NCBI GenBank assembly: GCA_963819815.1
Contig: CAWFXL010000001.1
Location: 544,001 to 608,000, forward strand
Reading direction: 5' to 3'
DNA: 64,000 bases
Source of the DNA: an uncultured bacterium
GTDB taxonomy: Bacteria > Babelota > Babeliae > Babelales > Babelaceae
In this document: piece by piece, positions 1 to 64,000 of the stretch
Numbering within the stretch: the stretch's first letter is position 1
How the letters are laid out: each line of letters starts with the position of its first letter
Notes under the pieces: model-generated
What the model was told of the DNA's origin: nothing
The model's input: only the letters and a program-made list of their open reading frames with translations
Databases searched by the model: none
Made by a program: the position numbers and the translations under genes

Positions 1-17
1 TCAAAAAGTTTATGCTA

Positions 18-569
18 TCACCGAATTATTCTCGATACATCACATAACGGAAGGCGAGCTTTAACAAGCTTTTGAATCTCTGATTCACACTTATCACGGC
101 TTAGAGATTGGCATACTTGTTCATCTTTAGCAACGGGCTGTGACACCTCAATTAAAATCGCCTCAATCCTTCCCTGAATATACCTGCATAGTTTTTTCTG
201 AAATGTCCGGTCGATGGTAGGAATCGCAAAATGATTTTCCCCTAGATCCTGTTCTTCAACTTCAGCAAGAAAAGCTTCATCATCCGCTTCATGCTGCTGG
301 TATCGTGTAGCATCAATTGCCGTCAAAGCATTTTCAAGGGGAATGTTGCCATAAATGGCTGATACCATTGCGCGAACGTGGGCACTACAGATAGTTTGTA
401 TTAACTGCTCTGTTTTAACATAATTTCGCTGTTCTTCTAATAGCCCACTTTGATGCACTACTTCACCTTGAAGCTGGGTAACTATAGGTTCAATGTGCAC
501 CTGGACCATCCCCGTAAGAGGTCCGTAAAAAGTTGCACCAATTAGAATGCTACAAAATAATTTGTTCAT
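18..569 (-). CDS. Hypothetical protein with signal peptide
   Basis: ORF 18..611; the better start is the ATG at 569 after GGAAGG. N-terminus MNKLFCSILIGATFYGPLTG|M is signal-like. Confidence 0.75.
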   Translation of the reverse strand: MNKLFCSILIGATFYGPLTGMVQVHIEPIVTQLQGEVVHQSGLLEEQRNYVKTEQLIQTICSAHVRAMVSAIYGNIPLENALTAIDATRYQQHEADDEAFLAEVEEQDLGENHFAIPTIDRTFQKKLCRYIQGRIEAILIEVSQPVAKDEQVCQSLSRDKCESEIQKLVKARLPLCDVSRIIR

Positions 570-878
570 AAATCCTTCCCGAACATAAAAAGCCTCGCCT
601 ATGTTTACCACAGTATATATAACAAACTTTTGAATGGCTGTCGAAAAACAGAGCGACCTTTATCTCTCGGTTTTTCGCTCGATTAGGCTGGCGTCTCTTG
701 CAAGAGAGAACTGTCTCACAAAGGATGCCTGGCAACTAATGCATGCTTAGAATGACAGATTGAACAACTCCAACAGGCAATATAGATGATCCAGCCATCC
801 AATACCTATTAAAAAATACCATTAATTAGATCAATTCGATCATTTCACATCCTGGAACCCACCAAATAAATCTCCCCA

Positions 879-907
879 TAGACACAATTAAATAATTTTG
901 CTATGAT
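879..907 (+). promoter_or_regulatory. Sigma70-type promoter of ankyrin gene
   Basis: TAGACA-N17-TATGAT with TG extension, about 40 bp before ATG 948. Confidence 0.6.
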
Positions 908-947
908 AAACAGTGATAAATAGAAAAAATAGAAAGTAGGGGAAAAT

Positions 948-1760
948 ATGCAAAAATCACGTTATCTCATATCATTAGTTCTTTTTTCGATGAGTTCTGC
1001 CTCTGTCATGGGTAGTCAGATGAGTAGACCGAGAATAACCAATTTACATAGCGCAGCAAAAGATGGGGATTTTGAAAAGGCTCTTAGTCTTATTAAAAAA
1101 GGACGCACAGTTGATCGCATTGATGAAGATGGGAAAACACCACTTCACTATGCAGCAGCTGCAGGCCATTTTGAAATGTGTGAGTTACTCATAAAATATG
1201 GAAACAGCAACCTACTAGAAATCCCGGACAAAGATGGCTGCATCGCACTTCATTATGCTGCCTTTAAAGGACACCTGAACATTTGCAGGCTACTCACCGA
1301 ACAGGGAAAAAGTAATTTGGTAGAAATCACGGACAAAGATGGAAACACAGCACTTCATTATGCCGCCTTTCAAGGTCATTTTAAAATATGTGAGCTACTC
1401 AAAAGATGTGGTGCAAGTCTTCTAGCAACAAACATAAACAATCACGTTCCAAATGATTGTATTCCAGATGATACAGACCCACTATATGCAAATAAAAATC
1501 AATTTATTGAACCGGCGGTTTTCGATTTCGAGTTTTCAAAAAAAGCCGATCTTGAAAATCTTTTACGGCCAACCACTTCTCCACAAAAAACTCTACCGGT
1601 CCTAGACACCTGTGTTTCATCAGATGAAGAATCATATCAAGTGCAAAATATTAGAAAGCCACTGTTTGTAGTTCCAAAAGCTACTAAAGATGGCTTTTGG
1701 ACTGCTCATGAAAATGCAGTCAATCATGCTGAAAAGTATATTCCTAAAGAAAAAAACTAA
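948..1760 (+). CDS. Secreted ankyrin-repeat protein
   Basis: Signal peptide, then about 4 ANK repeats (GKTPLHYAA, GCIALHYAA, GNTALHYAA). Confidence 0.9.
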   Translation: MQKSRYLISLVLFSMSSASVMGSQMSRPRITNLHSAAKDGDFEKALSLIKKGRTVDRIDEDGKTPLHYAAAAGHFEMCELLIKYGNSNLLEIPDKDGCIALHYAAFKGHLNICRLLTEQGKSNLVEITDKDGNTALHYAAFQGHFKICELLKRCGASLLATNINNHVPNDCIPDDTDPLYANKNQFIEPAVFDFEFSKKADLENLLRPTTSPQKTLPVLDTCVSSDEESYQVQNIRKPLFVVPKATKDGFWTAHENAVNHAEKYIPKEKN

Positions 1761-1906
1761 CAGTGCAGAATAGCTGCTACCATATGCAAGTACAGGAAGC
1801 AGCTATAAACACACTGGTGTGCACTGTTTTGATTATCTCAGATTATTCGCATTCGCACGTAGTTCTAAGAACTTATACTAAGCTTCAGATGTTTACAGGT
1901 TCGGTC

Positions 1907-3733
1907 TTAGTAGACCGAACCTGTTTGTGAAGTATCTATCGTAGGGATTGTGCCCTGTTTTTCAATGAGCTTCAACTTCTCAAAAACACTTGCCCCTTGG
2001 GTACTCTTTTCAAATGTGCCAGAATCTTCGGAGTTGGCTTTAACCCCACTCTTCTTATCCATTTTGTTGGTAATGTGCTCATAAAACTTATGCTCAAATG
2101 TTTGTGGGACCAACTCTGGGTTAAGGAGACACGTAACCAAAGGCGTTAGAAGTTCCGGCCTTTCAGAGTCAATGATAAAAAGAAACTCTTGAAGAAGCTT
2201 TGTAAGGGTTGCCTCAAGCCACTTAACCGCATAATAGCGAGCTCTGAGAGCCTGAGGAGACGAACTCAGCAGGCCATTTAGCAGCTCATCAAAAAAGACG
2301 TCCATGAATGCCTCATGCCATGCAGGTACCTTACACAGTATATCAACATAGGTATGGCCAGGAAATGGATCTAACCCTTCCCTGAGAATTTCATTGAATC
2401 GTGGAAGAAGCTGATTGATCATCTGCTGGGAAACTCTTACTCGTTCAGGATCTGCAAGCTGCTTATTACATGACATAGATATGAGGAGCGTCTTTACATG
2501 ATCATACTCATGTTTCTGCAACGCCGCATACAGGTTTGCTCTACTCTTGGGGTTCGTCAGAAGAAAATCTGACTCCGGGGTTCCAAAGCAATCGCTGCCT
2601 GCACCCGAGGTATTCTGAGAGCTATTCTCCTTTGATGCGCCCCCTTCATACTGAAAGTCTCGTCGTTTTGAGGGCGAGCAAAATGAAAGCTCCGGCGATC
2701 TTGAGCGTTTTTGCCCAACCTGGTTACTCTTCTGATTATTATCGGCTGACCGTACCTCCTGGAGAGCAACTGAAGCACGAATACCTTCTTCAGATTCAAG
2801 AGGCTTTGGCGCGCTTCTTACCACCAGTGAACCTTGGTACTCCCTTTCGATCAGCTCAAGTTGTTCGAGAGTACCGATACTTTGCGTACTCTCTTCAAAA
2901 GCTTCCGAGCCTAGTACATTTCTACCCACAAACATTTTTTCCATGATTTGGTCATATAAAAAATCTTCAAAGGTCTGCTCAGTAAAATCTGGATTGAGAA
3001 AAGCTACCACGGACGGTGTTAAAAGGGTCTGGCTCTCAGAAGCCATGTGATGCAGTAGCTCCTGAAGTAGTTTTTTGAATGTCTGTTCGAGCCATTTAAC
3101 GGCATAGTAACGAGCCCTGAGAACCTGTGGCGTTGCCCTAAGAAGGTCGTTCCTCAGTTCATCGAAAAACACTCCCATGAGTGCCGCACGCCACGACGGA
3201 AAATGGCATAGTATGTCAACATAGGTATGAGCTGGAAATGGCGGCAGTGCATTTTTAAGCAATTCATTAAGCCGAGGAAGAAGCTGTCTCATTGTCCGAT
3301 AGGAAACCCTTAATCCTTCAACCTCGCAAATCTCGTTGAAAGCGAAAACACTAAGCAATGTTTTTACACGATCATAATCATTTCTCTGTATCGCATCATA
3401 CACATGGATCCTACACCGGGAATCATTCATGAGAAATTTAGGTCCGATACTGACATTACTTCCTGAATCGGAGCTGCGCTTTGAACTGTCGTTAGTACTG
3501 CGCTCTAGAATTCGTCCAATTGCGGGCGATCCACAAGAAAGCTCCGGAGACCTTAGTAGCTTCTCCTGCTCATTCATAGGGGATGGTACAACGATACGTT
3601 CCTCATCAACAGAAGCAAAAATAACCTGTTCAGCGTCATGTGATTTAGATACACTCTTATTCTCACTAAAAGCAATTACCATGCAAGAAGAACTCAAAAC
3701 ACTACTCATGCAAAGGATTACTTTCCATCTCAT
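1907..3733 (-). CDS. Secreted hypothetical protein with two tandem ~240-aa homologous domains
   Basis: Signal-like N-terminus. Internal repeat: RSPELS...YDRVKTLL...HTYVDILC...LRARYYAVKWLE occurs twice. Confidence 0.85.
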   Translation of the reverse strand: MRWKVILCMSSVLSSSCMVIAFSENKSVSKSHDAEQVIFASVDEERIVVPSPMNEQEKLLRSPELSCGSPAIGRILERSTNDSSKRSSDSGSNVSIGPKFLMNDSRCRIHVYDAIQRNDYDRVKTLLSVFAFNEICEVEGLRVSYRTMRQLLPRLNELLKNALPPFPAHTYVDILCHFPSWRAALMGVFFDELRNDLLRATPQVLRARYYAVKWLEQTFKKLLQELLHHMASESQTLLTPSVVAFLNPDFTEQTFEDFLYDQIMEKMFVGRNVLGSEAFEESTQSIGTLEQLELIEREYQGSLVVRSAPKPLESEEGIRASVALQEVRSADNNQKSNQVGQKRSRSPELSFCSPSKRRDFQYEGGASKENSSQNTSGAGSDCFGTPESDFLLTNPKSRANLYAALQKHEYDHVKTLLISMSCNKQLADPERVRVSQQMINQLLPRFNEILREGLDPFPGHTYVDILCKVPAWHEAFMDVFFDELLNGLLSSSPQALRARYYAVKWLEATLTKLLQEFLFIIDSERPELLTPLVTCLLNPELVPQTFEHKFYEHITNKMDKKSGVKANSEDSGTFEKSTQGASVFEKLKLIEKQGTIPTIDTSQTGSVY

Positions 3734-4132
3734 ATGATCGCTACCTTTCTGTATCCTTTTACCATTCTATTCATCAGAGATGAAAGTGTAGCTTAAAAAA
3801 CTCAGCTGCACAAAATTTCTAGGATAGCCTCGCAAGTTCACCTATTTAAAGGCATCTCGATACAACAGAGACCATTTTTATGAGCAGTTCAAACAGAGAG
3901 GTTCCTTGTTTGATTAATTTTTATATCGTGCCATGATGAACAGAGTTGTTAATCTCCGATTAGAAAATTTTTATTTTCTATTATTAGCCTGCCCCCTTTT
4001 TGGAATATTAATCACACCCTAGTCCCCCAATAAGTGCCCTTCAAAGCTGCTGTATCCTGCCTTCCATACTTATTATAGCATAATAATATAAAATCCAGTT
4101 CTACTTTAGATAAAGATAATTTCAAATAATTC

Positions 4133-4163
4133 TTGACATTGCCCTCGCGTCATGATCTAGTCT
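4133..4163 (+). promoter_or_regulatory. MerR-type promoter (19-bp spacer)
   Basis: TTGACA(4133-38)-N19-TAGTCT(4158-63) with an imperfect dyad CATTGCCCTCGCGTCATG, directly before a MerR gene. Confidence 0.65.
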
Positions 4164-4182
4164 AGGCCCTGAGGTTAACTTT

Positions 4183-4692
4183 ATGAACACGTTTTATGTA
4201 AAGGAGCTTAGCAGGTTAACAAAAGTATCGATCAGAACTCTCCATTATTATGACAAAATAGGCTTATTAAAGCCCTCAGAAAGGCTCACTAATGGATATC
4301 GCGTATACTCAGAAAATGATCTGCAAAAGCTTGAAAAAATTATTGCACTTAAGTTCCTTGGCTTTACGCTCGCGCGAATCGAACAGCTTACGGCCCAGGA
4401 ACAAGGAACTCTCGAGCTCCTTGAGAAACAATCGAAGCTCTTGCAATCTGAAGTAACCTTCTTGCAAGTAGTACAAGGGCCTCTACTTTTGTCCTTGATA
4501 CAAGAATATAAACATAAGAAATCGATCGATTGGCATGCGATTGCAAATATTATTGTTACCTATACAAAAGAGCGTGAAGAATTACCAAGAACTACCCTTT
4601 TGGATAAGAGACAACTAGAATCGTCAGACCTCGAAATCTGGCAGAAGCTCATCACCAAAATCTCTACGTTAACTGAGCAAGAAAATTCCTAA
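4183..4692 (+). CDS. MerR-family transcriptional regulator (Mta/TipA-like N-terminus)
   Basis: VKELSRLTKVSIRTLHYYDKIGLLKP...NGYRVYS HTH signature. Confidence 0.92.
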   Translation: MNTFYVKELSRLTKVSIRTLHYYDKIGLLKPSERLTNGYRVYSENDLQKLEKIIALKFLGFTLARIEQLTAQEQGTLELLEKQSKLLQSEVTFLQVVQGPLLLSLIQEYKHKKSIDWHAIANIIVTYTKEREELPRTTLLDKRQLESSDLEIWQKLITKISTLTEQENS

Positions 4693-4835
4693 TTCCCTTT
4701 TAGTAAGCCTTGAACCCTGAGGCTTTGCTTGTATTGTCCTAGTGATATTCTTGCTCAGTTTTTGTATTTTTCATCATGAAATCCTGCACTTGCAAACCCA
4801 CATACCAGCACAAATTTTATGATCTACCAACGGAT

Positions 4836-5528
4836 CTAAAAGCGCAACTCAAGTCCATCATAGCCGACTATGATTTTCAGATTATTTTTTTGAGCAAGCA
4901 GCTTAAATTGAGTACGCGCCTTTTTCATATCTTTGTAAAACCATGAACCAAAATGTATAAAGATCATTGTGGAGGTATGCTCCTTAAACAATGACACTAA
5001 ATTAGGAACTCCCGTGTGACCAAAGATAGCACCGGTAGTTTTGTCTCTTCTAATGAGACCCCCTTTTCTCATCCAGCTTGCTTCTGTTATAACAAAATCA
5101 AGGCTCCCCAAAAGATGGTGATACTTTTTTTCTATGGTAATCAGGTCACCTGTATAGAGAAACCTTTTTCCCTTGTATGTTATGAGATAGGCATTGGACG
5201 CTACCTTTAAGCTGTGCACCGTAGGAATTGGCGTAATATGATAGTTCCCAAGTATAAAGGGATCCTTGGTAACTGTGATAGGTTCATTCTTAAATTTTTC
5301 AGGGGCATATAGTGGCTTAGAGACCATCATATAATCGCCAGATCGAACAAAGAAAGCGTGATCAGGATGTAGATGCGTAATGAGAATATAATGGGGATCA
5401 TAGCGCAGAAACCGTTCATCTCCACAATCAAGAAGAAGCTCATCATTAATAAGGACCCCGGACTTCTTTGAATGATAAGGAGCGGTTTGATCAATCTCTC
5501 CTCGAGTTCCTAAAATGGTAACCTTCAT
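4836..5528 (-). CDS. MBL-fold metallo-hydrolase
   Basis: ILGTRG, LLDCG, THLHPDH, YTGD and a C-terminal H. Confidence 0.88.
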   Translation of the reverse strand: MKVTILGTRGEIDQTAPYHSKKSGVLINDELLLDCGDERFLRYDPHYILITHLHPDHAFFVRSGDYMMVSKPLYAPEKFKNEPITVTKDPFILGNYHITPIPTVHSLKVASNAYLITYKGKRFLYTGDLITIEKKYHHLLGSLDFVITEASWMRKGGLIRRDKTTGAIFGHTGVPNLVSLFKEHTSTMIFIHFGSWFYKDMKKARTQFKLLAQKNNLKIIVGYDGLELRF

Positions 5529-5979
5529 ACTTGACTCACGCTATCATAGTCTACTAAACATATTCGTCTCACCATGATTTTCAAGAATATACCCTGTGTA
5601 GAATCGTTCATTTTCTCTGGATCTCAAGCAATGCCCCTTCAGATCGAAAATCTTCGTCAAGATACCGCATGCAGATCATTCGTGCAAGATAATGGAGACT
5701 TTTTTGTTCCTTTGCCATTTACCTGCACATGACAAATTTTACCGCCTCTGCTTGGATACACCACAGAACTTTCGGCAATCCTTCATACCTTCATCCACCA
5801 CTATACCCATCCCTTAACAGGATCACAGAGGAAATTTAAGGCAGAAAGACTCTCAACGTGTAGGTTGAACCGATTTAAAAGAAGCGACAAGCCAATTTTC
5901 TAAGATCCAAGTTGCATATCTTACATTCTTCGTTAGTCTAATGTCCGAACACAGAACTACTAGTAAGCAAGGAGTCAGT

Positions 5980-7356
5980 ATGAAAAAATATATCTTCATA
6001 ATGCTATGGTCTGCTCTTATAGCACAAAAGCTTTTTGGTATGAATCTGAGTGATATAAAAGACGAGCTTGGTATTGATGGGTTTGTACAGCTCGTTGACG
6101 ATGACCAACAATCAAGTTCTCAAAGGTCATTGACAGGGGGAGAATCTTCTGCAAATGAGCTTGTTCAAGACATAAAGGACGTGGCGACTTATAGAGAGCT
6201 CGTTAGAAAGCAAGATCCTAAAGTGATCGTGTTCAGCTTAGGTACCAGTTCATCACATAATTTTCATATGAAAGCTCTTACCAAAATTGCAAAAGAATAT
6301 CCTCAAGTCGCTTTCTATAGCTTTGATGTCTCCGATTTATCCAACCTTTGTGAAGAACTAGGAATCGAAACCTATCCAACAACATACTTTTTACCAAACG
6401 GTAATAAAATAGATGGAGGTATGGAAACTGCTGAGCTTGACGACATGGTATACGAACTAATACATGGTAAAAAGAAAAGTGAGGTGCCACATAGGCTGTC
6501 ATTAGCAACTAATCCACTTGATAAGGCATTCGGAACGGATCCTAAACAAGAAGGACCCGTTGTACTAGAAAGAACGATGCAACTTATGGATCTGGCAGAG
6601 CAACTCATAAATCTCGGCGACCTTCTCATTAATAATGGACAATCAGTTACCTTAAAAACACTAACTCAAGCTTCTCGATTCAGTAGTACTGCCGTTGCTA
6701 AGAAAAGTGAGAAAGCCGAGTTGAGGCTTGATTTAAGAACTCGCCTTTCCATATATGGTGAACAAATTAAAAGAAGCGTAGAGTTAATAACTACATTAGG
6801 AGACGAGATCTCACAGCATGAGCAACAAATTGCTGGGGTAAGAAAAAATATTGAAGCTCTACAAAAAGCTCAGCATGAAGAAAAAGCTTATACTGAAAAA
6901 TTAAGCATACAGGCCAATATCCCTGTAGAAATCCAAAGACTCAATGAAAAGCGTTTGAAGGATCTTGAGGAAGAAGAACGTGCTGCTACGGCAATTCTCA
7001 CAGGCTGTACCACAAATCAAGGCCTACTAAAAGCACGACTCCAGTATAATGAGGCGGTCATGCGCGAAATGTTAGAACAAAAAGAACTGACAGCGAAAGA
7101 ACTTAAAATTGTAACAGAAATAATTGGAAAGCTTGATGAAGCTCTTGTCCGTGTAGGTATGAAATATAAGACAACTTCTCCACTAGTTGCAGTTGAAGCA
7201 CATCGAGAATATCAAAAGATTGCGGTACATACCAAGCTTGAGCTTTATGATGAGAAAGCCTTTAGGGGCGTATATAATGACCATCAAGAAAAAAAAGGAG
7301 GGAGTTTGTGGGAACTTTTCTGGGGACTCCTTGGGTATAAGAAATCCACCAATTAG
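5980..7356 (+). CDS. Secreted protein: thioredoxin-like domain lacking CxxC + coiled coil
   Basis: RBS AAGGAG before ATG 5980; signal AQKLFG|M; Trx-like segment (KEYPQVAFYSFDV...GIETYPT); long heptad-rich region. Confidence 0.8.
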   Translation: MKKYIFIMLWSALIAQKLFGMNLSDIKDELGIDGFVQLVDDDQQSSSQRSLTGGESSANELVQDIKDVATYRELVRKQDPKVIVFSLGTSSSHNFHMKALTKIAKEYPQVAFYSFDVSDLSNLCEELGIETYPTTYFLPNGNKIDGGMETAELDDMVYELIHGKKKSEVPHRLSLATNPLDKAFGTDPKQEGPVVLERTMQLMDLAEQLINLGDLLINNGQSVTLKTLTQASRFSSTAVAKKSEKAELRLDLRTRLSIYGEQIKRSVELITTLGDEISQHEQQIAGVRKNIEALQKAQHEEKAYTEKLSIQANIPVEIQRLNEKRLKDLEEEERAATAILTGCTTNQGLLKARLQYNEAVMREMLEQKELTAKELKIVTEIIGKLDEALVRVGMKYKTTSPLVAVEAHREYQKIAVHTKLELYDEKAFRGVYNDHQEKKGGSLWELFWGLLGYKKSTN

Positions 7357-7443
7357 TATTTTTTCTTTGCCTAGCTCTAAAAAATAGGTATACTCCAAAC
7401 ATTACACAGTCTCAAGATGAAGCATTAATAATGGAGTTGTGTT

Positions 7444-8856
7444 ATGAAAGCGCTACCACTACTTTGTATGATCTTTCTGATAAGTTCTTGTTGCCAAGGA
7501 AGCCAATCTTCAAGTAGTTCAACCTCAATTGCAAGCTTAGTATCGGTCCCAAGTAGTTCAGCATCTGATTCAACGAGCATAGCAACCCTGCTTGAGAAAG
7601 CACAGGAGCTTGAAAATTCTCCTAAGCTGGCAACTGAATCTCTCAGGAAATGTATAAAACAATTGCGGGAAGCAAAGAATGCTCCTACTACTAGTTTAAA
7701 GGAAAAGGATTCTCTGAGCCTCCCTATTAGTTCATTGCGTATCACATGGGCAAAAGTTTTGCTTCAACTACTCATAAAACCAGATCAGCAACAGCCAAAA
7801 ACTGATGAAATAATCGAATGCATTAAGCAACTTGGTCCAGCAATCGATGAATTATTCAAGGAAGCACAGCAAGCTTGGGCAAATAAAACAAATCGCGACT
7901 TAAAAGTTTCTACAGTTAATCAAGGTATAGTTCTCAGAAATCAACTTATTGGAGACATTCAACAGGAAGAGAGACTATGGAAACAGCGATCAGCAATCAC
8001 ACAACGTGAGATTGCTGATTCACCCGACAAACTACCCGATGACCTTTTAACTCGAAAAGGTAATAAGCATCCGCAGTATTCTAGAGTTCAAGAACAACTG
8101 GGAGCAATGGGTAAACTGCTTGAAGCCTGCAAAAAGAAAGCCTATGCGCGGAAACCAATAGCTCGCTTTCAAGAGGATGACGATGAAGACTTTGATAGTG
8201 CTGAAGATTCTGAAGCTGAAGATGCACAAGCTGTTGCTAAAATGCGTATCACTCAAAATCGCTACGCAGCTATTCAAAAGGAGCTTACAAACAAAGTCTT
8301 GAGTACTTGTGATATTCAAAAAAGACAACTCATTATTGAGGAACTAAATGATCAACAGCTTACCGATGCTGAACGTGCAGAGCTCATAAAAACGATCGAG
8401 CAAACTCAGGGGCAACTGCGACCGTCTGATGAAATTCAGGATGAATTTATGGCTTTGATTACTGATCTGGATGACCAGACAAGCACTGTGTTCAATGCGA
8501 TAAGCGATTACCGTCTCACTCTTCAAAGAATTACCGTAAACAGAGAAGCGTATAAAAGATACCGCGAGATAGAAAGTAGTGGTTTTGAGAGTACTCATAA
8601 TGACCAGCTGAAGAAAGAGCATGAAACAAATCTCGTACTCAAAGCACGATTAAAATTCTGGCTTTCTATGCTACCGCGAGATTGGAGGGCAAACACATCA
8701 CTCGAAGAAATAGAAGAACTTGAAGTTCAAAAAAATGAAATGGAGTTACTTGAAAAACACGAGGAGGAACTTTCACCCACTGAAATAGAAAAATTATATC
8801 CTGGATTCTTGAATCGATGGAAAAGATCTAGGCTAATTACCAAAAAAAAGTCGTAG
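7444..8856 (+). CDS. Secreted coiled-coil protein with Ser-rich and acidic tracts
   Basis: 470-aa ORF, signal-like N-terminus, RBS GGAG. Confidence 0.8.
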   Translation: MKALPLLCMIFLISSCCQGSQSSSSSTSIASLVSVPSSSASDSTSIATLLEKAQELENSPKLATESLRKCIKQLREAKNAPTTSLKEKDSLSLPISSLRITWAKVLLQLLIKPDQQQPKTDEIIECIKQLGPAIDELFKEAQQAWANKTNRDLKVSTVNQGIVLRNQLIGDIQQEERLWKQRSAITQREIADSPDKLPDDLLTRKGNKHPQYSRVQEQLGAMGKLLEACKKKAYARKPIARFQEDDDEDFDSAEDSEAEDAQAVAKMRITQNRYAAIQKELTNKVLSTCDIQKRQLIIEELNDQQLTDAERAELIKTIEQTQGQLRPSDEIQDEFMALITDLDDQTSTVFNAISDYRLTLQRITVNREAYKRYREIESSGFESTHNDQLKKEHETNLVLKARLKFWLSMLPRDWRANTSLEEIEELEVQKNEMELLEKHEEELSPTEIEKLYPGFLNRWKRSRLITKKKS

Positions 8857-8887
8857 ATTATCAAAAAATACCATAAGGAGTATCTCA

Positions 8888-9310
8888 ATGAAACTATTAA
8901 ATTATCCTATTAACCCAATCGCCATAGCACTCTGCGCAGTCGCCGCCTTCATTGTAGGTTTCGTATGGTACTCATTTCTTTTTAAAGCTCAATGGATTGC
9001 AGGACATGCTTTTACTCAAGAACAGCTCGATCATATGGGTAGCACAGCACCGATTATTCCCATGGCACTTTCTTTTATTGGATACTTAATTACCGCTACC
9101 GCACTCAGTCTTATTCTTGCGTACTGTAGGGTAACCGACCTAAAAAGTGCCCTTCTTATTACTGCCATTATTTGGGTTGGATTTCCAGGAATGATGATGC
9201 TCACGAGCATGCTCTATGCTGGTGGATCATTATCAGTTTTTTTGGTTGATGGCGGGTATCAACTGGTGTATAGCTTACTAATGGCTACTATTATTAACAG
9301 GATGTCCTAA
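8888..9310 (+). CDS. Four-TM membrane protein (DUF1761-like)
   Basis: AFIVGFVWYSFLF..W and LVDGGYQLV motifs; four hydrophobic helices. Confidence 0.8.
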   Translation: MKLLNYPINPIAIALCAVAAFIVGFVWYSFLFKAQWIAGHAFTQEQLDHMGSTAPIIPMALSFIGYLITATALSLILAYCRVTDLKSALLITAIIWVGFPGMMMLTSMLYAGGSLSVFLVDGGYQLVYSLLMATIINRMS

Positions 9311-9334
9311 CGGTTTAGGATCCAAGGAGAATCT

Positions 9335-10330
9335 GTGAAGATCATTTTAAGCCTTGCGGTAATTTTTACTTCATCGTACCTGTGGTCAAGCTCAAATTCT
9401 CAGGCAGTTCTAGCACAGTCTTTTGTAACATCTACAAAACTTGTGTTGCCAGATGCTCAAAGACAAGCCAATGTACTTTTATTAAAGGAATCAATAAGCG
9501 AAAAAGAGCGTGATGGTTGCGTGAATTTGCTTATGGCCGAAAGGCCTAGTGCTGCAGTTAACGAGCTTACGATATCATTAAGAAGGCTCCAGCGTGAATT
9601 AGCATCAATTGAGGATGAGCAGAATCATCACAAACTACAGAGCCAGAATGAATGGGATACTCGAAAAAAGCAGAGAGATATCTGCCACCAGATGCATAAT
9701 GAATACTTGCGCTTGCATCAGCAGGTCAGCTCAGAAATTGAAGCCATATCAATGGAATTACATTCGCCGGATGGTAAAATTGAAATCTCTCATGATCGAA
9801 CTCTTATAATATTAGAGATGATCCAGACCTTAAATGACATGCTTATAGCCGATCCCAATATCTTAGAAGTCCAATTAAAAAAGGGGGGGAAAACCAAGGA
9901 ACTCCAGGGTCTCCTTCGCACCCTAGATTTAGGCGCAGCGTTTGCCGCACCAAAACCTTCTCAAGCGACACAAAGTAATTCAAACGATGATGGGGATGCG
10001 AGCGAACAGGCTGAGATAAAAGCGATCGATAATGACCCAGTTCAGAAAGCAAAGTTAGCTGAACGAAAAAAAGCTCAATACCTCAGTTCAAAGCAAACCC
10101 ATTTGCTCGGAGTCATGGCGAAGAGTTCTGTACTTGTAAAAAGCCTTGATGAAGAAGAATTGTACTATGTGCAAAAGTGCAAAACAGAAGCAGATTCCTA
10201 TGTAGAAAAGCTTGCAAACACAAGTAAGCTCATGGGAGAGGTCGCAACACAGCTTGAAGAAAAAAAGAAAGAACTGACGAAATATAATGACCTCATCGAA
10301 TTAATACACAAAAAGAAGGTCCGATCATGA
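9335..10330 (+). CDS. Secreted coiled-coil protein
   Basis: GTG start after AAGGAG; signal peptide; helical and charged. Confidence 0.8.
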   Translation: MKIILSLAVIFTSSYLWSSSNSQAVLAQSFVTSTKLVLPDAQRQANVLLLKESISEKERDGCVNLLMAERPSAAVNELTISLRRLQRELASIEDEQNHHKLQSQNEWDTRKKQRDICHQMHNEYLRLHQQVSSEIEAISMELHSPDGKIEISHDRTLIILEMIQTLNDMLIADPNILEVQLKKGGKTKELQGLLRTLDLGAAFAAPKPSQATQSNSNDDGDASEQAEIKAIDNDPVQKAKLAERKKAQYLSSKQTHLLGVMAKSSVLVKSLDEEELYYVQKCKTEADSYVEKLANTSKLMGEVATQLEEKKKELTKYNDLIELIHKKKVRS

Positions 10331-10340
10331 AGGAGTTATT

Positions 10341-11219
10341 ATGAAACTATGTACTATTCTAGCTGTTTCCGGGCTGTTCGTAGTCGGTACTATCAAGCCT
10401 TCATCAAAATCACTTTCTACCAGCGATTTTGATGTTGAATCATGCTCAACGACCAGTGAAAGCATTGAAGATCATATCGAGCAACCCCAATTGGGAGCAA
10501 CTGCTCAACTTATTGCGAATGGCAGAAGACTTGCAGCACAACAAGATGCAAATAATGATGAAACAGAAACCGTGGGAATTAGTCTCATGAAAAAATCGGA
10601 GGAAAAGCAAAGACTCATCTCCGAACTCACGACACGCATTGAAATTATCACCGGCAAAATTGCTAAAGTTACAACTGCCATTGAAAGCACGTTCGATGAG
10701 CTTGCCAAAACTCAGGAAAACGTTTCCTACTATGAAGGGGTTCTCCATAGGTTAAAAGCACAACTCCAATTATGGAAAAACGATGGTACTATCATCATAA
10801 GGGGAGATAATGATGATGAACCTGAAGCATTATCCGCCGATCAAGCAAACCGACTTACTGGAATTGAGGTTGCCGCCATTTTAGAACCAGGGGTACAGAG
10901 AAAAGAGAAAGTAATGGCTGAAATCAATGGGGAACTTGCCATGCTTAGTCAGCAGCATGCAGTACTCTGTGTTCAACGTGCCAACGCAGAAAGAGAGCTT
11001 GCAGCTGCCCAAGAAACCCAGCAAAATCATATCCGATCTGGCAAGGATGTGGATGGAGCTATTCTCAACTTGGCGGAGGCACACCCAGATGCCATGGCTC
11101 CAGAGTCTGTCGAGGCCATTAAACAAAGAAATGTTGAAGAAGCGCGACGAGAGCTTGCCCGCATGAGAAACAAAAAGCCTGTTGAGCCACAAAAGTCAAC
11201 CCACTGTCTCCTTTTATGA
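10341..11219 (+). CDS. Secreted coiled-coil protein with C-terminal CaaX motif (CLLL)
   Basis: RBS AAGGAG; signal-like N-terminus; ends ...RNKKPVEPQKSTHCLLL*. Confidence 0.82.
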   Translation: MKLCTILAVSGLFVVGTIKPSSKSLSTSDFDVESCSTTSESIEDHIEQPQLGATAQLIANGRRLAAQQDANNDETETVGISLMKKSEEKQRLISELTTRIEIITGKIAKVTTAIESTFDELAKTQENVSYYEGVLHRLKAQLQLWKNDGTIIIRGDNDDEPEALSADQANRLTGIEVAAILEPGVQRKEKVMAEINGELAMLSQQHAVLCVQRANAERELAAAQETQQNHIRSGKDVDGAILNLAEAHPDAMAPESVEAIKQRNVEEARRELARMRNKKPVEPQKSTHCLLL

Positions 11220-11223
11220 ACAC

Positions 11224-11252
11224 TAAGGAAGCCTGCTTAGCAGGCTTCCTTA
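11224..11252 (+). terminator. Intrinsic terminator hairpin
   Basis: Perfect stem TAAGGAAGCCTGC-tta-GCAGGCTTCCTTA just after the stop at 11219. Confidence 0.8.
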
Positions 11253-11559
11253 TAGCATTACCCTCATAAAATCACCATGGATCGCCCCAATCATCTCTAT
11301 CCAAATGTCCCCCCGCGGGGAGTTATGAAAATATATACCACCACCCTCTTTTCATGTTCCTGCTTTCCTATCACCAGTGCTCAAGTATGCCACGGATTCA
11401 AAAGGGCGACCTCATAAGTGTATTCCTAGTCTAATAGCAATGTAGCGTACTACCCTTCGCCATTATGGCAGATTCCAAGATAGTAGGATTCTCTTGACAA
11501 TGAAGCGCATGAGGATGTACTTTCCAAGGAAAGAAGCATACTACCCTAAAATGGTTTTT

Positions 11560-12441
11560 ATGAAAAAAGTACTTAATGGTCACTCGCTTGAACTGTCCCA
11601 TCTTGATAAGGTGTTCTTTCCTCGAGCACATCTGACAAAAGGTGATGTTATCGACTATTACGAGAAGATTGCAGACTATCTCCTACCCCATATTAAAGGT
11701 CATCCGATCGTTATGCATCGTTACCCCAATGGCATTGCAGATGAGGGCTTTTATCAAAAAGAGGTTCCCGACTATTTTCCTTCATGGATCCACCGGAAAA
11801 CGGTTCCTTTAAAAAAGGGTGAACATCAAACTCTTGTTGTGATTGATGATTCTGCCTCACTCGTGTATTTAGCTAATCAGGGAGTACTCGTTTTCCATTC
11901 GTGGTTAAGCTCAGCTGATGCCATACATACTCCAAATAAAATCGTATTTGATCTCGATCCAAGTGGCCATGACGTGGATGCGCTCAAGGATACAGCACGC
12001 AAAATAAAGAAGATTCTTGAGCACCATTCATTAAAGCCGTACGTTATGACGACAGGCTCACGGGGATACCATATTGTTACTCCCCTAATTCCTGAGCATT
12101 CTTTTGAGGCAGTACACGAATTTGCAAAACATATCGCAGAAGACTTAGTTAAGGCAGAGCCTCATCTGTATACTGTTGAGATAAACAAGGAAAAGAGAAA
12201 AGGAAAAATCTTTATCGACTATCTCCGTAACTCCTATGGCCAAACCTCTGTTGCATGCTATTCGCTTAGAGAGCATGAAGGTGCACCAGTAGCTACACCC
12301 CTTGACTGGGCTGAGCTTACAAACACAGATCCTCAAACGTATACGATTAAAAATATTCTTAAACGGTTATCTCAGAAAGATGATCCTTGGAAGGACTTTG
12401 AAAAGCATGCTCGAAAGCTTGTTATCAACTACAGCTCTTAG
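11560..12441 (+). CDS. ligD: Stand-alone LigD primase-polymerase domain protein
   Basis: LSHLDKVFFP, TKGDVIDYY, RYPNGI..FYQK, FDLDP, TTGSRGYH, IFIDYLRN. Start uncertain (ORF opens at 11494). Confidence 0.9.
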   Translation: MKKVLNGHSLELSHLDKVFFPRAHLTKGDVIDYYEKIADYLLPHIKGHPIVMHRYPNGIADEGFYQKEVPDYFPSWIHRKTVPLKKGEHQTLVVIDDSASLVYLANQGVLVFHSWLSSADAIHTPNKIVFDLDPSGHDVDALKDTARKIKKILEHHSLKPYVMTTGSRGYHIVTPLIPEHSFEAVHEFAKHIAEDLVKAEPHLYTVEINKEKRKGKIFIDYLRNSYGQTSVACYSLREHEGAPVATPLDWAELTNTDPQTYTIKNILKRLSQKDDPWKDFEKHARKLVINYSS

Positions 12442-12565
12442 TATGCTTATTGGACGTATCTCTTTTTGAAAATGCACCTATGAAAAAAATCTTAGCATCA
12501 ATGATGCAACCCAGAGTTTGCGTACACCATTAGCACTTCTATCGTTAACATCGCAGAATATATTG

Positions 12566-13048
12566 TTAAAGAATTATATTTCTAACGTCCTTTAAGAAGG
12601 CAATAAGAGTATCTGCTTTTTTTGTCAGCTCACTTTCACTAAGCCCTGATCGGTTGCTAGTCAGAAGAGAGATATGCTTTGGCGCGATCATTGTCTTAAA
12701 TTTATGCAAAGGGTCGGAACTATTTCTTATTTCATCTGCGGTCGTAACAAAAAGATGGTAGCCAAGCTGTGACATTTTTGATTTAAAGCCAAGTTTCTCT
12801 TCTTCTACAGCTTTGATGAGTACCGATTTCAATTGATTGCAGTAGAAGGTATACTCCAACGGACTTGCATTTTTAACTTTTTCATAAGCCTTTAGAATAT
12901 TTTTGTATTCATCCTCGATTAGCTTAACACCTTCTTCAAGATTGCTTGTCCTGATAGCTATGCGCTGGGGACTCAATGGAGCAGCTATACTATGGTTCAA
13001 AAAGGATACGGTAGCCAGAAAAACGAATCCACAGGTAGAGATCTTCAT
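12566..13048 (-). CDS. Secreted hypothetical protein
   Basis: 160-aa ORF, signal peptide ending HSIA. Confidence 0.7.
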   Translation of the reverse strand: MKISTCGFVFLATVSFLNHSIAAPLSPQRIAIRTSNLEEGVKLIEDEYKNILKAYEKVKNASPLEYTFYCNQLKSVLIKAVEEEKLGFKSKMSQLGYHLFVTTADEIRNSSDPLHKFKTMIAPKHISLLTSNRSGLSESELTKKADTLIAFLKDVRNIIL

Positions 13049-13172
13049 GAGGTGCCTTTCACGTAAGAAGACGAATAGAGTTTTTATATTGTCCTCTAAC
13101 TAAGCTATCAGATCACTCAAATATTTCAAGAAATCTCTCTCTTACACTCGACCAGTACACTTCAGTGACTTC

Positions 13173-13207
13173 GGGCCCCGCCACTACTTCTCTGCATAGC
13201 GGGGCCC
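13173..13207 (-). terminator. GC-rich hairpin downstream of aminoacylase
   Basis: GGGCCCCGC...GCGGGGCCC. Confidence 0.6.
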
Positions 13208-13219
13208 ATTTTTTCTACC

Positions 13220-14563
13220 TCAACAGCAGAACTGTTCCAAGAATGTCGTTACGAGTGCCCGTCCCTTCTTAAGTTCTTCAACCGGAACCATTTCATCCGT
13301 CCCATGTATGTTATCCTTTACAAGGAAGGGACTAAACCCTATTCCCTCAAGTCCCATTTTGAGGTAATAACGAAGATCACTCGCACCCTCAGATACCAGC
13401 GGCTCTACCCTCTGGCCATGAGAGTTAATCGCCCTTACGAGCGCCTTATAAAGAGGCGTCTCATACGAGGTATTTTCCGGCCGTTCATCCACGGTTGCCT
13501 CAATGCGGTAGCTTGAATTAGGATGCGGTGCACAATACTGACCAAGAAGCGCCTGCGCATCTTCAAGTGTCATCGACGGAGGAACCCGAATGTCGATCGT
13601 TGCCTGAGCAACATGAGGTACCACATTAAGAGACGCATTGCCCTGAGCAACATAACCAGCATTAAGGGAGGTAATGTTCATCGACAGTAGCCTGCCAGGC
13701 TCCACCTTACCGGGTTCTAACCCATTGGGTTGTAACCCACTAGATTTCAACCCACTTGGCACATCAGGTTTTGTAGCCGCCCGTTTTTGTTGCTCTTCAT
13801 GATGGCCCACGATTGGCGTAAGCACCTTTATCAGATCATGGACAGCATTCTTGCACATAAGACGAGACCCATGAGCAAGCTCACCTGTACAGGTAATTCG
13901 TACCTGCAATGGTTTTCGTTCGTCTACTTTGAGAAGATACTCATCTTCGCTCGCCCTTCCTTCATCAAGTACATACCCGACATTGAGAGCACGAAAAGCA
14001 TCAGACTCAATAAACTCCTTGGTTCCCTTAAAGCCTCCCCGCTCTTCATCAGGAACGGCAAAGATATGGATAGTACGCTGCGGATGTGTACCCGAATCCT
14101 TCAGAGCTTTCAGAGCAAAGTAGTGAATTGCTCCTACTCCTTTCATGTCCTGTACACCACGAGCTATAAGGTTACCCTCATATATCTCAGCCTTAAAGGG
14201 ATGGGCAATCCATTCCTCTTCATTCGGAGCAGGAACGACATCCATGTGATGGTTCATTGCTAATGCTTCAAGAGAGGGGTCGGTTCCTTCAAGGGTTATA
14301 ATGACAGCCGCTAACCCAGAAGGTAGAGAAACCTCTTGGTAGAGAAATCCGTCCTTCAGTGCTTGCTTTTTCAAGAGTGCTCGCGCACCTGCATAATCCG
14401 GGTTAGGATGGGCAGTATTAATGCGTAAATACTCCTGCAAGAACTGTACCATCTCTGTATCGCAATCACCCTTTGCACAGCTTGTGCCAGTTTGTAGCAG
14501 ATAGAAAGCACCCAACATTAAGCCAAGACACGATATACTTATAAGTAGAGAAACCAGTTTCAT
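13220..14563 (-). CDS. M20 family aminoacylase-1-like hydrolase with N-terminal signal/TM
   Basis: FLQEYLRINTAHPNPDY, NHHMDVVP, ARGVQDMK, VPDEE.GG, LDEG, IHGTDE; resembles eukaryotic ACY1. Confidence 0.9.
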   Translation of the reverse strand: MKLVSLLISISCLGLMLGAFYLLQTGTSCAKGDCDTEMVQFLQEYLRINTAHPNPDYAGARALLKKQALKDGFLYQEVSLPSGLAAVIITLEGTDPSLEALAMNHHMDVVPAPNEEEWIAHPFKAEIYEGNLIARGVQDMKGVGAIHYFALKALKDSGTHPQRTIHIFAVPDEERGGFKGTKEFIESDAFRALNVGYVLDEGRASEDEYLLKVDERKPLQVRITCTGELAHGSRLMCKNAVHDLIKVLTPIVGHHEEQQKRAATKPDVPSGLKSSGLQPNGLEPGKVEPGRLLSMNITSLNAGYVAQGNASLNVVPHVAQATIDIRVPPSMTLEDAQALLGQYCAPHPNSSYRIEATVDERPENTSYETPLYKALVRAINSHGQRVEPLVSEGASDLRYYLKMGLEGIGFSPFLVKDNIHGTDEMVPVEELKKGRALVTTFLEQFCC

Positions 14564-15420
14564 AGTGCCTCCCTAGCTAGAGGTGAAAGCTGATACCTAA
14601 ATACAAAGCCATAGCCAGGTACCGATTTGTCATCGGGTAGTGGCGCACATTCTGAACTATCGGCATCAAATGATGGCTTAAATGCTCTATACTGATAAAG
14701 TTCAACCGGTCTTCCAATAGGTTGCATACCAGTTATAAAACGCATGAATGCTCCAAGAAGTGAGGGAGTTCTGTCATACCCACCCTCTTGCCCTACATTG
14801 GCATTAATTAGGCCAAAGAGGAGAACAAGCGCCTGTGATGACTTCTTTAAGATATGTGCAGTAACCTCGTATGCAATACAGCCGTATGCATAGTCGGTTA
14901 ATGCTTTGTTAATACCTTTGCTCCGATACAGTGGATGAGTAAAAGATCCTCCACTATAGATATATGTATCTGACAATGAGTAGGCAACATCCTTTGCAAG
15001 ATCACCTGGCAGGTGCTTCCTCTCTTCACTATACAGACCGGCATGTATCTTGGTACTCGAAGGGCCACAACACCTAATTTCTTCACAAAGAATCGAAGTG
15101 AGCTCTTCTTCATCGTTCACCAGAAAGAGTTTGCGCAATCCTACAATAGTATTTGTTGACTTATCGCGGGCAACAAAAAGCCTTTTCTGGGTTATCGCTT
15201 TTTCAAGGGAGCTTCTTCGAAACTTCCTGGGTACAATAACGAGTTTCTCCTCGTCCTTGACCATCTCTTGCTCAGTAAGGGCAAGTAGTTCATCAAGGTC
15301 ATTCTCTGTTGCATAGCCAAAAGAAATGTCAGTTTTTTCAATGGGCAATTCAAGACTCTTGTTCATTGCTAATGCTGTTGTAAAGCACCCAAAAAGGGCA
15401 CCATATAAAAAGAATTTCAT
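14560..15420 (-). CDS. Secreted GNAT-like acyltransferase
   Basis: Start ATG 15420 after AAGGA; signal TTALA|M; THPLYRSKGINKAL resembles motif A; 4-bp overlap with the aminoacylase. Confidence 0.7.
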   Translation of the reverse strand: MKFFLYGALFGCFTTALAMNKSLELPIEKTDISFGYATENDLDELLALTEQEMVKDEEKLVIVPRKFRRSSLEKAITQKRLFVARDKSTNTIVGLRKLFLVNDEEELTSILCEEIRCCGPSSTKIHAGLYSEERKHLPGDLAKDVAYSLSDTYIYSGGSFTHPLYRSKGINKALTDYAYGCIAYEVTAHILKKSSQALVLLFGLINANVGQEGGYDRTPSLLGAFMRFITGMQPIGRPVELYQYRAFKPSFDADSSECAPLPDDKSVPGYGFVFRYQLSPLAREAL

Positions 15421-15540
15421 AATAATCCTTAGTATTTCATGGTTATATAGGTAGATGCGCACAAACACAGATAGATCTGGTCGTACGACACCATCATGAT
15501 TAAAACAAACGTGGGTAATGCGGGAATATATAAGGTAGGC

Positions 15541-15645
15541 TTAACGCCAGGATAGAGAGCGCCAGCAGAGAGTGCTAGAAGAAGAGAAGAGGCTAGAGAT
15601 ATGCATAGTGTCGAGATGTCTCATCTGACAGGTAAGGATATTCAT
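15541..15645 (-). CDS. Putative 34-aa leader peptide (not in the ORF track)
   Basis: AAGGAActctATG; MNILTCQMRHLDTMHISSLFSSSSTLCWRSLSWR*; a TG-g-TAGAAT -10 lies upstream. Confidence 0.55.
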   Translation of the reverse strand: MNILTCQMRHLDTMHISSLFSSSSTLCWRSLSWR

Positions 15646-15861
15646 AGAGTTCCTTGGGTTGAACAATTATTATTAACACATAGTATTATTCTACCATAAA
15701 ATTTACAAAAAGGAAATCGTTGCGATATGTATGATCCATCCCCTCTTTCTGTACCATACCCCATTCATACCATATGTTTAATCTCTACTACCTGCACAGA
15801 AAACATTGTTGAGCCTGACGCAAAGGGGTTCGTTCCCTTGCGTCTCTTGGCTCTCTTTTCT

Positions 15862-16347
15862 TCAGAGAATTTTTTTCATCATAAACAAATCATCCTCGTA
15901 GAAGAAAGGAAACCCACTTGGCAATTCACGCCTTTCAATGATCACAAATCCATTGCGGAGATAGAATTTCTTGGCTGCAATAGCAACTTCTGCTTTTGTA
16001 CTCAGATACCAGCTGCCTCGGGAACCTTTTTGTCCCATAAGTGTGTCTAACAATTTCTGGGCAACGCCCTTACGGCGAAACTCCTTATGTACAAACATCC
16101 GCTTCAAAACAAACACTTCTTCAGATAAGGTATCACATGCTATAGTTCCTATGATTTTGTCACCTGACAGTGCAACGAGAAACAGTCCGCCTCTCTCATG
16201 ATAATAGTGTTTAATATGGTGAAGGTCTGGAAAGTCTTGCGGAGCAACCTTGAAAGCATACTCATCAACCCAAATCTCAAAAATCAATCGTACAATTGCT
16301 GGAGAATCTTCACTACGTGCAGCTCTAATCACATACTGATCAACCAT
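15862..16347 (-). CDS. GNAT N-acetyltransferase
   Basis: LKRMFVHKEFRRKGVAQKL and AKKFYLRNGF. Confidence 0.9.
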   Translation of the reverse strand: MVDQYVIRAARSEDSPAIVRLIFEIWVDEYAFKVAPQDFPDLHHIKHYYHERGGLFLVALSGDKIIGTIACDTLSEEVFVLKRMFVHKEFRRKGVAQKLLDTLMGQKGSRGSWYLSTKAEVAIAAKKFYLRNGFVIIERRELPSGFPFFYEDDLFMMKKIL

Positions 16348-16900
16348 GAAGCCCGATCGTATTGTTCACAATAGTGAGAACAAGCTCTGGAAAATCAGGC
16401 TTAAAATAATCGCCTCCAAAATGTCCTTGGTTTGTATACTCATGATACTCGCATTGTAATTGTTCACGAATATAGCGAGGATGTTCTATGGGAATCCACG
16501 GATCATCCTGTGAGGCAAAAAGCGTAATCCACTTTTGATTTTTGCGTATACTATCCCAATCCCACCGGCGATTAAAATATCCAGCAAGCTTTTCAGTACT
16601 CATCCCCAAATCAGTATAATAAGCGCCGACTAAAACAGATCCAAGGATTTGATGATTTTCTGCCAATCTCATCGATGCAATCGCACCAGAAGAATGGCCC
16701 ACAAGTATAGTGTTTCTATCAACTTTCAACTCATCAAGTAAAAAGGGAAGCCAGAAGGATTCGCGGGCTAATTCAGGATCGGGAAACTCTGCAGCAATCA
16801 CCTCAAAGCCTTGATTTTCGAGGTCGGACTTAACACTTGGAAACCAATTATCCTGCGTAGTAGATCCGCCGTTTCCGGGTACAAATACAACCCTTATCAT
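16340..16900 (-). CDS. RBBP9/YdeN-family alpha/beta hydrolase
   Basis: VPGNGG, NWFP, GHSSG nucleophile elbow, DDPWI, GHF. Confidence 0.9.
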   Translation of the reverse strand: MIRVVFVPGNGGSTTQDNWFPSVKSDLENQGFEVIAAEFPDPELARESFWLPFLLDELKVDRNTILVGHSSGAIASMRLAENHQILGSVLVGAYYTDLGMSTEKLAGYFNRRWDWDSIRKNQKWITLFASQDDPWIPIEHPRYIREQLQCEYHEYTNQGHFGGDYFKPDFPELVLTIVNNTIGLHG

Positions 16901-17110
16901 ATGTCCTCTCCTAATGTTTTGGAAACAACAGCATGTAAATCATCTCCAAGTTGCTACGTGAAGCAAGTAAGCTCTCTATTTTCAAAAAACACGTATTTCT
17001 ATTTTCATAATGGTACACTGAGCCAAGTTAAGAAGCAATGCACCAAAACAGGTTACATTGCACTATCGATACTAAGATCACTGTCCCAAGCAATGCAAGG
17101 TAGGAAACAG

Positions 17111-17545
17111 ATGAAAAGCTGGAATATCAGGGTAAGCACAGAACAAGACTCTCAGTATATTGATGACAAGATCGTCGAGTTCAACAATAGCCAAGTGCCC
17201 TTTACACAGAAGACTGCTTTTATGCCAATGAATTTTGTCATAAAGGATGAGAATGATACTATTATTGCAGGGATCAATGCAGTCCTGTACTGCTGGCAAA
17301 TTCTCTATATCGATGTATTGTTCGTCGAAGAACAACATCGTGGCAAACAATTTGGAACCGCGTTGCTTACTAAAGTTGAAAACGAAGCGAAAAAGTTAGG
17401 CGCGAAACTTTCCCACCTAGATACTTTTGATTGGCAATCGAAAGAGTTCTATGAGAAGGCAGGCTATACGATATGTGGTGAGCTTAAGGATTGTCCAGTA
17501 GGACATACACGCTACTACTTAAAGAAAAATTTGGTGGGAGAATAA
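17111..17545 (+). CDS. GNAT N-acetyltransferase
   Basis: Start ATG 17111 after AGGA; LFVEEQHRGKQFG, LDTFDWQSKEFYEKAGY. Confidence 0.9.
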   Translation: MKSWNIRVSTEQDSQYIDDKIVEFNNSQVPFTQKTAFMPMNFVIKDENDTIIAGINAVLYCWQILYIDVLFVEEQHRGKQFGTALLTKVENEAKKLGAKLSHLDTFDWQSKEFYEKAGYTICGELKDCPVGHTRYYLKKNLVGE

Positions 17546-17599
17546 TCGCGAGACCAATACACATGTATCCAAAATGAGCCTACTGACGATTGTTAGTGG

Positions 17600-18139
17600 T
17601 TAAATCAGATCATTAAAGCTACGAACGGTGTCATGATAGTTCCCCCAAGCAATCCATGCTGACTTATTCCATTCATCCATAAGACGCCAGTGCTCTTCTT
17701 CTGATTGCGCTTTGAGAACATCAAGGACCGTAAGTGAACCCATGTTGTACGGTGGATCAAATGGCACTTCTTCAAGACGGATACCCGTATCAAGTAACAG
17801 CTGCATAGTCTTAAAAACCTCGGTAAGTGGTCTATTTTTTTCAACCATAAGATGTAGTGCAAAGAGATGCACCCATACAGATTGGCGTGATGCCGCTCTC
17901 AGTCTCTCATCTATATTACGCTCTTTTTGAATCTCAAGCTGGGGAGGATGCTGCACAGCATAGGCCTGAGGACTATGCTTATTAAAGCAACCGTGAGCAT
18001 GCTCATAGGCAAGCAGTTCAGCAAATGCTGCATTACATTCATAGGAATTCACGCCATATCGAGCAAAACCTGTAGACGCTGGAACATCTTCTTTGTCTCT
18101 AAGGGGAAATACAGCCTTGCACCCTGGACATGTAGTCAT
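17600..18139 (-). CDS. Conserved hypothetical protein (DUF5946-like)
   Basis: CPGC, AYAVQHP and QSVWVHL motifs. Confidence 0.7.
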   Translation of the reverse strand: MTTCPGCKAVFPLRDKEDVPASTGFARYGVNSYECNAAFAELLAYEHAHGCFNKHSPQAYAVQHPPQLEIQKERNIDERLRAASRQSVWVHLFALHLMVEKNRPLTEVFKTMQLLLDTGIRLEEVPFDPPYNMGSLTVLDVLKAQSEEEHWRLMDEWNKSAWIAWGNYHDTVRSFNDLI

Positions 18140-18237
18140 GACTTTTTCTCTATACTATCTGCAAACCGATCGTATGAAGTATATCGCCTGCTTTCATTTT
18201 AGCAAACAATGATAGGCTGAATCATTCGCGTTCCTTC

Positions 18238-18274
18238 AAAAAAGGGACGCAAGTTACTAAGTCCTGCGTCCCTA
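18238..18274 (-). terminator. Intrinsic terminator
   Basis: Minus strand AGGGACGCA...TGCGTCCCTTTTTT. Confidence 0.75.
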
Positions 18275-18293
18275 AAATATGTCACATTCACTA

Positions 18294-19055
18294 CTAGACG
18301 ATAAAAGTCGCCTGCTCAAGAAACTGGGTTACCCTGCATCCGAAGTTCCCTGCAATAAAGTCCGCGGCAATACGTGCATAGCGGAGTAATTTGAGATCAT
18401 TAATTTGCACTAATGCCATCAGATAAATATCATCGGTATAATCATCATACTGGTCCATATTGCATAATAAGGAGTCGATAGTTTTGGCCACTTGTAAAAA
18501 TGACGGAGGTGTAGGGAAGAAAGAGCAATGCATTCTCTCAGATTCTTCACAACTAATTGCCTGTTTGATCGCTTCAGCAAATACAAGAATAAGTTCCTTC
18601 CGATTAAAAAGGGGCTCATATTTAGAAAAGAGACCGTAACTAGAAGCATGAAGAGCACGTTTACTTTCAAGCTCTAAGGCTCTCTCAAAGAATTGTATGC
18701 CAAAGAATCTAAGCACATTAGCTTGTGCCCTTTTTTTATGATCCACATGCCAATCAGAATCTTTACCCTCAGACCATGCCGTATGGTATTTCACATTCTC
18801 ACTCTGCAAGGAATTGAGAGCCCCTATGAGAAAGTCTCTATCCAGTGCGGCTTTTTGAATAATCGAATATACCTCGTCGGCAGCTTTATTTTGCATGGCA
18901 GAATCATTTTTGATAAGGTGAATCAAGCCCTTCATGGTCTGATTTGCACACTCAATTCCCAGGTTATAGCTTTTACTTTGACCAGGGAAAGCACATAGTG
19001 CCCCACTGACGAGAGTACTAAGAGCGATCAATTTGGCTATATGATGAAACAACAT
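18294..19055 (-). CDS. Secreted hypothetical protein
   Basis: RBS AAGGAG; signal ending GALCA. Confidence 0.75.
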   Translation of the reverse strand: MLFHHIAKLIALSTLVSGALCAFPGQSKSYNLGIECANQTMKGLIHLIKNDSAMQNKAADEVYSIIQKAALDRDFLIGALNSLQSENVKYHTAWSEGKDSDWHVDHKKRAQANVLRFFGIQFFERALELESKRALHASSYGLFSKYEPLFNRKELILVFAEAIKQAISCEESERMHCSFFPTPPSFLQVAKTIDSLLCNMDQYDDYTDDIYLMALVQINDLKLLRYARIAADFIAGNFGCRVTQFLEQATFIV

Positions 19056-19234
19056 AGAGACTCCTTATAGTGGTATCTTCTTAGCTTATATCAATTAAAC
19101 ATACCGGGTATGTAGCAAAAAACAAATGGGGCCATACATTCTGAATATGGGAAAAAGAAGAGCCAAATTAGGTGACTTTTTCTTGGAAAGCCTGATACAG
19201 TGGCTCTAAGGCAAGCCTATTTCACTAAAATTCC

Positions 19235-19263
19235 TTGACTTTCTCCCTGGATAATGTTACAAT
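19235..19263 (+). promoter_or_regulatory. Near-consensus sigma70 promoter
   Basis: TTGACT-N17-TACAAT with TG extension. Confidence 0.65.
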
Positions 19264-19470
19264 TCGAAATATAAATATAGCAAAAAGCAATGCCGAAAGA
19301 CAGCCTGGGCATTTTATAATGATGCAGAAAAAGACCTCCCCGTACTCATTTTCAAAAGAAAATCATCGAAAAAATCTATTGGATAGATTTATCACAAACC
19401 ATTTGCATCTAAAAACAAGATATGCTACCTTAATCCTAAGATAGGTACTCTATAAATAATAAGGAAAGAC

Positions 19471-19893
19471 ATGAACAAATACTTTTTAACAGTTGCCCTA
19501 CTTATGACTTCGTCATCTATCATGAGTGTTCCCTATATTAAAAGCATATGCTGGGGAAAGATCGAAATAACAGATAAGGGAAAAGACACCATCTATAAAG
19601 ACGCAAAGGTGTGGCCTTCACAAGCAAAAGCGTGGGACTGGAAAGAAACAGGTACCTTACATGTGCCTGGAATACAAATCGCAGACATCAAAGAGTTCAT
19701 CAATGATGTTGATGAGGTAATCCTCACCCGAGGCATGGACCTCGTACTCCAAGTACCACAAGAAACTATCAAGTTTGTCACCGATAAAGGTAAAAAATGC
19801 CATGTTGGACAAACTGAAGAAATGGTGCAGCTTTATAATAAGTTAGTGAGACAAGGCAAAAAGGTTGGCGGAGTCTTCCACTCAACCTGCTAA
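19471..19893 (+). CDS. Mth938/AAMDC-like protein with signal peptide (copy 1)
   Basis: WGK..YKDAKVWP..WDWKETGT.H.PGIQ..RGM..LQVP..GGVFHSTC, matching the AAMDC pattern. Confidence 0.9.
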   Translation: MNKYFLTVALLMTSSSIMSVPYIKSICWGKIEITDKGKDTIYKDAKVWPSQAKAWDWKETGTLHVPGIQIADIKEFINDVDEVILTRGMDLVLQVPQETIKFVTDKGKKCHVGQTEEMVQLYNKLVRQGKKVGGVFHSTC

Positions 19894-19916
19894 GCTTCAT
19901 ATTTTCAAAGATTAAG

Positions 19917-19944
19917 AAGGCTCAAGAGATACTCTTGAGCCTTT
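19917..19944 (+). terminator. Intrinsic terminator (copy 1)
   Basis: AAGGCTCAAGAG-ata-CTCTTGAGCCTTT. Confidence 0.85.
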
Positions 19945-20261
19945 ATGCTTGTCTAGTCTCAGCTAAACTCTTGCCTCATACTCAGGGTATTTTCTGGACT
20001 TCGGCAACCATTCCAAGCTTATGACATGGTAAATGTGGCGTTGCAAGCAACTACTAGTTTGGGGCCTCATTCAAACCTTCTTGAGGTTCAACTTATATTT
20101 CCTTTCTGGCCAAGGTAATGATCACATGCCCATGTTGAATGACTATAGAACTGTTAAGTTCAAGCCTAGCAGCTCAGGGCAGGCCCTTTTGACTGTGCAA
20201 GCCATCCTCTGTACGCTATAAATAGTTGAATATAATAAGAAAAAACTATCATGAGGTTATT

Positions 20262-20994
20262 ATGAAGAATCGTTATACTTCTATCCTTCTCCTTGCGGTG
20301 ATGGGAGGCACAGTTTCGGGTCTTTATGCCGATAAGCCAAAATATTTTACCGCGGGTAATGTTTTTGCTGCGCTAGGATTAGCTGGTGCAACATACTATG
20401 CGTATGATCCTAGTAGACGCAAAGCAGAAACTAAGTGATGCGCGTGACTACATAAAAAATGCCGATTCTTTTACAATCGCTCTAGGGGCAGTTGCAGCGA
20501 GTTGTCTAGCCTATAAACTCTTTTTTCAAGGCGAAAATACACTTACCCAAGACACCCCAGCTATAGGGATTTCTTCACATAATCTTGTGCAGAAACCAAC
20601 GATCATGGCTTCATCATCTAGTATGAGTGCTCCCCACATTAAAAGCATCTCTTGGGGCAAACTAGTAATAACTGATAAGGGAAAAGACACCGTCTATAAA
20701 GATGCAAAGGTGTGGTCTTCACAAGCAAAAGCATGGAACTGGAAAGCTACAGGTACTGAACATGTACCCGGCATACAAATAGCAGACATCGAAGAGTTCA
20801 TCAAAGATGTTGACGAAGTAATCCTCACCCGAGGCATGCATCTCGTACTCCAGGTACCACAAGAAACTATCAAGTTTGTCACCGATAAAGGTAAAAAATG
20901 TCATGTTGGCCAAACTGAAGAAATGGTACAGCTCTATAATACGTTAGTAAGCCAAGGCAAAAAGGTTGGCGGAGTCTTCCACTCAACCTGCTAA
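20262..20994 (+). pseudogene. Frameshifted secreted AAMDC-like gene (copy 2) with extra hydrophobic N-terminal region
   Basis: Signal-peptide ORF 20262..20438 overlaps the +1-frame ORF 20386..20994 that carries the AAMDC domain; the join is near 20410-20416. Confidence 0.7.
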
Positions 20995-21017
20995 GCTTCA
21001 TATTTTCAAAGATTAAG

Positions 21018-21051
21018 AAGGCTCAAGAGATTCACCAACTCTTGAGCCTTT
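21018..21051 (+). terminator. Intrinsic terminator (copy 2)
   Basis: AAGGCTCAAGAG-N9-CTCTTGAGCCTTT. Confidence 0.85.
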
Positions 21052-21167
21052 ATACTTGTCTATTCTCAGCTAAACTCTTGCCTAATGCATAAGGTATTTT
21101 CTAGACTTCGGTAACATCGATTTTCTCTTTCATGAAAGATGCGAAGCTATGAATATCCTAACACCCT

Positions 21168-22781
21168 ATGCAAGTCACGCAGAGCCTTATTCTCAAGATG
21201 CTATCCTTGAAGCACGCCCATAGTCTTCGAAGAACAGCACCTTCTCATTTCCGGCTCAGTTCTCTCGCCGTTCTTGCATTTCTGGGCAACCTTACCACTC
21301 AGTGTGCTCTTCCTAAGAAGCCCTGCCATACTCCTCTAACAGCAACTGCAGAGTGCGCTCCCTGCTCTTTCGAGCAATGGGCCCAGAAAATACGAACACT
21401 TAAGGAACGGCCAATTGAGCTTTCTACGTTACCCGAAAAATCGGCTTACCAAAAAAATATTCTTACTCTCCCTCATTTTCTTGAGACAATCCAGAAAGCT
21501 GCGGATGCGATTGCTCTAGAAATCGGTTCTGATAAAAACTGGCTCCAAAAAAAGTCGGTTGTATCAAGCTTTCCTGAGATTTTTAAGCTGAGTCGCCCCC
21601 AAGTAAGTCCAACTCATGATGTACGCAATTTCCTCTTTAAACCCTATGCTCAGCGGCTTGTTGCACCTTCGGGAACTCAAGTTTTTATGTTTGGCGATCT
21701 CCATGGATCGGTGCACTCTCTTGTACGTGATCTTGAAAAGCTGCGCGACCTTGGGTATATCGATAACTCATTTAAGATCAGCAAAAAGGGCACCTACCTG
21801 CTTTTCCTCGGAGACTATATAGACCGCGGTATCTATGGTACCGAAGTCATCTATACCATAGCACGTTTAAAGATAGCAAATCCCCATCATGTTATCCTTA
21901 TTCGGGGGAACCATGAAGATTATATTCTCGAACCCTCCTTTAGAAAGAAACATTCATCTGAAGAAGAAAAGGATAATACTCCAAGCTTCATCGACGAACT
22001 GTACAAGAAATTTACTCTTACGGAAAAAGATGAAGTTCCCATCTTTCGGTTCTATGAAACACTCCCTCTAGTACTGTATCTTGGGTGCAGTAAGAAGGAG
22101 CATACCGATTACATGCACTGCTGCCATGGAGGGTTTGAATTGGGCTATGATCCATATCCTCTGCTTCATGCACCTCAAGAGATCCAATATGAAGCAATAG
22201 AAAAGCTCTGGCGTCGGAAAAACTTCTCTTCAAAGCTCACTCTGCCCTCACAAAATGCGATCAAATGTGCTTTCAGTTTAGACCTGCTGTGTAATGATAT
22301 TCGTGACTTCGTCCCAGAAGCGCCCTTCTATAAGATCGAAGGAACTGATCATGTTGCATACATTGGATTTCTGTGGAACGACCTGTATGTCGATCAAGAA
22401 AAAACGGTGGGACAGCGTGGTAAATCATTCACCGGGTGGGTATGTGGCTGCAATCTTGTAACTGATGTGCTTTCGTGGGGCAATTCAAAGACCGTTACGC
22501 TTCAAGGAATGTTCCGTGCTCATCAGCATAATAATGAAACTGGTGGCCCGATGCTTAATCTTCTCTGCTGTTCAAAGGGAGCAGCACGCTTGTGGAACAA
22601 GCCAATATATACGTTCGTTTCAGCTCCTGATTCGAAACTCGATGATACAGGAGAGCGCTGCTTTACCTATGATTCATTTGTGCATCTTACCACAGCACCA
22701 GCTTTTAAAGAATGGAAGATGGATCATTATATCCAGGATATTGGCATGGAAGTGAAACAATGGACAGCCGTAGCACTCTGA
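21168..22781 (+). CDS. PPP-family (calcineurin-like) Ser/Thr phosphatase
   Basis: GDLHG, GDYIDRG, RGNHE, HGG, LWND, RAHQ, SAP. Start uncertain. Confidence 0.88.
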   Translation: MQVTQSLILKMLSLKHAHSLRRTAPSHFRLSSLAVLAFLGNLTTQCALPKKPCHTPLTATAECAPCSFEQWAQKIRTLKERPIELSTLPEKSAYQKNILTLPHFLETIQKAADAIALEIGSDKNWLQKKSVVSSFPEIFKLSRPQVSPTHDVRNFLFKPYAQRLVAPSGTQVFMFGDLHGSVHSLVRDLEKLRDLGYIDNSFKISKKGTYLLFLGDYIDRGIYGTEVIYTIARLKIANPHHVILIRGNHEDYILEPSFRKKHSSEEEKDNTPSFIDELYKKFTLTEKDEVPIFRFYETLPLVLYLGCSKKEHTDYMHCCHGGFELGYDPYPLLHAPQEIQYEAIEKLWRRKNFSSKLTLPSQNAIKCAFSLDLLCNDIRDFVPEAPFYKIEGTDHVAYIGFLWNDLYVDQEKTVGQRGKSFTGWVCGCNLVTDVLSWGNSKTVTLQGMFRAHQHNNETGGPMLNLLCCSKGAARLWNKPIYTFVSAPDSKLDDTGERCFTYDSFVHLTTAPAFKEWKMDHYIQDIGMEVKQWTAVAL

Positions 22782-22805
22782 TACTAAGCTTTTAATCCCT
22801 TAGCA

Positions 22806-23039
22806 CTAAAATTCATGCATGATCACATGCTTGGTGATCCAGAGAAGTCCCAAGCCTAGAGTAATAGCTAGAATATACCCGTAGGGTTTGCTCGGGAACA
22901 GAAATGTTTCGAAAATTTTCTGCAGACCCCAACTAGTACAAATAACAGCAAAGCCCGCGACAAGCGCAAAAAGGATTTGATGATGATCTTGAAAGCTATG
23001 CAGTTTTTGCCAGAGCTCGTGTAACATGTCTCTACTCAA
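22806..23039 (-). CDS. Small two-TM membrane protein
   Basis: 77 aa with two hydrophobic helices. Confidence 0.6.
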   Translation of the reverse strand: MSRDMLHELWQKLHSFQDHHQILFALVAGFAVICTSWGLQKIFETFLFPSKPYGYILAITLGLGLLWITKHVIMHEF

Positions 23040-23257
23040 TACTAAAGGGACTCGTGATAGCGGAACGTTACCATAATTGTAAAAAAGAAATCACATTGCC
23101 GCAAGCTCCCGTTTAGAAAACACTGGCACCATGGCTAATGAGCAACTGCCTGATAACAGGATAATTTCCCTTCCTAACTTTGCTTATTCTTGATGTATTT
23201 AGTAGCTATACATTCATCTATCATATACATGGAACACGTGTAACTCGAATGGCGTTA

Positions 23258-24139
23258 TCACGAAAGCTTTTTAATCTCAGACCCACAGTCAAAGATGATT
23301 TGTCCTATGATATATTTTTTTGTTTCTAAATATTTATTCGCGGCTTCACTCCCAACGTCTAGACATATAAGTAACATAGGATCGGCCACCTCTTTAACGA
23401 TAGAAAAAAGAGCTTTGGCAAAAATTGCGACATGCTTTTGAGGGATAACGGCAACTTCTTTCTCGATATCATACTTGTTAACGCTTTCACATAAACCTTT
23501 AAGAAACGGATACATCACCGAAAGATCAGAGAGATAGAAAAGCAAGGGCTTTGTAATGAAAGCATTAAGTTCTGGCGAACAAGGTGTACTTTTAATCTGT
23601 TTAAGGGTCTTCGTTTTAGAGAGATACCCTATAATCGACTGTACCAGTATATCACCCAGCTCAAAACCCACCTTATAGGCCGGAAATTTCGCGTAATAGG
23701 AAAGATCATGATTGGTGTGCTCTTTAATCTGCTCATAAAGTCTTGGGTCTAACGGGCCCGACGACGCCGAGGAAAGAGGCATACTTTTAATGAAATTTCC
23801 TAGGTTACAGAGAAGTTCACCCAGATCGCGAGTCTCTTTAAGAAAACCCAGCATGTCTGGAAGAAAATCAAGATCTAGTCCACTATTTGACAGTATATCC
23901 GACTGTACCAAGTAATGGCCATGTTCGATATAAAGTCGCAGATTTTTAAAGGCTCTCTTATGCTCTGGTGCTGAAGGAGGATAGTCTAAAAAGGTGGTTA
24001 CTAAGCTCATAGCATTCGAATCTAGGGGAGTATCGGAAAAAAGAGGCTCAGGTCTTTGGAAGTTCCTGGCAGTCAACCCACTCATACAGAGTACTATACT
24101 ACTTAGTAACGTTAGCTGCATTGATAATCTTATCTGCAT
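23258..24139 (-). CDS. Secreted hypothetical protein
   Basis: RBS AAGGA; signal ending GLTA. Confidence 0.75.
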   Translation of the reverse strand: MQIRLSMQLTLLSSIVLCMSGLTARNFQRPEPLFSDTPLDSNAMSLVTTFLDYPPSAPEHKRAFKNLRLYIEHGHYLVQSDILSNSGLDLDFLPDMLGFLKETRDLGELLCNLGNFIKSMPLSSASSGPLDPRLYEQIKEHTNHDLSYYAKFPAYKVGFELGDILVQSIIGYLSKTKTLKQIKSTPCSPELNAFITKPLLFYLSDLSVMYPFLKGLCESVNKYDIEKEVAVIPQKHVAIFAKALFSIVKEVADPMLLICLDVGSEAANKYLETKKYIIGQIIFDCGSEIKKLS

Positions 24140-24328
24140 ATGATAATCCTTTACGTTTCTATATTTCTTAACTTTAGTATAGTGGTGTCGGCCCTTATTG
24201 TAAAAAGGTCCACTAATTCATGAGAAACTGAATAAGTACACGTGCATACCCTCATACAAATGGGGACTTATGTATATGCAGACTCAAAAATATTAATTTA
24301 TGCCATTTTACAAAGAATTTCCATCATC

Positions 24329-24350
24329 CCCCTGGCTTGTAAGCCAGGGG
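24329..24350. repeat. GC-rich palindrome (terminator or REP-like)
   Basis: CCCCTGGCTT-gt-AAGCCAGGGG, just downstream of the M16 peptidase. Confidence 0.6.
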
Positions 24351-24373
24351 TTTCGGGCTAAGACAGAAAGCTC

Positions 24374-27226
24374 TTATGCCGCTGAAAGGCTCAGCTTAGC
24401 TAATAACCAACTTAGAAAGCCGGGCTGTTCCTTTTTTTCTCCCTGCTGCCCTTGCTGCTGAGATGCTTTCTCTATCAGACTATCCTGCTCAATACGACCC
24501 GCCTTCACGACGGTCCATTGTGAAGGATCAAAGTACTTGCGAGCAACTTCATCTACTTCCTCTTTGGTAAGAGCTTGAAGCATTGCAAGGCGCTTTTCAA
24601 CGATATCCATGGGCCTATCATCAGAAATAATTCCACAAAATCTTGCGAGACGCGCTTCGTTAGTCATTTTCGATTTAAGGAGTTGCACTTGGTAAAAAAG
24701 TTTTTCATTATCAAGCTTTTCTTGGGGAATACCCTGTTGCGCAATGCTTCGTAGCAGCTCTTTTATCGCATTCTCTACGACAGTAACATTATTCACACTG
24801 AGTGGAACAATAATCTTTGCGGCTCCTTTTTGATGAATTGATGCTTCCCCTAACGATGTCATACAGGTATAAAAAGCCCCTGTCTGTTCACGTATTTCAA
24901 AGATCTTGTTAAACAAGTACGATTCAATGAGCTTCAAGGCTAAAGTATCTTTGCTACCGTAGTAATCAGTCACTCGTCCAAACGCAAGGTATACTTGATC
25001 CACAGGTATCGGGCGGAGAATCTCTGTCCCTTTTTGTGCAGTGATATCAGGAACCTTCAGTGTTTGCTCAACAAGTGGTTTATACTCTGGATCTTGTTTC
25101 CAGGTACCAAACACTCTTTCAAGCTCACTTTCGATAGTAGCAAGATCAAGGTTACCCACCATCACCATAAACATGTTGGCCGGATTAATATAGCGCTTAT
25201 TGAAAGTCAAAAGATCCGAACGGGTGAGTGCTTTGAGCTGCTTACAGAGCTCTTCATCAGACTCCATCCATGGATAGTCCTTAAACAGTTCAAGCACCAA
25301 CAAGCGATCTGCCATATATTCGGGTTTCATTTTAGCCATCGTAAATTGCTCAATAAGCGAGTTACGTTCTTGAGAGAATATTTTTGCGTCATAGACACAA
25401 TCTTTAAGGATATGGAGTGCGCGTGCAGCAATGTCAGGATAATCCTCTGATAAACAGTTTATGGTCCCACCAGTTGCAGAGATAGCTACTTGAGCACCTC
25501 GCAGATCAAAAAACTCTTGGTTCTGTTCTTTGGTATACTTCGATGTTTGCAAAGAAGAAGCAATACTATTCATCGCAAAAAGTCGCACCATCGACTGATG
25601 TTTCGAACTTTGTGCCATACCAAAAAGCTCAGATGTTTTAAATTGTAGGGCACTTGTTATAAACGGTGTAGTCTCAGATTTTTTTATATAGACCGTCAGA
25701 CCATTTTTCAAGGTAACCACTTTATCAGGCTTTTCAGCTACATAGGCTGCTAATATTTCTGAGTCAGGCAGATCGTGTGGATACCGTGCAGATTCAACAC
25801 TGGTCTCACGCATTTTTCGCTGAAGAATCGTCTGCTCATAGGTATCTTCCTCCTGCTTTTTTGAAAGCCATTGAGCTTGCTCAGCTTCAGGGATAGGAAG
25901 GCACAGAATCGAATATTTAGAAGAAGGGGTAAGATAGGCTTTTATAAAACCTTTTATGGCATCTTTTGTGATGCCCTTAATTCGGTCGAGCGTACCAAAA
26001 AATGTATCGGTCGATCGAGTTGGAAAGTACTCGTGCTCAATGGTTGCAGATAACGTTGAACAATGTTCAAAGAGCTTAAAGAATGCCACTTCAGAGAGCT
26101 TCTTGAAGCTATCCAATTCAGTTTGCGTTGGCCCTTCAGTCTTCAGTTTTTCAAGCTCATTGGTGATAAGCTCTTTTACCTCTTTAAGTTTCGCTTGGTT
26201 TTTAAGATCGAAGGTATAGAAGAAAACACCTCCCAACTGTCTTTGCAAACTACTTGCAGCGACCGAATATACAAGATCTTTTTGATCGACGAGCAGCTTT
26301 TCTAACCGTTTGGTAAGCACCCAAGAAAGGCATTGAGCATAGTCTCCAGTAAGGGGATCTTGAGGCATCTTCCAGAGGTAGGTATATTGTGCTTTAGGTA
26401 TCGGTTTATAGAGCGTTATCTTTTTTTGCGCAAAGTCGAGAGTTGGTATTACCTGGACCTCATTTTCAGGGGTAGGCTTATACCCTTCAGTTGCAAAAGT
26501 CTTGCGTGCTGCGGCAAGAGCCTCTTCCACGTTAATATCTCCAACAATCGTAAGCAGCGCTTTTGCTGGTCCATAGTTTCGCTTATAAAATGCTTTGAGA
26601 TCCTTACTTGTTGCATTCAACAATACCTCTTTATAGCCACCAACCGGATGATGATATGGGTGATTATGAGGATAGATAAGGGAACAAAGCTCATCACCAA
26701 TTATTGCAAACAAGTTTGTTGATCGTAAATTAAGCTCCTCAATCACCGCTTTCACTTCTGATGCAAAATGGTTCTCATCAAAGCGAACATTAAACATGCA
26801 ATCTGCGAGGATATTAAGGAATACAGGCCAGTTATTCTTATCTGCGTTAAAATAGTATCGTGTAAGATCTGCAGATGTAGCAGCATTATACCCCTGACCA
26901 ATATCGCCAAGATGATATTTATGGGCAATCGCTTTTAAGCCGGTCTCAGACATCTTATCAGTACCTTTAAACATCATATGTTCAACCATATGGGCAAGGC
27001 CACATTCGTGGGGTTGTTCATTCTTACCACCGACATCATAGGTAATCCCTACTTGAACTTTATAGGTATCGGGCATCGGGTAGCACATAACCGTTAGCCC
27101 ATTAGGCAAAACCTCGGTAACAAGACGCTCTTGAGCCTGAGAAAACCACTGAGAAAGAGGCTTCCTAGCTTCTATCATGCTCAAACTACACAATACAACG
27201 ATACATACTTGACGAAAGATATTCAT
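24374..27226 (-). CDS. M16 family zinc peptidase (PqqL-like), exported
   Basis: LPNGL, GLAHMVEHMMFKGT (HxxEH), a second inactive M16 half (LKNGL), and a signal peptide. Confidence 0.93.
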   Translation of the reverse strand: MNIFRQVCIVVLCSLSMIEARKPLSQWFSQAQERLVTEVLPNGLTVMCYPMPDTYKVQVGITYDVGGKNEQPHECGLAHMVEHMMFKGTDKMSETGLKAIAHKYHLGDIGQGYNAATSADLTRYYFNADKNNWPVFLNILADCMFNVRFDENHFASEVKAVIEELNLRSTNLFAIIGDELCSLIYPHNHPYHHPVGGYKEVLLNATSKDLKAFYKRNYGPAKALLTIVGDINVEEALAAARKTFATEGYKPTPENEVQVIPTLDFAQKKITLYKPIPKAQYTYLWKMPQDPLTGDYAQCLSWVLTKRLEKLLVDQKDLVYSVAASSLQRQLGGVFFYTFDLKNQAKLKEVKELITNELEKLKTEGPTQTELDSFKKLSEVAFFKLFEHCSTLSATIEHEYFPTRSTDTFFGTLDRIKGITKDAIKGFIKAYLTPSSKYSILCLPIPEAEQAQWLSKKQEEDTYEQTILQRKMRETSVESARYPHDLPDSEILAAYVAEKPDKVVTLKNGLTVYIKKSETTPFITSALQFKTSELFGMAQSSKHQSMVRLFAMNSIASSLQTSKYTKEQNQEFFDLRGAQVAISATGGTINCLSEDYPDIAARALHILKDCVYDAKIFSQERNSLIEQFTMAKMKPEYMADRLLVLELFKDYPWMESDEELCKQLKALTRSDLLTFNKRYINPANMFMVMVGNLDLATIESELERVFGTWKQDPEYKPLVEQTLKVPDITAQKGTEILRPIPVDQVYLAFGRVTDYYGSKDTLALKLIESYLFNKIFEIREQTGAFYTCMTSLGEASIHQKGAAKIIVPLSVNNVTVVENAIKELLRSIAQQGIPQEKLDNEKLFYQVQLLKSKMTNEARLARFCGIISDDRPMDIVEKRLAMLQALTKEEVDEVARKYFDPSQWTVVKAGRIEQDSLIEKASQQQGQQGEKKEQPGFLSWLLAKLSLSAA

Positions 27227-27480
27227 TAAAAGCTCCTTAGGCGATACAATTCCAAAAGTCTTAACATAATCAGTCTACCAAAGTCTGACCTATGCGCAAG
27301 TGGTGAGGGTTCTCAAGATACTCCCTCCCAATCATAAAAATCGCTGAGGATGCTCATCGGTCTGCATCAATCTTTGGCACTTCTATCACCCAACCTGCCC
27401 AAGTTCACGAATTCTTCCATCTGGCCCTTGAGCATGCTATGCTTCATAACAGTGAGTTCTCCAATTACAGATGTAAACCT

Positions 27481-27765
27481 ATGAAAAAGAAACCTCCAAA
27501 AAAATCATGGGTGGCCAAAGTACAAGCCACCTCATTTGCCATGAGCCTGCCCGAAGGTATTTTCACCCGGCCAGCCAAAGAAGTCGCGCAAGGACTCAAA
27601 GATGCTGTTCTTGCAAGCGACAAAACAAAGGGCACTAAGTTCCAGTCCGCAATGTCTATGCTCAATTATTATATTAATCGAGCCGGGAAGAAATTACGTG
27701 AAGAAGACAGGGAACGCCTGGAACAGGCAAAAGACGAACTGAGAAAACTCTTTGATAAGGAGTAG
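27481..27765 (+). CDS. DUF3175-like protein
   Basis: FQSAMSMLNYYINRAGKKL...LEQAKDELRKLF. Confidence 0.8.
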   Translation: MKKKPPKKSWVAKVQATSFAMSLPEGIFTRPAKEVAQGLKDAVLASDKTKGTKFQSAMSMLNYYINRAGKKLREEDRERLEQAKDELRKLFDKE

Positions 27766-27771
27766 AGAGAA

Positions 27772-28251
27772 ATGAATACTGCTTTAAAAGGCTCTTTACA
27801 GCGTGTACAAGAGGCACTGGAAAAATATAATCTAAATACACAGATTGTTGAATATGCCACTTCTACGCGAACTTCACAGGAGGCGGCAGATGCCATTGGC
27901 TGTGATCTAGGTCAGATCGTTAAGACACTCATCTTTAAAGGCAAGGAAAGCCATAGGCCATTGTGTGTACTCGTGAGCGGCAAAAATCGCGTAGAAGAAA
28001 AAAAAGTTTCTCTTATCGTTGGTGAACCGATCGAGCGGCCCGATGCAAAATTCGTTGAGCTCCATACGGGGTTTGCCATTGGAGGAGTTTCTCCCGTGGG
28101 ATATACTTTCGAACTACCCCCTTTAATCGATGAAGATCTCATTTCATATCCAATCCTATGGGCCGCTGCAGGAACACCACATACCGTTTTTAGTCTCACA
28201 CCTGCTGATTTAATCCGGATTACAAATGGACAGATAGCTAAGATACACTGA
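27772..28251 (+). CDS. YbaK/EbsC aminoacyl-tRNA deacylase family
   Basis: QIVKTL, TGFAIGGVSP, WAAAG. Confidence 0.9.
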   Translation: MNTALKGSLQRVQEALEKYNLNTQIVEYATSTRTSQEAADAIGCDLGQIVKTLIFKGKESHRPLCVLVSGKNRVEEKKVSLIVGEPIERPDAKFVELHTGFAIGGVSPVGYTFELPPLIDEDLISYPILWAAAGTPHTVFSLTPADLIRITNGQIAKIH

Positions 28252-28357
28252 GTTAGCAAAACTCTTGCATCAGAGCAACGGGTTGTCTAAAGTAGGGGCA
28301 AGATAAGAATTCTGAGTATCATTGGATAACTCTTGCACATGTTAAAAGGTTTTTCCC

Positions 28358-29185
28358 ATGCGTATCATTACAAAGTCATCCGGTGAGCAAGAAAGCTTCA
28401 TGCCGGACAAGTTCAAGAGATCCTTGCAAAGGGCCGGTGTATCTTTAAAGGTCAGCGAAATCCTTCTTCAAGAGGTCCTTGATCGACCTGAACTTGATAC
28501 TACGCAAAAAGTCTATGACTATGCTTTTCATAGACTTCGAGAAATCAATAGCCCAGTTGCAGCTCGTTACAGTCTTAAGAGTGCTTTGTACGAACTTGGC
28601 CCAGAAGGCTTTTTGTTTGAACGATTCATGGCTGAAGTTTTTAAAGCACAGGGCTACAGAACACGCAACGACGTGATACTCTCGGGAATGTGCGTAGATC
28701 ATGAAGTTGATATTATCATGGAGAAAGGCACTACGCGCTACATTGCAGAATGTAAGTTTCACAATCAAAGAGGTATAAAAACGGATGTCAAAGTTACTCT
28801 CTATGTGAAAGCACGATTTCTCGATCTCTCGGCACACTGGGAAAAATCTTCTCAACCAAGCTTTACAGGAGTCTGGTTGCTTACCAATACGCAGCTCACC
28901 CTTGAAGCAATAAAGTATGGTACCTGTGCAGGAGTAAACCTACTTGGATGGTCCTACCCTGAACAAGGCAACATTGCACAACTGATAGATACTCTTGGAC
29001 TTCATCCCATCACAAGCATCACCTGCTTAACCAGTCGACAAAAAAAGTTCCTTCTAGAACGCAATATTCTTCTTGCAAGCGAGCTGCTTGACCGTCCCGA
29101 TCTCTTAAAAGAGCTCGGTTTCACTCCTGAACAAATAGCCGCAACAACTGAAGAATTGCGGGTGCTCTGCAAGCCTTTGAGGTAG
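28358..29185 (+). CDS. ATP-cone + Mrr-like restriction endonuclease domain protein (paralog 1)
   Basis: ITKSSGEQESF..DKFKRSL (ATP cone); FERFMAEVF..GY, HEVD..ECK (PD-(D/E)XK). Confidence 0.85.
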   Translation: MRIITKSSGEQESFMPDKFKRSLQRAGVSLKVSEILLQEVLDRPELDTTQKVYDYAFHRLREINSPVAARYSLKSALYELGPEGFLFERFMAEVFKAQGYRTRNDVILSGMCVDHEVDIIMEKGTTRYIAECKFHNQRGIKTDVKVTLYVKARFLDLSAHWEKSSQPSFTGVWLLTNTQLTLEAIKYGTCAGVNLLGWSYPEQGNIAQLIDTLGLHPITSITCLTSRQKKFLLERNILLASELLDRPDLLKELGFTPEQIAATTEELRVLCKPLR

Positions 29186-29270
29186 TAAAGTAATTAAACG
29201 AAAAACCATTGAGAAAGCATCTAACAGTGTGCTATCGTAAAGACAGGATAACCACAAAAAAGAGGATCGT

Positions 29271-30035
29271 ATGAAGCATTCATATGTCTTTCTAGTTGCC
29301 AGTACCTTGAGTATACCTCTGTATTCCGTTGAGCAATCTCATACCACACCAAGCAAGGCATCTGAAGAGATTCCTTGTACTGAAGACCTCATGCGAGAGC
29401 ATGGGATTCTCAACCGCGTACTATTAATCTACGAAGAGTTGATCAATCAGATCGAAACGAATCGGCCCTTTGATAACAAAACTGCTCAGGAAGCACTACA
29501 GATCATCTACTCCTTTATTGAAAGTTATCATGAAAAGCTTGAAGAGGACTATATCTTCCCACTCTTTGAAAAAGCCAAAGTAGAGGTTGAGCTAGTGACA
29601 ACACTGAGAGCCCAGCATACAGCCGGTAGAAAGATTACTCAGAAATTACAGGAGCTTTGTTCTTCAAAAAAAATCACTGCCCAAGATCGTACTCAGATTA
29701 AAACGCTCATGCACGAATTCGTTACTATGTATCGACCTCATGAAGCACGTGAAGATACCGTTCTTTTTCCTAAAGTACGTTCACTTCTATCTCAAAAAGA
29801 ATTCGAAAAATTGAGCGACTACTTTGAAGAAAGTGAGAAGAAATTATTTGGTAAAGATGGATTTACCTCAATCCTACGGCAGGTTGAGATGCTTGAAAAA
29901 AAGCTGGGCATCTATAAACTCAGCCAATTCACTCCTCGGAGTCCCCTAGTTTCCCCGCCAGTTACTCATAAGGAAACTTCCCCACACCTTGAAAGAAACA
30001 GCTCCAAAAAACGTATCTCACGAGTAGTTCCATGA
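29271..30035 (+). CDS. Hemerythrin-domain protein with signal peptide
   Basis: EDLMREHG, YHEKLEEDYIFP, QHTAGR, HEAREDTVLFP. Confidence 0.88.
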   Translation: MKHSYVFLVASTLSIPLYSVEQSHTTPSKASEEIPCTEDLMREHGILNRVLLIYEELINQIETNRPFDNKTAQEALQIIYSFIESYHEKLEEDYIFPLFEKAKVEVELVTTLRAQHTAGRKITQKLQELCSSKKITAQDRTQIKTLMHEFVTMYRPHEAREDTVLFPKVRSLLSQKEFEKLSDYFEESEKKLFGKDGFTSILRQVEMLEKKLGIYKLSQFTPRSPLVSPPVTHKETSPHLERNSSKKRISRVVP

Positions 30036-31087
30036 TAGAAACTAAAGGCTATGCTGCCTTATCGGCAACCTCACCGCTTGAACCATGGTCTTTTGAACGC
30101 CGGGATGTCGGTGAGCATGATATTGAGCTAGAAATACTCTACTGCGGTGTCTGCCATAGCGATATACATTTTGCTCGAAATGAATGGCTCCAAACGGTAT
30201 ATCCGGTTGTTCCCGGACATGAGATCGTTGGCCGTGTTACCATGGTAGGAAGCAAGGTTAGCTCATTTAAAATTGGCGATCCCGCAGCTGTAGGAACAAT
30301 CGTTGATTGCTGTGGTACCTGCCGGGAATGCAAAAATAACCTTGAGCAATATTGTGAAAAAGGCTTTACCATGACGTTCAATAGCTTTGATAAGTATACC
30401 CAAGGAGTCACCTACGGTGGCTATTCAAAACTTATAATGGTGAATGAAAAGTATGTTCTTAAAATCCCTCAGGAGTTCAAACAAGAGGATCTTGCAGCGG
30501 TTGCACCACTACTGTGTGCGGGCATTACCACCTATTCTCCTTTAAAATTTTGGGAAATAGGTAAAGGACATACCGTAGGTATCATAGGCATTGGTGGATT
30601 AGGGCATATTGCCGTAAAACTCGCGCGTGCTCTCGGTGCTCATGTTGTTGCTATCACCACGAGTCCAGATAAACAAACTGATGCTCTAAGGTTAGGTGCT
30701 CATGAAGCAGTACTTTCCACTGATAATGCTGCCATGCAAAAGCATCATAACAGTTTAGATTTTATTGTTAATACGATTCCCTTCTCCCATGATCTGAGTA
30801 CTTATCTTGCCCTTCTTAGACTCAATGGGAAAATGTGCCTCGTTGGAATCCCCAATCAGCCTCATGAACCGTTGTATGCAAATGCTCTCATCGAAAAAAG
30901 AAAATCATTGGCAGGTTCTTTAATTGGCAGTATCAAAGAGACACAAGAGCTGCTCGATTTTTGTGGGAAGAATCAAATTACCGCAGACATTGAGATGATT
31001 CCCATTCAACAGATTAATGAGGCGTTTAATAAAGTTGTAGATAAGGAAGTGCGCTATCGGTATGTTATCGATCTTGCATCCTGCTAA
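30032..31087 (+). CDS. NAD(P)-dependent Zn alcohol dehydrogenase (CAD/YahK-like)
   Basis: CGVCHSD, PGHEIVG, structural-Zn cysteines, APLLCAGITTYSPL, GIGGLG. Confidence 0.95.
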   Translation: MIETKGYAALSATSPLEPWSFERRDVGEHDIELEILYCGVCHSDIHFARNEWLQTVYPVVPGHEIVGRVTMVGSKVSSFKIGDPAAVGTIVDCCGTCRECKNNLEQYCEKGFTMTFNSFDKYTQGVTYGGYSKLIMVNEKYVLKIPQEFKQEDLAAVAPLLCAGITTYSPLKFWEIGKGHTVGIIGIGGLGHIAVKLARALGAHVVAITTSPDKQTDALRLGAHEAVLSTDNAAMQKHHNSLDFIVNTIPFSHDLSTYLALLRLNGKMCLVGIPNQPHEPLYANALIEKRKSLAGSLIGSIKETQELLDFCGKNQITADIEMIPIQQINEAFNKVVDKEVRYRYVIDLASC

Positions 31088-31231
31088 ATATGCATAGACC
31101 AGTACTGAAGCTAAGCACTATCATATCAACCCACTACAAGCCATCCAGGTATGCTCAGTACCTAAGCGTGTACATTCTCAACTTTCTGCACTTTGTAAAC
31201 CTTGCTATACTACCTCCAGCGGAGGAACATT

Positions 31232-32170
31232 TTGAAGAAACAGCTACTCATCATCCCCCTGTTATGTCTCCCATCACTGCATGGAACGAGCCTTGTCTAC
31301 AATCTAAAGATTCGTAGAACATTCGCTGGGATTGGCTCATTTATCAAGCATGGAGACAAAGCGGCTGTAGTATTCTCTGGATTACCTATTATCTATCACC
31401 GAACTGCCCACGTTATAAACCCAGATTTTTTGACCGATGTACACACCAAACGCCTAGGCGGTGGCGCCATCCTTAATCTACGATACATACCCTCAAAATG
31501 TTGGTGGGCAGAAATAACCACCGCAGTAGAAAAAGAATCACTCTCCTCAAAAGGAACTGCTACATTCAGCACTTCGCGCACCGGTTTTGATGATGTAGTC
31601 CTCGCTGCAGGACGCAACTTCTTCATCGGTGAGGAAGCCCAATACACCATGTATGGGCTAGCAGGCTTTCCCACGAAATGGAGTATTTCTCGTTTTGATG
31701 CCCTAGATGGGCTCGTAGGAACCCGCTTTTATTCTGTTGGAGGGGGTGCAGAATTGTCCTATCGTTTTTTGCATACTGAGCACAGCTCCGTAGCGGGAGT
31801 TATACAGCTGCGTGCGATTCACTTCTTTGATCGCTCATGGGAAGCTATTTTTGGACCAGGAGGCAGAATACAACCCGGGCAGCTTATTGATCTTCTCTTC
31901 AGCGCACGATACCTTCGCCGGCTGACCTCCGTGGAAACAGGCTATAACCCTACCTTCTTTGTCGATCAAGCGGCTCTCCTTCCTACACAAACTATCCAGA
32001 GTAAAACAGCGGTTCGTCATGGTGTCTATCTCAGTGTCATGCATCTACTTGAGCATCACCGGCTCTTCGACAAGCCGATTGCTCTTGGCGCAGGATTCAA
32101 CTTCAATCGCCTTGGACGATTTGATGCAAATAGTTATCTTGCGTGGCTGAACATCACACTTATCTTCTGA
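31232..32170 (+). CDS. Putative outer-membrane beta-barrel protein
   Basis: TTG start after GGAGG; signal peptide; alternating amphipathic strands; terminal Phe (WLNITLIF). Confidence 0.65.
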   Translation: MKKQLLIIPLLCLPSLHGTSLVYNLKIRRTFAGIGSFIKHGDKAAVVFSGLPIIYHRTAHVINPDFLTDVHTKRLGGGAILNLRYIPSKCWWAEITTAVEKESLSSKGTATFSTSRTGFDDVVLAAGRNFFIGEEAQYTMYGLAGFPTKWSISRFDALDGLVGTRFYSVGGGAELSYRFLHTEHSSVAGVIQLRAIHFFDRSWEAIFGPGGRIQPGQLIDLLFSARYLRRLTSVETGYNPTFFVDQAALLPTQTIQSKTAVRHGVYLSVMHLLEHHRLFDKPIALGAGFNFNRLGRFDANSYLAWLNITLIF

Positions 32171-32196
32171 TACTAAAATACACCCACATACCTATT

Positions 32197-32916
32197 CTAC
32201 GGAACTGTATCTTCAAGCTCCTGTTCCTTCTGCAAACTGCTAGGAACAAGCACGCCATCTTCAATCTCTAGAATACGATCAGCAAAAGACAAAATGCGCG
32301 GATCATGCGTTACCACAACGATGGTTGTATTAAAACTCTTCTTGATAGCAACAAGAAGCTCCATAATCTGGAGGCCTCGGCTGCGATCAAGAAAGCTCGT
32401 CGGTTCATCACACAAAATAATGCTTGGCTGATGAATACAAGCGCGCGCAATGGCCACCCTCTGCTGTTCACCTCCTGAAAGTTCCGAGGGAACTCGGTAC
32501 CGTTGACTATCAAGACCGAATCTCACCAGATATTCTTCAGCTTTTGCAAAGGCCTCATCACGAGCAGTTCCCTTAATGAGGAGGGGCAGCGCTGCATTTT
32601 CAACTGCATTGAGCGTTGGCACTAAATTAAAATTTTGAAAGATAAAACCGATATGGTTACCTCTAAATGACGTCCGTTCATCCTCGTCCATCTTTCGTAA
32701 CTCTTTGCCAAGGATATAACACTCGCCATTCGAAGCAGTTAAAATACCTCCAATAATGGAAAGGAGCGTTGTTTTTCCAGAGCCGGAAGGTCCCATGAGC
32801 ATAACCAACTCACTAGCAGAGGCAGAGAAGTTAATATCCTTGAGGGTATCAACACGCCCTGCGCCTTCATTAAAATGCTTCGAAATATGTACACATTCGA
32901 TGGTGGTATTCTTCAT
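32197..32916 (-). CDS. ABC transporter ATP-binding subunit (MacB/LolD/DevA-like)
   Basis: GPSGSGKT, LSGGEQQRVAIARA, DEPT, VTHD. Confidence 0.95.
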   Translation of the reverse strand: MKNTTIECVHISKHFNEGAGRVDTLKDINFSASASELVMLMGPSGSGKTTLLSIIGGILTASNGECYILGKELRKMDEDERTSFRGNHIGFIFQNFNLVPTLNAVENAALPLLIKGTARDEAFAKAEEYLVRFGLDSQRYRVPSELSGGEQQRVAIARACIHQPSIILCDEPTSFLDRSRGLQIMELLVAIKKSFNTTIVVVTHDPRILSFADRILEIEDGVLVPSSLQKEQELEDTVP

Positions 32917-34070
32917 CGTTTAAATATCGTTGCTAACTCAAGTGCATATATACGTCGTATACTTATCAGTGCAGCCATAGCACAAATAGCTGCCATAAGC
33001 ACCCCAGTGAGTACAAGCAGTTGCCAGGGCAGATAAAAGGCCAGCTCAGTCGATGATGTCACAAAACCTAACAGAGCAGCTGCTCCTGTACCGATACTCC
33101 AGCCAAGAAAAGCCAACCACAACGCCTGTATAATTGTCATACGCGCAAGGAGCCTCCGAGATGCGCCCATGATGGCAAATAGGGCAAGATAGGGTAAATT
33201 GTCGGTAGTAAAATTATAAAAGATTTGTCCTGCAATGGCGGCACCTACAAGAAGCCCAAGGAGCACTGCTATCCCAAAGTTAATAGGGATGCCGGTCTCA
33301 AGCATATAATAGCTCATAGTCTTCCAGGCAAATTCATCTTTGGTATATGCAGCAAGCCCTGTTCGAGCTGATATTTTTTTGCAGAGCTCTTTCAAAGATA
33401 CGGAAGATTGTGCTTTCACTAAAATATAGGAAAGCATCTTTCGTTCATAGGGAGTATACGCAAGAGCTCGTTTGTACGTGGTATATATCACCGGATTTGA
33501 CTGGAATGATCTCGTCACTTCACAGATTCCCACCACAAAGGCGCGTCTATCATTGAGCTCGATAGCTTCTCCTACACGCAAGGGAACTTTAGGTAACCCC
33601 GGTCCTTGAGACCGTGCAAGTTTATCCTCAGCTCCTATCTTATTAACAATAATAGCATCAGGTCTACGTAGTTCCTCAAGTCTTCCTTCGACCATACGGG
33701 GTGGCCCTCCAATTAAGGTTGCATCATCGATGCCCAAAAGAGTACACATCTGCATGGTTCCATCATCAAGGCGTGCACGTATTTCGCCTTTATACAAGGG
33801 CGCTGCCCAAGCAACTCCCTCAACCGATCGTACGTGAAAAAGTGCATTATAGCGCATAGGACTTACATCATCGACAAATCGCACATTAGGATCCATAACC
33901 CAAATATCTGCTTGGTTCGCATCGGTAATAGAACCAAACGTTCTTCTCATAAGTCCCAGAAATATGCCAGACTGCTGCGTAATAATAAGCGCAGAAAATG
34001 AGAGACTCAGAACCATACCAATATACTTCGCGCGATCTTCGGTAAGCATTTTAATGGCAATCTTATACAT
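32913..34070 (-). CDS. ABC transporter permease (FtsX/DevC-like)
   Basis: N-terminal TM, periplasmic domain (ADIWV), C-terminal TMs. Confidence 0.9.
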   Translation of the reverse strand: MYKIAIKMLTEDRAKYIGMVLSLSFSALIITQQSGIFLGLMRRTFGSITDANQADIWVMDPNVRFVDDVSPMRYNALFHVRSVEGVAWAAPLYKGEIRARLDDGTMQMCTLLGIDDATLIGGPPRMVEGRLEELRRPDAIIVNKIGAEDKLARSQGPGLPKVPLRVGEAIELNDRRAFVVGICEVTRSFQSNPVIYTTYKRALAYTPYERKMLSYILVKAQSSVSLKELCKKISARTGLAAYTKDEFAWKTMSYYMLETGIPINFGIAVLLGLLVGAAIAGQIFYNFTTDNLPYLALFAIMGASRRLLARMTIIQALWLAFLGWSIGTGAAALLGFVTSSTELAFYLPWQLLVLTGVLMAAICAMAALISIRRIYALELATIFKR

Positions 34071-35490
34071 CGCATGCTCCTTCAGCCCAACCGCCTCCCA
34101 ATGCCTTGTACACCGTTACTAACGATATGCTTACGCCACGTTGTGCATCGGTAAGCAACCGCTCTATCTCAATACGCGTTTTCTCCGCAAGAAGATATTG
34201 GCTCTGATCAACAAGTCCCGCTTTGAAAAGATCTTTGGTAAGATCACGCTCCTTACGTACTGCAGATAATCTATTTTCAAGATAGGCTACTCGTTCTTGC
34301 TCTTTACAATGGGCAACAAGAGCTTGCTCAACATCGGTACATGCAGCCACGACACTTTGACAATAGGCAAGAAGCGCTTGGCGCTGAATAGCAGTTTTAG
34401 CCTGAATATTATAGGTCACTCGTCCAAAATTTACGAGCGGCCACCGTGTCGTAAAGTCCACCAGCCAGTTTAAGCTTCCAGCTGAGAACCACGTACGCGG
34501 GTAACTTGACTCGGTACCCACCGTACAGATCAAAGGAAATCGTGGGAAGAAGTCGGCAATTGCTTCCCCTATACGCTCAGTACTCGCAGCAAGTAACCTT
34601 TCTGCAGCTCGGATATCAGGACGCCGTCTGAGAAGCTCTGAGGGTAGTCCTGTTTTAAGAGGAAGGCTCGCCTGAGGAACTCGACCTGTATAGCGTTCAT
34701 CCTGTTCACCCCATACAAACCCTTCAGGCAGTTCTCCCAATACAAGTGCAAGCCCCTGTTTCGTTTGCGCATATAGCATCTCTAAAAGAGGCAACTGACT
34801 CTTAGACTCTTCAAGTTGTGAAAAGGTTTGCTGCACAAGAATGTTGCTATCAATGCCCGACGCAAAACGAACATTCTGTAGATCAAGAAGAGCAGTATCA
34901 ATGGTGATATACTCTTTAAGAAGCTGAATGTTTTTCTCAAGTGTCCGTAAATTAATATATGCTGCTGCTACATCGCTTACTAAAATAACATAGACACCGC
35001 GAGCATCTTCTACCGATGCTTCATATTCGGCATAGGCAGCACTGTACGCCCTTCTTAATCTGCCCCAGACATCGATCTCCCAAAGAACTGTCACTGCACA
35101 GCGTAAAAAATCAAGCGTGAACTGATTTGGCAGAAGAAATTCGTTTTGAGCAAGCTGTGCGCTATAATGCTCCCGATTAACTCTCAAAGCACCATCTGCC
35201 TCAGGAAATAGTTTTGCATGATTAATCTGATAATATGCCTCAAGCTCTTCTATACGAGTAAGCGCAATACGGAAATCATAATTATTGCAGGTTGCACGCT
35301 TTACAAGCTCTGTTAAACACTCGTCAGAGAAAACGGTCCACCAACAGGTCAGGTCCATTGCCTCTTTCTGAGCCTCCTTTCCTATCTGATCAAACGAATG
35401 TGGTAGACAAACCTTTGGGCGCACATAGCGAGGACCCACCATACATCCAGGCAATGTCAGAAAAAGAAGCATGATCATACCCTGCTTCAT
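34063..35490 (-). CDS. Efflux outer-membrane lipoprotein (NodT/OprM-like)
   Basis: Lipobox LPGC, WEIDVWGRLRR, LPSELLRRRPDI, YKALGGGW. Confidence 0.95.
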   Translation of the reverse strand: MKQGMIMLLFLTLPGCMVGPRYVRPKVCLPHSFDQIGKEAQKEAMDLTCWWTVFSDECLTELVKRATCNNYDFRIALTRIEELEAYYQINHAKLFPEADGALRVNREHYSAQLAQNEFLLPNQFTLDFLRCAVTVLWEIDVWGRLRRAYSAAYAEYEASVEDARGVYVILVSDVAAAYINLRTLEKNIQLLKEYITIDTALLDLQNVRFASGIDSNILVQQTFSQLEESKSQLPLLEMLYAQTKQGLALVLGELPEGFVWGEQDERYTGRVPQASLPLKTGLPSELLRRRPDIRAAERLLAASTERIGEAIADFFPRFPLICTVGTESSYPRTWFSAGSLNWLVDFTTRWPLVNFGRVTYNIQAKTAIQRQALLAYCQSVVAACTDVEQALVAHCKEQERVAYLENRLSAVRKERDLTKDLFKAGLVDQSQYLLAEKTRIEIERLLTDAQRGVSISLVTVYKALGGGWAEGACDV

Positions 35491-36395
35491 GGCGCACCAA
35501 TCGGTTCAGTCTCGATAAAAATATCTAGGGATTGTCCTACATAGATTGGATATGCTTCTTTAGAAAACACATAGACTACTTGTAATACACGAGTATCAAC
35601 TCGATCAAGGTTAGAGCCGGAAAGAGTTTTCTTGGGAATCATAAATGGTTCTAGATAATCAAAGATAAGTGGTATCGAAATACGCGGATTGCCACGCACA
35701 AAGGCCGTTGCTGCAGCTCCCTTTTTGTAGCGCCATGCATCAGTTTCATCGATATCTATGCGCATTTGGTAACGATTTACTTCACCAAAAACCATAGTCG
35801 GAATGTTATCAAATGGATTTGCATTTGCATATTCACCAACTTTTGCATGGCCAGCCTGCAAGATTTTTCCATCACAGGGAGCACGGGTAATACTCCGTTC
35901 CATTTCAGTTTTGAAAACCTCTACGGCTGCGCTTGCTGTTGCAAGTCGATTCTTAGCGAGCTCATAGTCATAGTACGCCACAGTAAATGCTTGTTCACTC
36001 ACTGCTGCTTTATCTTTGAGCCTATGATAATAGGAAAACTGCTTCTCTTTATTCTCAAGATCAGTTTTTGCTGAACGCTCTTCCTCTTGAGCCTTGTGAA
36101 GTTCAGCCTCAAAGCGCCGGGTATCGAGTTTAAAGAGTGGTTCTCCCTTTTTAACTTCATCTCCCACGCAATGATATACTTCCATAATCAGTTCAGAAAA
36201 AGCAGGCCCTATGTTTATATTCTCAGCCTGAGCCTCAATCACCCCTTCAGCAGCAATGCTATGAGGATATGGTGATCGCGCTGGCTCAAAAAGAAGAGGT
36301 GGTACTATAGGTTTGGAACGCCCCTTATAGACCATGGCGAGTGAGGCGAGAATACCAAGCAGGGCAAGGAAAGGAATAAATCTATGGCGCCACAT
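35487..36395 (-). CDS. Efflux periplasmic adaptor (HlyD/MFP family)
   Basis: N-terminal TM, VGDEVKKGEPLFKLD, RAPCDG, RVDTRVLQV. Confidence 0.92.
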   Translation of the reverse strand: MWRHRFIPFLALLGILASLAMVYKGRSKPIVPPLLFEPARSPYPHSIAAEGVIEAQAENINIGPAFSELIMEVYHCVGDEVKKGEPLFKLDTRRFEAELHKAQEEERSAKTDLENKEKQFSYYHRLKDKAAVSEQAFTVAYYDYELAKNRLATASAAVEVFKTEMERSITRAPCDGKILQAGHAKVGEYANANPFDNIPTMVFGEVNRYQMRIDIDETDAWRYKKGAAATAFVRGNPRISIPLIFDYLEPFMIPKKTLSGSNLDRVDTRVLQVVYVFSKEAYPIYVGQSLDIFIETEPIGAP

Positions 36396-36570
36396 TCTGT
36401 CCTTTAAAGCTCATCAAATATCGTCATATACGTATCATCCGAAATCGAAGAGAGTATACTGCATTGAGAAGCGTTAATTCAATAGTTTCAAGCTCTCACA
36501 CTTTTGAACTCGGAAAGATGGAGAGCCTTGAGTAAACTGCAAGGATCCCAGTACTTCTCGTAGGGAAGAG

Positions 36571-37251
36571 CTACAATGAAGAACAGGAACCTAAACATCT
36601 TTCTGGAGGAACAGACGTATCAAGAAGTCTTATTTCGATTCTTTCAAGAGACTTACCGGGATGTTCTCTTTTTAATGAGACAAAGCCTACTTCACCTGTC
36701 GATGTAACGTGAGTTCCACCACACGGAACCTCTGCAAACCCTTCTATCTTCCAAAAACGCCTTTGGGTTGTTTCATCTGAATATCCTGTTTTTATCACAA
36801 GATTTTTATCGATTATTTCGTTGTATTTTTTTAATATTTCATCAAAAAGAGTTGAAATATTACTATCAGCTTTAAAATCTATCCGAGACTTACTTTCCGA
36901 GATATGTGCTCCTACTTTTTCAAAGGTATAGTTCTGCGTAACAATTTCAAGAATCAGCTCCGCAGCGAAATGAAGCCGCATAAGTCTATGTCTTCGTGGC
37001 CAATCGATGGTCATGGTAACGATATCGCCTTCTGCAAACGCGTGGTTATCGGGTAACGTATAGTAGATACGATTGCCTTCACGTCGAGAATCTAATAACG
37101 GCACACCATTAATCCATGCTGTATCACTCTCTTGGCCGCCGGCAAAGGAATAGGCAATCGTTGCCTCAAATAACACTTGAGTTCCTTCAAGTGAAATAAT
37201 TTTGGTAACCAGCTCTGTTTGATAGGGATTTTCCCAAAATACTTTTCTCAC
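36571..37251 (-). CDS. AlaX-like alanyl-tRNA editing protein
   Basis: FWENPY, GGQESD, IDWPRR..LMRLH, PCGGTHV. Confidence 0.9.
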   Translation of the reverse strand: MRKVFWENPYQTELVTKIISLEGTQVLFEATIAYSFAGGQESDTAWINGVPLLDSRREGNRIYYTLPDNHAFAEGDIVTMTIDWPRRHRLMRLHFAAELILEIVTQNYTFEKVGAHISESKSRIDFKADSNISTLFDEILKKYNEIIDKNLVIKTGYSDETTQRRFWKIEGFAEVPCGGTHVTSTGEVGFVSLKREHPGKSLERIEIRLLDTSVPPERCLGSCSSL

Positions 37252-37551
37252 GCTCTACTCTCAGTACTTTTAACTATACCACTCCTAAAGAAACACCTAG
37301 CTCCGCTCTTGAGTATATCTCTTCATCCGCTAAAGACAATACATTGAGTAACTCGATAAGCGATGACAAGCATTGGATCAAGACAAGCTCACCATTTCTG
37401 TTGGTGTTTTGTTTCTGTTCTTGATCAATCAGGTTCCTGTGGTAGTAGCAGCTCGTCAACGCGATCTATGCTTTTAGGTCGAACGAGCAGTTGCTGGTTT
37501 TCTATATTTCTGATAGCCTAAATAAAAAACAACACTATTTTGGAGAATTCA

Positions 37552-38211
37552 ATGAACCATTCTTTAAAAAAGCTTCTCATAACCGGATTAGTAGTCAGTC
37601 AGACGGTTGCAAACCCTCCTCGGACTCCTTTAAAAAAAGCTGCTCACCCCATTCTTCCTCTCATGCTAGAGCGTCAATCTAAATATGACCTACATAGAAC
37701 CCTTACTCCACAAGCAACCAGAGAAAAACTCAAATCTCTCTTTGAGGCTGCTCGATGGGCTCCATCCTCTTTTAATATGCAACCATGGCGATTTATTTAT
37801 GCGGTTCACGGAACCCCTCAATGGGATCAACTCTATAAGCTCTTAGTACCTTTCAATCAAACGTGGGTAGCAAATGCTAATGCCTTAATTCTGGTCATCT
37901 CAAAAAACACCTCCGATTATAAAGGTAAACCAAATCAAACACATTCCTTTGACACAGGACTTGCGGTATCTCAACTAAAGCTCCAAGCAACCAGTATGGG
38001 CCTCGTTGCTCATGGTATGGCTGGGTTTGATTATGAGCAGGCACGCAAAGACTTTAAGCTGTCAAAAGATTATACGGTAGAAGCTATGATCGCGATTGGC
38101 GAACCAGCATCTAAAGAACATTCTTCGAAAGAATTTGCTGAACGTGATGCACAACCGGCTCAACGAAAAGCTCTTAATGAGTTTGTCTTTGAAGGATGCT
38201 TCGTCGCCTAA
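37552..38211 (+). CDS. Nitroreductase family protein with signal peptide
   Basis: LFEAARWAPSSFNMQPWRF, FDTG, HGMAGFD. Confidence 0.9.
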   Translation: MNHSLKKLLITGLVVSQTVANPPRTPLKKAAHPILPLMLERQSKYDLHRTLTPQATREKLKSLFEAARWAPSSFNMQPWRFIYAVHGTPQWDQLYKLLVPFNQTWVANANALILVISKNTSDYKGKPNQTHSFDTGLAVSQLKLQATSMGLVAHGMAGFDYEQARKDFKLSKDYTVEAMIAIGEPASKEHSSKEFAERDAQPAQRKALNEFVFEGCFVA

Positions 38212-38230
38212 AGAAAAGTATCTCTCTGAA

Positions 38231-38258
38231 CAAAGCCCTGGAATAACCAGGGCTTTTG
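38231..38258. terminator. Bidirectional terminator
   Basis: AAAGCCCTGG-aataa-CCAGGGCTTTT between convergent genes. Confidence 0.8.
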
Positions 38259-38263
38259 TATCA

Positions 38264-38626
38264 TCATTTTTCTAAAATCTTCTTTTTTTTCGAAGGTTTC
38301 TTTTTCCCCGATCGAACTGAAACCTCGCAGGCTTTTGCTATCCAAACAGGAAGTTCATCACGATTTTCTAAGATCGATTCGGGCAAGGTCATGTAGGGCA
38401 TTGCTACAGTTTTTGATTTTCCCTGGTACACAAATTGCTGCGCATCATAGCCCTCAAAATCTCCACGCGTGAGTTCGTCAACCTTAAAATAAAGCTGATC
38501 TTCAACAATGATGGCAAAGATAACCCCACCGCAGTAGAAAGCGTACCCACCAAAAAGAGCTTTAGCGGTCATCGGGCCATGGGGTTTAAACATATCAAGG
38601 ACATATTGAGCATACTGATGTTTCAT
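38264..38626 (-). CDS. TfoX/Sxy N-terminal domain protein
   Basis: ALFGGYAFY..FAII..LYFKVD..F.Y; basic tail. Confidence 0.88.
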   Translation of the reverse strand: MKHQYAQYVLDMFKPHGPMTAKALFGGYAFYCGGVIFAIIVEDQLYFKVDELTRGDFEGYDAQQFVYQGKSKTVAMPYMTLPESILENRDELPVWIAKACEVSVRSGKKKPSKKKKILEK

Positions 38627-38702
38627 CGAAGAACCTCTCACTGAACTTTTCACTGATAGAGCTCAAGTATAGCTTAGATTGGCCTTCTATGAAACTGGAG
38701 GG

Positions 38703-39041
38703 TTATTTTTTAGAGGGAGATGAGTTATCAAAAACCACCTTAGGCCCTACGTTGCCATCGGGAAACTCCACCCATACTTCCTTGCCAAAAGTGAAGAAAC
38801 CTGAATAAAAGCTCGTGAGTTCGCCATCCATGCGTCGTTCAATGCGAGCCATAACACCTTCGGCCTCAGGAGTATCATCAACTACAACGCGAAAGGTAAG
38901 GTCTAGGTAACCTGTAATATCAAGAGGAAACTGAACGTCCTTATAGGTTTTTGCGATACGCAAAAAATCAGTTTTAAGTGTCACCGCATTGAGCGAGAAG
39001 CTCATCCATGCAACAGAAGCAATAAGTAGATGTTTCAGCAT
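38703..39041 (-). CDS. Small secreted hypothetical protein
   Basis: RBS AAGGAG; signal ending SLNA. Confidence 0.7.
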   Translation of the reverse strand: MLKHLLIASVAWMSFSLNAVTLKTDFLRIAKTYKDVQFPLDITGYLDLTFRVVVDDTPEAEGVMARIERRMDGELTSFYSGFFTFGKEVWVEFPDGNVGPKVVFDNSSPSKK

Positions 39042-39227
39042 AGTATCTCTCCTTAGTATTTTTATGTAGTACATACCTACTGAGGGGATTCTAGCATACG
39101 AGGAATACCAGAAACAAGAGTTTTAAAAAAAGAACTCATTGCAGTTACCGCTCGACGCCAATGCCTATTTTATTTTAGAATATTGCAGACCCTAACAATA
39201 TACATTGCATGATAGTGCGTAAGTTCC

Positions 39228-40826
39228 TTAGCTCGCATCAAATTGGGAAGGCAAAGGCCTCGATTCTCTCTCAGTTTTTTTATCAAAAGAGCCCCCCCGG
39301 AGAAGCTCAATCATGAAATAGGCCATAACACACCCTGATCCAATGAGAAATGCTTTTGAGGGAGTCAACCAAGGAGTTACTTTCTCAGTCTTCGCTGATG
39401 GGGTTTTCATTTGACCGGGTTTTTTTTTATCTATAGAGCTTGCATCTTGGCTTTCACCATCTGAGATACCATGTAACAGAAGTACGGCGAGCTCTTCCTT
39501 ACGTTTTTTAAGTTGAGCTTGATAGTCTTTAATCGAGGTAGAACCTGCAAAGGCAATGCCCGCTTTATCTAATCCTCTAAGCCACGCCTCTAGTTCTTCA
39601 ATCATTACCAGATCAACTCCCGCAAGGCCAATTTCTATCTGCTTAGGTAACTCTTTTTTAAGCGCAGCTACGTATGGTCGTACCATTTCTGAGTTATTCC
39701 TAAGAATAGCTATCCCTTCTTCATCAAGGTTATTATTTTGAATGCAGCTCAGAATATGCTGAGCTGCTCCATAATATTTCTTATAGTACTGCCATCTTTT
39801 AGGAGTAACGGCATCTTTAATCTTTTTAGCCTGCTCATCACCTGCTTCACTGAGCTCTTCAATAACTTCTCCTAATGCAATGCTCGGATCAAATAAATAT
39901 CTTGCAGTAGCAGGACAGCAGGAAACTTCGTCAGCAACTGCAGCAAAATCCTTTGATATCTTCGCATAGAGCATCACTTCTTTACAGGAGGTCTCACCCC
40001 CTCGCATGGCGTAGAGACTATATACTTTCTGCGCCTCCTTATCACCTTGTTTGATCTGGTCCTTCAACAAGGTACCTAAAGCCACTTCGTTACCGGCTGC
40101 TGATACCATAATCTCTGCAAAGTTTGCTTTGTAAATTGCACTCGGGAAATCTTTCCTTAGAAAGGCTCGTATCAACTCCTTAATTCCAACCTTGTTATAG
40201 ACTTCTTGCACTCTCTTAATCAGATCTCGCAATTGAGCATAGTCGTCCAAGAGTTGTATTTCAGGACTACTCGACTCAGTCCGATAAGTTTCCCACAATG
40301 CTCCGTAGGCATCCTTAATCACTCGTGCATGCCCATTGCCTTCATACAGACTCATTTCGACATAATAGCCCAAACTGTTCAAATCTATAAGGACATTAAA
40401 TGGGTTCACGTATTCGATAACAAAAGGATAATCATGTATAAGGTGAGCAGTATCCGCCAAACCGATATTACCCATCTTTCCTTCAAGATAGCGCTTACCC
40501 TCCTCTGAAGAGAAGTAAGCATCCATAATCGCCTTCTCGCGAGAATCTTGAGCATTAAGTCGACCAATAATTTCTGCAATCGTAGTCTCATTACCTTGAT
40601 CAGTAACTATAATATATTGTAGGGGGAGGGTTAAAATACCCTGAGGCAGATGCCCTTTTTTAAGGGCTTCTACAAATGCTCGCGAACCCTTCTCTGCAAC
40701 CATCTTTTTGAGATTTGCTACATCTTCATCACTGAAAAAAAATTTTCTCGCAACAGGTGGGGCATCTGATGAGAGAATCGATGAACTATAACTGAGCACA
40801 CATGCGAGTAGAAGAATGTTTTTCAT
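39228..40826 (-). CDS. Secreted hypothetical protein with C-terminal TM anchor
   Basis: Start after AAGGA; signal peptide; AFLIGSGCVMAYFMIELL near the C-terminus. Confidence 0.78.
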   Translation of the reverse strand: MKNILLLACVLSYSSSILSSDAPPVARKFFFSDEDVANLKKMVAEKGSRAFVEALKKGHLPQGILTLPLQYIIVTDQGNETTIAEIIGRLNAQDSREKAIMDAYFSSEEGKRYLEGKMGNIGLADTAHLIHDYPFVIEYVNPFNVLIDLNSLGYYVEMSLYEGNGHARVIKDAYGALWETYRTESSSPEIQLLDDYAQLRDLIKRVQEVYNKVGIKELIRAFLRKDFPSAIYKANFAEIMVSAAGNEVALGTLLKDQIKQGDKEAQKVYSLYAMRGGETSCKEVMLYAKISKDFAAVADEVSCCPATARYLFDPSIALGEVIEELSEAGDEQAKKIKDAVTPKRWQYYKKYYGAAQHILSCIQNNNLDEEGIAILRNNSEMVRPYVAALKKELPKQIEIGLAGVDLVMIEELEAWLRGLDKAGIAFAGSTSIKDYQAQLKKRKEELAVLLLHGISDGESQDASSIDKKKPGQMKTPSAKTEKVTPWLTPSKAFLIGSGCVMAYFMIELLRGGSFDKKTERESRPLPSQFDAS

Positions 40827-40933
40827 GTGATCCTTTTTGAGTAACAAGTATATACAAGTGCCATGCAAGGAGCGCCAAATACATACCATCTCGCACTAAA
40901 GCATCCGTTAACCTAACAGGCTTACCTTAATCT

Positions 40934-43900
40934 CTACCACTTAAATAAGTTCCATATCGACCGGTTGGATGAGGCGGACCAATCTTCTTCAAACAACTTA
41001 TCCACCAGTGCTTCTATGCGTTTATCAGGTGCTCCCTCAAGAAAAGCTTTAAAAGCTTCGCTAACCCTTTCTAAAGCTGTATCAGATATTGCCTTACGCA
41101 AAACTTTAAGAGCTTTGCAATCCTCATTTAAAGCTGCATCAGGTATTGCATTAAGCAAAGCCCTGAGAGCTCGCCTGTCTTCTTTTAAGGCTATCTCAGG
41201 TATTGCCTCGAGCAATGCCCTAAGAGTTTCCCTCTTTCTTAAAGGCATACAAGGTATTGCCTCAAGCAATGCTTTAAGAGCCTCCCTATCTTGTTTTAAT
41301 TCTTCACATTTGGCAATCTGTTCGTCAGCAGCTTTTTCTGCTTGTTCAAATTCCTTTTTGAGCTTCTTATGCTCATTCTTTTTCGCATTATGTTCTTTTT
41401 CTTTGTCATAGTCACCATTATTTAGAGCTACAGATGCTAATGCGCCCTCACTTTGAGCTTTCTGCCCTTCAGCTTGAGCATTAGCTACCGCTTCCTGAGC
41501 CTTCTTTCTTTCCTCAGCAATATCACGATCGGTCACTGCATTTTTTAAGAGAGCGCATGCTCCAGGCGTCAGTCTTAAAGAACCTACCCTACGTTTTTTT
41601 TGAAGTGCCTGAGCAATCTTAGATGCAATCATTTTCTTGAGAACGTCCCGCACACGATTTTGCGAAAGAAGAGACAACTCCTCTTCCTGCCTTGGAGCCG
41701 AAGCAGGCTGACCCTGTACTCTAGCTTGGGAAGAAGCCGCCCGTTGATCACCTACGTTCTGTGGAGAAAAAAGAGGCTTAATCCTGTCATTAATACTGGT
41801 TTTAATAATCTTACTACTATCAATCTCTGCTTCCCCTAAATCCTTAACCATTGGCCAGCAAGAAGCTGATAAAACCGTCCAGACCATATCATCGCTAGCA
41901 CCGCCATGGTTAAATTTATTAATTGCATCCCTATATCGTTGTACCCTTTGTGCTTTCTCAGCCACAGTATCTTGACCCGCACCTACATGCTTATCAAACT
42001 GTAGAAGCCAACCTAACGGATCCGCTGGAGGGATAGCGTCCTCTTCAAATCCTCGTCTCTTAGCTTCTTCATTTCGTCGCATTATGGTTTGAACGTGCCT
42101 TTCATGCACTTCCCGCTTATCCCTTAGGCATCTGTCCGCTACTAATGCATTGAAGTTTCTCTCACTCTCTCTCACAAGCCGATGGGCTAAAAGGCCAAGC
42201 TCATGGGATATCATGCTCTCAATAATAGTGTTGCATAATTCCCTATGCCCTTCTTCAGCAGCGAGATGAAGCGGGGTAGCCTCATCGCTTATCGATTCTA
42301 CACCGGGATACTCGCCTAATTTTGCCTCTTCCTTTTGAAGATTTATCCAGAGACGTTCTGCCAACTTAATTTCAGGAGTTTCAGCAACTCCGTTTTTACA
42401 TAATAGTTCGATGAAATCAGGAAGCTGCTCTTCAAGAGCCCACTGCATGTGCGATATTTCACGACCATCTTTGGTCGTGACTGTGTCATAGAGAATATCG
42501 ATCGGTTTTGGCTGAATTTCTTTTCTTCGATCGATTATAAGCTTCATAGCTTCTCTCTGCTTTGCACGAGCAGCTACGCATAAAATCGACTCGGCCGCAT
42601 CCCCAAACAGTGAAGTCATCACTTGTAAAGAAGTCCCTGTTGGTAAATAGGGTGCACGATCTAAGCACCAGGAAAGCATCTGACATGCTCCATGCTGAGC
42701 TGCATAATGGGTCGGCGTAAGTCCACGCTCATCTGTAGGATTAAGCAATGCTCCTGCTTTTTCCAAGCGATTTGCAAGGGCACAATCATTAGCCATAGCA
42801 GCAAAGTGCATTGGTCGTAAACCTTGCTCATTAAAATTATTCACGCCACCAGCATACGTTAGAAAAAATGCCGCTACAGCATACTGCTTATACTCATGGG
42901 CATATTGTGCAGCCGTTTTACCATCAGCATCAGTAAAAACTGGTACGACGCCTCGATCAAGAAGCTCTTGAACGATTTCTTGGCATCCTCCCATAGCTGC
43001 CGCATGCAAAGGGGATCTTTTTGAACCATCAAGTGCTTTGCAATCTGCTCCACGTTCTAGTAATAATTTTGCTATATCCCTATGTCCCTCTCGGGCGGCG
43101 ATATGCAGAGGTCTACCATGTTTGGCAGAACATATTTCTTTATCTGCTCCTCGCTCGAGAAGTAATCGCACGCAATCTAGATGCCCTGCCCTAACAGCAT
43201 GATGAAGTGCAGTTTCAATATCCTTATTTTGGCTATCTATAAAAGGAAACGTTACTTGAGATGCTGCCTGGGCACGATTTTGTTTTTCTGAATCAGGTTC
43301 AAGACCTAGCAAGATCAACTTCTCCACAATGCCAGAATCTCTTATAGCGGCATCTTGCAAATACGGAGCAATATTTTCAGGAAGAAAGCCCTCTATCTTG
43401 AAAGCATATCTCCGCGCTAACTCTTCAGACGAAACTAAAGTCAGAGCCACACGAGCAACAATCTTGTGTCGTTCTATGTGGTCAAGTAGAAGGGCAAGGA
43501 TTGCACAATTTCCTACAAATGCTGCTCGATGAAGAGCAGTATCGCCATGCTCATCCGTTTTTGAGAGGTCGATCAAAGGATGTGAAAGAAGCTGGGTCAC
43601 TTCTGTTTGCTTACCCTCTTGCACTGCTTTGCGAAGTTTACCTCCAAGAAGTTGTTTTACTTTCTCTATCTTATCCTTAAGGGCAGGCTTAAGTAATACG
43701 CGCACGCAATTGAGACGTTCCTCTCTAATTGCCTGTTGCAAAGCCGTTTCATTATTTTTATTTCTGATATTTCTACAGGAAATAGCTGTATATGAATCCA
43801 CCTGATCATGAGGCTTTTTCATCGCATCAGACTCACGAAATAAGGGAACCAAGTCATCCCAAGACAAGAGATTTCCCGTCATAGCAGATAGCTCCTTATG

Positions 43901-44245
43901 AGAAAGGTTTTTCCCTATATAGCCATAGCTCAATGTAGGCTCTTCAGGCTCATGAGGGGCCAATTTAACGTAGGTGGTCATCTTATGCCGTTCTGCATGT
44001 GCAAGAAGCAAAGCAAGCATTTCACTCTGACCAGCACGAGCGGTAGTATGTAATATAGTATTGCCACGCTCATCACAATCCAATAGGTTTACTTTGACAT
44101 CTGCAAGAAGTTGGATTACCTCATCTAAATCATCAGCTTGAACTGCTTGCCGAAGTTGAGTTGCAGCATCTACTTTTGTTCTGGACATAGCTTCGAGGGA
44201 CATCCCAATCGAAAGAAATGTTCCCCATATGAGTAGCTTTTTCAT
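40934..44245 (-). CDS. Large secreted ankyrin-repeat protein with coiled coil and C-terminal 19-aa repeats
   Basis: Signal SLEA|M; more than 10 ANK motifs; repeated xLxALLxAIP. Confidence 0.9.
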   Translation of the reverse strand: MKKLLIWGTFLSIGMSLEAMSRTKVDAATQLRQAVQADDLDEVIQLLADVKVNLLDCDERGNTILHTTARAGQSEMLALLLAHAERHKMTTYVKLAPHEPEEPTLSYGYIGKNLSHKELSAMTGNLLSWDDLVPLFRESDAMKKPHDQVDSYTAISCRNIRNKNNETALQQAIREERLNCVRVLLKPALKDKIEKVKQLLGGKLRKAVQEGKQTEVTQLLSHPLIDLSKTDEHGDTALHRAAFVGNCAILALLLDHIERHKIVARVALTLVSSEELARRYAFKIEGFLPENIAPYLQDAAIRDSGIVEKLILLGLEPDSEKQNRAQAASQVTFPFIDSQNKDIETALHHAVRAGHLDCVRLLLERGADKEICSAKHGRPLHIAAREGHRDIAKLLLERGADCKALDGSKRSPLHAAAMGGCQEIVQELLDRGVVPVFTDADGKTAAQYAHEYKQYAVAAFFLTYAGGVNNFNEQGLRPMHFAAMANDCALANRLEKAGALLNPTDERGLTPTHYAAQHGACQMLSWCLDRAPYLPTGTSLQVMTSLFGDAAESILCVAARAKQREAMKLIIDRRKEIQPKPIDILYDTVTTKDGREISHMQWALEEQLPDFIELLCKNGVAETPEIKLAERLWINLQKEEAKLGEYPGVESISDEATPLHLAAEEGHRELCNTIIESMISHELGLLAHRLVRESERNFNALVADRCLRDKREVHERHVQTIMRRNEEAKRRGFEEDAIPPADPLGWLLQFDKHVGAGQDTVAEKAQRVQRYRDAINKFNHGGASDDMVWTVLSASCWPMVKDLGEAEIDSSKIIKTSINDRIKPLFSPQNVGDQRAASSQARVQGQPASAPRQEEELSLLSQNRVRDVLKKMIASKIAQALQKKRRVGSLRLTPGACALLKNAVTDRDIAEERKKAQEAVANAQAEGQKAQSEGALASVALNNGDYDKEKEHNAKKNEHKKLKKEFEQAEKAADEQIAKCEELKQDREALKALLEAIPCMPLRKRETLRALLEAIPEIALKEDRRALRALLNAIPDAALNEDCKALKVLRKAISDTALERVSEAFKAFLEGAPDKRIEALVDKLFEEDWSASSNRSIWNLFKW
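41030..41290 (-). repeat. About five degenerate 57-bp coding repeats
   Basis: REALKALLEAIPCMPLRK / RETLRALLEAIPEIALKED / RRALRALLNAIPDAALNED / CKALKVLRKAISDTALERV / SEAFKAFLEGAPD. Confidence 0.8.
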
Positions 44246-44552
44246 AGTATTTTTTCCGTACGGCACGCTCTGGTGCGTGAAGGTAGGTGCATCTTAGTCA
44301 ACGTGTTTACCTAAGTATCGCATAGTTCATGTACCGTGTAAAATGCTTCCAAGCTCTATGAGCCGGTATATACAGATAGTGCTATAAGGAGCATGAGGCC
44401 ATTGGCAGCTTAAAATCTAATAGTCCATGCTTACCTGAGATAGACAAAAAGCCATGATCAAGTCCATGCAATACCACTTTATGCCTAGGGCAGAGTATAT
44501 ACACCAGGTATACCTCCAATCGAAAATATCCCCGCAACTCGTTGACCCTTAT

Positions 44553-44930
44553 TTAGAGACCCAACTTTTTTTTGAGCTCTTGAGCAGATATAGTGGCAAT
44601 CTTTTCACCCGTGTGAGCGGGCTGATCGTATTCTTCTTTAAGATAGCTCATTTGGGCTGGCCCTTCAGTAGGGTAACCAAGAGCATGCCATTCAGCAGCG
44701 CCCCCTTCATAAGCACGTATCTGAGTAAAACCTAGATCTTTTAAAAGTTGCCAGGCTCTTCTACTCATAGGACAGACATAACTTGCGCAGTAAACGATCA
44801 TTTCGGTATCTTTAGGAAGATCTTTCGTGTACTCAGCGAGTTTTTCAAAGGGCACATTTATCGACCCGGTAATATAGCAGTCAGCAAAGGTTTCAGGCGA
44901 TAGAACATTAATGAGACGGAAACTTGTCAT
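44553..44930 (-). CDS. Rhodanese-like domain protein
   Basis: LINVL, ITGSINVP, IVYCASYVC, YEGG..EW. Confidence 0.88.
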   Translation of the reverse strand: MTSFRLINVLSPETFADCYITGSINVPFEKLAEYTKDLPKDTEMIVYCASYVCPMSRRAWQLLKDLGFTQIRAYEGGAAEWHALGYPTEGPAQMSYLKEEYDQPAHTGEKIATISAQELKKKLGL

Positions 44931-45139
44931 GGGAATCCTCTTTAATACGATAGTACGATGATCATCTAACAAAACAAACAATACAACTCTTTTGTGCCGA
45001 CAGTATAGCCCAACAGACATAGCCTGTACAAGAATTTAACCAACTTTATGTAATGGATTATTGCACATGAACTCAGTTGGACCCGAAACTCTTGAATGTC
45101 GGGCAAGCGCAATGCTACTCTTTGCCTGAAGGGAATGTC

Positions 45140-45976
45140 ATGGCACGTTACGTCCTTAAATCATCAGGTCGGAGAGAACCGTTCAACATTAAAAAGTTCA
45201 AACGCTCCTTGCGTAAAGTTGGTGCACGCCCTGATCTTATAGAAACCCTTATTGACGAGGTTCTTGCAGCTCCACAGCTTAACACTACAAAGAAGATTTA
45301 TACCTATGCATACGAACATTTAAAAGGAATTTCCCGTCCAGTTGCAGCGCGATATAGTCTTAAATATGCCCTGTATGAGCTTGGCCCTACAGGGTTTGTG
45401 TTCGAACGATTTATAGGGGAGATTTTTAAAGCACAGGGATATTCTGTCCACCATGATGTTACCCTCCAAGGAGTCTGTGTCGATCATGAGATTGATCTTA
45501 TCGTTGAAAAAGAGGAACAGCGATTCATGGTCGAATGTAAATTTCATAATAGACTCGGTGTCAAAACGGATGTACGAGATGGTCTGTATACTAAAGCCCG
45601 GTTTGAGGATTTATCAGCCCAGTGGGCAAAATCAGTACGACCCCATTTGGCGTGTAATGGAGTATGGTTGGTAACTAATACGCAGTTTACGCTAAAGGCA
45701 CTTACCTATGGTGCATGTGCTGGTATTAAGCTTCTTGGTTGGTCCTATCCTCAAGATGCAGGTATCGCCGTACTGATCGACACCCTAGGATTACATCCTA
45801 TAACGGGCTTAACTGGTCTTAACACAGCTCAAAAAAGACACCTCATTGATCAGGGTGTTATCCTGTGCCGAGATCTTATGGCGCAACCAGAGCTTTTAAA
45901 AACGCTCCATATGACGCTCCTTGAACAAGAAAAAATACACGATGAATGCCAGGCATTATGCACAAACGTAACCTAG
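45140..45976 (+). CDS. ATP-cone + Mrr-like restriction endonuclease domain protein (paralog 2)
   Basis: VLKSSGRREPF..KFKRSL; HEID..VECKFHN; colinear with 28358..29185. Confidence 0.85.
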   Translation: MARYVLKSSGRREPFNIKKFKRSLRKVGARPDLIETLIDEVLAAPQLNTTKKIYTYAYEHLKGISRPVAARYSLKYALYELGPTGFVFERFIGEIFKAQGYSVHHDVTLQGVCVDHEIDLIVEKEEQRFMVECKFHNRLGVKTDVRDGLYTKARFEDLSAQWAKSVRPHLACNGVWLVTNTQFTLKALTYGACAGIKLLGWSYPQDAGIAVLIDTLGLHPITGLTGLNTAQKRHLIDQGVILCRDLMAQPELLKTLHMTLLEQEKIHDECQALCTNVT

Positions 45977-45985
45977 AAGAAAAAT

Positions 45986-47383
45986 ATGGAAGTATGGACT
46001 ATCATTATCATTGGAGCATCAGGAGACTTGTCCCGTCGGCGACTTATTCCCACGCTGTATGAGATGCTCAAGCATGAGAAAGATCTTTCCTTCTTATTCG
46101 TGGGCGCCGCAAAAGATGCTATCTCTATAGAGCAACTTCTTACAGAAAGCATCGCTCATAGGGATCCAGCACTTCTTGAAAAACTTATCACACGATCAAC
46201 GTATCAGACTATTGATTTTACTGATCCAGAGACTTTTTCAGAGCTCGCGAAGACAATCGTGCAGCAAGAAAAAAATGGTGATCACACTACCCAAAGACGA
46301 CTGGTGTATCTTGCCATAGATTCTCGGTGGTATAGCGGCGTAACTGCTTCTCTATGCAAGGAGGGCATCCTTCAAAAATCTGTAGTCACCCATCGTATTA
46401 TCTATGAAAAACCCTTTGGATGGGATACAGCCTCAGCCCTAAGCATCAATAATGAGGTAACTCACCTTCTTGATGAAGATCAGATTTATCGCGTCGATCA
46501 CTACATAAGCAAAGCACTCGTCACTTCCCTGCTTACTACCAGGCTCAGTAACGTATTTTTCGAGCCGATCTTGAATAGCGACTATGTTGATCAAGTACAG
46601 ATCATTCTCTCAGAAAAAGATACCCTTGAAAAAAGAGGTCTCTTTTATGATCGGTATGGCACACTAAAAGATGTTGTTCAAAATCATATGCTGCAGCTTC
46701 TTGCCTGTATCGGCATGGAGAAGCCACCCTCATTAGATCATGAATCAGTTACTGAATACAAAAAGACGGTGCTTCGCGAAATTAAAGTGATAGATGGGCT
46801 CCTTGGCCAGTTCCATGGCTATAGGGATATTCCTGGCGTTTCAGAAAACTCAACCCGAGAGACCTATGCACTTCTTCGGGCAGAGATTACAACACCTCGA
46901 TGGCACAAAGTCCCCTTCTATCTCAAGACGGGAAAAGCTCTTGATTATAAGTCCACCGAAATTCATATCGTATTTAAGCCACAAAAACTCGCAGACGTCT
47001 CGATACCTTTTGAATCAAATCGACTTATCATCCGCATCTCCCCCGACTCAGCTCTCCTTCTAAGACTCAATGCTCAAAAGATCCGAGAACCTGAATTAGT
47101 CCCGGTATCTTTAGAGTTTTGCTACCGGTGTACCTTTGGTGCACAGCCCCATTCCTATGAAACCCTTTTTCATGATGTTATGAAAGGTGACAAGAGTGTC
47201 GCGGTAACCTTTGATGAAATCGAATATGCGTGGGAATGTATTTCTCAGATAGAGAAGCTCAAGCTTCCTCTCTATAGCTACAAGGTAGGTTCATCTGGTC
47301 CTCTTGAGGCAGAAGAGTTTAGTCATAAGCATGCTATTATGTGGGCTAAAGAAACTACTCGCGCAGAACCATCGAATACCTAG
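45986..47383 (+). CDS. zwf: Glucose-6-phosphate 1-dehydrogenase
   Basis: GASGDL, EKPFG, YRVDHY, DVVQNH, VPFYLKTGK. Confidence 0.93.
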   Translation: MEVWTIIIIGASGDLSRRRLIPTLYEMLKHEKDLSFLFVGAAKDAISIEQLLTESIAHRDPALLEKLITRSTYQTIDFTDPETFSELAKTIVQQEKNGDHTTQRRLVYLAIDSRWYSGVTASLCKEGILQKSVVTHRIIYEKPFGWDTASALSINNEVTHLLDEDQIYRVDHYISKALVTSLLTTRLSNVFFEPILNSDYVDQVQIILSEKDTLEKRGLFYDRYGTLKDVVQNHMLQLLACIGMEKPPSLDHESVTEYKKTVLREIKVIDGLLGQFHGYRDIPGVSENSTRETYALLRAEITTPRWHKVPFYLKTGKALDYKSTEIHIVFKPQKLADVSIPFESNRLIIRISPDSALLLRLNAQKIREPELVPVSLEFCYRCTFGAQPHSYETLFHDVMKGDKSVAVTFDEIEYAWECISQIEKLKLPLYSYKVGSSGPLEAEEFSHKHAIMWAKETTRAEPSNT

Positions 47384-47451
47384 AAGATACTGAATTCCGA
47401 GAAACCTTGCTCCCGAGTTCTGTGAAAGAATAGCTATCAATCATATCAGAC

Positions 47452-48129
47452 TCATGTTATGTGCATCGATCTGCGACGAATTAGCACTGGAATAAGAGCG
47501 AGAAGTGCAAGCAGTATAAATGCTATCACTATATGAGGAGAAAGAATATCCTTTGGAGATGCTATCGTTGCAAGGCTCTGCCCCGCATAAGCAAAGACAA
47601 AAGCACCCGGCAAAATGCCGATCAAGGTTGTAATCACAAAAGTTTGCAATGAGATCGGAAGCAATCCAGCAATAATATTAACAAAGGTAAAAGGCACAAG
47701 AGCTAAAAACCGCAAAGAAAGAAGGTAATAGACTCCTCGTTTTTCAAGCTCTTGCGAAAGTGCTGCAAATTGCTTTGCATAGCGCTTAGCCACAAAATCA
47801 CCCACGAGATACCGCACCATCAGAAAACAGAGCGTAGCTCCCATTGTTGCGCCAATGACAGCAAAAAGAGTTCCGTACCATATCCCAAATAAAAAACCTC
47901 CGGCAAGCGTTAAAAGCACTGAAAACGGCAATGCAAAGGCACCATCTACCACATATGCACACACGTAGAGAATTACTGCAGCCCCATATTTTCTATCAAC
48001 AAAGCCCTGCAGCCGCTGTGCATAGTCCTTGAGGGTAGCAAAACTCAGGTGTGGAGCGACAAAAAAATAGAGCGCCGCAATCATTACAAGACAGAGAACC
48101 AACAGTCCCAGTCTTAAGAACTTTTCCAT
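47452..48129 (-). CDS. TVP38/TMEM64 (VTT/DedA-like) membrane protein
   Basis: LTLAGGFLFG..GT, LRFLALVPF..VN, GILPG. Confidence 0.9.
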   Translation of the reverse strand: MEKFLRLGLLVLCLVMIAALYFFVAPHLSFATLKDYAQRLQGFVDRKYGAAVILYVCAYVVDGAFALPFSVLLTLAGGFLFGIWYGTLFAVIGATMGATLCFLMVRYLVGDFVAKRYAKQFAALSQELEKRGVYYLLSLRFLALVPFTFVNIIAGLLPISLQTFVITTLIGILPGAFVFAYAGQSLATIASPKDILSPHIVIAFILLALLALIPVLIRRRSMHIT

Positions 48130-48509
48130 ACGATTGTCCTTCCAAAAAGTATGTCTCACTGTACATAAACTTGCCTGTAAAAGCTAGACCAGAGGGCATG
48201 TCTATTAAGGTATCCTGGACGGACAGGCCACCGCATCCTAAAGGATATTAAATGCATGCAATCCTAAAAAAGAGGAGATTGTGGAAGAAAATAATGGTGA
48301 TCATTTCAACCAGCTTCAAGATCCATGAAATGATAGATCCGGGCCGCATGACCTGTAAGAGCTACTTTTCTTGAATTGATAAGGTGTAGATGATGAATTG
48401 TTGGCGTAAAGTTCACTGTCAAAGATTAGTACAATACTCTGAATTTAGCTTATTCTTGGTTTGAGTACCTATGCAATCGCACCGCGGTCAGCATAAGTTA
48501 ATCTAACTC

Positions 48510-48551
48510 AAGAAACCCCCTCGCACATGAATGCAAGGGGTTTCTTTTTTT
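48510..48551. terminator. Terminator hairpin
   Basis: AAGAAACCCC...GGGGTTTCTT followed by a T-run, beside the stop at 48561. Confidence 0.65.
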
Positions 48552-48560
48552 AATAGCTAA

Positions 48561-49064
48561 TTAAGCCTCTAGGGGATGCTTCGCTTTTCTAATCATATCT
48601 CTCGTTTTTTCATCAGCAACAAATTGAAGTTTATATTTTCTTACCAGAGAATCTTGACTCAGAAAATATGGTAGCAATAAGGCTCCATATCGCTTAGCAG
48701 CAGGAAGCTTTTCAAATTTTTTGGGTTCCACTCTTGAAGCAAAATCAAGAAGCAAAAGTCCGGTAACCGCAGTATTAAGTTCGCGGAGAGTAGGTTTGGT
48801 CTTATTGGCAACTTGTTCAGCCTGTGCAACGATTGCATCAGCCTTTCCAATGACAAATTGAGCAATTTCTTCTTTTCTTTCGGGATTTTCCTCTAGGAAG
48901 TCCGTCAGAATAATCACATTGGCAGGATGAATAGGATTAATGCCTAGTGTTGATTCAATTTGGTCAACAATACCTGCCTTATATTCGTCGTATTTCATCC
49001 CATTTAGTTGTAAAGTAGCCGCTGCTACCAGAACTAAGCTTAAGCTTATATAATATTTGTTCAT
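48561..49064 (-). CDS. Secreted hypothetical protein
   Basis: RBS GAGGAG; signal LQLNG|M. Confidence 0.75.
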   Translation of the reverse strand: MNKYYISLSLVLVAAATLQLNGMKYDEYKAGIVDQIESTLGINPIHPANVIILTDFLEENPERKEEIAQFVIGKADAIVAQAEQVANKTKPTLRELNTAVTGLLLLDFASRVEPKKFEKLPAAKRYGALLLPYFLSQDSLVRKYKLQFVADEKTRDMIRKAKHPLEA

Positions 49065-49276
49065 AGAACTCCTCTTTTTTAGTATTAAATTAGGATTAAG
49101 GGTCGATGCACTGTGCGCACCCACTATTTATTAGTATAGTCAATAGAGGTAAAAATTGTCAATATTTCTATGGTTTACCTTAATCTTATTTTCAATTTGC
49201 AAATTAAAGCATGGGGTCTTTTCTTCCGCTACTCGCGAGGTAGCCCTGCCTTGACCGGTAGATTTTAAAGGCCCAG

Positions 49277-49305
49277 TTGACATATTTAATATTTTCATAT
49301 AGAAT
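49277..49305 (+). promoter_or_regulatory. Sigma70 promoter
   Basis: TTGACA-N17-TAGAAT. Confidence 0.75.
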
Positions 49306-49377
49306 TATTTCATAAATTAAAAAAGCGTTATACCGCTTCGTCTCGACTCGCAAAAATAGTAAAAAGGAGACACCTAG

Positions 49378-51240
49378 ATGAACAAGTTACTCAGTATGCC
49401 TTTTTTGATCTTTACCGCACCTCTTATAGGTATGGATAGGGCCCATTCGCTCAATCTACATGAGATCAAGCCGCACCACAAGATTCAATTTGATGATAAG
49501 GGGCATTTTAAAGAAGACAAAGATCTGGCACTCTTCATGGAGCAGGCAGTCAATGAAGGAGCTACACCACGAAGTTTTGATGGTATAAAAAGAGTAAAAC
49601 CGCTTTCAAAAGAGCTTAAAGAAGCAAAATATGCCTCAGAGCAGTTGTGGTTAATCGAATGCATGAATGGCTATTCATTCATACTGAAAGAGATAAAGCA
49701 TAATAAAGAACCTTTAGAAGAAATAAAGCGCCTTGAACGTGCCCGAACTGCTCATAGGCTACAACCCTACGTCTTTCCACGTTCGCAGGATAATCTGCAA
49801 CTGGTATTTCCAAGTCGCTATATTACGTATACATACCGCAAGCAGCAACACATTATGGCACTCATGCCAAAGGCAAAGGGAAAGAGACTCCAATCACTCA
49901 TGGAGGATTTTGAGCGTAGCCCAGATAATCAGCAGGTACTGAAACTCGCCTGTAAAGTCTATTATGATCTTGGTGCTACCATGGCAAAATTCTATAAGAG
50001 CTTTGGTACACTGGATAAGACTATAAGCCACAAGGACTTCCATCAGGGCAACATTTTCTACGATCGAAATGGTCTGATCAGCTTAATCGACAATGAAAGA
50101 ATGGCACAAACCCTTGAAGAGGCTGATGATATTAGCAGTGATCTTGGGTATTTATTTGTAACCTCACCCTTTATTCTCGAATGGGCACGTGGCGGATTTC
50201 TAAAAAACTTCCCGGCCAAAAAATGGTATCAAATTGTGCTACCTAGTTTTATAATCGGGTTCATGCGAGCGTATGAAAAGCACGAACGTGCAGACGTTTT
50301 TGCTAGACTAGTTGAGCTCATATGTGCTTGGGAAAGTAAAGTCAACGAAAACGATTCACGGCCAATCCGAGGCATTATACGTGAGGTACTCAAGAATATG
50401 GAAACTCAATTGAAAGAACGTAAATCTGAGGCCCATATTGCCGCTGGCAATCCTGATTTAACGGCTCTTGTTGAGATTCTCATCAAGGAAAAAACGAGAG
50501 CGTTATTCGAAAAGGACATATTTGGCAACACGCCTTTACATGAAGCCGCCTACTTTGGATGCTCTGATTCAGTTGCCCTTCTAGTAGCAGCCGGCTGCGA
50601 TGTATCTGCTCGTAATGATAAGCAGGAAACTCCCCTATTTAAAGCTGAGTTTGCGAACCATCGTGATATTGCCAAACTTCTAAAAAAGTCTGCAGCAACA
50701 ATCATTGAGGTAGTTAAAGGAGACATTCTGAAACAAAATGTGGATGTCATCGTAAATGCTGCAAATCCACAGCTCGCTGCTGGTGGTGGTATCTGCGAAG
50801 CCATTTTTGATGCTGCAGGTAAAGAACAACTAAAAAGTGGCTGTCATGGGTATCCACTTATACATGGAGTCCGATGTCCCGCAGGGGATGCACGTATTAC
50901 CGATAGCTTCAAATTAGAAGCTCAGGGCGTTCAAAAGATAGTACATGCTGTCGGACCCGATGCACGGATTATCAAAGATCATCACCAACAACGCGCGCTT
51001 CTTGAGATGGCGTATACCAAGAGTTTAGAGCTCGCTGCCAAAGGTGGATTTACATCTATTGCATTTCCCTTTATAAGCAGCGGTATCTACCAAGTAGATC
51101 ATCAGCTTGCAGCCAAGGCAGCAATTACCGCAGCTCGAAAGTTTGTGTCTCATCATGCTACAAGCTTGAGAGTAATACGTTTTGTCTTGCGAAATACAAG
51201 CGATTATGAACTCTTTAAGGAGCTTTTAGCTGACGAATAG
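49378..51240 (+). CDS. Secreted kinase-like + ankyrin + macrodomain protein
   Basis: FILKE, HKDFHQGNIF, LIDNE; GNTPLHEAA; KGDI..VNAANPQL..GGGICEAI, HAVGP, AFPFISSGIY. Confidence 0.85.
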   Translation: MNKLLSMPFLIFTAPLIGMDRAHSLNLHEIKPHHKIQFDDKGHFKEDKDLALFMEQAVNEGATPRSFDGIKRVKPLSKELKEAKYASEQLWLIECMNGYSFILKEIKHNKEPLEEIKRLERARTAHRLQPYVFPRSQDNLQLVFPSRYITYTYRKQQHIMALMPKAKGKRLQSLMEDFERSPDNQQVLKLACKVYYDLGATMAKFYKSFGTLDKTISHKDFHQGNIFYDRNGLISLIDNERMAQTLEEADDISSDLGYLFVTSPFILEWARGGFLKNFPAKKWYQIVLPSFIIGFMRAYEKHERADVFARLVELICAWESKVNENDSRPIRGIIREVLKNMETQLKERKSEAHIAAGNPDLTALVEILIKEKTRALFEKDIFGNTPLHEAAYFGCSDSVALLVAAGCDVSARNDKQETPLFKAEFANHRDIAKLLKKSAATIIEVVKGDILKQNVDVIVNAANPQLAAGGGICEAIFDAAGKEQLKSGCHGYPLIHGVRCPAGDARITDSFKLEAQGVQKIVHAVGPDARIIKDHHQQRALLEMAYTKSLELAAKGGFTSIAFPFISSGIYQVDHQLAAKAAITAARKFVSHHATSLRVIRFVLRNTSDYELFKELLADE

Positions 51241-51543
51241 CAACTGATGCTTGCGTAAGAAAATTAACTAGTTTCAGCATGTGCCTGAGACCTACACGTG
51301 CTGAAACCCCACATAATCTCTTTTCCTGTAGCTGATCGGCATATGTCTTAATGGAAAGCTTAAATTCATGAATATACAACAGATACATACACCAATCATT
51401 ACTGCCACAGTAGCAAGTTGAGCGAATCTCAAAAATATCCTAAACCTAGGTCTTTCTGTCTCACTTGACAAGCCTCATCTAAAGGAGCCCCCATAAAAAC
51501 TCACTTCTGTAAACCTCCTCCAAGGTGGTACTTAGTGATGCTT

Positions 51544-51571
51544 TTGACACTCTGCATACTTCCTATAGAAT
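51544..51571 (+). promoter_or_regulatory. Sigma70 promoter
   Basis: TTGACA-N16-TAGAAT. Confidence 0.65.
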
Positions 51572-51643
51572 TTGAATCAGATGATATCGCTCTCCTTTAA
51601 TCATATCAGGTGGAGCTCTAACATCTACTAAAAGGAATCATCT

Positions 51644-52996
51644 ATGAACAAGATACTCGGTATAGCTCTAATCCTCCTACCTGCACCTCTTTTTTGTATG
51701 AATAGATCATACGTACTCGAACAACATGAAATCGTACCGCTTCCGCAGATTCAATTTGATGATGAAGGTCATTTTAAAGAAGATAAAGATCTGGCACTTT
51801 TTCTAGTACAAGCCATCCAAGCAGGGGCCATTCCAAAAGACTTTGATGGAATAAAGAGAATAAAGCGTCTGTCAAAAGAGCTCCTAGAAGCACGATATGC
51901 CTCAGAACAATTGTGGTTAGTAGACTGCATGAACGATACTTCATTTATACTTAAAGAAATAAAGGAAGAAAAGGAACCGCTTGAAGAAATTAAACGGCTT
52001 GAACAAGCGCGCACAGACTCTCGACTTCAGCCCTATGTCGGGCCATGCTCACAGGAAAATCTGCAATTGATTTTTCCGGCCAGTTGTATTTCTTACACCC
52101 AATGCCAACGAAAACATATCATGACACTCCTGCCCAAAGCACAGGGGCTACTCTTGCAATCACTCATGGAAGATTTTGAAAAAAGTCCAAATGACCCACA
52201 GGTGTGTAAATGCGCGTGCAAAGCTTACTATGATCTTGGGGCTGCAATGGCAAAGTTCTATAAGAACTTTGGCACTCTTGATGCAACCATAAGTCACAAA
52301 GATCTTCATCAGGGAAATATTTTCTATGATGAGAGCGATGGTCTTATAAGTTTGATCGACAATGAGCGAATAGTGCAAACTCTTGAATGCACAGAAGATA
52401 TAAGCTGCGATCTCGGGTTTTTATTTGTTACATCACCCTTTATCTTAGCTTGGACCTATGGAGATTTTCTTCAACGCTTCCCTGCGAAAAAATGGTATGA
52501 AATCGTGCTGCCCAGTTTTGTTATCGGTTTTATGCGAACCTATGAAAATCGGGAACGAGCGGAGGTGTTCAGCAAGTTGAGTACACTCTTATGCAGGTTC
52601 AATACCACGGTCAATGCTGGTGACTCAACCTCAATAAGAAGTATCATAGAAGAGATACTCAAAGACATGTACCTACGGTTCCAAGAGGGAAAAGCAGCAG
52701 TACATATAGCGGCAAGCAATCCTGATCTAACTGCTCTTGTAAAGATTCTCATCCAAGAAAAAACAAGAGGATTAGGTAAAAAAGATAGCGCGGGCAATAC
52801 GCCTTTACACGAAGCAGCCTACTTTGGTTGCACTGATTCCGTTGCACTTTTAATAGCAGCAGGATGTGATGTATGGGCATGTAATGATAATCAAGAAACT
52901 CCTCTATTCAAGGCGGAGTTTGCGAACCATCGTGAAATTGTCAAGCTTATAAAAAGGTCCGCAACTCAAACCAGCTCATCTGAAAATCAACAGTAA
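51644..52996 (+). CDS. Secreted kinase-like + ankyrin protein (paralog without macrodomain)
   Basis: Colinear with aa 1-440 of the upstream gene; HKDLHQGN, LIDNE, GNTPLHEAA. Confidence 0.85.
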   Translation: MNKILGIALILLPAPLFCMNRSYVLEQHEIVPLPQIQFDDEGHFKEDKDLALFLVQAIQAGAIPKDFDGIKRIKRLSKELLEARYASEQLWLVDCMNDTSFILKEIKEEKEPLEEIKRLEQARTDSRLQPYVGPCSQENLQLIFPASCISYTQCQRKHIMTLLPKAQGLLLQSLMEDFEKSPNDPQVCKCACKAYYDLGAAMAKFYKNFGTLDATISHKDLHQGNIFYDESDGLISLIDNERIVQTLECTEDISCDLGFLFVTSPFILAWTYGDFLQRFPAKKWYEIVLPSFVIGFMRTYENRERAEVFSKLSTLLCRFNTTVNAGDSTSIRSIIEEILKDMYLRFQEGKAAVHIAASNPDLTALVKILIQEKTRGLGKKDSAGNTPLHEAAYFGCTDSVALLIAAGCDVWACNDNQETPLFKAEFANHREIVKLIKRSATQTSSSENQQ

Positions 52997-53196
52997 TGGC
53001 ACCGTATGTTAAAAGTCAGGGTAATTTTTAGGAGTTTTTGGTCAAAAGTCAATCATTCTCCGAAATACGATACCCCCCTATAAGAATATCCTCCTCACAA
53101 TCAACCACTCACAGCTTCGATTATGCACAACCAACAAAACTCTTACGTTTTACCCTCCAAATCAGGTAAAGTACTCAAAAGAAGGAGTACATTCCC

Positions 53197-54117
53197 ATGA
53201 AAATCGGCGTCATCGGATTAGGCAAGATGGGTGGACCTATTGCTAAGAAACTCAACGCAATGGATAGCGAGCTTGTAGTTTTTGATGCCAATCCAGCAGT
53301 GCTCCAAGAATATGCTAATGAAGGGTTTGTGGTCGCTCAGAGTATTTCCGACCTCAGTGCTCGTTCAACAATTATTTGGGTTATGGTCCCACAAAGCGTC
53401 CTTGATTCTGTTCTTGATCACCTTTGTGCTTGCACAGAACCAGAAACCGTCATCATTGATGGAGGAAACAGTTTTTATAAAGATAGCATACGTAGAGCTC
53501 TCGATCTTGAAAAAAAGCATCTTGCTTTCCTAGATTGCGGAACTTCAGGAGGCCTTTGGGGAGCTGACCATGGATTTAGTTTAACTATTGGTGGGAAAAA
53601 AGAGGTCTTTCAAAAGGTTGAGCCCGTCTTTAAGCTGCTTGCTGCCTCTTCTACCTCCTATGCTTTAGTTGGCCCAGCTGGAGCAGGACACTATGTAAAA
53701 ATGATTCACAATGGTATTGAGTATGCACTCCTTGAATCCTATGCCGAAGGATTTAATATGCTGCGCAATGGTGCGTATAAAGATCTCGACCTTGCTGCCA
53801 TTAGTACCACCTGGATGTCAGGCGCTGTCATTCGCTCCTGGCTGCTTGAGCTTACTCGCGAGATACTCGTACACGACCAACGACTTGATACTATTAAAGG
53901 ATCAGTGGGAGAGCATGGCATGGGACGATGGACCGTTGAAGAAGCTGAAAAGCTTTCACTTCCTGTTCCCGTCATTAAAGAATCGGTAGAGGTACGAGAA
54001 TGGTCTCGACAAACAGGTGGAGATTTTAGAACGAAGCTTATTGCCTGTGTACGCCATGCCATGGGTGGCCACAAAATCCTCCAGGAACATTGCGAAGGCT
54101 GCCAGGAGGTTCAGTAA
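53197..54117 (+). CDS. gnd: 6-phosphogluconate dehydrogenase (decarboxylating, short form)
   Basis: GLGKMG, IIDGGNS, DCGTSGG, GHYVKMIHNGIEY. Confidence 0.95.
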   Translation: MKIGVIGLGKMGGPIAKKLNAMDSELVVFDANPAVLQEYANEGFVVAQSISDLSARSTIIWVMVPQSVLDSVLDHLCACTEPETVIIDGGNSFYKDSIRRALDLEKKHLAFLDCGTSGGLWGADHGFSLTIGGKKEVFQKVEPVFKLLAASSTSYALVGPAGAGHYVKMIHNGIEYALLESYAEGFNMLRNGAYKDLDLAAISTTWMSGAVIRSWLLELTREILVHDQRLDTIKGSVGEHGMGRWTVEEAEKLSLPVPVIKESVEVREWSRQTGGDFRTKLIACVRHAMGGHKILQEHCEGCQEVQ

Positions 54118-55559
54118 TGGCCTATACATACGACCTTATTGTTATTGGAGGAGGTCCTGTTGGGCTTATCTCCTCTAAGATAGCTGCGGGCTTTGGAAAA
54201 AAGGTTGCACTCATTGAAAAGGAACGCTTAGGTGGAGATTGCACCATCACCGGCTGTGTCCCTTCAAAAACCCTCATAGCTCTTGCTAACTATATCCACT
54301 ACGCTCAAGATCTAGCACCGTTTAACTGCAACTTTTCTGCAGCATGCCTTGATACAAGCAAGGTACTTGAGCATGTACATCAGATAGTCGAAGAGATCTA
54401 TGCAGGACATACTCCTGAGCTCTTGCAACAACAAGGCATCGAAGTGATATTTGGAGAGGCATCTTTCATCGATCAGCATACGATTTTAGTGAACGGTAAT
54501 AAGCTCACTTCACACAGCTTTGTTATTGGAACAGGATCAAGACCCTTCGTTCCCCCGATAGAGGGATTAGATTCAGTTCCCTATCTTACCAACAAAAACT
54601 TTTTTGATCTTACTTCACTCCCTAGATCACTCCTTATCTTAGGAGGAGGACCAATCGGTATCGAACTCGGTAGCTGCTTACAACGCCTTGGTACCCAAGT
54701 CACTATCATCGAACAAAATGAGCGAATTCTTCCTCGCGAAGAAGAGGAACTGGTTATACTCCTGAGTAAGAATCTGCAAAAAGATGGTGTCATACTTAAA
54801 ACAAGACATAAGGCTATCAAGGCATTTGAACAAGATGACCAGATAACTCTTGAATGTCTTGATAGCAACCAGAACAAGGTCATCGTATCCGCTGAGAAAC
54901 TTCTTATCGCCGTCGGTCGTCGCCCAAACATAGAAGGGCTTAACCTTGAAAATGCCGGTGTAGCTGTTACACCCAAAGGAATCACGGTATCTCAAACTCT
55001 TCAAACAACTGCAAAAAACATCTATGCAGCGGGAGATGTGGTAGGACCTTACCTCTTTAGTCACATGGCTGAATATCAAGCTACCATCGCCACACGCAAT
55101 GCTCTCATTCCTTTCTTTAAGAAGAAAGTTGATTATAGACAAGTCGTCTGGGTTACGTTTAGCGATCCTGAGTTAGCATCATCCGGGCTTACCGAGCAGG
55201 CTGCAAAAGAGCTCTATGGGGATCGTATTAAAGTTTATCGTTCCTCATATGCACAAAGTGATCGTCCCCGAACTGATGGACGCACAGAAGGTATGGCAAA
55301 ATATATTTGTGATAGTAAAGGGTACCTCATAGGAGCACATATTTACGGAGCGCGCGCTGGAGAACTCATAGCTGAGCTTCAGGTAAGCAAATATTATCGC
55401 ATCAAACTAGCATCTTTATATCAGGTCATACATCCCTACCCTACCTACAGTGCCATCACCTGGCAGGCAGCAAAAAAAGCCTATATAGAGTCTCTGCAAA
55501 ATCAGTGGTTTCTCAAGCTGGTACGAAAGCTCATGGGCTATTTTAAAAGAAATAGATGA
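54117..55559 (+). CDS. FAD-dependent pyridine nucleotide-disulfide oxidoreductase (Lpd/MerA-like family)
   Basis: GGGPVG, GGDCTITGCVPSK, GGGPIGIE, AAGDV, HPYPT. Confidence 0.9.
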   Translation: MAYTYDLIVIGGGPVGLISSKIAAGFGKKVALIEKERLGGDCTITGCVPSKTLIALANYIHYAQDLAPFNCNFSAACLDTSKVLEHVHQIVEEIYAGHTPELLQQQGIEVIFGEASFIDQHTILVNGNKLTSHSFVIGTGSRPFVPPIEGLDSVPYLTNKNFFDLTSLPRSLLILGGGPIGIELGSCLQRLGTQVTIIEQNERILPREEEELVILLSKNLQKDGVILKTRHKAIKAFEQDDQITLECLDSNQNKVIVSAEKLLIAVGRRPNIEGLNLENAGVAVTPKGITVSQTLQTTAKNIYAAGDVVGPYLFSHMAEYQATIATRNALIPFFKKKVDYRQVVWVTFSDPELASSGLTEQAAKELYGDRIKVYRSSYAQSDRPRTDGRTEGMAKYICDSKGYLIGAHIYGARAGELIAELQVSKYYRIKLASLYQVIHPYPTYSAITWQAAKKAYIESLQNQWFLKLVRKLMGYFKRNR

Positions 55560-55886
55560 GCCAAGCATGGTCTTGAGCCCAGACTCTGCTTAAAACGGAA
55601 TCCCCATTAAAGCAGTCCTTCTCTCTATCAATTTATTACATGTGCACCTCTTACAAGACCACCTCGTCAACTTTTGTCTTTTGGTGTATTGTAAAGCCCT
55701 ATACTCCGCCAACTCTTTCATTTCGTTATAAAACTCATAGAGATGGACTTCCCGTACTTTGGATGACGACTATACCTTTAAAGACTTTTTAGAGCTAACA
55801 TAACTCAATTTGCCTAAAGCACCTCTTTTGATTTACACTAGTGCTACTATTATCGCACCCTCTTACATAGTAAGGAGATTCTCTTT

Positions 55887-56132
55887 ATGATGAAATACAT
55901 CTCTTCTCTTGCATTATGCAGCATACTTCTGCTTGTTACTGCATGCGGTGGCAAAAGATGTGGCAGCGGTTGCTGTCCAACCACCACCACCCGTATAAGC
56001 ACAGATTCAAGTACTGTAGTGGTACATGACGGAGGTAGAACACCTCATGAACAAACCATTATGGTTACTGGACCTTCTGATAAAGAGGCTCTTGAAGAAG
56101 CTGAGCTTGAAGAAGTAATGACCAACAAGTAG
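55887..56132 (+). CDS. Small Cys-rich lipoprotein
   Basis: RBS AAGGAG; lipobox VTAC followed by GGKRCGSGCCP. Confidence 0.7.
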   Translation: MMKYISSLALCSILLLVTACGGKRCGSGCCPTTTTRISTDSSTVVVHDGGRTPHEQTIMVTGPSDKEALEEAELEEVMTNK

Positions 56133-56164
56133 ATTCCTTAGCCCTCTGAGAGCGAGAAAGCACT

Positions 56165-57895
56165 ATGGAGCAACGATCTCTCCGTGATGGGGCAAAATAT
56201 ATCTGGCAACTGCCTGAGCAATCATCTCAGGCAGTTCTTGATTTGGCACTTTCATACAATATTTCAGTACCTATTATGCATACTCTGTATTCACGGGGTA
56301 TGACATCAAAAGAAGAGCTCGATCGGTTTCTCTTTAGTACGTCTGAACGTGACGTTACCCATGCCAGCCATTTAAAGGATGCTGAGAAGGCTGTTGAGCG
56401 AATTCTTAAAGCCATACAAAATAAAGAAAAGATTCTCATCTGTGGCGACTATGATGTCGATGGTATTACCTCTTCAGCAATGATGATGACCTGCTTACTC
56501 CCCTTAGGTGCGCAGATCAACTTTTTTTTGCCGCACAGGGTCCATGATGGATACGGACTCTCAGCAAAAACAGTCCAACGGGCTGCACTGAATAACTACA
56601 AAGTACTGGTCACCGTCGATAATGGTATTAGCGCTTTTGAAGCTGCTTTCGAAGCCAAGAGGCTAGGGCTTGATCTGATCATTACCGATCACCATAAACC
56701 GCATGCAGAGCTACCGATTGCACTTGCTATTATTAACCCTCATCAAGACACCTGCCCCTATCCCTACAAAATGTTTGCCGGTGTCGGCGTCATCTTTAAA
56801 ATTATGTCTCTGCTGTATGAGCGCATACAAAAGGAGCTGCCTCCAAAGGTATATGAGCTGCTTACCTTAGGTACCATTGCCGACGTCGTTCCCCTGACGG
56901 GAGAAAATCGCTTTTGGGTACGGCATGGACTGCATCTGGTAAACGCCCATGAAAGCCTTGCAATGCGCGTGCTTAAAAAGAATGCGCGCTTTATTAAACC
57001 TGCAGTATCATCACTTGATATCGGCTTTTCCTTAACACCACAACTCAATGCTCTTGGCCGTCTTGAAGATGCACGTGATGGGGTTGCGTTTCTTATTGGT
57101 CAGGATGAAGCTCGAGTAGAACGGATCGGCACGATATTAAAAGAGCTCAATGAAGCACGGAGATTTATTGAGAAAAAGATATTTCAGGACGTTGATGAAC
57201 AGATTCAGACCAAAAAAATTGATCTTGATAATGAGCGTATTATTATTGCCTCATCTTCACAGTGGCAACCTGGTGTTATTGGCCTTGTTGCCTCTCGCTT
57301 AGTGGGTGCCTATAATAGACCGGCAATATTACTTTCGATCACCAGCCAATCAATAGCAAAAGGATCCTGTAGATCTGTTCCTGGATTTAATATGTTTGAC
57401 GCGCTTTCAGAACATAAAGATCTGCTCACCACATTTGGTGGTCATGCCCAGGCTGCAGGACTTTCCTTACCTCTTGAACGGGTCCCTTTATTAAAAGAAC
57501 GTCTTGAAAAAACGGTACGCGAACGAATACCGACCTTTCAAGCAAAGGCAACCTTAGAGCTCGATGCAGAAGTGCGCCTTGAAGAGGTCAACAAAAAACT
57601 CATAGATGATCTTGCGAACTTAGAACCTTTTGGAAATGGTAATACAGAGCCTAAGTTCTATATAAAAGATGTGAGCCTCATTGAAGCACCAAAGCTCCTT
57701 AAGGATGCCCATACGAAGCTCATGGTATTTAGTCAGGGAACTATTAAACCGGTTATCTTTTTTAATAGGCCCGACGTCTACGAAACTCTTTTAAAAAATG
57801 GCGACCAGTCCTTTTCCCTAGCAGTACAAGCCACTGAGAACCATTTTAATGGACGGGTATCGGTGGAACTTCAGGGCGTGGATATCGCTCTATGA
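56165..57895 (+). CDS. recJ: ssDNA-specific exonuclease RecJ
   Basis: GDYDVDG, DGYG, TVDNG, TDHH, GTIADVVPL, GGHAQAAG. Confidence 0.97.
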   Translation: MEQRSLRDGAKYIWQLPEQSSQAVLDLALSYNISVPIMHTLYSRGMTSKEELDRFLFSTSERDVTHASHLKDAEKAVERILKAIQNKEKILICGDYDVDGITSSAMMMTCLLPLGAQINFFLPHRVHDGYGLSAKTVQRAALNNYKVLVTVDNGISAFEAAFEAKRLGLDLIITDHHKPHAELPIALAIINPHQDTCPYPYKMFAGVGVIFKIMSLLYERIQKELPPKVYELLTLGTIADVVPLTGENRFWVRHGLHLVNAHESLAMRVLKKNARFIKPAVSSLDIGFSLTPQLNALGRLEDARDGVAFLIGQDEARVERIGTILKELNEARRFIEKKIFQDVDEQIQTKKIDLDNERIIIASSSQWQPGVIGLVASRLVGAYNRPAILLSITSQSIAKGSCRSVPGFNMFDALSEHKDLLTTFGGHAQAAGLSLPLERVPLLKERLEKTVRERIPTFQAKATLELDAEVRLEEVNKKLIDDLANLEPFGNGNTEPKFYIKDVSLIEAPKLLKDAHTKLMVFSQGTIKPVIFFNRPDVYETLLKNGDQSFSLAVQATENHFNGRVSVELQGVDIAL

Positions 57896-58575
57896 TAGTT
57901 ACCATCGATGGGCCAACTGCCTCCGGCAAATCTACCGTAGCTCGTGAGCTGGCCAAAAGACTCGGCATTACCTATATAAATTCAGGTCTTTTATTTCGCG
58001 CTTTGGCCTATCTTGCTGAAACAAAGCATCTTACCCTAAATTCAGAGTCACTGAATCATATTCTCACCTTAGGCAAAGAAAGCATCCTCCGTTACTGCTA
58101 TACTCAAGAACAAGGTGCTCAGGTATTTTACCAGGATGAAGATATCACCCCCCTACTTAAGACACCTTCAATGGACCAGCTAGCCTCCAAGATAGCTCTT
58201 GACCCTCAGGTACGAGAAGTCATAGCCCTCTATCAACAAAAGCTAGCTCAGACTCATAGTGTGATTGCTGAAGGTCGGGATTGTGGTACGGTTATATTTC
58301 CCCAAGCTGACTACAAATTCTACATCACCGCAAGTCTTGATGTGCGTGCTCAGCGTTGGCAAAAGGATCAGGAAAAAAAAGGTGCTCACTATACACTCAA
58401 AGAGAGTAAGCATTTCGTTGAAGAACGGGATACAAGAGACTCTGAAAGAAGTCTTGCTCCTCTTGCTATCCCAGTAGGAGCGCAGGTCATAGATACAAGT
58501 ACTATGACTATTGGCCAAGTTATTGACACTTGTTTAGCCTTCATCAAGCAAATGAACGACACCGAACTCGATTAA
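57892..58575 (+). CDS. cmk: Cytidylate kinase
   Basis: IDGPTASGKST, EGRDCGTVIFP, RDTRDSER. Confidence 0.95.
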   Translation: MIVTIDGPTASGKSTVARELAKRLGITYINSGLLFRALAYLAETKHLTLNSESLNHILTLGKESILRYCYTQEQGAQVFYQDEDITPLLKTPSMDQLASKIALDPQVREVIALYQQKLAQTHSVIAEGRDCGTVIFPQADYKFYITASLDVRAQRWQKDQEKKGAHYTLKESKHFVEERDTRDSERSLAPLAIPVGAQVIDTSTMTIGQVIDTCLAFIKQMNDTELD

Positions 58576-58634
58576 CATAAGAACGACTTAGGTTGCTCTT
58601 TTTGCTTTTAATGTCAAAACACCGCCTTTTCCCG

Positions 58635-58779
58635 TGACATGAAATTGCCCTTTTCCCAATTTCATGTCAAATTTTTCATCCACTTATCTTGACATGAAAT
58701 TGGATTTTTCCGAGTTTCACGTCAAACCCATCACCTATTTTTCTTGACGTGAAATTGACTTTTTCCGCATTTCATGTCA
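58635..58779. repeat. Three 35-bp palindromic units at exact 55-bp period
   Basis: Units start at 58635, 58690 and 58745; consensus TGACRTGAAATTG-N9-nnnTTTCAYGTCA; a degenerate extra half-unit ends at 58616. Confidence 0.92.
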
Positions 58780-58783
58780 AACT
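58755..58783 (+). promoter_or_regulatory. Promoter embedded in third palindrome
   Basis: TTGACT(58755-60)-N17-CAAACT(58778-83) with TG at 58775-76. Confidence 0.55.
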
Positions 58784-58811
58784 ATATCTCATAAGAAAGA
58801 AAGGAAATGAT

Positions 58812-60251
58812 ATGTCACTTCCCTTTATTGGACGCAAAAAAGAGCTCGCCACTCTTGAGAAACTCTTAAAAAAGAGTGTTGCAAGCCTGGTAGTTGTCAA
58901 AGGCAGGCGCAGGATAGGGAAAAGCCGCCTCATCCAAGAATTTGCAAAAAAATATACCTTCTACCAATTTAGTGGGCTGCCCCTCACTCCAGAAACTTCT
59001 ATTCAATCTCAGCTAGATGCCTTTGCATTACAGTTAAGCGAACAAACAGGTCTTCCAAAAATTCAGGCCAATGATTGGAGTAAACTTTTTCATTTGCTAG
59101 CGGACAAAATTAAAACAGGAAGAATTATTGTCCTTTTTGATGAAATTTCTTGGATGGGATCAAAAGATCCAGACTTTCTCGGAAAATTTAAAAATGCTTG
59201 GGACATCTATTTCAAGAAGAACAATAAACTCATCTTCTTTCTCTGCGGTTCAGTATCATCATGGATTGATAAAAATATTTTAGCGAGCACAGGGTTCGTA
59301 GGAAGAATTTCCTTTAGACTTACCTTAGATGAACTCCCTTTAAATGAGTGTAACGAATTTTGGACACACAAAGATAGCCTCATTTCACCCTATGAAAAAT
59401 TCAAAATACTTTCTGTTACCGGAGGCATTCCACGCTATCTGGAGGAAATAGATACCTCACTTCCAGGCAATGAAAATATCAAAGATCTGTGCTTCTCACC
59501 AGGAGGTCTTCTTGTACATGAATTTCACGATATATTCTCAGATATATTTGGTCATCGGACTGGAATCTATAAAAGAATTGTTGAAGCTCTCGCAAATGGA
59601 CCCTTAGATGCAAAAAAAATATGTAAGCTCTTAGGAGTCACCTATACAGGAACCCAAAATGAATACTTAGATGATCTTGTCGCGTCTGGTTTTGTAAAGA
59701 GAGACTACACATGGCACTTCTCTACCGGGAAAATCTCGCGATTCAGCCAATTTCGATTAAGCGATAACTACGTACGCTTTTATCTTAAATACATTGATCC
59801 TGTTTTACCAAAAATTGAAAATCATACTTTTGATTTTGCCTCTCTCAGCGCACTTCCCGGATGGGAAACAATTAAAGGCTACCAATTTGAGAATCTCGTT
59901 TTAAAAAACAGGCGCTTCTTGAGAGAGTGTTTACACCTCAACCCTAATGATATTATCGCAGATAATCCCTTTTTCCAGCGAACAAGTGAGGAAGTCCCTG
60001 GTTGTCAAATCGATTACCTTATTCAAACTAAATTTAGAGTACTTTATGTCTGCGAGTTTAAATTTAGTAGTCAACCGGTTGGCACGAGGGTTATACGGGA
60101 AATGCAAGAAAAGATACGGAGACTATCATACCCTAAAGGATTTTCTATTCTGCCAGTTCTCGTACACGTTAACGGCGTCGACGACGAGGTCCTTGGCAGT
60201 GGATTTTTTGCAAACGTTATCGATTTTTCGCAAGCTCTTACCCAGGGTTAG
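58812..60251 (+). CDS. AAA+/STAND-like ATPase (COG1672 type) with probable wHTH and C-terminal PD-(D/E)XK domain
   Basis: FIGRKKEL, Walker A GRRRIGKS, Walker B VLFDE, LCGS, TGGIPRYL, QIDY...VCEFK; ATG 58812 after AAGGA. Confidence 0.88.
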   Translation: MSLPFIGRKKELATLEKLLKKSVASLVVVKGRRRIGKSRLIQEFAKKYTFYQFSGLPLTPETSIQSQLDAFALQLSEQTGLPKIQANDWSKLFHLLADKIKTGRIIVLFDEISWMGSKDPDFLGKFKNAWDIYFKKNNKLIFFLCGSVSSWIDKNILASTGFVGRISFRLTLDELPLNECNEFWTHKDSLISPYEKFKILSVTGGIPRYLEEIDTSLPGNENIKDLCFSPGGLLVHEFHDIFSDIFGHRTGIYKRIVEALANGPLDAKKICKLLGVTYTGTQNEYLDDLVASGFVKRDYTWHFSTGKISRFSQFRLSDNYVRFYLKYIDPVLPKIENHTFDFASLSALPGWETIKGYQFENLVLKNRRFLRECLHLNPNDIIADNPFFQRTSEEVPGCQIDYLIQTKFRVLYVCEFKFSSQPVGTRVIREMQEKIRRLSYPKGFSILPVLVHVNGVDDEVLGSGFFANVIDFSQALTQG

Positions 60252-60544
60252 CATATCTTCGAAAGTATAGAGTTTTTTACTGAGTTCATGAAGAACTACC
60301 AATTATCACTTGCCAATAAGAAAATGCATCACAGGCATAACTACAATAGCCAATCAATAAGTTTGTATTTTTGATTCATGGAAAAGGAAAGAAAACTTAT
60401 ATCAGTTCTTTGAGAACCTTTGATTTCTTCTTCTAGTAGAGTGTTTCTAATCTTTCCCTCAGCCAAGGAAAGATGATCTTCCCACTTTTTTCCTTCCCCG
60501 AGGGAAAGAGGGCTCAATATTTCGCTTACGAGCCTCTCAATCGA

Positions 60545-62050
60545 CTATTTCTTTTTGAGTGTAGGGAAAAGTATCACTTCTTTGATCGAAGTAGTATTGG
60601 TGAGAATCATTGCTAAACGGTCGATCCCAATACCAACACCTGAGGTTGGCGGCAGTCCATACTCTAACGCACGTATAAAATCAGCATCAAATTGATGAGC
60701 CTCCTCATCACCAGCCTCCAAATTTTTGAGCTGATCGATGAAACGCTGCGCCTGATCGAAAGGATCATTTAACTCGTTATAGCTGTTTGCAATCTCCATG
60801 CCCGCAATAAAAAACTCAAACCGGGGAGCTATAGCAGGATTGTTCGGATCTTTTTTTGTCAGCGGCGATACCTCTATCGGGAACCCTACAATGAAGGTAG
60901 GCTGAATCAGCTTACTCTCAACAAGCTCTTCAAACAGCGCATAGACCTTTTCTGCAGGAGAAGCACCCTTTCTCAGCGTGACGCCATAGGTTTTCAATGC
61001 CGTATCAATTGTATCTTCTTGAAGATCGCTTTTGGTAAGTTTCGTATGTTCAATAAGCGCCTCAACCATGGAGCAGCGTTTAAACGGCTTCTCAAAGTCT
61101 ACAACATGCTCACCAAAAGGAGCATGAAGGGTACCACATACTTCTTTAACGACAGAGCGAACAAGCGCTTCTACAAAATTGAGACTATATTGGTAATCTT
61201 GATGAGCTGTATAAAATTCCAACATCGTAAACTCAGGATTATGACGCGTCGAAACACCTTCATTTCTAAAGTTCCGATTAATCTCAAAAACCCGCTCAAA
61301 ACCACCAATAATAAGCCGCTTTAAATACAGTTCAGGAGCTATACGTAAATAGAACTCTGAATGCAAGGCATTATAGTGCGTAACAAAAGGCTTTGCTGCA
61401 GCACCTCCTGCTATCGGATGCAGCATAGGAGTTTCTACTTCTACGTAATCATGAGCTTCAAGGTAGGCTCGCATCGTATGAATAAGTTTACTCCGCTTAA
61501 TAAAACGTTTACGAACCTCTTCGTCCATCAATAAATCTAAATACCGTTGACGGTACTTTGTTTCAATATCTTGTAACCCGTGAAACTTCTCAGGCAGTGG
61601 AAACAGACACTTTGAAAGGAGAACATATTTTTCAACCTTGAGGGTAACTTCACCCATCTTCGTTTTGAATGAGGAACCTTCTACCCACACAATATCCCCA
61701 ACATCAATAAGATGCTCAAAGATATCAAATGCTTCTTCCCCTACTTTATCACTGCGAAGATAGATCTGCAGACGCCCGGTGATATCCTGAATATGAGCAA
61801 ACGCAGTTTTTCCATGAAGACGAACGGTCATAAGTCGCCCTGCAATACTATACCGACGCTCAACCTCATCATCCTTAAATTCACTCAGAACCGTTTCACA
61901 GTGTGCTGTGGTCGGCATCATAGAAGGCCAAGGATCGATCCCTTTTTCACGAAGTTTGCGAACTTTTTCAACACGAACTCGATGCTCTGCCGACTCGTCA
62001 CTCAAGGCACCTTCAAGTTCGTGAAGGAGTCCATCTTTTTTTTCAGCCAT
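60545..62050 (-). CDS. lysS: Lysine--tRNA ligase (class II)
   Basis: YRQRYLDL, LRIAPELYLKRL, FRNEG..HNPEFT, GIGIDRL. Confidence 0.98.
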   Translation of the reverse strand: MAEKKDGLLHELEGALSDESAEHRVRVEKVRKLREKGIDPWPSMMPTTAHCETVLSEFKDDEVERRYSIAGRLMTVRLHGKTAFAHIQDITGRLQIYLRSDKVGEEAFDIFEHLIDVGDIVWVEGSSFKTKMGEVTLKVEKYVLLSKCLFPLPEKFHGLQDIETKYRQRYLDLLMDEEVRKRFIKRSKLIHTMRAYLEAHDYVEVETPMLHPIAGGAAAKPFVTHYNALHSEFYLRIAPELYLKRLIIGGFERVFEINRNFRNEGVSTRHNPEFTMLEFYTAHQDYQYSLNFVEALVRSVVKEVCGTLHAPFGEHVVDFEKPFKRCSMVEALIEHTKLTKSDLQEDTIDTALKTYGVTLRKGASPAEKVYALFEELVESKLIQPTFIVGFPIEVSPLTKKDPNNPAIAPRFEFFIAGMEIANSYNELNDPFDQAQRFIDQLKNLEAGDEEAHQFDADFIRALEYGLPPTSGVGIGIDRLAMILTNTTSIKEVILFPTLKKK

Positions 62051-62064
62051 TCTTTTTCATCTCA

Positions 62065-62820
62065 TTATGCTTTGACAGTACCCTTTTGTTCGATACTGTT
62101 TTGAGCGGCCACGTAATTTTTTTCAACCTGTTCCCAGTTTACCACATGCCACCAGGCATCACTATACTCAGCACGCCTATTTTGGTATTTCAAGTAATAA
62201 GCATGCTCCCATACATCAAGACCTAACAGCGGTATCAACCCTTGTGTAATAGGTGTATCTTGATTTGAGGTGGTCACAATTTTAAGGCCCCCATCTTTTG
62301 TAAGCACAAGCCATGCCCAACCGCTTCCAAATACACTCAGTGCAGCTTTATTAAACTGCTCCTTAAAGCTTTCAAGGCTACCAAAAGTTTTTTCAATAAG
62401 ATCTTTTATTAGGCCAACAGGTTGCTGTGCTGTAGGAGTCATACAAAGCCAGAAGAAGGAATGGTTATAATGGCCACCCCCATTATCACGAACTGCAGTA
62501 TGAATATATTCATAGTCTGGGAGTTCAGCTAAATGCGTAAGAAGGTATTCAAGAGATTTATTGCGAACCTCAGGAAAACTTTTTATTGCATCATTGAGCT
62601 TATCAACATATGCCTGATGATGCTTCGTATAATGAATCGTCATCGTCTCAGCATCAATATATGGTTCTAATGCATTAAATGCATAGGGCAAGGGAGGTAG
62701 CGTATAGGGATACGTTCCTTCAACATGGGCAACATGATTTTTATACATATAGGCACCACCAATAACAACCACTACCACGAGTCCCACTCCAAGGAGAATA
62801 GCAAGATTTCGATTCAACAT
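62065..62820 (-). CDS. Mn/Fe superoxide dismutase with N-terminal TM/signal anchor
   Basis: LAILLGVGLVVVVVIGGAYMY, then [22 protein letters not shown]. Confidence 0.92.
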   Translation of the reverse strand: MLNRNLAILLGVGLVVVVVIGGAYMYKNHVAHVEGTYPYTLPPLPYAFNALEPYIDAETMTIHYTKHHQAYVDKLNDAIKSFPEVRNKSLEYLLTHLAELPDYEYIHTAVRDNGGGHYNHSFFWLCMTPTAQQPVGLIKDLIEKTFGSLESFKEQFNKAALSVFGSGWAWLVLTKDGGLKIVTTSNQDTPITQGLIPLLGLDVWEHAYYLKYQNRRAEYSDAWWHVVNWEQVEKNYVAAQNSIEQKGTVKA

Positions 62821-62823
62821 AAC

Positions 62824-63438
62824 TCACCCACCATGTTTTTTATATAGTTCTTCAACGTAACCCCAATTCACCACATTCCACCAGGCTTGGATATAATCTA
62901 CACGACGATTTTGGTATTTGAGATAGTACGCATGCTCCCAAACGTCTAAACCAAGAATCGGCATATTCCCCTCTGACCAAGGCGTATCTTGATTAGCAGA
63001 AGAGGTAATTTCTAAGTTACCTGCCTTATTAAGAACCAGCCAGGCCCAACCACTACCGAAGCGGCTTTTTGCCGCAGTATTAAACTGTTCTTTAAATGCT
63101 TCAAAGGAGGTAAACTGCTTCTTAATTGCGTCAACTACAGTTCCTTGAGGAGTACCACCACCCTTGACCATCCAATCCCAAAAGAGTGTATGATTATAGT
63201 TTCCACCACCATTGTTTCTCACAGCAGTACGAATATCTTCAGGTATCTGCGTGAGGTTACCCAGTAACTCATCAAGTGTTTTACCCTGAAGTTCTGGATG
63301 ACCAGTAAGCGCTGCATTGAGGTTATCAACATACCCCTGGTGATGCTTCGTGTAATGGATCTCCATAGTACGCGCATCAATATAGGGCTCTAGGGCATCA
63401 TAGCTATATGGTAATGGGGGAAGCTTAAACATACTCAT
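62824..63438 (-). CDS. sodA: Superoxide dismutase, probably Mn-type, cytoplasmic
   Basis: [30 protein letters not shown]. Confidence 0.93.
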
Positions 63439-63722
63439 CCTTCAGGTAACAAATACACCGTTTCATTTTTGTAAGCCATTTGAAGCTCTTTTCGAGCTAT
63501 GCTTTCTTTATAAAAAGGATTCTGCTGACGCTCATCAAGTTCATATTGGAGTTGAGCTATTTCTTCATCAAGCATCTTTATGTCACTCAGAAGTTCCTTA
63601 TTAAGAGCATCGGCCTGCCTCAATGCGTGCAGACCACCCTTTCCAAACAAATAAAAAAAGACCACTAAAGCAATCTCAAAGCCGATAATAACACGTAATG
63701 CCGTTCTTTGTAATTCTTTCAT
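63435..63722 (-). CDS. Septum formation initiator (FtsB/DivIC-like)
   Basis: TM + FGKGG + coiled coil + [13 protein letters not shown]. Confidence 0.82.
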
Positions 63723-64000
63723 AGGGTACTATTCTTTGGACGTCTCGCCACGTTTATGTTCACAAGGATAATTTCTCTGAATCTAGCGTAAAAGCATGAT
63801 CTTGACAAGCGAAAATTAGTAAGCATCAACCCCATAAGTGATTCAAATGGGGCAAGAAAGTAAGGTGGGCACACTTCATCTAAGATCGTGAACTGGAATG
63901 CAAAGCGGATCAAGCGTTACACTACTTGGTTGTTTGCTTATTGCCAGATTCATCAAAAACCCTATTGGATCCTAAGCAAGAGATATCATACAGCTTCTAT

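Follow-up and report, generated by a model that had tools for sequence, protein, structure and literature searches.

Two adjacent genes in the window (the whole 64,000-nt stretch of DNA analyzed here) encode tandem paralogues that we consider, at somewhat better than even chances, to be Sec-exported, host-directed effectors. Both would join a kinase-like phosphotransferase to ankyrin repeats used for docking, and the first (gene 1) would carry in addition a mono-ADP-ribose eraser. The parts are known, and the combination of a kinase-like domain, ankyrin repeats, and a Cys-type macrodomain has not been described before. Literature searches found no description of this architecture, which the earlier note had not recognized either, and a macrodomain was present in only two of 160 proteins of the kinase-like family.

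In the mechanism that we propose, the N-terminal signal segment would take the proteins across the inner membrane, after which they would reach the host by the route suggested for ankyrin proteins of this phylum, either type II secretion or vesicles. In the host cytosol, residues 22-345 would act as an ATP-dependent phosphotransferase with a Brenner-type HxDxxxxN loop and an IDNE metal site, and the three ankyrin repeats would tether the enzyme to a host protein that serves as its substrate or as a localizer. The gene 1 macrodomain would bind mono-ADP-ribose and most likely remove it from host proteins, with Cys473 in place of the catalytic Asp. A protein substrate, rather than a lipid or a small molecule, is presumed for the kinase, and the two enzymes of gene 1 may be functionally coupled.

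Gene organization and expression signals

Both ORFs were found at exactly the coordinates given in the earlier note (Table 1), and every motif that it had quoted was present in the translations: ILKEIK, SHKDFHQGN/SHKDLHQGN, LIDNE, VVKGDI, NAAN, GGG, HAVGP, and IAFPFISSGIY. The separate TTGACA/TAGAAT promoters that it had proposed were likewise recovered as one promoter-like site per gene, each 73 nt upstream of the ATG. These were the two best plus-strand sites in positions 48100-53300. The total number of such sites in that interval was 13, compared with 12.3 ± 3.7 in shuffled sequences, and thus not in excess, so the evidence for the promoters lies in the position of the sites rather than in their number. 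An AAGGA ribosome-binding site precedes the ATG of gene 2. The placement of AAGGAG before gene 1 speaks for a start at position 49378 and against Met19, where the database copy P0001 (602 aa) begins. The neighboring genes are housekeeping pentose-phosphate genes, and three other ankyrin or secreted-looking proteins are encoded in the window.

Table 1. Features of the two genes, with positions in the window and the basis of each assignment
Feature	Position	Strand	Description and basis
Gene 1	49378..51240	+	620-aa protein with signal, kinase-like domain, three ankyrin repeats, and macrodomain; ORF, Pfam, homologues, full-length model
Gene 2	51644..52996	+	450-aa protein with signal, kinase-like domain, and three ankyrin repeats, without macrodomain; ORF, Pfam
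Promoter-like site, gene 1	49277..49305	+	TTGACA, 17 nt, TAGAAT; 11/12 positions; consensus match only
Promoter-like site, gene 2	51544..51571	+	TTGACA, 16 nt, TAGAAT; 11/12 positions
Ribosome-binding site, gene 1	49364..49369	+	AAGGAG, 8 nt 5' of the first ATG; read from sequence
N-terminal hydrophobic signal-like segment, gene 1	49378..49440	+	Residues 1-21; likely cleavage near Gly18/Met19
Protein-kinase-like domain, gene 1	49441..50412	+	Residues 22-345; AF2 model, Foldseek, residue conservation
Lys104	49687-49689	+	Gene 1 kinase-like domain
Glu115	49720-49722	+	Gene 1 kinase-like domain
His218-x-Asp220-x4-Asn225	50029-50052	+	Gene 1 kinase-like domain
Asp238-Asn-Glu240	50089-50097	+	Gene 1 kinase-like domain
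Three ankyrin repeats, gene 1	50413..50697	+	Residues 346-440; Pfam Ank_2, helix pairs in model
Cys-type MacroD-like macrodomain, gene 1	50698..51237	+	Residues 441-620; Pfam Macro, YmdB alignment, relatives
Macrodomain motifs, gene 1	50794-50796 (Cys473)		NAAN 460-463, GGG 469-471, Cys473, Phe477, GIY 569-571

Fold, conservation, and class of the kinase-like domain

The claim of an N-terminal kinase-like domain was borne out by an AF2 model and Foldseek searches. Residues 22-345 of gene 1 were modeled with a pLDDT of 91.2 and a pTM of 0.87 (full-length gene 1 model, pLDDT 84.6), and residues 1-21 were the sole low-confidence part of the kinase-domain model (pLDDT <50). All of the PDB matches listed (ranks 1-49) were kinases at a Foldseek probability of 1.00, and at least 500 matches had E ≤ 0.001. 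The PDB matches included NEK7, PKG, GCN2, APH(2''), macrolide 2'-phosphotransferase, LegK4, and NahK, with eukaryotic-type protein kinases at the top ranks; TM-scores to solved kinases were low (0.30-0.38). The viral fold matches listed were mostly kinases as well, with the best TM-score (0.46) for a giant-virus APH-domain protein, and all language-model look-alikes carried Kdo, APH, RIO1, or Pkinase families. The model and the kinase-only PDB matches together confirm a bilobal protein-kinase-like fold for residues 22-345.

Lys104 falls in strand 100-105 of the model and Glu115 in helix 112-123, and from the order of secondary-structure elements these would be the beta3 and alphaC positions. 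Residue conservation was scored over 98 representatives of a family comprising at least 290 clusters. Lys104 was conserved in 86 of 88 representatives, Glu115 in 82 of 89, His218 in 89 of 98, Asp220 in 97 of 98, Asn225 in 93 of 98, and Asp238 in all 98. Both window genes are intact and keep all five catalytic residues, with dN ~0.21 and dS of at least 1 between them. Because the catalytic residues are conserved and have been kept in both copies at this dN relative to dS, the kinase-like enzyme is probably active.

No Pfam model passes for the kinase-like family, and a sequence search detected no solved relative of the domain (best E = 0.21). The kinase part of the two proteins touched only APH (E = 0.011), ABC1 (E = 0.065), and Choline_kinase (E = 0.0045) in Pfam, with gene 1 scoring 15.9 bits on APH against a cut-off of 23.2 and gene 2 scoring 16.8 bits on Choline_kinase against a cut-off of 29; neither protein matched Pkinase. 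Weak matches among the 98 relatives were to APH (44), EcKL (21), ABC1 (10), and Choline_kinase (7), versus one match to Pkinase (E = 0.0014) and three to OspG_kinase, and the best E among those to the APH/choline-kinase branch was 1.2e-6. Since these weak matches resemble small-molecule kinases, the sequence does not favor a protein substrate. Asp238 and Asp255, the conserved Asp that follows it, are just 17 residues apart, indicating that there is no long activation segment. Assignment to the eukaryotic-type protein kinases (Pfam Pkinase) was rejected for want of both a profile match and an APE-bearing activation segment.

By sequence, the family leans to the APH/choline-kinase branch, and it would work like that branch while being a non-member by the curated test. 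Features shared with the APH/choline-kinase/EcKL branch (PF01636, PF01633, PF02958) are the bilobal fold, the beta3 Lys and alphaC Glu, the HxDxxxxN loop, the metal-binding Asp in an I-D-x-E context, and the absence of a long activation segment. The window proteins differ in that both fall below every curated cut-off, with TM-scores of only 0.30-0.46, and in adding a signal-like N-terminus, a further sub-domain toward the N-terminal end (residues 22-70), and ankyrin repeats toward the C-terminal end.

Ankyrin repeats and macrodomain

About three ankyrin repeats had been read in each protein. In agreement with this, Pfam placed Ank_2 in both (residues 353-439 of gene 1, E = 1.1e-11; residues 354-437 of gene 2, E = 1.2e-22), and the gene 1 model contains three helix pairs (351-370, 386-404, and 419-439), in keeping with 33-residue helix-turn-helix units in tandem. 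Ankyrin repeats were fused to the kinase-like domain in 20 of 98 representatives.

Of the two proteins, only that of gene 1 matched Pfam Macro (PF01661), scoring 88.3 bits (cut-off 22; E = 4.7e-25) over residues 459-582 and covering the profile in full (positions 1-118 of 118). This upholds the description of gene 2 as a macro-less sibling. The domain aligned over its full length with E. coli YmdB (5cb3; E = 1.5e-26). The label "MacroD-type" used in the earlier note held for the Pfam profile, NAAN, and GGG but not for the Asp/His dyad, whose motif in classic MacroD-type hydrolases is xDx(4)H, as passages of PMC7729036 state: YmdB has GGGVDGAIH and gene 1 has GGGICEAIF, placing Cys473 and Phe477 at the dyad positions. 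Gln occupies position 572, which in YmdB is the Gly of GVYG, and the NCBIfam YmdB-type equivalog NF001664 was missed, with a best score of 125.6 bits where 200 are required. The Cys473/Phe477 replacement recurs in P0002, a homologous protein, and 30 of 32 aligned macrodomain relatives carry the Cys. A hydrophobic N-terminal extension was found in 26 of these 32, and the closest relatives are stand-alone proteins that also look secreted. The full-length model is poor in the macro part, which two sequences cover, with residues 463-500 (catalytic loop included) at pLDDT <50.

According to passages of PMC7729036, the Cys variant occurs in 241 of 1,706 microbiome macrodomain sequences and is a conserved feature of Togaviridae, a family with hydrolase macrodomains; it has been proposed as catalytic in alphavirus hydrolases. 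OiMacroD activity survives loss of the Asp, and Af1521 naturally lacks that Asp (passages of PMC5413906). The gene 1 macrodomain most likely binds mono-ADP-ribose and removes it from host proteins, to judge from its sequence, and we infer the role of hydrolase rather than that of reader. By analogy, a viral-style countering of host PARPs is plausible. No ADP-ribosyltransferase was recognized among the 41 neighboring ORFs scanned.

YmdB (5cb3/1spv), OiMacroD, and human MacroD1/2 share with gene 1 the NAAN motif, the triple glycine, HxVGP, and the (S/T)G(I/V)Y loop. Gene 1 differs from them in having Cys473/Phe477 for Asp/His and Gln572 for Gly, and its macrodomain is the C-terminal part of a predicted exported multidomain protein. 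Alphavirus nsP3 macrodomains (Togaviridae) also have Cys at the classic Asp site after the triple glycine, an equivalence drawn via the shared Asp alignment, whereas the gene 1 macrodomain is bacterial and fused to a kinase-ankyrin core. Legionella Larg1 (Lpg0081) and MavL are translocated macrodomain proteins that strip host proteins or ubiquitin of ADP-ribose (PMC10989772; PMC11251166), and, as is probable for gene 1, they come from an intracellular bacterium of amoebae. Their macrodomains are PARG-like or "unique" and have Asp/Glu in the catalytic loop; the proteins are Dot/Icm substrates and are partnered by a bacterial ADP-ribosyltransferase or SidE/LnaB, whereas the gene 1 macrodomain is of the MacroD-like Cys type, fused to a kinase, Sec-dependent-looking in its export, and without a recognized transferase in those 41 ORFs. 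A Larg1/MavL-type (PARG-like) assignment was rejected, as the domain aligned with MacroD/YmdB-type structures and not with PARG-type ones.

Putative export signals and probable source organism

The N-termini read MNK, followed by 12-14 hydrophobic residues that end in APLIG/M (gene 1) or APLFC/M (gene 2), a pattern that recurs in 15 of 15 distinct homologues. Each of the 15 distinct close family members has a hydrophobic N-terminal 11-mer, and 14 of these 15 homologues show no other membrane segment; in P0008, the third paralogue, a membrane-like segment lies at the C-terminus. A hydrophobic N-terminus is in itself an unspecific feature, since 27 of the 50 window ORFs of at least 150 aa have one by a crude measure.

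Eight of the 120 LysRS matches listed had an organism name, and all eight were from Dependentiae or Babeliales (62-68% identity). The GC content of the window (0.39-0.45) is at or above the 27-41% reported for TM6 genomes in passages of PMC4776705. On sequence grounds, the source is probably an amoeba-parasitic member of the Dependentiae/Babeliales. Passages on Babela massiliensis report signal peptides in 79 of 126 ankyrin proteins, which were proposed to reach the amoeba cytoplasm, and type II as the sole secretion system found (PMC4378268); those on Chromulinavorax destructans report 98 genomic copies of ankyrin-repeat proteins, 78% of them with a signal peptide (PMC6561590). What the present case would have in common with these systems is a small genome, numerous ankyrin proteins that bear signal peptides, and a route to the host proposed to combine Sec with type II secretion. 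Delivery of both window proteins to the host would follow by analogy with these other Dependentiae. The same passages (PMC4378268; PMC6561590) do not describe a kinase-like or macrodomain partner of the ankyrin repeats.

Alternative explanations

The kinase-like domain might instead belong to the APH/choline-kinase/ecdysteroid-kinase type and act on lipids or small molecules, phosphorylating, for example, a host phosphoinositide, choline or ethanolamine, or a metabolite, with the ankyrin repeats serving only for localization. This is possible, if on the unlikely side. The succession of H218-x-D220-x4-N225 and I-D238-N-E240 is a Brenner-type pattern, and the Pfam families that the two proteins touch, the preponderance of APH and EcKL over Pkinase and OspG_kinase among the 98 relatives, the short spacing after Asp238, and the APH-domain protein at the best viral TM-score all point the same way. 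However, the Pfam matches of the window proteins all lie below curated cut-offs, eukaryotic-type protein kinases lead the Foldseek ranks, and ankyrin repeats, fused in 20 of the 98 representatives, are protein-binding modules. Several effector and atypical protein kinases (of the OspG/NleH, RIO, and YihE types) also do without an activation segment. The macrodomain of gene 1, for its part, could be a reader that brings the kinase to mono-ADP-ribosylated host proteins, which we regard as rather doubtful. Loss of the classic dyad and Gln572 in place of the Gly after GIY would fit such a role, and recruitment would suit fusion to a targeting-dependent enzyme. Against it, the ADP-ribose-positioning NAAN and GGG are intact, MacroD-like enzymes without the Asp are still active (passages of PMC5413906), the Cys is proposed as catalytic in alphaviruses (passages of PMC7729036), and most of the Cys-bearing relatives are stand-alone, secreted-looking proteins with nothing to recruit.

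That both proteins act in the bacterial envelope or periplasm, or stay anchored by an uncleaved N-terminal helix, and never reach a host is improbable. A Sec-type N-terminus alone predicts the periplasm only, the feature is common in the window, and P0008 has its membrane-like segment, but the fully conserved ATP/Mg site means that the kinase needs ATP, and the periplasm is without it. Ankyrin repeats and macrodomains also act on eukaryotic-type targets, and the passages on cultured Dependentiae read signal-peptide ankyrin proteins as host-secreted (PMC4378268; PMC6561590). Very improbable is a fourth reading, in which the pair is the bacterium's own anti-phage or conflict system, a kinase-like and macrodomain NAD/ADP-ribose defense module. 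It draws on weak matches of 21 of the 98 relatives to Pfam TCAD9, whose name derives from conflict systems, on weak PADLOC matches to PDC-M72A and "Ankyrin", and on a PDC-S27-like ATPase 6 kb away. The PADLOC matches are confined to the ankyrin part (residues 322-459; E from 1e-6 to 1e-10), however, both proteins have predicted export signals, the surroundings are housekeeping genes, and the promoter-like site of each gene indicates that there is no operon partner.

Authenticity and history of the fusion

The earlier note had named a misassembly as a way in which the fusion could be spurious. P0002 lies on a different contig, is 62% identical, and has the same three-domain order, so the kinase-ankyrin-macrodomain fusion is real. 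The rarity of the macrodomain in the kinase-like family indicates that it is dispensable for the core function. Most relatives of the kinase lack a macrodomain and the closest macrodomains lack a kinase, so the two activities of gene 1 may be merely co-delivered.

BLASTP aligned gene 1 and gene 2 with 302 of 441 identities (68%) and one gap, and the alignment stopped at residue 440/441 (KKSAA/KRSAT), where the end of homology had been placed (KKSAAT/KRSATQ). The gene 2 C-terminus extends nine residues past the ankyrin region, and no macrodomain remnant was found downstream of the gene. Because all 100 of 100 bootstraps pair the two genes as sisters, gene 2 is read as having lost the macrodomain after duplication; it is most likely, from these sequence comparisons, a tandem duplicate rather than the ancestral form. 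A macrodomain from a secreted stand-alone family would have joined the kinase-ankyrin core first; the tandem duplication would have followed, and gene 2 would then have lost the macrodomain.

Architecture and expression signals of the gene pair

Two ORFs on the same strand, gene 1 (620 aa) and gene 2 (450 aa), were found exactly where an earlier note had placed them, and every motif quoted there is present in their translations. The two products share 68% identity (302/441 residues, one gap), and similarity ends, as had been described, at residue 440/441 (KKSAA versus KRSAT). Beyond this break, gene 1 runs for 180 more residues and gene 2 ends after nine. About three ankyrin repeats had been claimed for each protein; Pfam Ank_2 matches both (residues 353-439 of gene 1 and 354-437 of gene 2), and the full-length model contains three helix pairs in this part, with pLDDT mostly >90. 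PADLOC matches were confined to the ankyrin part, and a reading of the pair as a defense system was rejected for this reason.

Each gene was also said to have its own promoter, and the top promoter-like sites of the region do sit 5' of gene 1 and gene 2. Between positions 48100 and 53300 there were 13 promoter-like sites compared with 12.3 in shuffled sequences, so only the placement of these two sites carries weight. Ribosome-binding sites (AAGGAG and AAGGA, respectively) precede the starts, and both genes look expressed. Apart from the promoter hexamers and ribosome-binding sites, the two upstream regions align poorly, indicating that the duplication is old.

In the database, gene 1 (P0001, 602 aa) is called from Met19 and thus loses the signal-like segment (49378-49431). 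The position of the ribosome-binding site and the N-termini of all homologs favor the longer, 620-aa start. Each of the 15 distinct close homologs (15/15) begins with a short charged stretch followed by a hydrophobic run of at least 11 residues, and P-L-x-(A/G) before Met/Glu is frequent in this segment. A further membrane-like segment is absent from 14 of the 15, the exception being P0008, a third paralog. P0008 (402 aa, 54-59% identity to gene 1, varying with the alignment used) is encoded outside the window on the same contig as the gene pair and has a C-terminal membrane-like segment (~residues 373-392) in place of ankyrin repeats. A crude measure assigned a hydrophobic N-terminus to 27 of the 50 window ORFs of at least 150 aa. 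This fits reports on cultured Dependentiae: the portions of these papers available to us give signal peptides on 44% of Chromulinavorax proteins and on 78% of its ankyrin-repeat proteins, of which the genome has 98 copies (PMC6561590), and type II as the sole secretion system detected in Babela massiliensis (PMC4378268).

The N-terminal domain belongs to a kinase-like family

The kinase-like family reaches the cut-off of no curated model, and none of its members has a solved structure. Pfam matches to this part of the pair (~residues 180-243) were all below threshold (APH, E = 0.011; ABC1, E = 0.065; Choline_kinase, E = 0.0045), the NCBIfam scan returned no family for it, and a PDB sequence search with the domain found nothing significant with either the single protein or a profile (best profile E = 0.21). 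For residues 1-345, AlphaFold2 with 15 homologs gave a confident model (pLDDT 91.2, pTM 0.87, with pLDDT <50 at residues 1-21 only). Its Foldseek matches in the PDB were exclusively kinases, at least 500 of them at E ≤ 0.001, among them eukaryotic-type protein kinases, APH(2''), macrolide 2'-phosphotransferase, Legionella LegK4, and N-acetylhexosamine kinase. The model and its matches confirm the kinase-like fold that the earlier note had claimed. TM-scores to PDB kinases were low (0.30-0.38), so that the fold class is clear, yet there is no closely related solved structure. The matches listed by Foldseek against viral models were mostly kinases, with the top TM-score (0.46) going to a giant-virus APH-domain protein, and language-model look-alikes of the domain all belonged to Kdo, APH, RIO1, or Pkinase families.

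A kinase-only profile retrieved at least 290 representative clusters (50% identity) at E ≤ 0.001; 141 of them also passed E ≤ 1e-10, and 52 passed E ≤ 1e-30. A Pfam census covered 98 of the 150 representatives listed, out of ~290 in total. Weak matches among these 98 relatives were to APH (44), EcKL (21), TCAD9 (21), ABC1 (10), Choline_kinase (7), OspG_kinase (3), and Pkinase (1). TCAD9 is among the known profiles in a 2026 preprint on kinase-like families, the available part of which names no ankyrin or macrodomain partner (10.64898/2026.09.18.752743). Ankyrin repeats were carried by 20 of the 98 relatives, and rare partner domains were alpha-amylase (two), an Exo_endo_phos nuclease/phosphatase, and beta-propellers. 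When a genome collection was scanned with the kinase profile, two loci were recovered out of 326 pattern matches: one on an uncultured-bacterium chromosome (48% identity, in another neighborhood and with the ankyrin part absent) and a distant Armatimonadota match (22% identity). The genome that carries the window was not among the results. A search of the 64-kb window found no additional family members.

Candidate catalytic residues were highly conserved among the 98 representatives (Lys104, 86/88; Glu115, 82/89; His218, 89/98; Asp220, 97/98; Asn225, 93/98; Asp238, 98/98; Asp255, 94/98), and all are retained in the gene 1 and gene 2 products. Such a pattern is that of a presumably active phosphotransferase, as opposed to a pseudokinase. 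In three features, namely its HxDxxxxN loop, its metal site (I-D-N-E), and the short spacing to the following conserved Asp, the domain is nearer to the APH/choline-kinase branch and to minimal atypical kinases than to eukaryotic-type kinases.

A cysteine-type macrodomain at the C-terminus of gene 1

Gene 1 covers the entire Pfam Macro profile (E = 4.7e-25), and its top solved relative is E. coli YmdB (5cb3/1spv, E = 1.5e-26); other solved relatives are Deinococcus DR_2288, OiMacroD, MACROD1/2, and PARP14 macro 1. The macrodomain shares NAAN, GGG, HxVGP, and the S/T-G-I/V-Y loop with YmdB. Its description as MacroD-type holds for the overall sequence and these motifs but not for the classic Asp/His dyad, which is absent: YmdB GGGVDGAIH reads GGGICEAIF in gene 1, placing Cys473 and Phe477 at the Asp and His positions, and YmdB GVYG reads GIYQ. 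The available text of Rack et al. gives xDx(4)H as the classic motif (PMC7729036). Three YmdB positions, namely the final Asn of NAAN, the dyad Asp, and the loop Tyr, are changed relative to the wild type in PDB entries 5cb5 and 5cms. According to the accessible part of Zapata-Perez et al., an OiMacroD Asp-to-Ala mutant is still active, as is Af1521, which has a natural Ala at the dyad Asp position (PMC5413906); the missing dyad is thus no argument for a dead domain in gene 1. Judged by alignment, the ADP-ribose pocket is intact and the cysteine is conserved. The macro part of the full-length model, built on a shallow alignment, has pLDDT <50 at residues 463-500.

A total of 56 short proteins matched the gene 1 macrodomain at E ≤ 1e-20, and an alignment was made of 32, namely the top 25 plus seven taken from lower in the ranking. 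Cys occupies the classic Asp position in 30 of the 32, and the classic His position is Phe in 29 and Tyr in one. In 26 of the 32, including all 25 closest, the N-terminus is extended by a stretch that contains a hydrophobic segment. The gene 1 macrodomain thus sits in a clade of secreted-looking, stand-alone macrodomains. Proteins P0352-P0376, stand-alone macrodomains of 199-275 aa with 43-66% identity to that of gene 1, all have the hydrophobic extension and Cys for the classic Asp, and are likely a family of secreted ADP-ribose erasers. The locus suggests that ADP-ribosylation is a defense of protist hosts and that bacterial parasites need to erase it. The Cys variant of MacroD-like macrodomains has so far been discussed mainly for alphaviruses, and here it is the rule in a secreted-looking bacterial clade. 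This clade and the kinase fusion together offer a tractable bacterial system for the role of the cysteine.

History of the fusion and the duplication

Database copies of gene 1 and gene 2 share one contig of 1,604,641 bases. P0002, a homolog of gene 1 on a separate contig of 4,450 bases (629 aa, 62% identity across 100% of gene 1), has the same domain order and junction, and this independent copy of the architecture bears out the fusion as a genuine gene. When the family proteins (15 close homologs and 145 representatives) were searched by local phmmer with this macrodomain as query, only gene 1 and P0002 matched (2/160). The kinase-ankyrin part of 22 sequences (435 columns) was used for a neighbor-joining tree with 100 bootstraps, in which gene 1 paired with gene 2 as its sister (bootstrap 100), with P0002 next to the pair at 46% support, followed by P0008 (80). 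Gene 2 is 53% identical to P0002 and gene 1 is 63% identical, indicating that gene 2 evolves faster. The simplest history would place the fusion before the split from P0002, followed by tandem duplication and then by loss of the 3' macro part from gene 2. A search 3' of gene 2 found no macrodomain remnant. Between gene 1 and gene 2, dN was ~0.21 and dS was saturated (1.0-1.9 overall; the value for the kinase part by itself carries no meaning). The usable result is therefore dN << dS, in keeping with selection having retained both copies.

Possible functions of the two proteins

The proteins would be exported and reach the host, binding there to a host protein through their ankyrin repeats. This protein or a nearby one would be phosphorylated by the kinase, and the gene 1 macrodomain would strip mono-ADP-ribose. 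We give the kinase step close to an even chance; the ankyrin repeats and the top structural matches, to eukaryotic-type protein kinases, are in keeping with it. A lipid or metabolite as the substrate instead of a protein is a serious though less probable alternative, toward which the loop and metal site, nearer those of APH and choline kinases, would lean and the ankyrin repeats would not. Uncharacterized kinase-like families of other intracellular bacteria have repeatedly proved to carry unexpected chemistry. Non-canonical chemistry of the kinase is very unlikely here. For the macrodomain, removal of mono-ADP-ribose is moderately favored, in line with the activity of dyad-deficient relatives, and mere binding of ADP-ribose, with which the lost dyad would agree, is unlikely.

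A macrodomain is missing from most relatives of the kinase, as is a kinase from the closest macrodomains, so the fusion more likely serves co-delivery or co-localization than an obligatory two-step enzyme. That the kinase and the Cys macrodomain work sequentially on one ADP-ribosylated host substrate, as a two-step ADP-ribose editor, is improbable. Under such coupling, the kinase may phosphorylate the ADP-ribose itself or the residue that it has just left, or the conserved Cys may covalently trap ADP-ribosylated targets for the kinase. Either way, the editor would rest on a kinase-like family that is itself new and might have chemistry other than ordinary Ser/Thr phosphorylation. Nothing at the gene pair forces a new mechanism.

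The Legionella macrodomain effectors Larg1 and MavL differ in that their macrodomains are PARG-like or unique and have a transferase or SidE/LnaB as working partners (PMC10989772; PMC11251166). No ADP-ribosyltransferase was recognized near the pair among 41 scanned window ORFs. In open-access papers and bioRxiv, we found no description of a kinase-ankyrin-macrodomain protein or of kinase or ADP-ribose effectors of Dependentiae. The component superfamilies are known; the architecture and the secreted Cys-type macrodomain clade are new and testable. Dependentiae are widespread protist parasites, and to our knowledge their host-manipulation proteins are almost entirely unstudied. The locus adds a catalytically intact-looking kinase-like family to the likely effectors of this group.

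Genomic context

Among the 120 matches listed for the window LysRS, all those with a named organism (8/8) were to Candidatus Dependentiae, Babeliales, or Babeliaceae, at 62-68% identity; other, closer matches reached 94%. By this single marker, the window probably comes from a member of Dependentiae. GC content of the window is 0.39-0.45, at the top of the phylum range given in the available part of a published account (PMC4776705), and that of the gene pair resembles the rest. The window carries housekeeping genes (LysRS, RecJ, cytidylate kinase, and zwf- and gnd-like genes), many unknown proteins, and three more ankyrin or secreted-looking proteins.

Coordinates of the gene pair and of other features in the window
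Feature	Positions	Strand	Remarks
Secreted-looking protein, first tandem pair	5941-7356	+	Weak thioredoxin match
Secreted-looking protein, first tandem pair	7444-8856	+	
Secreted-looking protein, second tandem pair	9335-10330	+	
Secreted-looking protein, second tandem pair	10341-11219	+	
Stand-alone LigD primase-polymerase domain protein	11494-12441	+	E = 9.3e-90; ORF without ligase or nuclease domain
553-aa protein	39228-40889	-	Exported-looking; after the 1110-aa ankyrin gene
1110-aa ankyrin protein	40934-44266	-	Hydrophobic N-terminus; large N- and C-terminal parts outside assigned domains
465-aa ORF	45986-47383	+	Putative glucose-6-phosphate dehydrogenase, read from sequence alone
VTT/DedA membrane protein	47452-48159	-	
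187-aa secreted-looking protein	48561-49124	-	
Promoter-like site, gene 1	49277-49305		TTGACA-17-TAGAAT, 11/12 positions
Gene 1	49378-51240	+	
Promoter-like site, gene 2	51544-51571		TTGACA-16-TAGAAT, 11/12 positions
Gene 2	51644-52996	+	
gnd-like 6-phosphogluconate dehydrogenase	53197-54117	+	NCBIfam E = 1.2e-99
ATPase_2/AAA protein, 500 aa	58749-60251	+	PADLOC candidate defense family PDC-S27, E = 4.6e-83
Fe/Mn superoxide dismutase	62065-62820	-	Additional strongly hydrophobic N-terminal stretch
Fe/Mn superoxide dismutase	62824-63438	-	

The gene pair, together with the 187-aa and VTT/DedA genes, lies between two pentose-phosphate genes, and the stretch 47452-52996 has the appearance of an insertion within a cluster of housekeeping genes. 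The 1110-aa and 553-aa proteins were tested, and neither belongs to the kinase-like family. The two superoxide dismutase genes are adjacent, and the hydrophobic stretch points to an exported or anchored product for one of them and a cytoplasmic product for the other.

What the first reader, a model, noticed from the sequence alone, without database searches (positions are those of the whole stretch)
58580..58811. Phased array of 35-bp palindromes over the promoter of an ATPase-nuclease gene
Seen: TGACATGAAATTG-cccttttcc-CAATTTCATGTCA (58635-69, a perfect 13-bp inverted repeat), repeated with few changes at 58690-724 and 58745-779. The period is exactly 55 bp with 20-bp linkers, and a decayed fourth unit ends at 58616. 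Arms are conserved while loops and linkers drift. Unit 3 contains TTGACT-N17-CAAACT just upstream of the RBS. Inference: a multi-operator array on which the wHTH-containing ATPase oligomerises to repress itself, keeping a nuclease silent until triggered. Alternatives are a hairpin-repeat ncRNA (antitoxin or guide-like) or recombination sites for a mobile cassette. This is the strongest non-coding signal in the window.
Basis: partly seen in the sequence, partly recalled or inferred. Interest (0 to 1): 0.8.

Follow-up and report, generated by a model that had tools for sequence, protein, structure and literature searches.

The report
Private operator array of ATPase-nuclease gene
Three evenly spaced DNA palindromes in front of a candidate phage-defence gene are most likely the sites where the encoded ATP-driven nuclease binds to control its own production, and relatives of this gene in many other microbes carry their own private version of the same 55-base-spaced layout.

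Summary
There are three 35-bp palindromes at 58635, 58690 and 58745, exactly 55 bp apart, plus one decayed half-site. In this 1.64-Mb genome the palindrome pattern was found only at this locus. They sit directly upstream of a 479-aa gene of the PADLOC candidate family PDC-S27, whose predicted parts are an AAA+/STAND-like ATPase, a winged helix and a PD-(D/E)xK nuclease.

All 11 paralogs in this genome show palindromic or repeated words just upstream, each with different letters. By one fixed statistic, 37 of 51 relatives and 41 of 76 independent metagenome relatives have at least two like palindromes upstream. Downstream the counts are 2 of 51 and 2 of 59, and 17 of 809 for other genes of this genome.

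The arm sequences differ between genes, but the repeat period is conserved at 54-55 bp. Predicted promoters overlap the gene-proximal half-site. Arm mismatches show no RNA-wobble bias.

Best reading (0.65): these are private operators bound cooperatively by the gene's own product, giving autoregulation. Binding, the sign of regulation and the trigger are all inferred. Co-variation with the recognition helix specifically was inconclusive.

Earlier notes of this scan report the same layout in chlamydial genomes. My literature searches found no paper describing it.

The parts
58607..58617 (.). Lone decayed half-site (TTTAATGTCAA, right-arm type), remnant of a fourth unit
   Evidence: I16: 91% complementary to 58689-58699. 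One search places it 53 bp upstream of the next like half-site.
58635..58669 (.). Palindrome unit 1: arms 58635-58647 and 58657-58669 (13/13 complementary), centre CCCTTTTCC
   Evidence: (I6, D1)
58670..58689 (.). Linker 1 (20 nt, T-rich start AATTTTTCAT)
   Evidence: 12 of 20 positions match linker 2.
58690..58724 (.). Palindrome unit 2: left arm TGACATGAAATTG, right arm GAGTTTCACGTCA (10 of 13 positions Watson-Crick complementary, 11 of 13 if the one G-T pair is counted), centre GATTTTTCC
   Evidence: D1: 75% identical to unit 1 over 55 nt
58725..58744 (.). Linker 2 (20 nt)
58745..58779 (.). Palindrome unit 3 (promoter-proximal): left arm TGACGTGAAATTG, right arm GCATTTCATGTCA, centre ACTTTTTCC
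58755..58783 (+). Putative promoter inside unit 3: -35 TTGACT (58755-58760), 17-nt spacer ending TGT, weak -10 CAAACT (58778-58783)
   Evidence: Read. Not flagged by the consensus scan. In relatives the equivalent promoter overlaps the proximal half-site.
58801..58805 (+). Ribosome-binding site AAGGA, 6 nt before the ATG
58812..60251 (+). Gene for the 479-aa PDC-S27-type ATPase-nuclease (P0001), stop codon included
   Evidence: PF01637 E=3.6e-15; PDC-S27 E=4e-83
58812..59456 (+). AAA+/STAND-like ATPase domain (residues 1-215; Walker A GRRRIGKS, Walker B D110 E111)
   Evidence: 2qen Z 21.6, 2fna Z 21.0
59550..59762 (+). Winged helix-turn-helix (residues 247-317; helices 267-274 and 280-291, beta-hairpin wing 295-316)
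   Evidence: pLDDT about 90 or above. (profile positions 259-317 match chain 3l7w, E=0.0074). (sub-threshold MarR_2, HTH_5 and HTH_45 hits). (Orc1/Cdc6-DNA 2qby_B, Z 14.1 over residues 1-334).
59862..60248 (+). PD-(D/E)xK (restriction-endonuclease-fold) domain (residues 351-479; invariant D401, E415, K417)
   Evidence: invariant columns; pLDDT 90.5; 1y88 Z 9.2, NucS 2vld Z 9.1, Can2 Z 8.0, McrC Z 7.7

Best explanation
The array is a private set of operators for the gene that follows it.

Proposed mechanism. The 479-aa product is a STAND/ORC-like AAA+ ATPase with a winged helix and a C-terminal PD-(D/E)xK nuclease. I propose it recognises the TGACRTGAAAT half-sites through its winged-helix region, with two subunits per palindrome. 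Palindromes recur every 55 bp (about five helical turns), which puts successive dimers on roughly the same face of the DNA, so the ATPase domains could link them cooperatively. The gene-proximal palindrome contains the -35 hexamer and covers the promoter spacer, so occupancy would shut the promoter (negative autoregulation) and keep the nuclease scarce. Each paralogue has its own half-site letters, so the 11 copies in this genome would not cross-regulate.

Shown here: the anatomy of the array, its uniqueness in the genome, the family-wide link between gene and array, the conserved 54-55-bp period, the predicted promoter overlap in relatives, and the predicted domain architecture.

Inferred: binding by the gene's own product, the stoichiometry, cooperativity, repression rather than activation, and any trigger.
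For: 1. Anatomy and uniqueness.

2. All paralogues. All 11 PF01637 genes of the genome show palindromic or repeated words in the 350 bp upstream, each with different letters. They lie upstream, not downstream. By the fixed statistic 7 of the 11 have two or more like palindromes.

3. Fixed statistic: at least 2 inverted pairs of one 9-mer, up to 1 mismatch, within 350 bp.
- Genus and other-phylum relatives: upstream 37 of 51, downstream 2 of 51.
- Independent metagenome relatives at 26-58% identity: upstream 41 of 76, downstream 2 of 59, shuffled upstream 0 of 76.
- Other ORFs of at least 250 aa in this genome: 17 of 809. One of these 17 is this gene under another start, and several others are other ATPase-wHTH families.

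4. Unbiased genome scan. In the strict scan, 3 of 4 arrays lie upstream of paralogues.

5. Period. 85 of 125 same-orientation neighbour distances fall in 48-58 bp, with modes at 54 (25) and 55 (24). In the metagenome set alone, 38 of 55 fall in 50-57 bp. The arm letters are unrelated between genes, so the spacing looks like a geometric constraint.

6. Only candidate binder. Because each array has its own letters, its reader should be specific to that gene. In the window locus the flanking genes are housekeeping (cmk, lysS), so the adjacent gene's own product is the obvious candidate.

7. Promoters. Promoter-like sites were found in 50 of 78 array loci. A half-site overlaps the -35 to -10 stretch in 31 of these 50. 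On average 77% of half-sites lie upstream of the predicted transcription start.

8. No RNA-type bias. Units 2 and 3 pair an A-type with a G-type half-site, which breaks Watson-Crick pairing. Over 173 palindromes, arm mismatches are G.T 32, A.C 35 and other 68, so there is no wobble bias.

9. Protein. AF2 pLDDT is 93.3. The fold resembles Orc1/Cdc6 bound to origin DNA and NB-ARC STAND proteins.

10. Sharing of half-sites. Proteins at 70% identity or more mostly share half-sites (5 of the 6 such pairs score 8 or more; L048/L050 at 71% score 5); more distant ones mostly do not.

11. Precedent. The AbiEi antitoxin autoregulates through inverted repeats in its promoter (PMC7319586, start of the abstract seen in the search listing).
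Against: - There are no binding or expression data of any kind.
- The window's own promoter call is weak and was not flagged by the scan tool.
- 14 of 51 and 35 of 76 relatives fall below the statistic, so either the layout is not universal or the statistic misses degenerate arrays.
- The partial Mantel test gave no signal for the recognition helix, residues 278-293 (239 of 300 permutations reached the observed value). It gave only weak signals for residues 247-277 (4 of 300) and for the nuclease domain (5 of 300).
- Relatives are not independent, so all counts overstate the support.
- The strictly asymmetric, conserved centre TTTTCC, shared with paralogue C1:219711 and with L023, is not what a symmetric dimer site requires.
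- 4 of 70 array loci repeat the same palindromes downstream of the gene in direct orientation, which plain promoter control does not explain.
Confidence: 0.65

Rival explanations
1. Assembly or anchoring platform rather than, or in addition to, a transcriptional operator. The phased sites would load an ORC/STAND-like oligomer onto its own locus. The purpose would be to hold the nuclease inactive in cis, to mark self DNA, or to act as an iteron- or centromere-like site.
For: - The fold is closest, after its own family, to NB-ARC STAND proteins and to Orc1/Cdc6 bound to origin DNA.
- The 54-55-bp phasing is conserved even for units far upstream of the promoter.
- Arrays carry 4 to 12 half-sites, more than a simple repressor needs.
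- 4 of 70 loci also have the sites downstream of the gene.
- One PDC-S27 representative gave no protection against T4, T5 or T7 in E. coli B (PMC12881386, passages read), so the family's defence role is open.
Against: - The array always abuts or overlaps the gene's own promoter, and its last half-site ends 2-98 bp before the start codon. This is what autoregulation predicts and what an anchoring site does not need.
- 11 copies per genome, each with different letters, argues against a replication origin.
- This reading is not exclusive of autoregulation.
Confidence: 0.12
2. Recombination sites or ends of a mobile single-gene cassette. The palindromes would be recognised, perhaps cut, for excision and integration.
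For: - The gene is accessory cargo. recJ-cmk is conserved in 7 relatives' loci, and in two of them (L074, L078) lysS follows cmk with other small genes in the gap and no ATPase.
- Close homologues occur in Parachlamydiaceae, Gammaproteobacteria and Marinamargulisbacteria MAGs.
- L023, L044, L046 and L149 carry the same palindromes on both sides of the gene in direct orientation.
Against: - 66 of 70 array loci have the palindromes on one side only.
- There is no target duplication or scar at this locus.
- Copies within a genome are old and divergent, at 25-64% identity with unrelated arms, not recent transposition products.
- No recombinase is encoded.
Confidence: 0.08
3. Structured RNA: the hairpins act in a transcript, as a 5' leader, an antitoxin-like RNA or a guide-like small RNA.
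For: The region folds far better than shuffles as RNA (z = -5.63). This is trivially expected for palindromes.
Against: - Most half-sites lie upstream of the predicted promoters in relatives (77%).
- Arm mismatches show no G.U bias on either strand (32 against 35).
- Units 2 and 3 combine A-type and G-type half-sites in a way that breaks pairing.
- No Rfam family reaches threshold: the only hit is a plant miRNA model at 25.2 bits against a gathering score of 62.
Confidence: 0.05
4. Operators for another, unlinked regulator, or a generic hairpin element such as the cmk terminator, unrelated to the ATPase.
For: Unit 1 is followed by TTTTT two bases after the stem and lies 60 bp after the cmk stop.
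Against: - The layout travels with the ATPase gene across phyla and genomic contexts.
- Each paralogue would need its own unlinked regulator.
- The motif occurs nowhere else in the genome.
- No + strand terminator was flagged, and units 2 and 3 lack a T-run.
Confidence: 0.05

Closest known systems
PDC-S27 (PADLOC 'phage defence candidate'; COG1672-type 'archaeal ATPase' fused to a PD-(D/E)xK domain)
   Same: The gene matches the PDC-S27 profile at E=4e-83 over nearly its full length. The literature describes the family as an ATPase fused to a PD-(D/E)xK domain (PMC12988326, passages read).
   Different: The passages and listings I saw say nothing about upstream palindrome arrays or self-regulation. 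Defence activity is unproven: one representative was not among the four protective candidates in E. coli B (PMC12881386, passages read).
AbiEi antitoxin of type IV AbiE toxin-antitoxin systems (winged-helix autoregulator)
   Same: A winged-helix protein of a defence or toxin module binds inverted repeats in its own promoter cooperatively and represses it (PMC7319586, start of the abstract as shown in the search listing). This genome has an AbiEii gene with its own pair of palindromes upstream of the preceding small gene.
   Different: In AbiE the regulator and the toxin are separate proteins. Here the DNA-binding, ATPase and nuclease parts are in one chain, there are 2-4 or more palindromes, and the period is fixed at 54-55 bp.
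Controller (C) protein operators (C-boxes) of restriction-modification systems
   Same: Tandem palindromic sites overlap the promoter of the regulator's own gene and time or limit nuclease expression.
   Different: C proteins are small HTH dimers with two adjacent operators within about 35 bp. They have no ATPase, no 55-bp phasing, and the nuclease is a separate gene.
Archaeal Orc1/Cdc6 initiators and their origin recognition boxes
   Same: Both have the AAA+, lid and winged-helix architecture (2qby_B Z 14.1, rmsd 9.0, 298 residues aligned). In both, repeated inverted recognition elements lie next to the protein's own gene (the latter is recalled knowledge).
   Different: This genome has 11 copies, each with private sites, and the protein carries a nuclease domain. 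There is no evidence of origin function, and the sites overlap the promoter.
STAND transcription factors such as MalT
   Same: A STAND-type ATPase whose oligomerisation drives cooperative binding to arrays of short sites (recalled). MalT appears among the fold matches (8bob_D, Z 11.6).
   Different: MalT is an activator with a LuxR-type DNA-binding domain acting on other operons. Here the sites are private to the gene itself and the protein carries a nuclease.

Membership tests
PDC-S27 (PADLOC candidate defence family) | Full-length match to the family profile | tested here: met
   PDLC04984 E=4e-83, residues 4-438 against profile positions 3-434 of 474
PDC-S27 (PADLOC candidate defence family) | N-terminal ATPase_2/AAA+ domain with Walker A and Walker B motifs | tested here: met
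   PF01637 E=3.6e-15 (56.8 bits, cut-off 33.2); invariant G36 K37 and D110 E111; 2qen Z 21.6.
PD-(D/E)xK nuclease superfamily (C-terminal domain) | Conserved D...E-x-K triad on a restriction-endonuclease-like alpha/beta core | tested here: met
   D401, E415 and K417 are invariant in 40 of 40 sequences; the domain model (pLDDT 90.5) matches 1y88 (Z 9.2, rmsd 3.0, 110 aligned), NucS 2vld (Z 9.1), Can2 (Z 8.0) and McrC (Z 7.7). Z values are moderate, but the list is almost entirely this fold.
PDC-S27 (PADLOC candidate defence family) | Protection against phage | not testable with these tools
   In the literature, one representative was tested against T4, T5 and T7 in E. coli B and was not among the four protective candidates (PMC12881386, passages read).
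Pfam DUF234 (PF03008) | Match to the Pfam model | tested here: not met
   No hit at E<=0.001 on the whole protein and none at E<=10 on residues 240-479.
Self-repressing operator arrays (AbiEi / C-protein type) | Repeated palindromic sites in the regulator's own upstream region | tested here: met
Self-repressing operator arrays (AbiEi / C-protein type) | A site overlaps the core promoter | tested here: inconclusive
   In the window, only a weak TTGACT-N17-CAAACT lies inside unit 3, and the scan tool did not flag it. In relatives, a half-site overlaps the -35 to -10 stretch in 31 of 50 predicted promoters.
Self-repressing operator arrays (AbiEi / C-protein type) | The product has a DNA-binding domain | tested here: met
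   A winged helix at residues 247-317 in a model of pLDDT 93.3, supported (sub-threshold).
Self-repressing operator arrays (AbiEi / C-protein type) | The product binds the sites and lowers its own transcription | not testable with these tools
   Needs EMSA or footprinting and reporter assays.
Self-repressing operator arrays (AbiEi / C-protein type) | Site letters co-vary with the DNA-reading part of the protein | tested here: inconclusive
   pairs at 70% identity or more mostly share half-sites (one exception, L048/L050); no partial signal for helix 278-293 (239 of 300 permutations reached it), weak signal for 247-277 (4 of 300) and for the nuclease domain (5 of 300).
CRISPR array | Identical repeats separated by unique spacers of similar or greater length, with cas genes nearby | tested here: not met
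   There are three imperfect repeats with 20-nt linkers that are 60% alike. The neighbours are recJ, cmk and lysS.
Dispersed REP/MITE-like hairpin repeat | Many copies scattered over the genome | tested here: not met
   the palindrome pattern and the exact 11-mer occur only at this locus.
Known RNA families (Rfam 15) | Match at the gathering score | tested here: not met
   the only hit is MIR1886 at 25.2 bits against a gathering score of 62.
Archaeal-type replication origin (Orc1/Cdc6 plus ORB) | AAA+ and winged-helix initiator fold next to repeated recognition boxes | tested here: met
   (2qby_B Z 14.1). This is a resemblance only.
Archaeal-type replication origin (Orc1/Cdc6 plus ORB) | Origin activity (unwinding element, replication start) | not testable with these tools
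   11 private copies per genome make this unlikely.

The most novel reading that the evidence does not exclude
The array is more than a promoter switch. In this reading it is a cis-acting assembly platform on which a STAND/ORC-like ATPase-nuclease polymerises at a fixed 54-55-bp register, and the private DNA itself acts as the 'antidote' that keeps the nuclease locked. Loss, titration or remodelling of the array would then release an active nuclease. Possible causes are deletion of the locus, competition from invading DNA, or replication or supercoiling stress during infection. Each gene-plus-array would thus be a one-gene, self-addictive or self-sensing module, and its letters would diversify to avoid cross-talk between the many copies per genome.
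Probability: 0.1. Interest if true: 0.85.

Novelty: new variant of a known kind. Interest (0 to 1): 0.6.

Why it matters
PDC-S27 is reported as one of the most common candidate defence families. One survey counted 3503 systems in Archaea and 4562 in Bacteria (PMC12988326, passage read). Another found it in 71.2% of Halobacteria genomes (bioRxiv 10.1101/2025.11.08.687337, passage read). Its function is nevertheless untested or negative so far.

A gene-private operator array with an invariant 54-55-bp register gives three things.

1. A direct biochemical handle on what the winged helix reads and how the ATPase oligomerises.
2. A practical warning. Cloning such genes without their native upstream array, or with it in a foreign host, may explain negative defence assays.
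3. A natural set of dozens of apparently orthogonal protein/operator pairs. There are 11 in this one 1.6-Mb genome, which could be used to study how DNA-binding specificity diversifies.

The AAA_14/DUF4143 family in the same genome shows arrays with a different characteristic period of 32-33 bp. This suggests the principle extends to other ATPase-nuclease candidates.

Tried and rejected
- Homodimer prediction. Two copies of the full protein with alignment A1 returned no verdict (score 0.00). I draw no conclusion from it.
- Sequencing runs. No RNA holder is listed. One soil DNA run held a small share of the words. I did not lay it, and it says nothing about expression.
- Rfam. Only a sub-threshold plant miRNA model matched. 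Rejected as chance.
- CRISPR-like reading. Rejected: the linkers are 20 nt and alike, there are only three copies, and no cas genes are nearby.
- Dispersed-repeat reading. Rejected.
- Insertion scar or target duplication of the cmk or lysS 3' ends around the cassette. None was found (only 8-14-nt chance matches).
- Promoter scan of the window. No site reached the tool's threshold.
- Identity-based co-variation test aimed at the recognition helix. No signal.
- My first two genome-wide palindrome-array scans were too strict to recover the window's own array, because units 2 and 3 are imperfect. I replaced them with the 9-mer, up-to-1-mismatch statistic.
- Single half-site 10-11-mers of several paralogues occur by chance elsewhere in the genome, so 'private' holds for the paired and phased sites, not for isolated words.
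- Rows dropped before counting. L028 and L038: my Walker-A pattern found no ORF. L017, L020, L021 and L029: truncated or fragmentary, not entered. L095 and L124: no start or no ORF. Loci with less than 300 bp of flank were left out of the relevant count.
- Literature. Searches found no paper describing palindrome arrays upstream of PDC-S27/COG1672 genes. Subscription journals and bioRxiv supplements were not searchable.
Full report
**1. The observation**

The intergenic stretch between cmk (57892-58575; PF02224) and the next gene holds three 55-nt units starting at 58635, 58690 and 58745 (family D1). Each unit begins with a 35-bp palindrome. Unit 1 has perfect 13-bp arms around a 9-nt centre (I6).

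Read as half-sites, the six arms are TGACATGAAAT (four) and TGACGTGAAAT/C (two). A seventh, decayed half-site (TTTAATGTCAA, 58607-58617) lies 53 bp before the next like half-site. It has no recognisable partner arm.

The linkers drift: 12 of 20 positions are alike.

The palindrome pattern occurs only here in the 1.64-Mb genome, and the exact 11-mer occurs four times, all at this locus. A block-shuffled contig gave no arrays of like palindromes.

They are too weak for the tool's promoter scan to flag.

**2. The gene**

The gene at 58812-60251 encodes 479 aa. Its features are as follows.

- It matches Pfam ATPase_2 (E=3.6e-15) and the PADLOC candidate family PDC-S27 (E=4e-83). It does not match Pfam DUF234.
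- An AlphaFold2 model built on 40 relatives has pLDDT 93.3.
- Residues 1-327 superpose on the archaeal Walker-type ATPases 2qen (Z 21.6) and 2fna (Z 21.0). The next best matches are plant NB-ARC STAND modules (Z 16.5) and Orc1/Cdc6 bound to origin DNA (Z 14.1).
- Residues 247-317 form a winged helix. Supporting hits are a profile match to chain 3l7w (E=0.0074) and sub-threshold MarR/ArsR-type Pfam hits.
- The C-terminal 130 residues carry D401, E415 and K417, invariant in 40 of 40 sequences. Modelled alone (pLDDT 90.5), the domain matches almost only restriction-endonuclease-fold proteins: 1y88 Z 9.2, NucS Z 9.1, Can2 Z 8.0, McrC Z 7.7.

'ATPase-nuclease with a wHTH' is therefore a fair description.

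**3. The decisive comparison**

The genome holds 11 genes above the PF01637 cut-off. When I printed the 350 bp upstream of each, all 11 showed palindromic or repeated words of their own, with letters unrelated to the window's. These lie upstream and not downstream. By the fixed statistic below, 7 of the 11 have two or more like palindromes.

The same holds for relatives in other species of the genus. It also holds for 50-66% identical homologues in Parachlamydiaceae, Gammaproteobacteria and Marinamargulisbacteria MAGs.

I used one fixed statistic: at least two inverted pairs of one 9-mer, up to 1 mismatch, gap 0-35, within 350 bp.

| Set | Upstream | Downstream | Other control |
|---|---|---|---|
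| Genus and other-phylum relatives | 37 of 51 | 2 of 51 | |
| Independent metagenome relatives (80 loci, 26-58% identity) | 41 of 76 | 2 of 59 | shuffled upstream 0 of 76 |
| Other ORFs of at least 250 aa in this genome | 17 of 809 | | |

The 17 hits among other ORFs break down as follows (Pfam names).

- One is the window gene under an alternative start.
- Two are divergent neighbours that share an ATPase's array.
- Four are AAA_14/DUF4143 ATPases.
- One is an SLFN_AlbA_2 protein and one a Fic protein.
- Three lie in a foreign-looking 65%-GC block.

A strict, unbiased genome scan found 4 arrays, 3 of them upstream of paralogues. Relatives are not independent, so these counts overstate the statistical weight. 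The direction is nevertheless unambiguous.

**4. A conserved register**

The arms differ between genes, but the distance between successive like-oriented half-sites does not. Of 125 such distances, 85 fall in 48-58 bp, with 25 at 54 and 24 at 55. In the metagenome sample alone, 38 of 55 fall in 50-57 bp.

In the window, half-site centres are 22 and 33 bp apart in alternation (read). That is two and three turns of about 11 bp, so all six sites face roughly one side of the helix. This last point is my inference.

The AAA_14/DUF4143 genes of the same genome have arrays with a different period. A 32-33-bp distance appears in 9 of 20 upstream regions. This again points to protein geometry.

**5. 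DNA site or RNA hairpin?**

Three lines favour a DNA site.

- Among 78 array loci, 50 have a promoter-like site within the last 200 bp. A half-site overlaps the -35 to -10 stretch in 31 of those 50. On average 77% of half-sites lie upstream of the predicted start. Several paralogues have consensus-grade promoters at the 3' edge of, or inside, the last palindrome: TTGACT-N17-TATAAT at C1:1505856 and TTGACA-N17-TATAAT at C1:1013307 (read).
- In units 2 and 3 of the window an A-type half-site faces a G-type one, which breaks pairing.
- Over 173 palindromes, arm mismatches are G.T 32, A.C 35 and other 68. There is no excess of RNA-tolerated wobble on either strand.

Rfam gave nothing above threshold. 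The strong RNA fold z-score is what any palindrome gives.

**6. Who binds?**

Each array has private letters, so its reader should be gene-specific. In the window locus the flanking genes are housekeeping (cmk, lysS), which leaves the adjacent gene's own product as the obvious candidate.

Proteins at 70% identity or more mostly share half-sites (L014/L015, L046/L058, G000:77054/L051). Of the 6 such pairs, 5 score 8 or more and one (L048/L050, 71%) scores 5. More distant proteins mostly do not share them.

I also ran a partial Mantel test asking which segment predicts half-site similarity beyond overall relatedness.

| Segment | Permutations reaching the observed value |
|---|---|
| Recognition helix 278-293 | 239 of 300 (no signal) |
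| Residues 247-277, the most variable stretch | 4 of 300 (weak signal) |
| Nuclease domain | 5 of 300 (weak signal) |

So which part of the protein reads the DNA remains open.

**7. Context**

recJ-cmk is conserved in 7 relatives' loci. In two of them lysS follows cmk, with other small cargo genes in a gap of about 500 bp and no ATPase. By recalled motifs those cargo genes look MerR-like and nucleotidyltransferase-like; I did not test them against Pfam. The cassette is therefore accessory cargo in a variable spot. I found no duplication scar around it.

In 4 of 70 array loci (L023, L044, L046, L149) the same palindromes recur just downstream of the gene in direct orientation. Simple promoter control does not explain this. 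It keeps a looping, anchoring or recombination reading alive.

**8. Comparison with what is known**

The closest functional analogues are self-repressing winged-helix or HTH regulators of toxin and nuclease modules.

- AbiEi binds inverted repeats in its own promoter (PMC7319586, start of the abstract in the listing).

The closest structural analogues are Orc1/Cdc6 and STAND proteins.

What is different here is threefold: the ATPase, the DNA reader and the nuclease are fused in one chain; there are 4 to 12 half-sites per array; and the 54-55-bp register is invariant.

PDC-S27 is described in print as an unvalidated candidate with an ATPase fused to a PD-(D/E)xK domain (PMC12988326 and bioRxiv 10.1101/2025.11.08.687337, passages read). 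One representative did not protect E. coli B against T4, T5 or T7 (PMC12881386, passages read). Five searches found no paper on upstream arrays.

Earlier AI notes of this scan report the same layout in chlamydial genomes (e1-3565876, e1-1471602). I reached the reading independently on this genome and treat those notes as leads, not as support.

**9. Verdict**

I rate the private-operator (autoregulation) reading at 0.65. It is a new variant of a known kind, and I score interest at 0.6.

The boldest reading the data allow is that the array is a cis-acting platform that holds the nuclease locked. I give that about 0.1.

I did not check it.

Noticed in passing
G000:C1:1-52000 (outside the window): The first roughly 52 kb of contig C1 has 59-67% GC, against a genome median of 42% (13 of 401 4-kb windows exceed 55%, and all 13 are here). 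This looks like a chimeric join, a contaminant or a large foreign block. Its GC-rich ORFs produced 3 of the false-positive 'arrays'.
   Followed up: partly
Their period is 32-33 bp, seen in 9 of 20 upstream regions, and some arrays are direct rather than inverted repeats.
   Followed up: partly
G000:C1:1018364-1018585; 285984-286117; 110375-110521: Pairs of long private palindromes also lie near other defence- or toxin-type genes. One pair is upstream of an SLFN_AlbA_2/HATPase_c_4 gene. One is upstream of a Fic gene. One is upstream of a 198-aa gene with no Pfam hit that precedes an AbiEii toxin gene.
   Followed up: partly
G000:C1:1418421-1418522 and 1580705-1580800: Two further arrays of like palindromes have no identified partner regulator. 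The second lies between a lepA-like GTPase gene and a glyoxalase-family gene. The lepA name is recalled from the N-terminal motif only.
   Followed up: no
L023 (downstream of the gene), L044, L046, L149: In 4 of 70 array loci the gene is bracketed: the same palindromes recur within 500 bp downstream, and in the three I read (L023, L044, L046) they are in direct orientation. In L023 what follows the downstream array looks, from reading the sequence, like a convergent housekeeping gene, so that array would not be another promoter.
   Followed up: partly
window 58575-60545, compared with L074:2150-2740 and L078:1950-2480: The cmk-lysS gap is a variable cargo spot. Two relatives carry a small MerR-like gene and a nucleotidyltransferase-like gene there instead of the ATPase. 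Both names come from recalled motifs and were not tested against Pfam.
   Followed up: partly
window 58648-58656, 58703-58711, 58758-58766; also G000:C1:221135 upstream and L023: The palindrome centres keep an asymmetric TTTTCC core on the coding strand. The core is shared with the 64-65% identical paralogue and with a Parachlamydiaceae homologue whose outer arms differ. Family-wide, the spacers are only mildly T-biased (T 0.37 against A 0.32). This is unexplained. It may be the -35 TTGACT plus an A-tract bend.
   Followed up: partly
window 58800-58825: An 11-pair hairpin spans the ribosome-binding site and start codon. The tool flagged it as terminator-like on the minus strand. On the mRNA strand two of its pairs would be A.C mismatches. 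The start region also contains ATGTCA, a partial half-site that is out of register with the array.
   Followed up: no
G000:C1:608187-609467 (187 bp beyond the window's end): Another PDC-S27 paralogue, on the minus strand, lies about 4 kb from this one. It has its own CCGCTGG/CCAGCGG palindromes upstream.
   Followed up: partly
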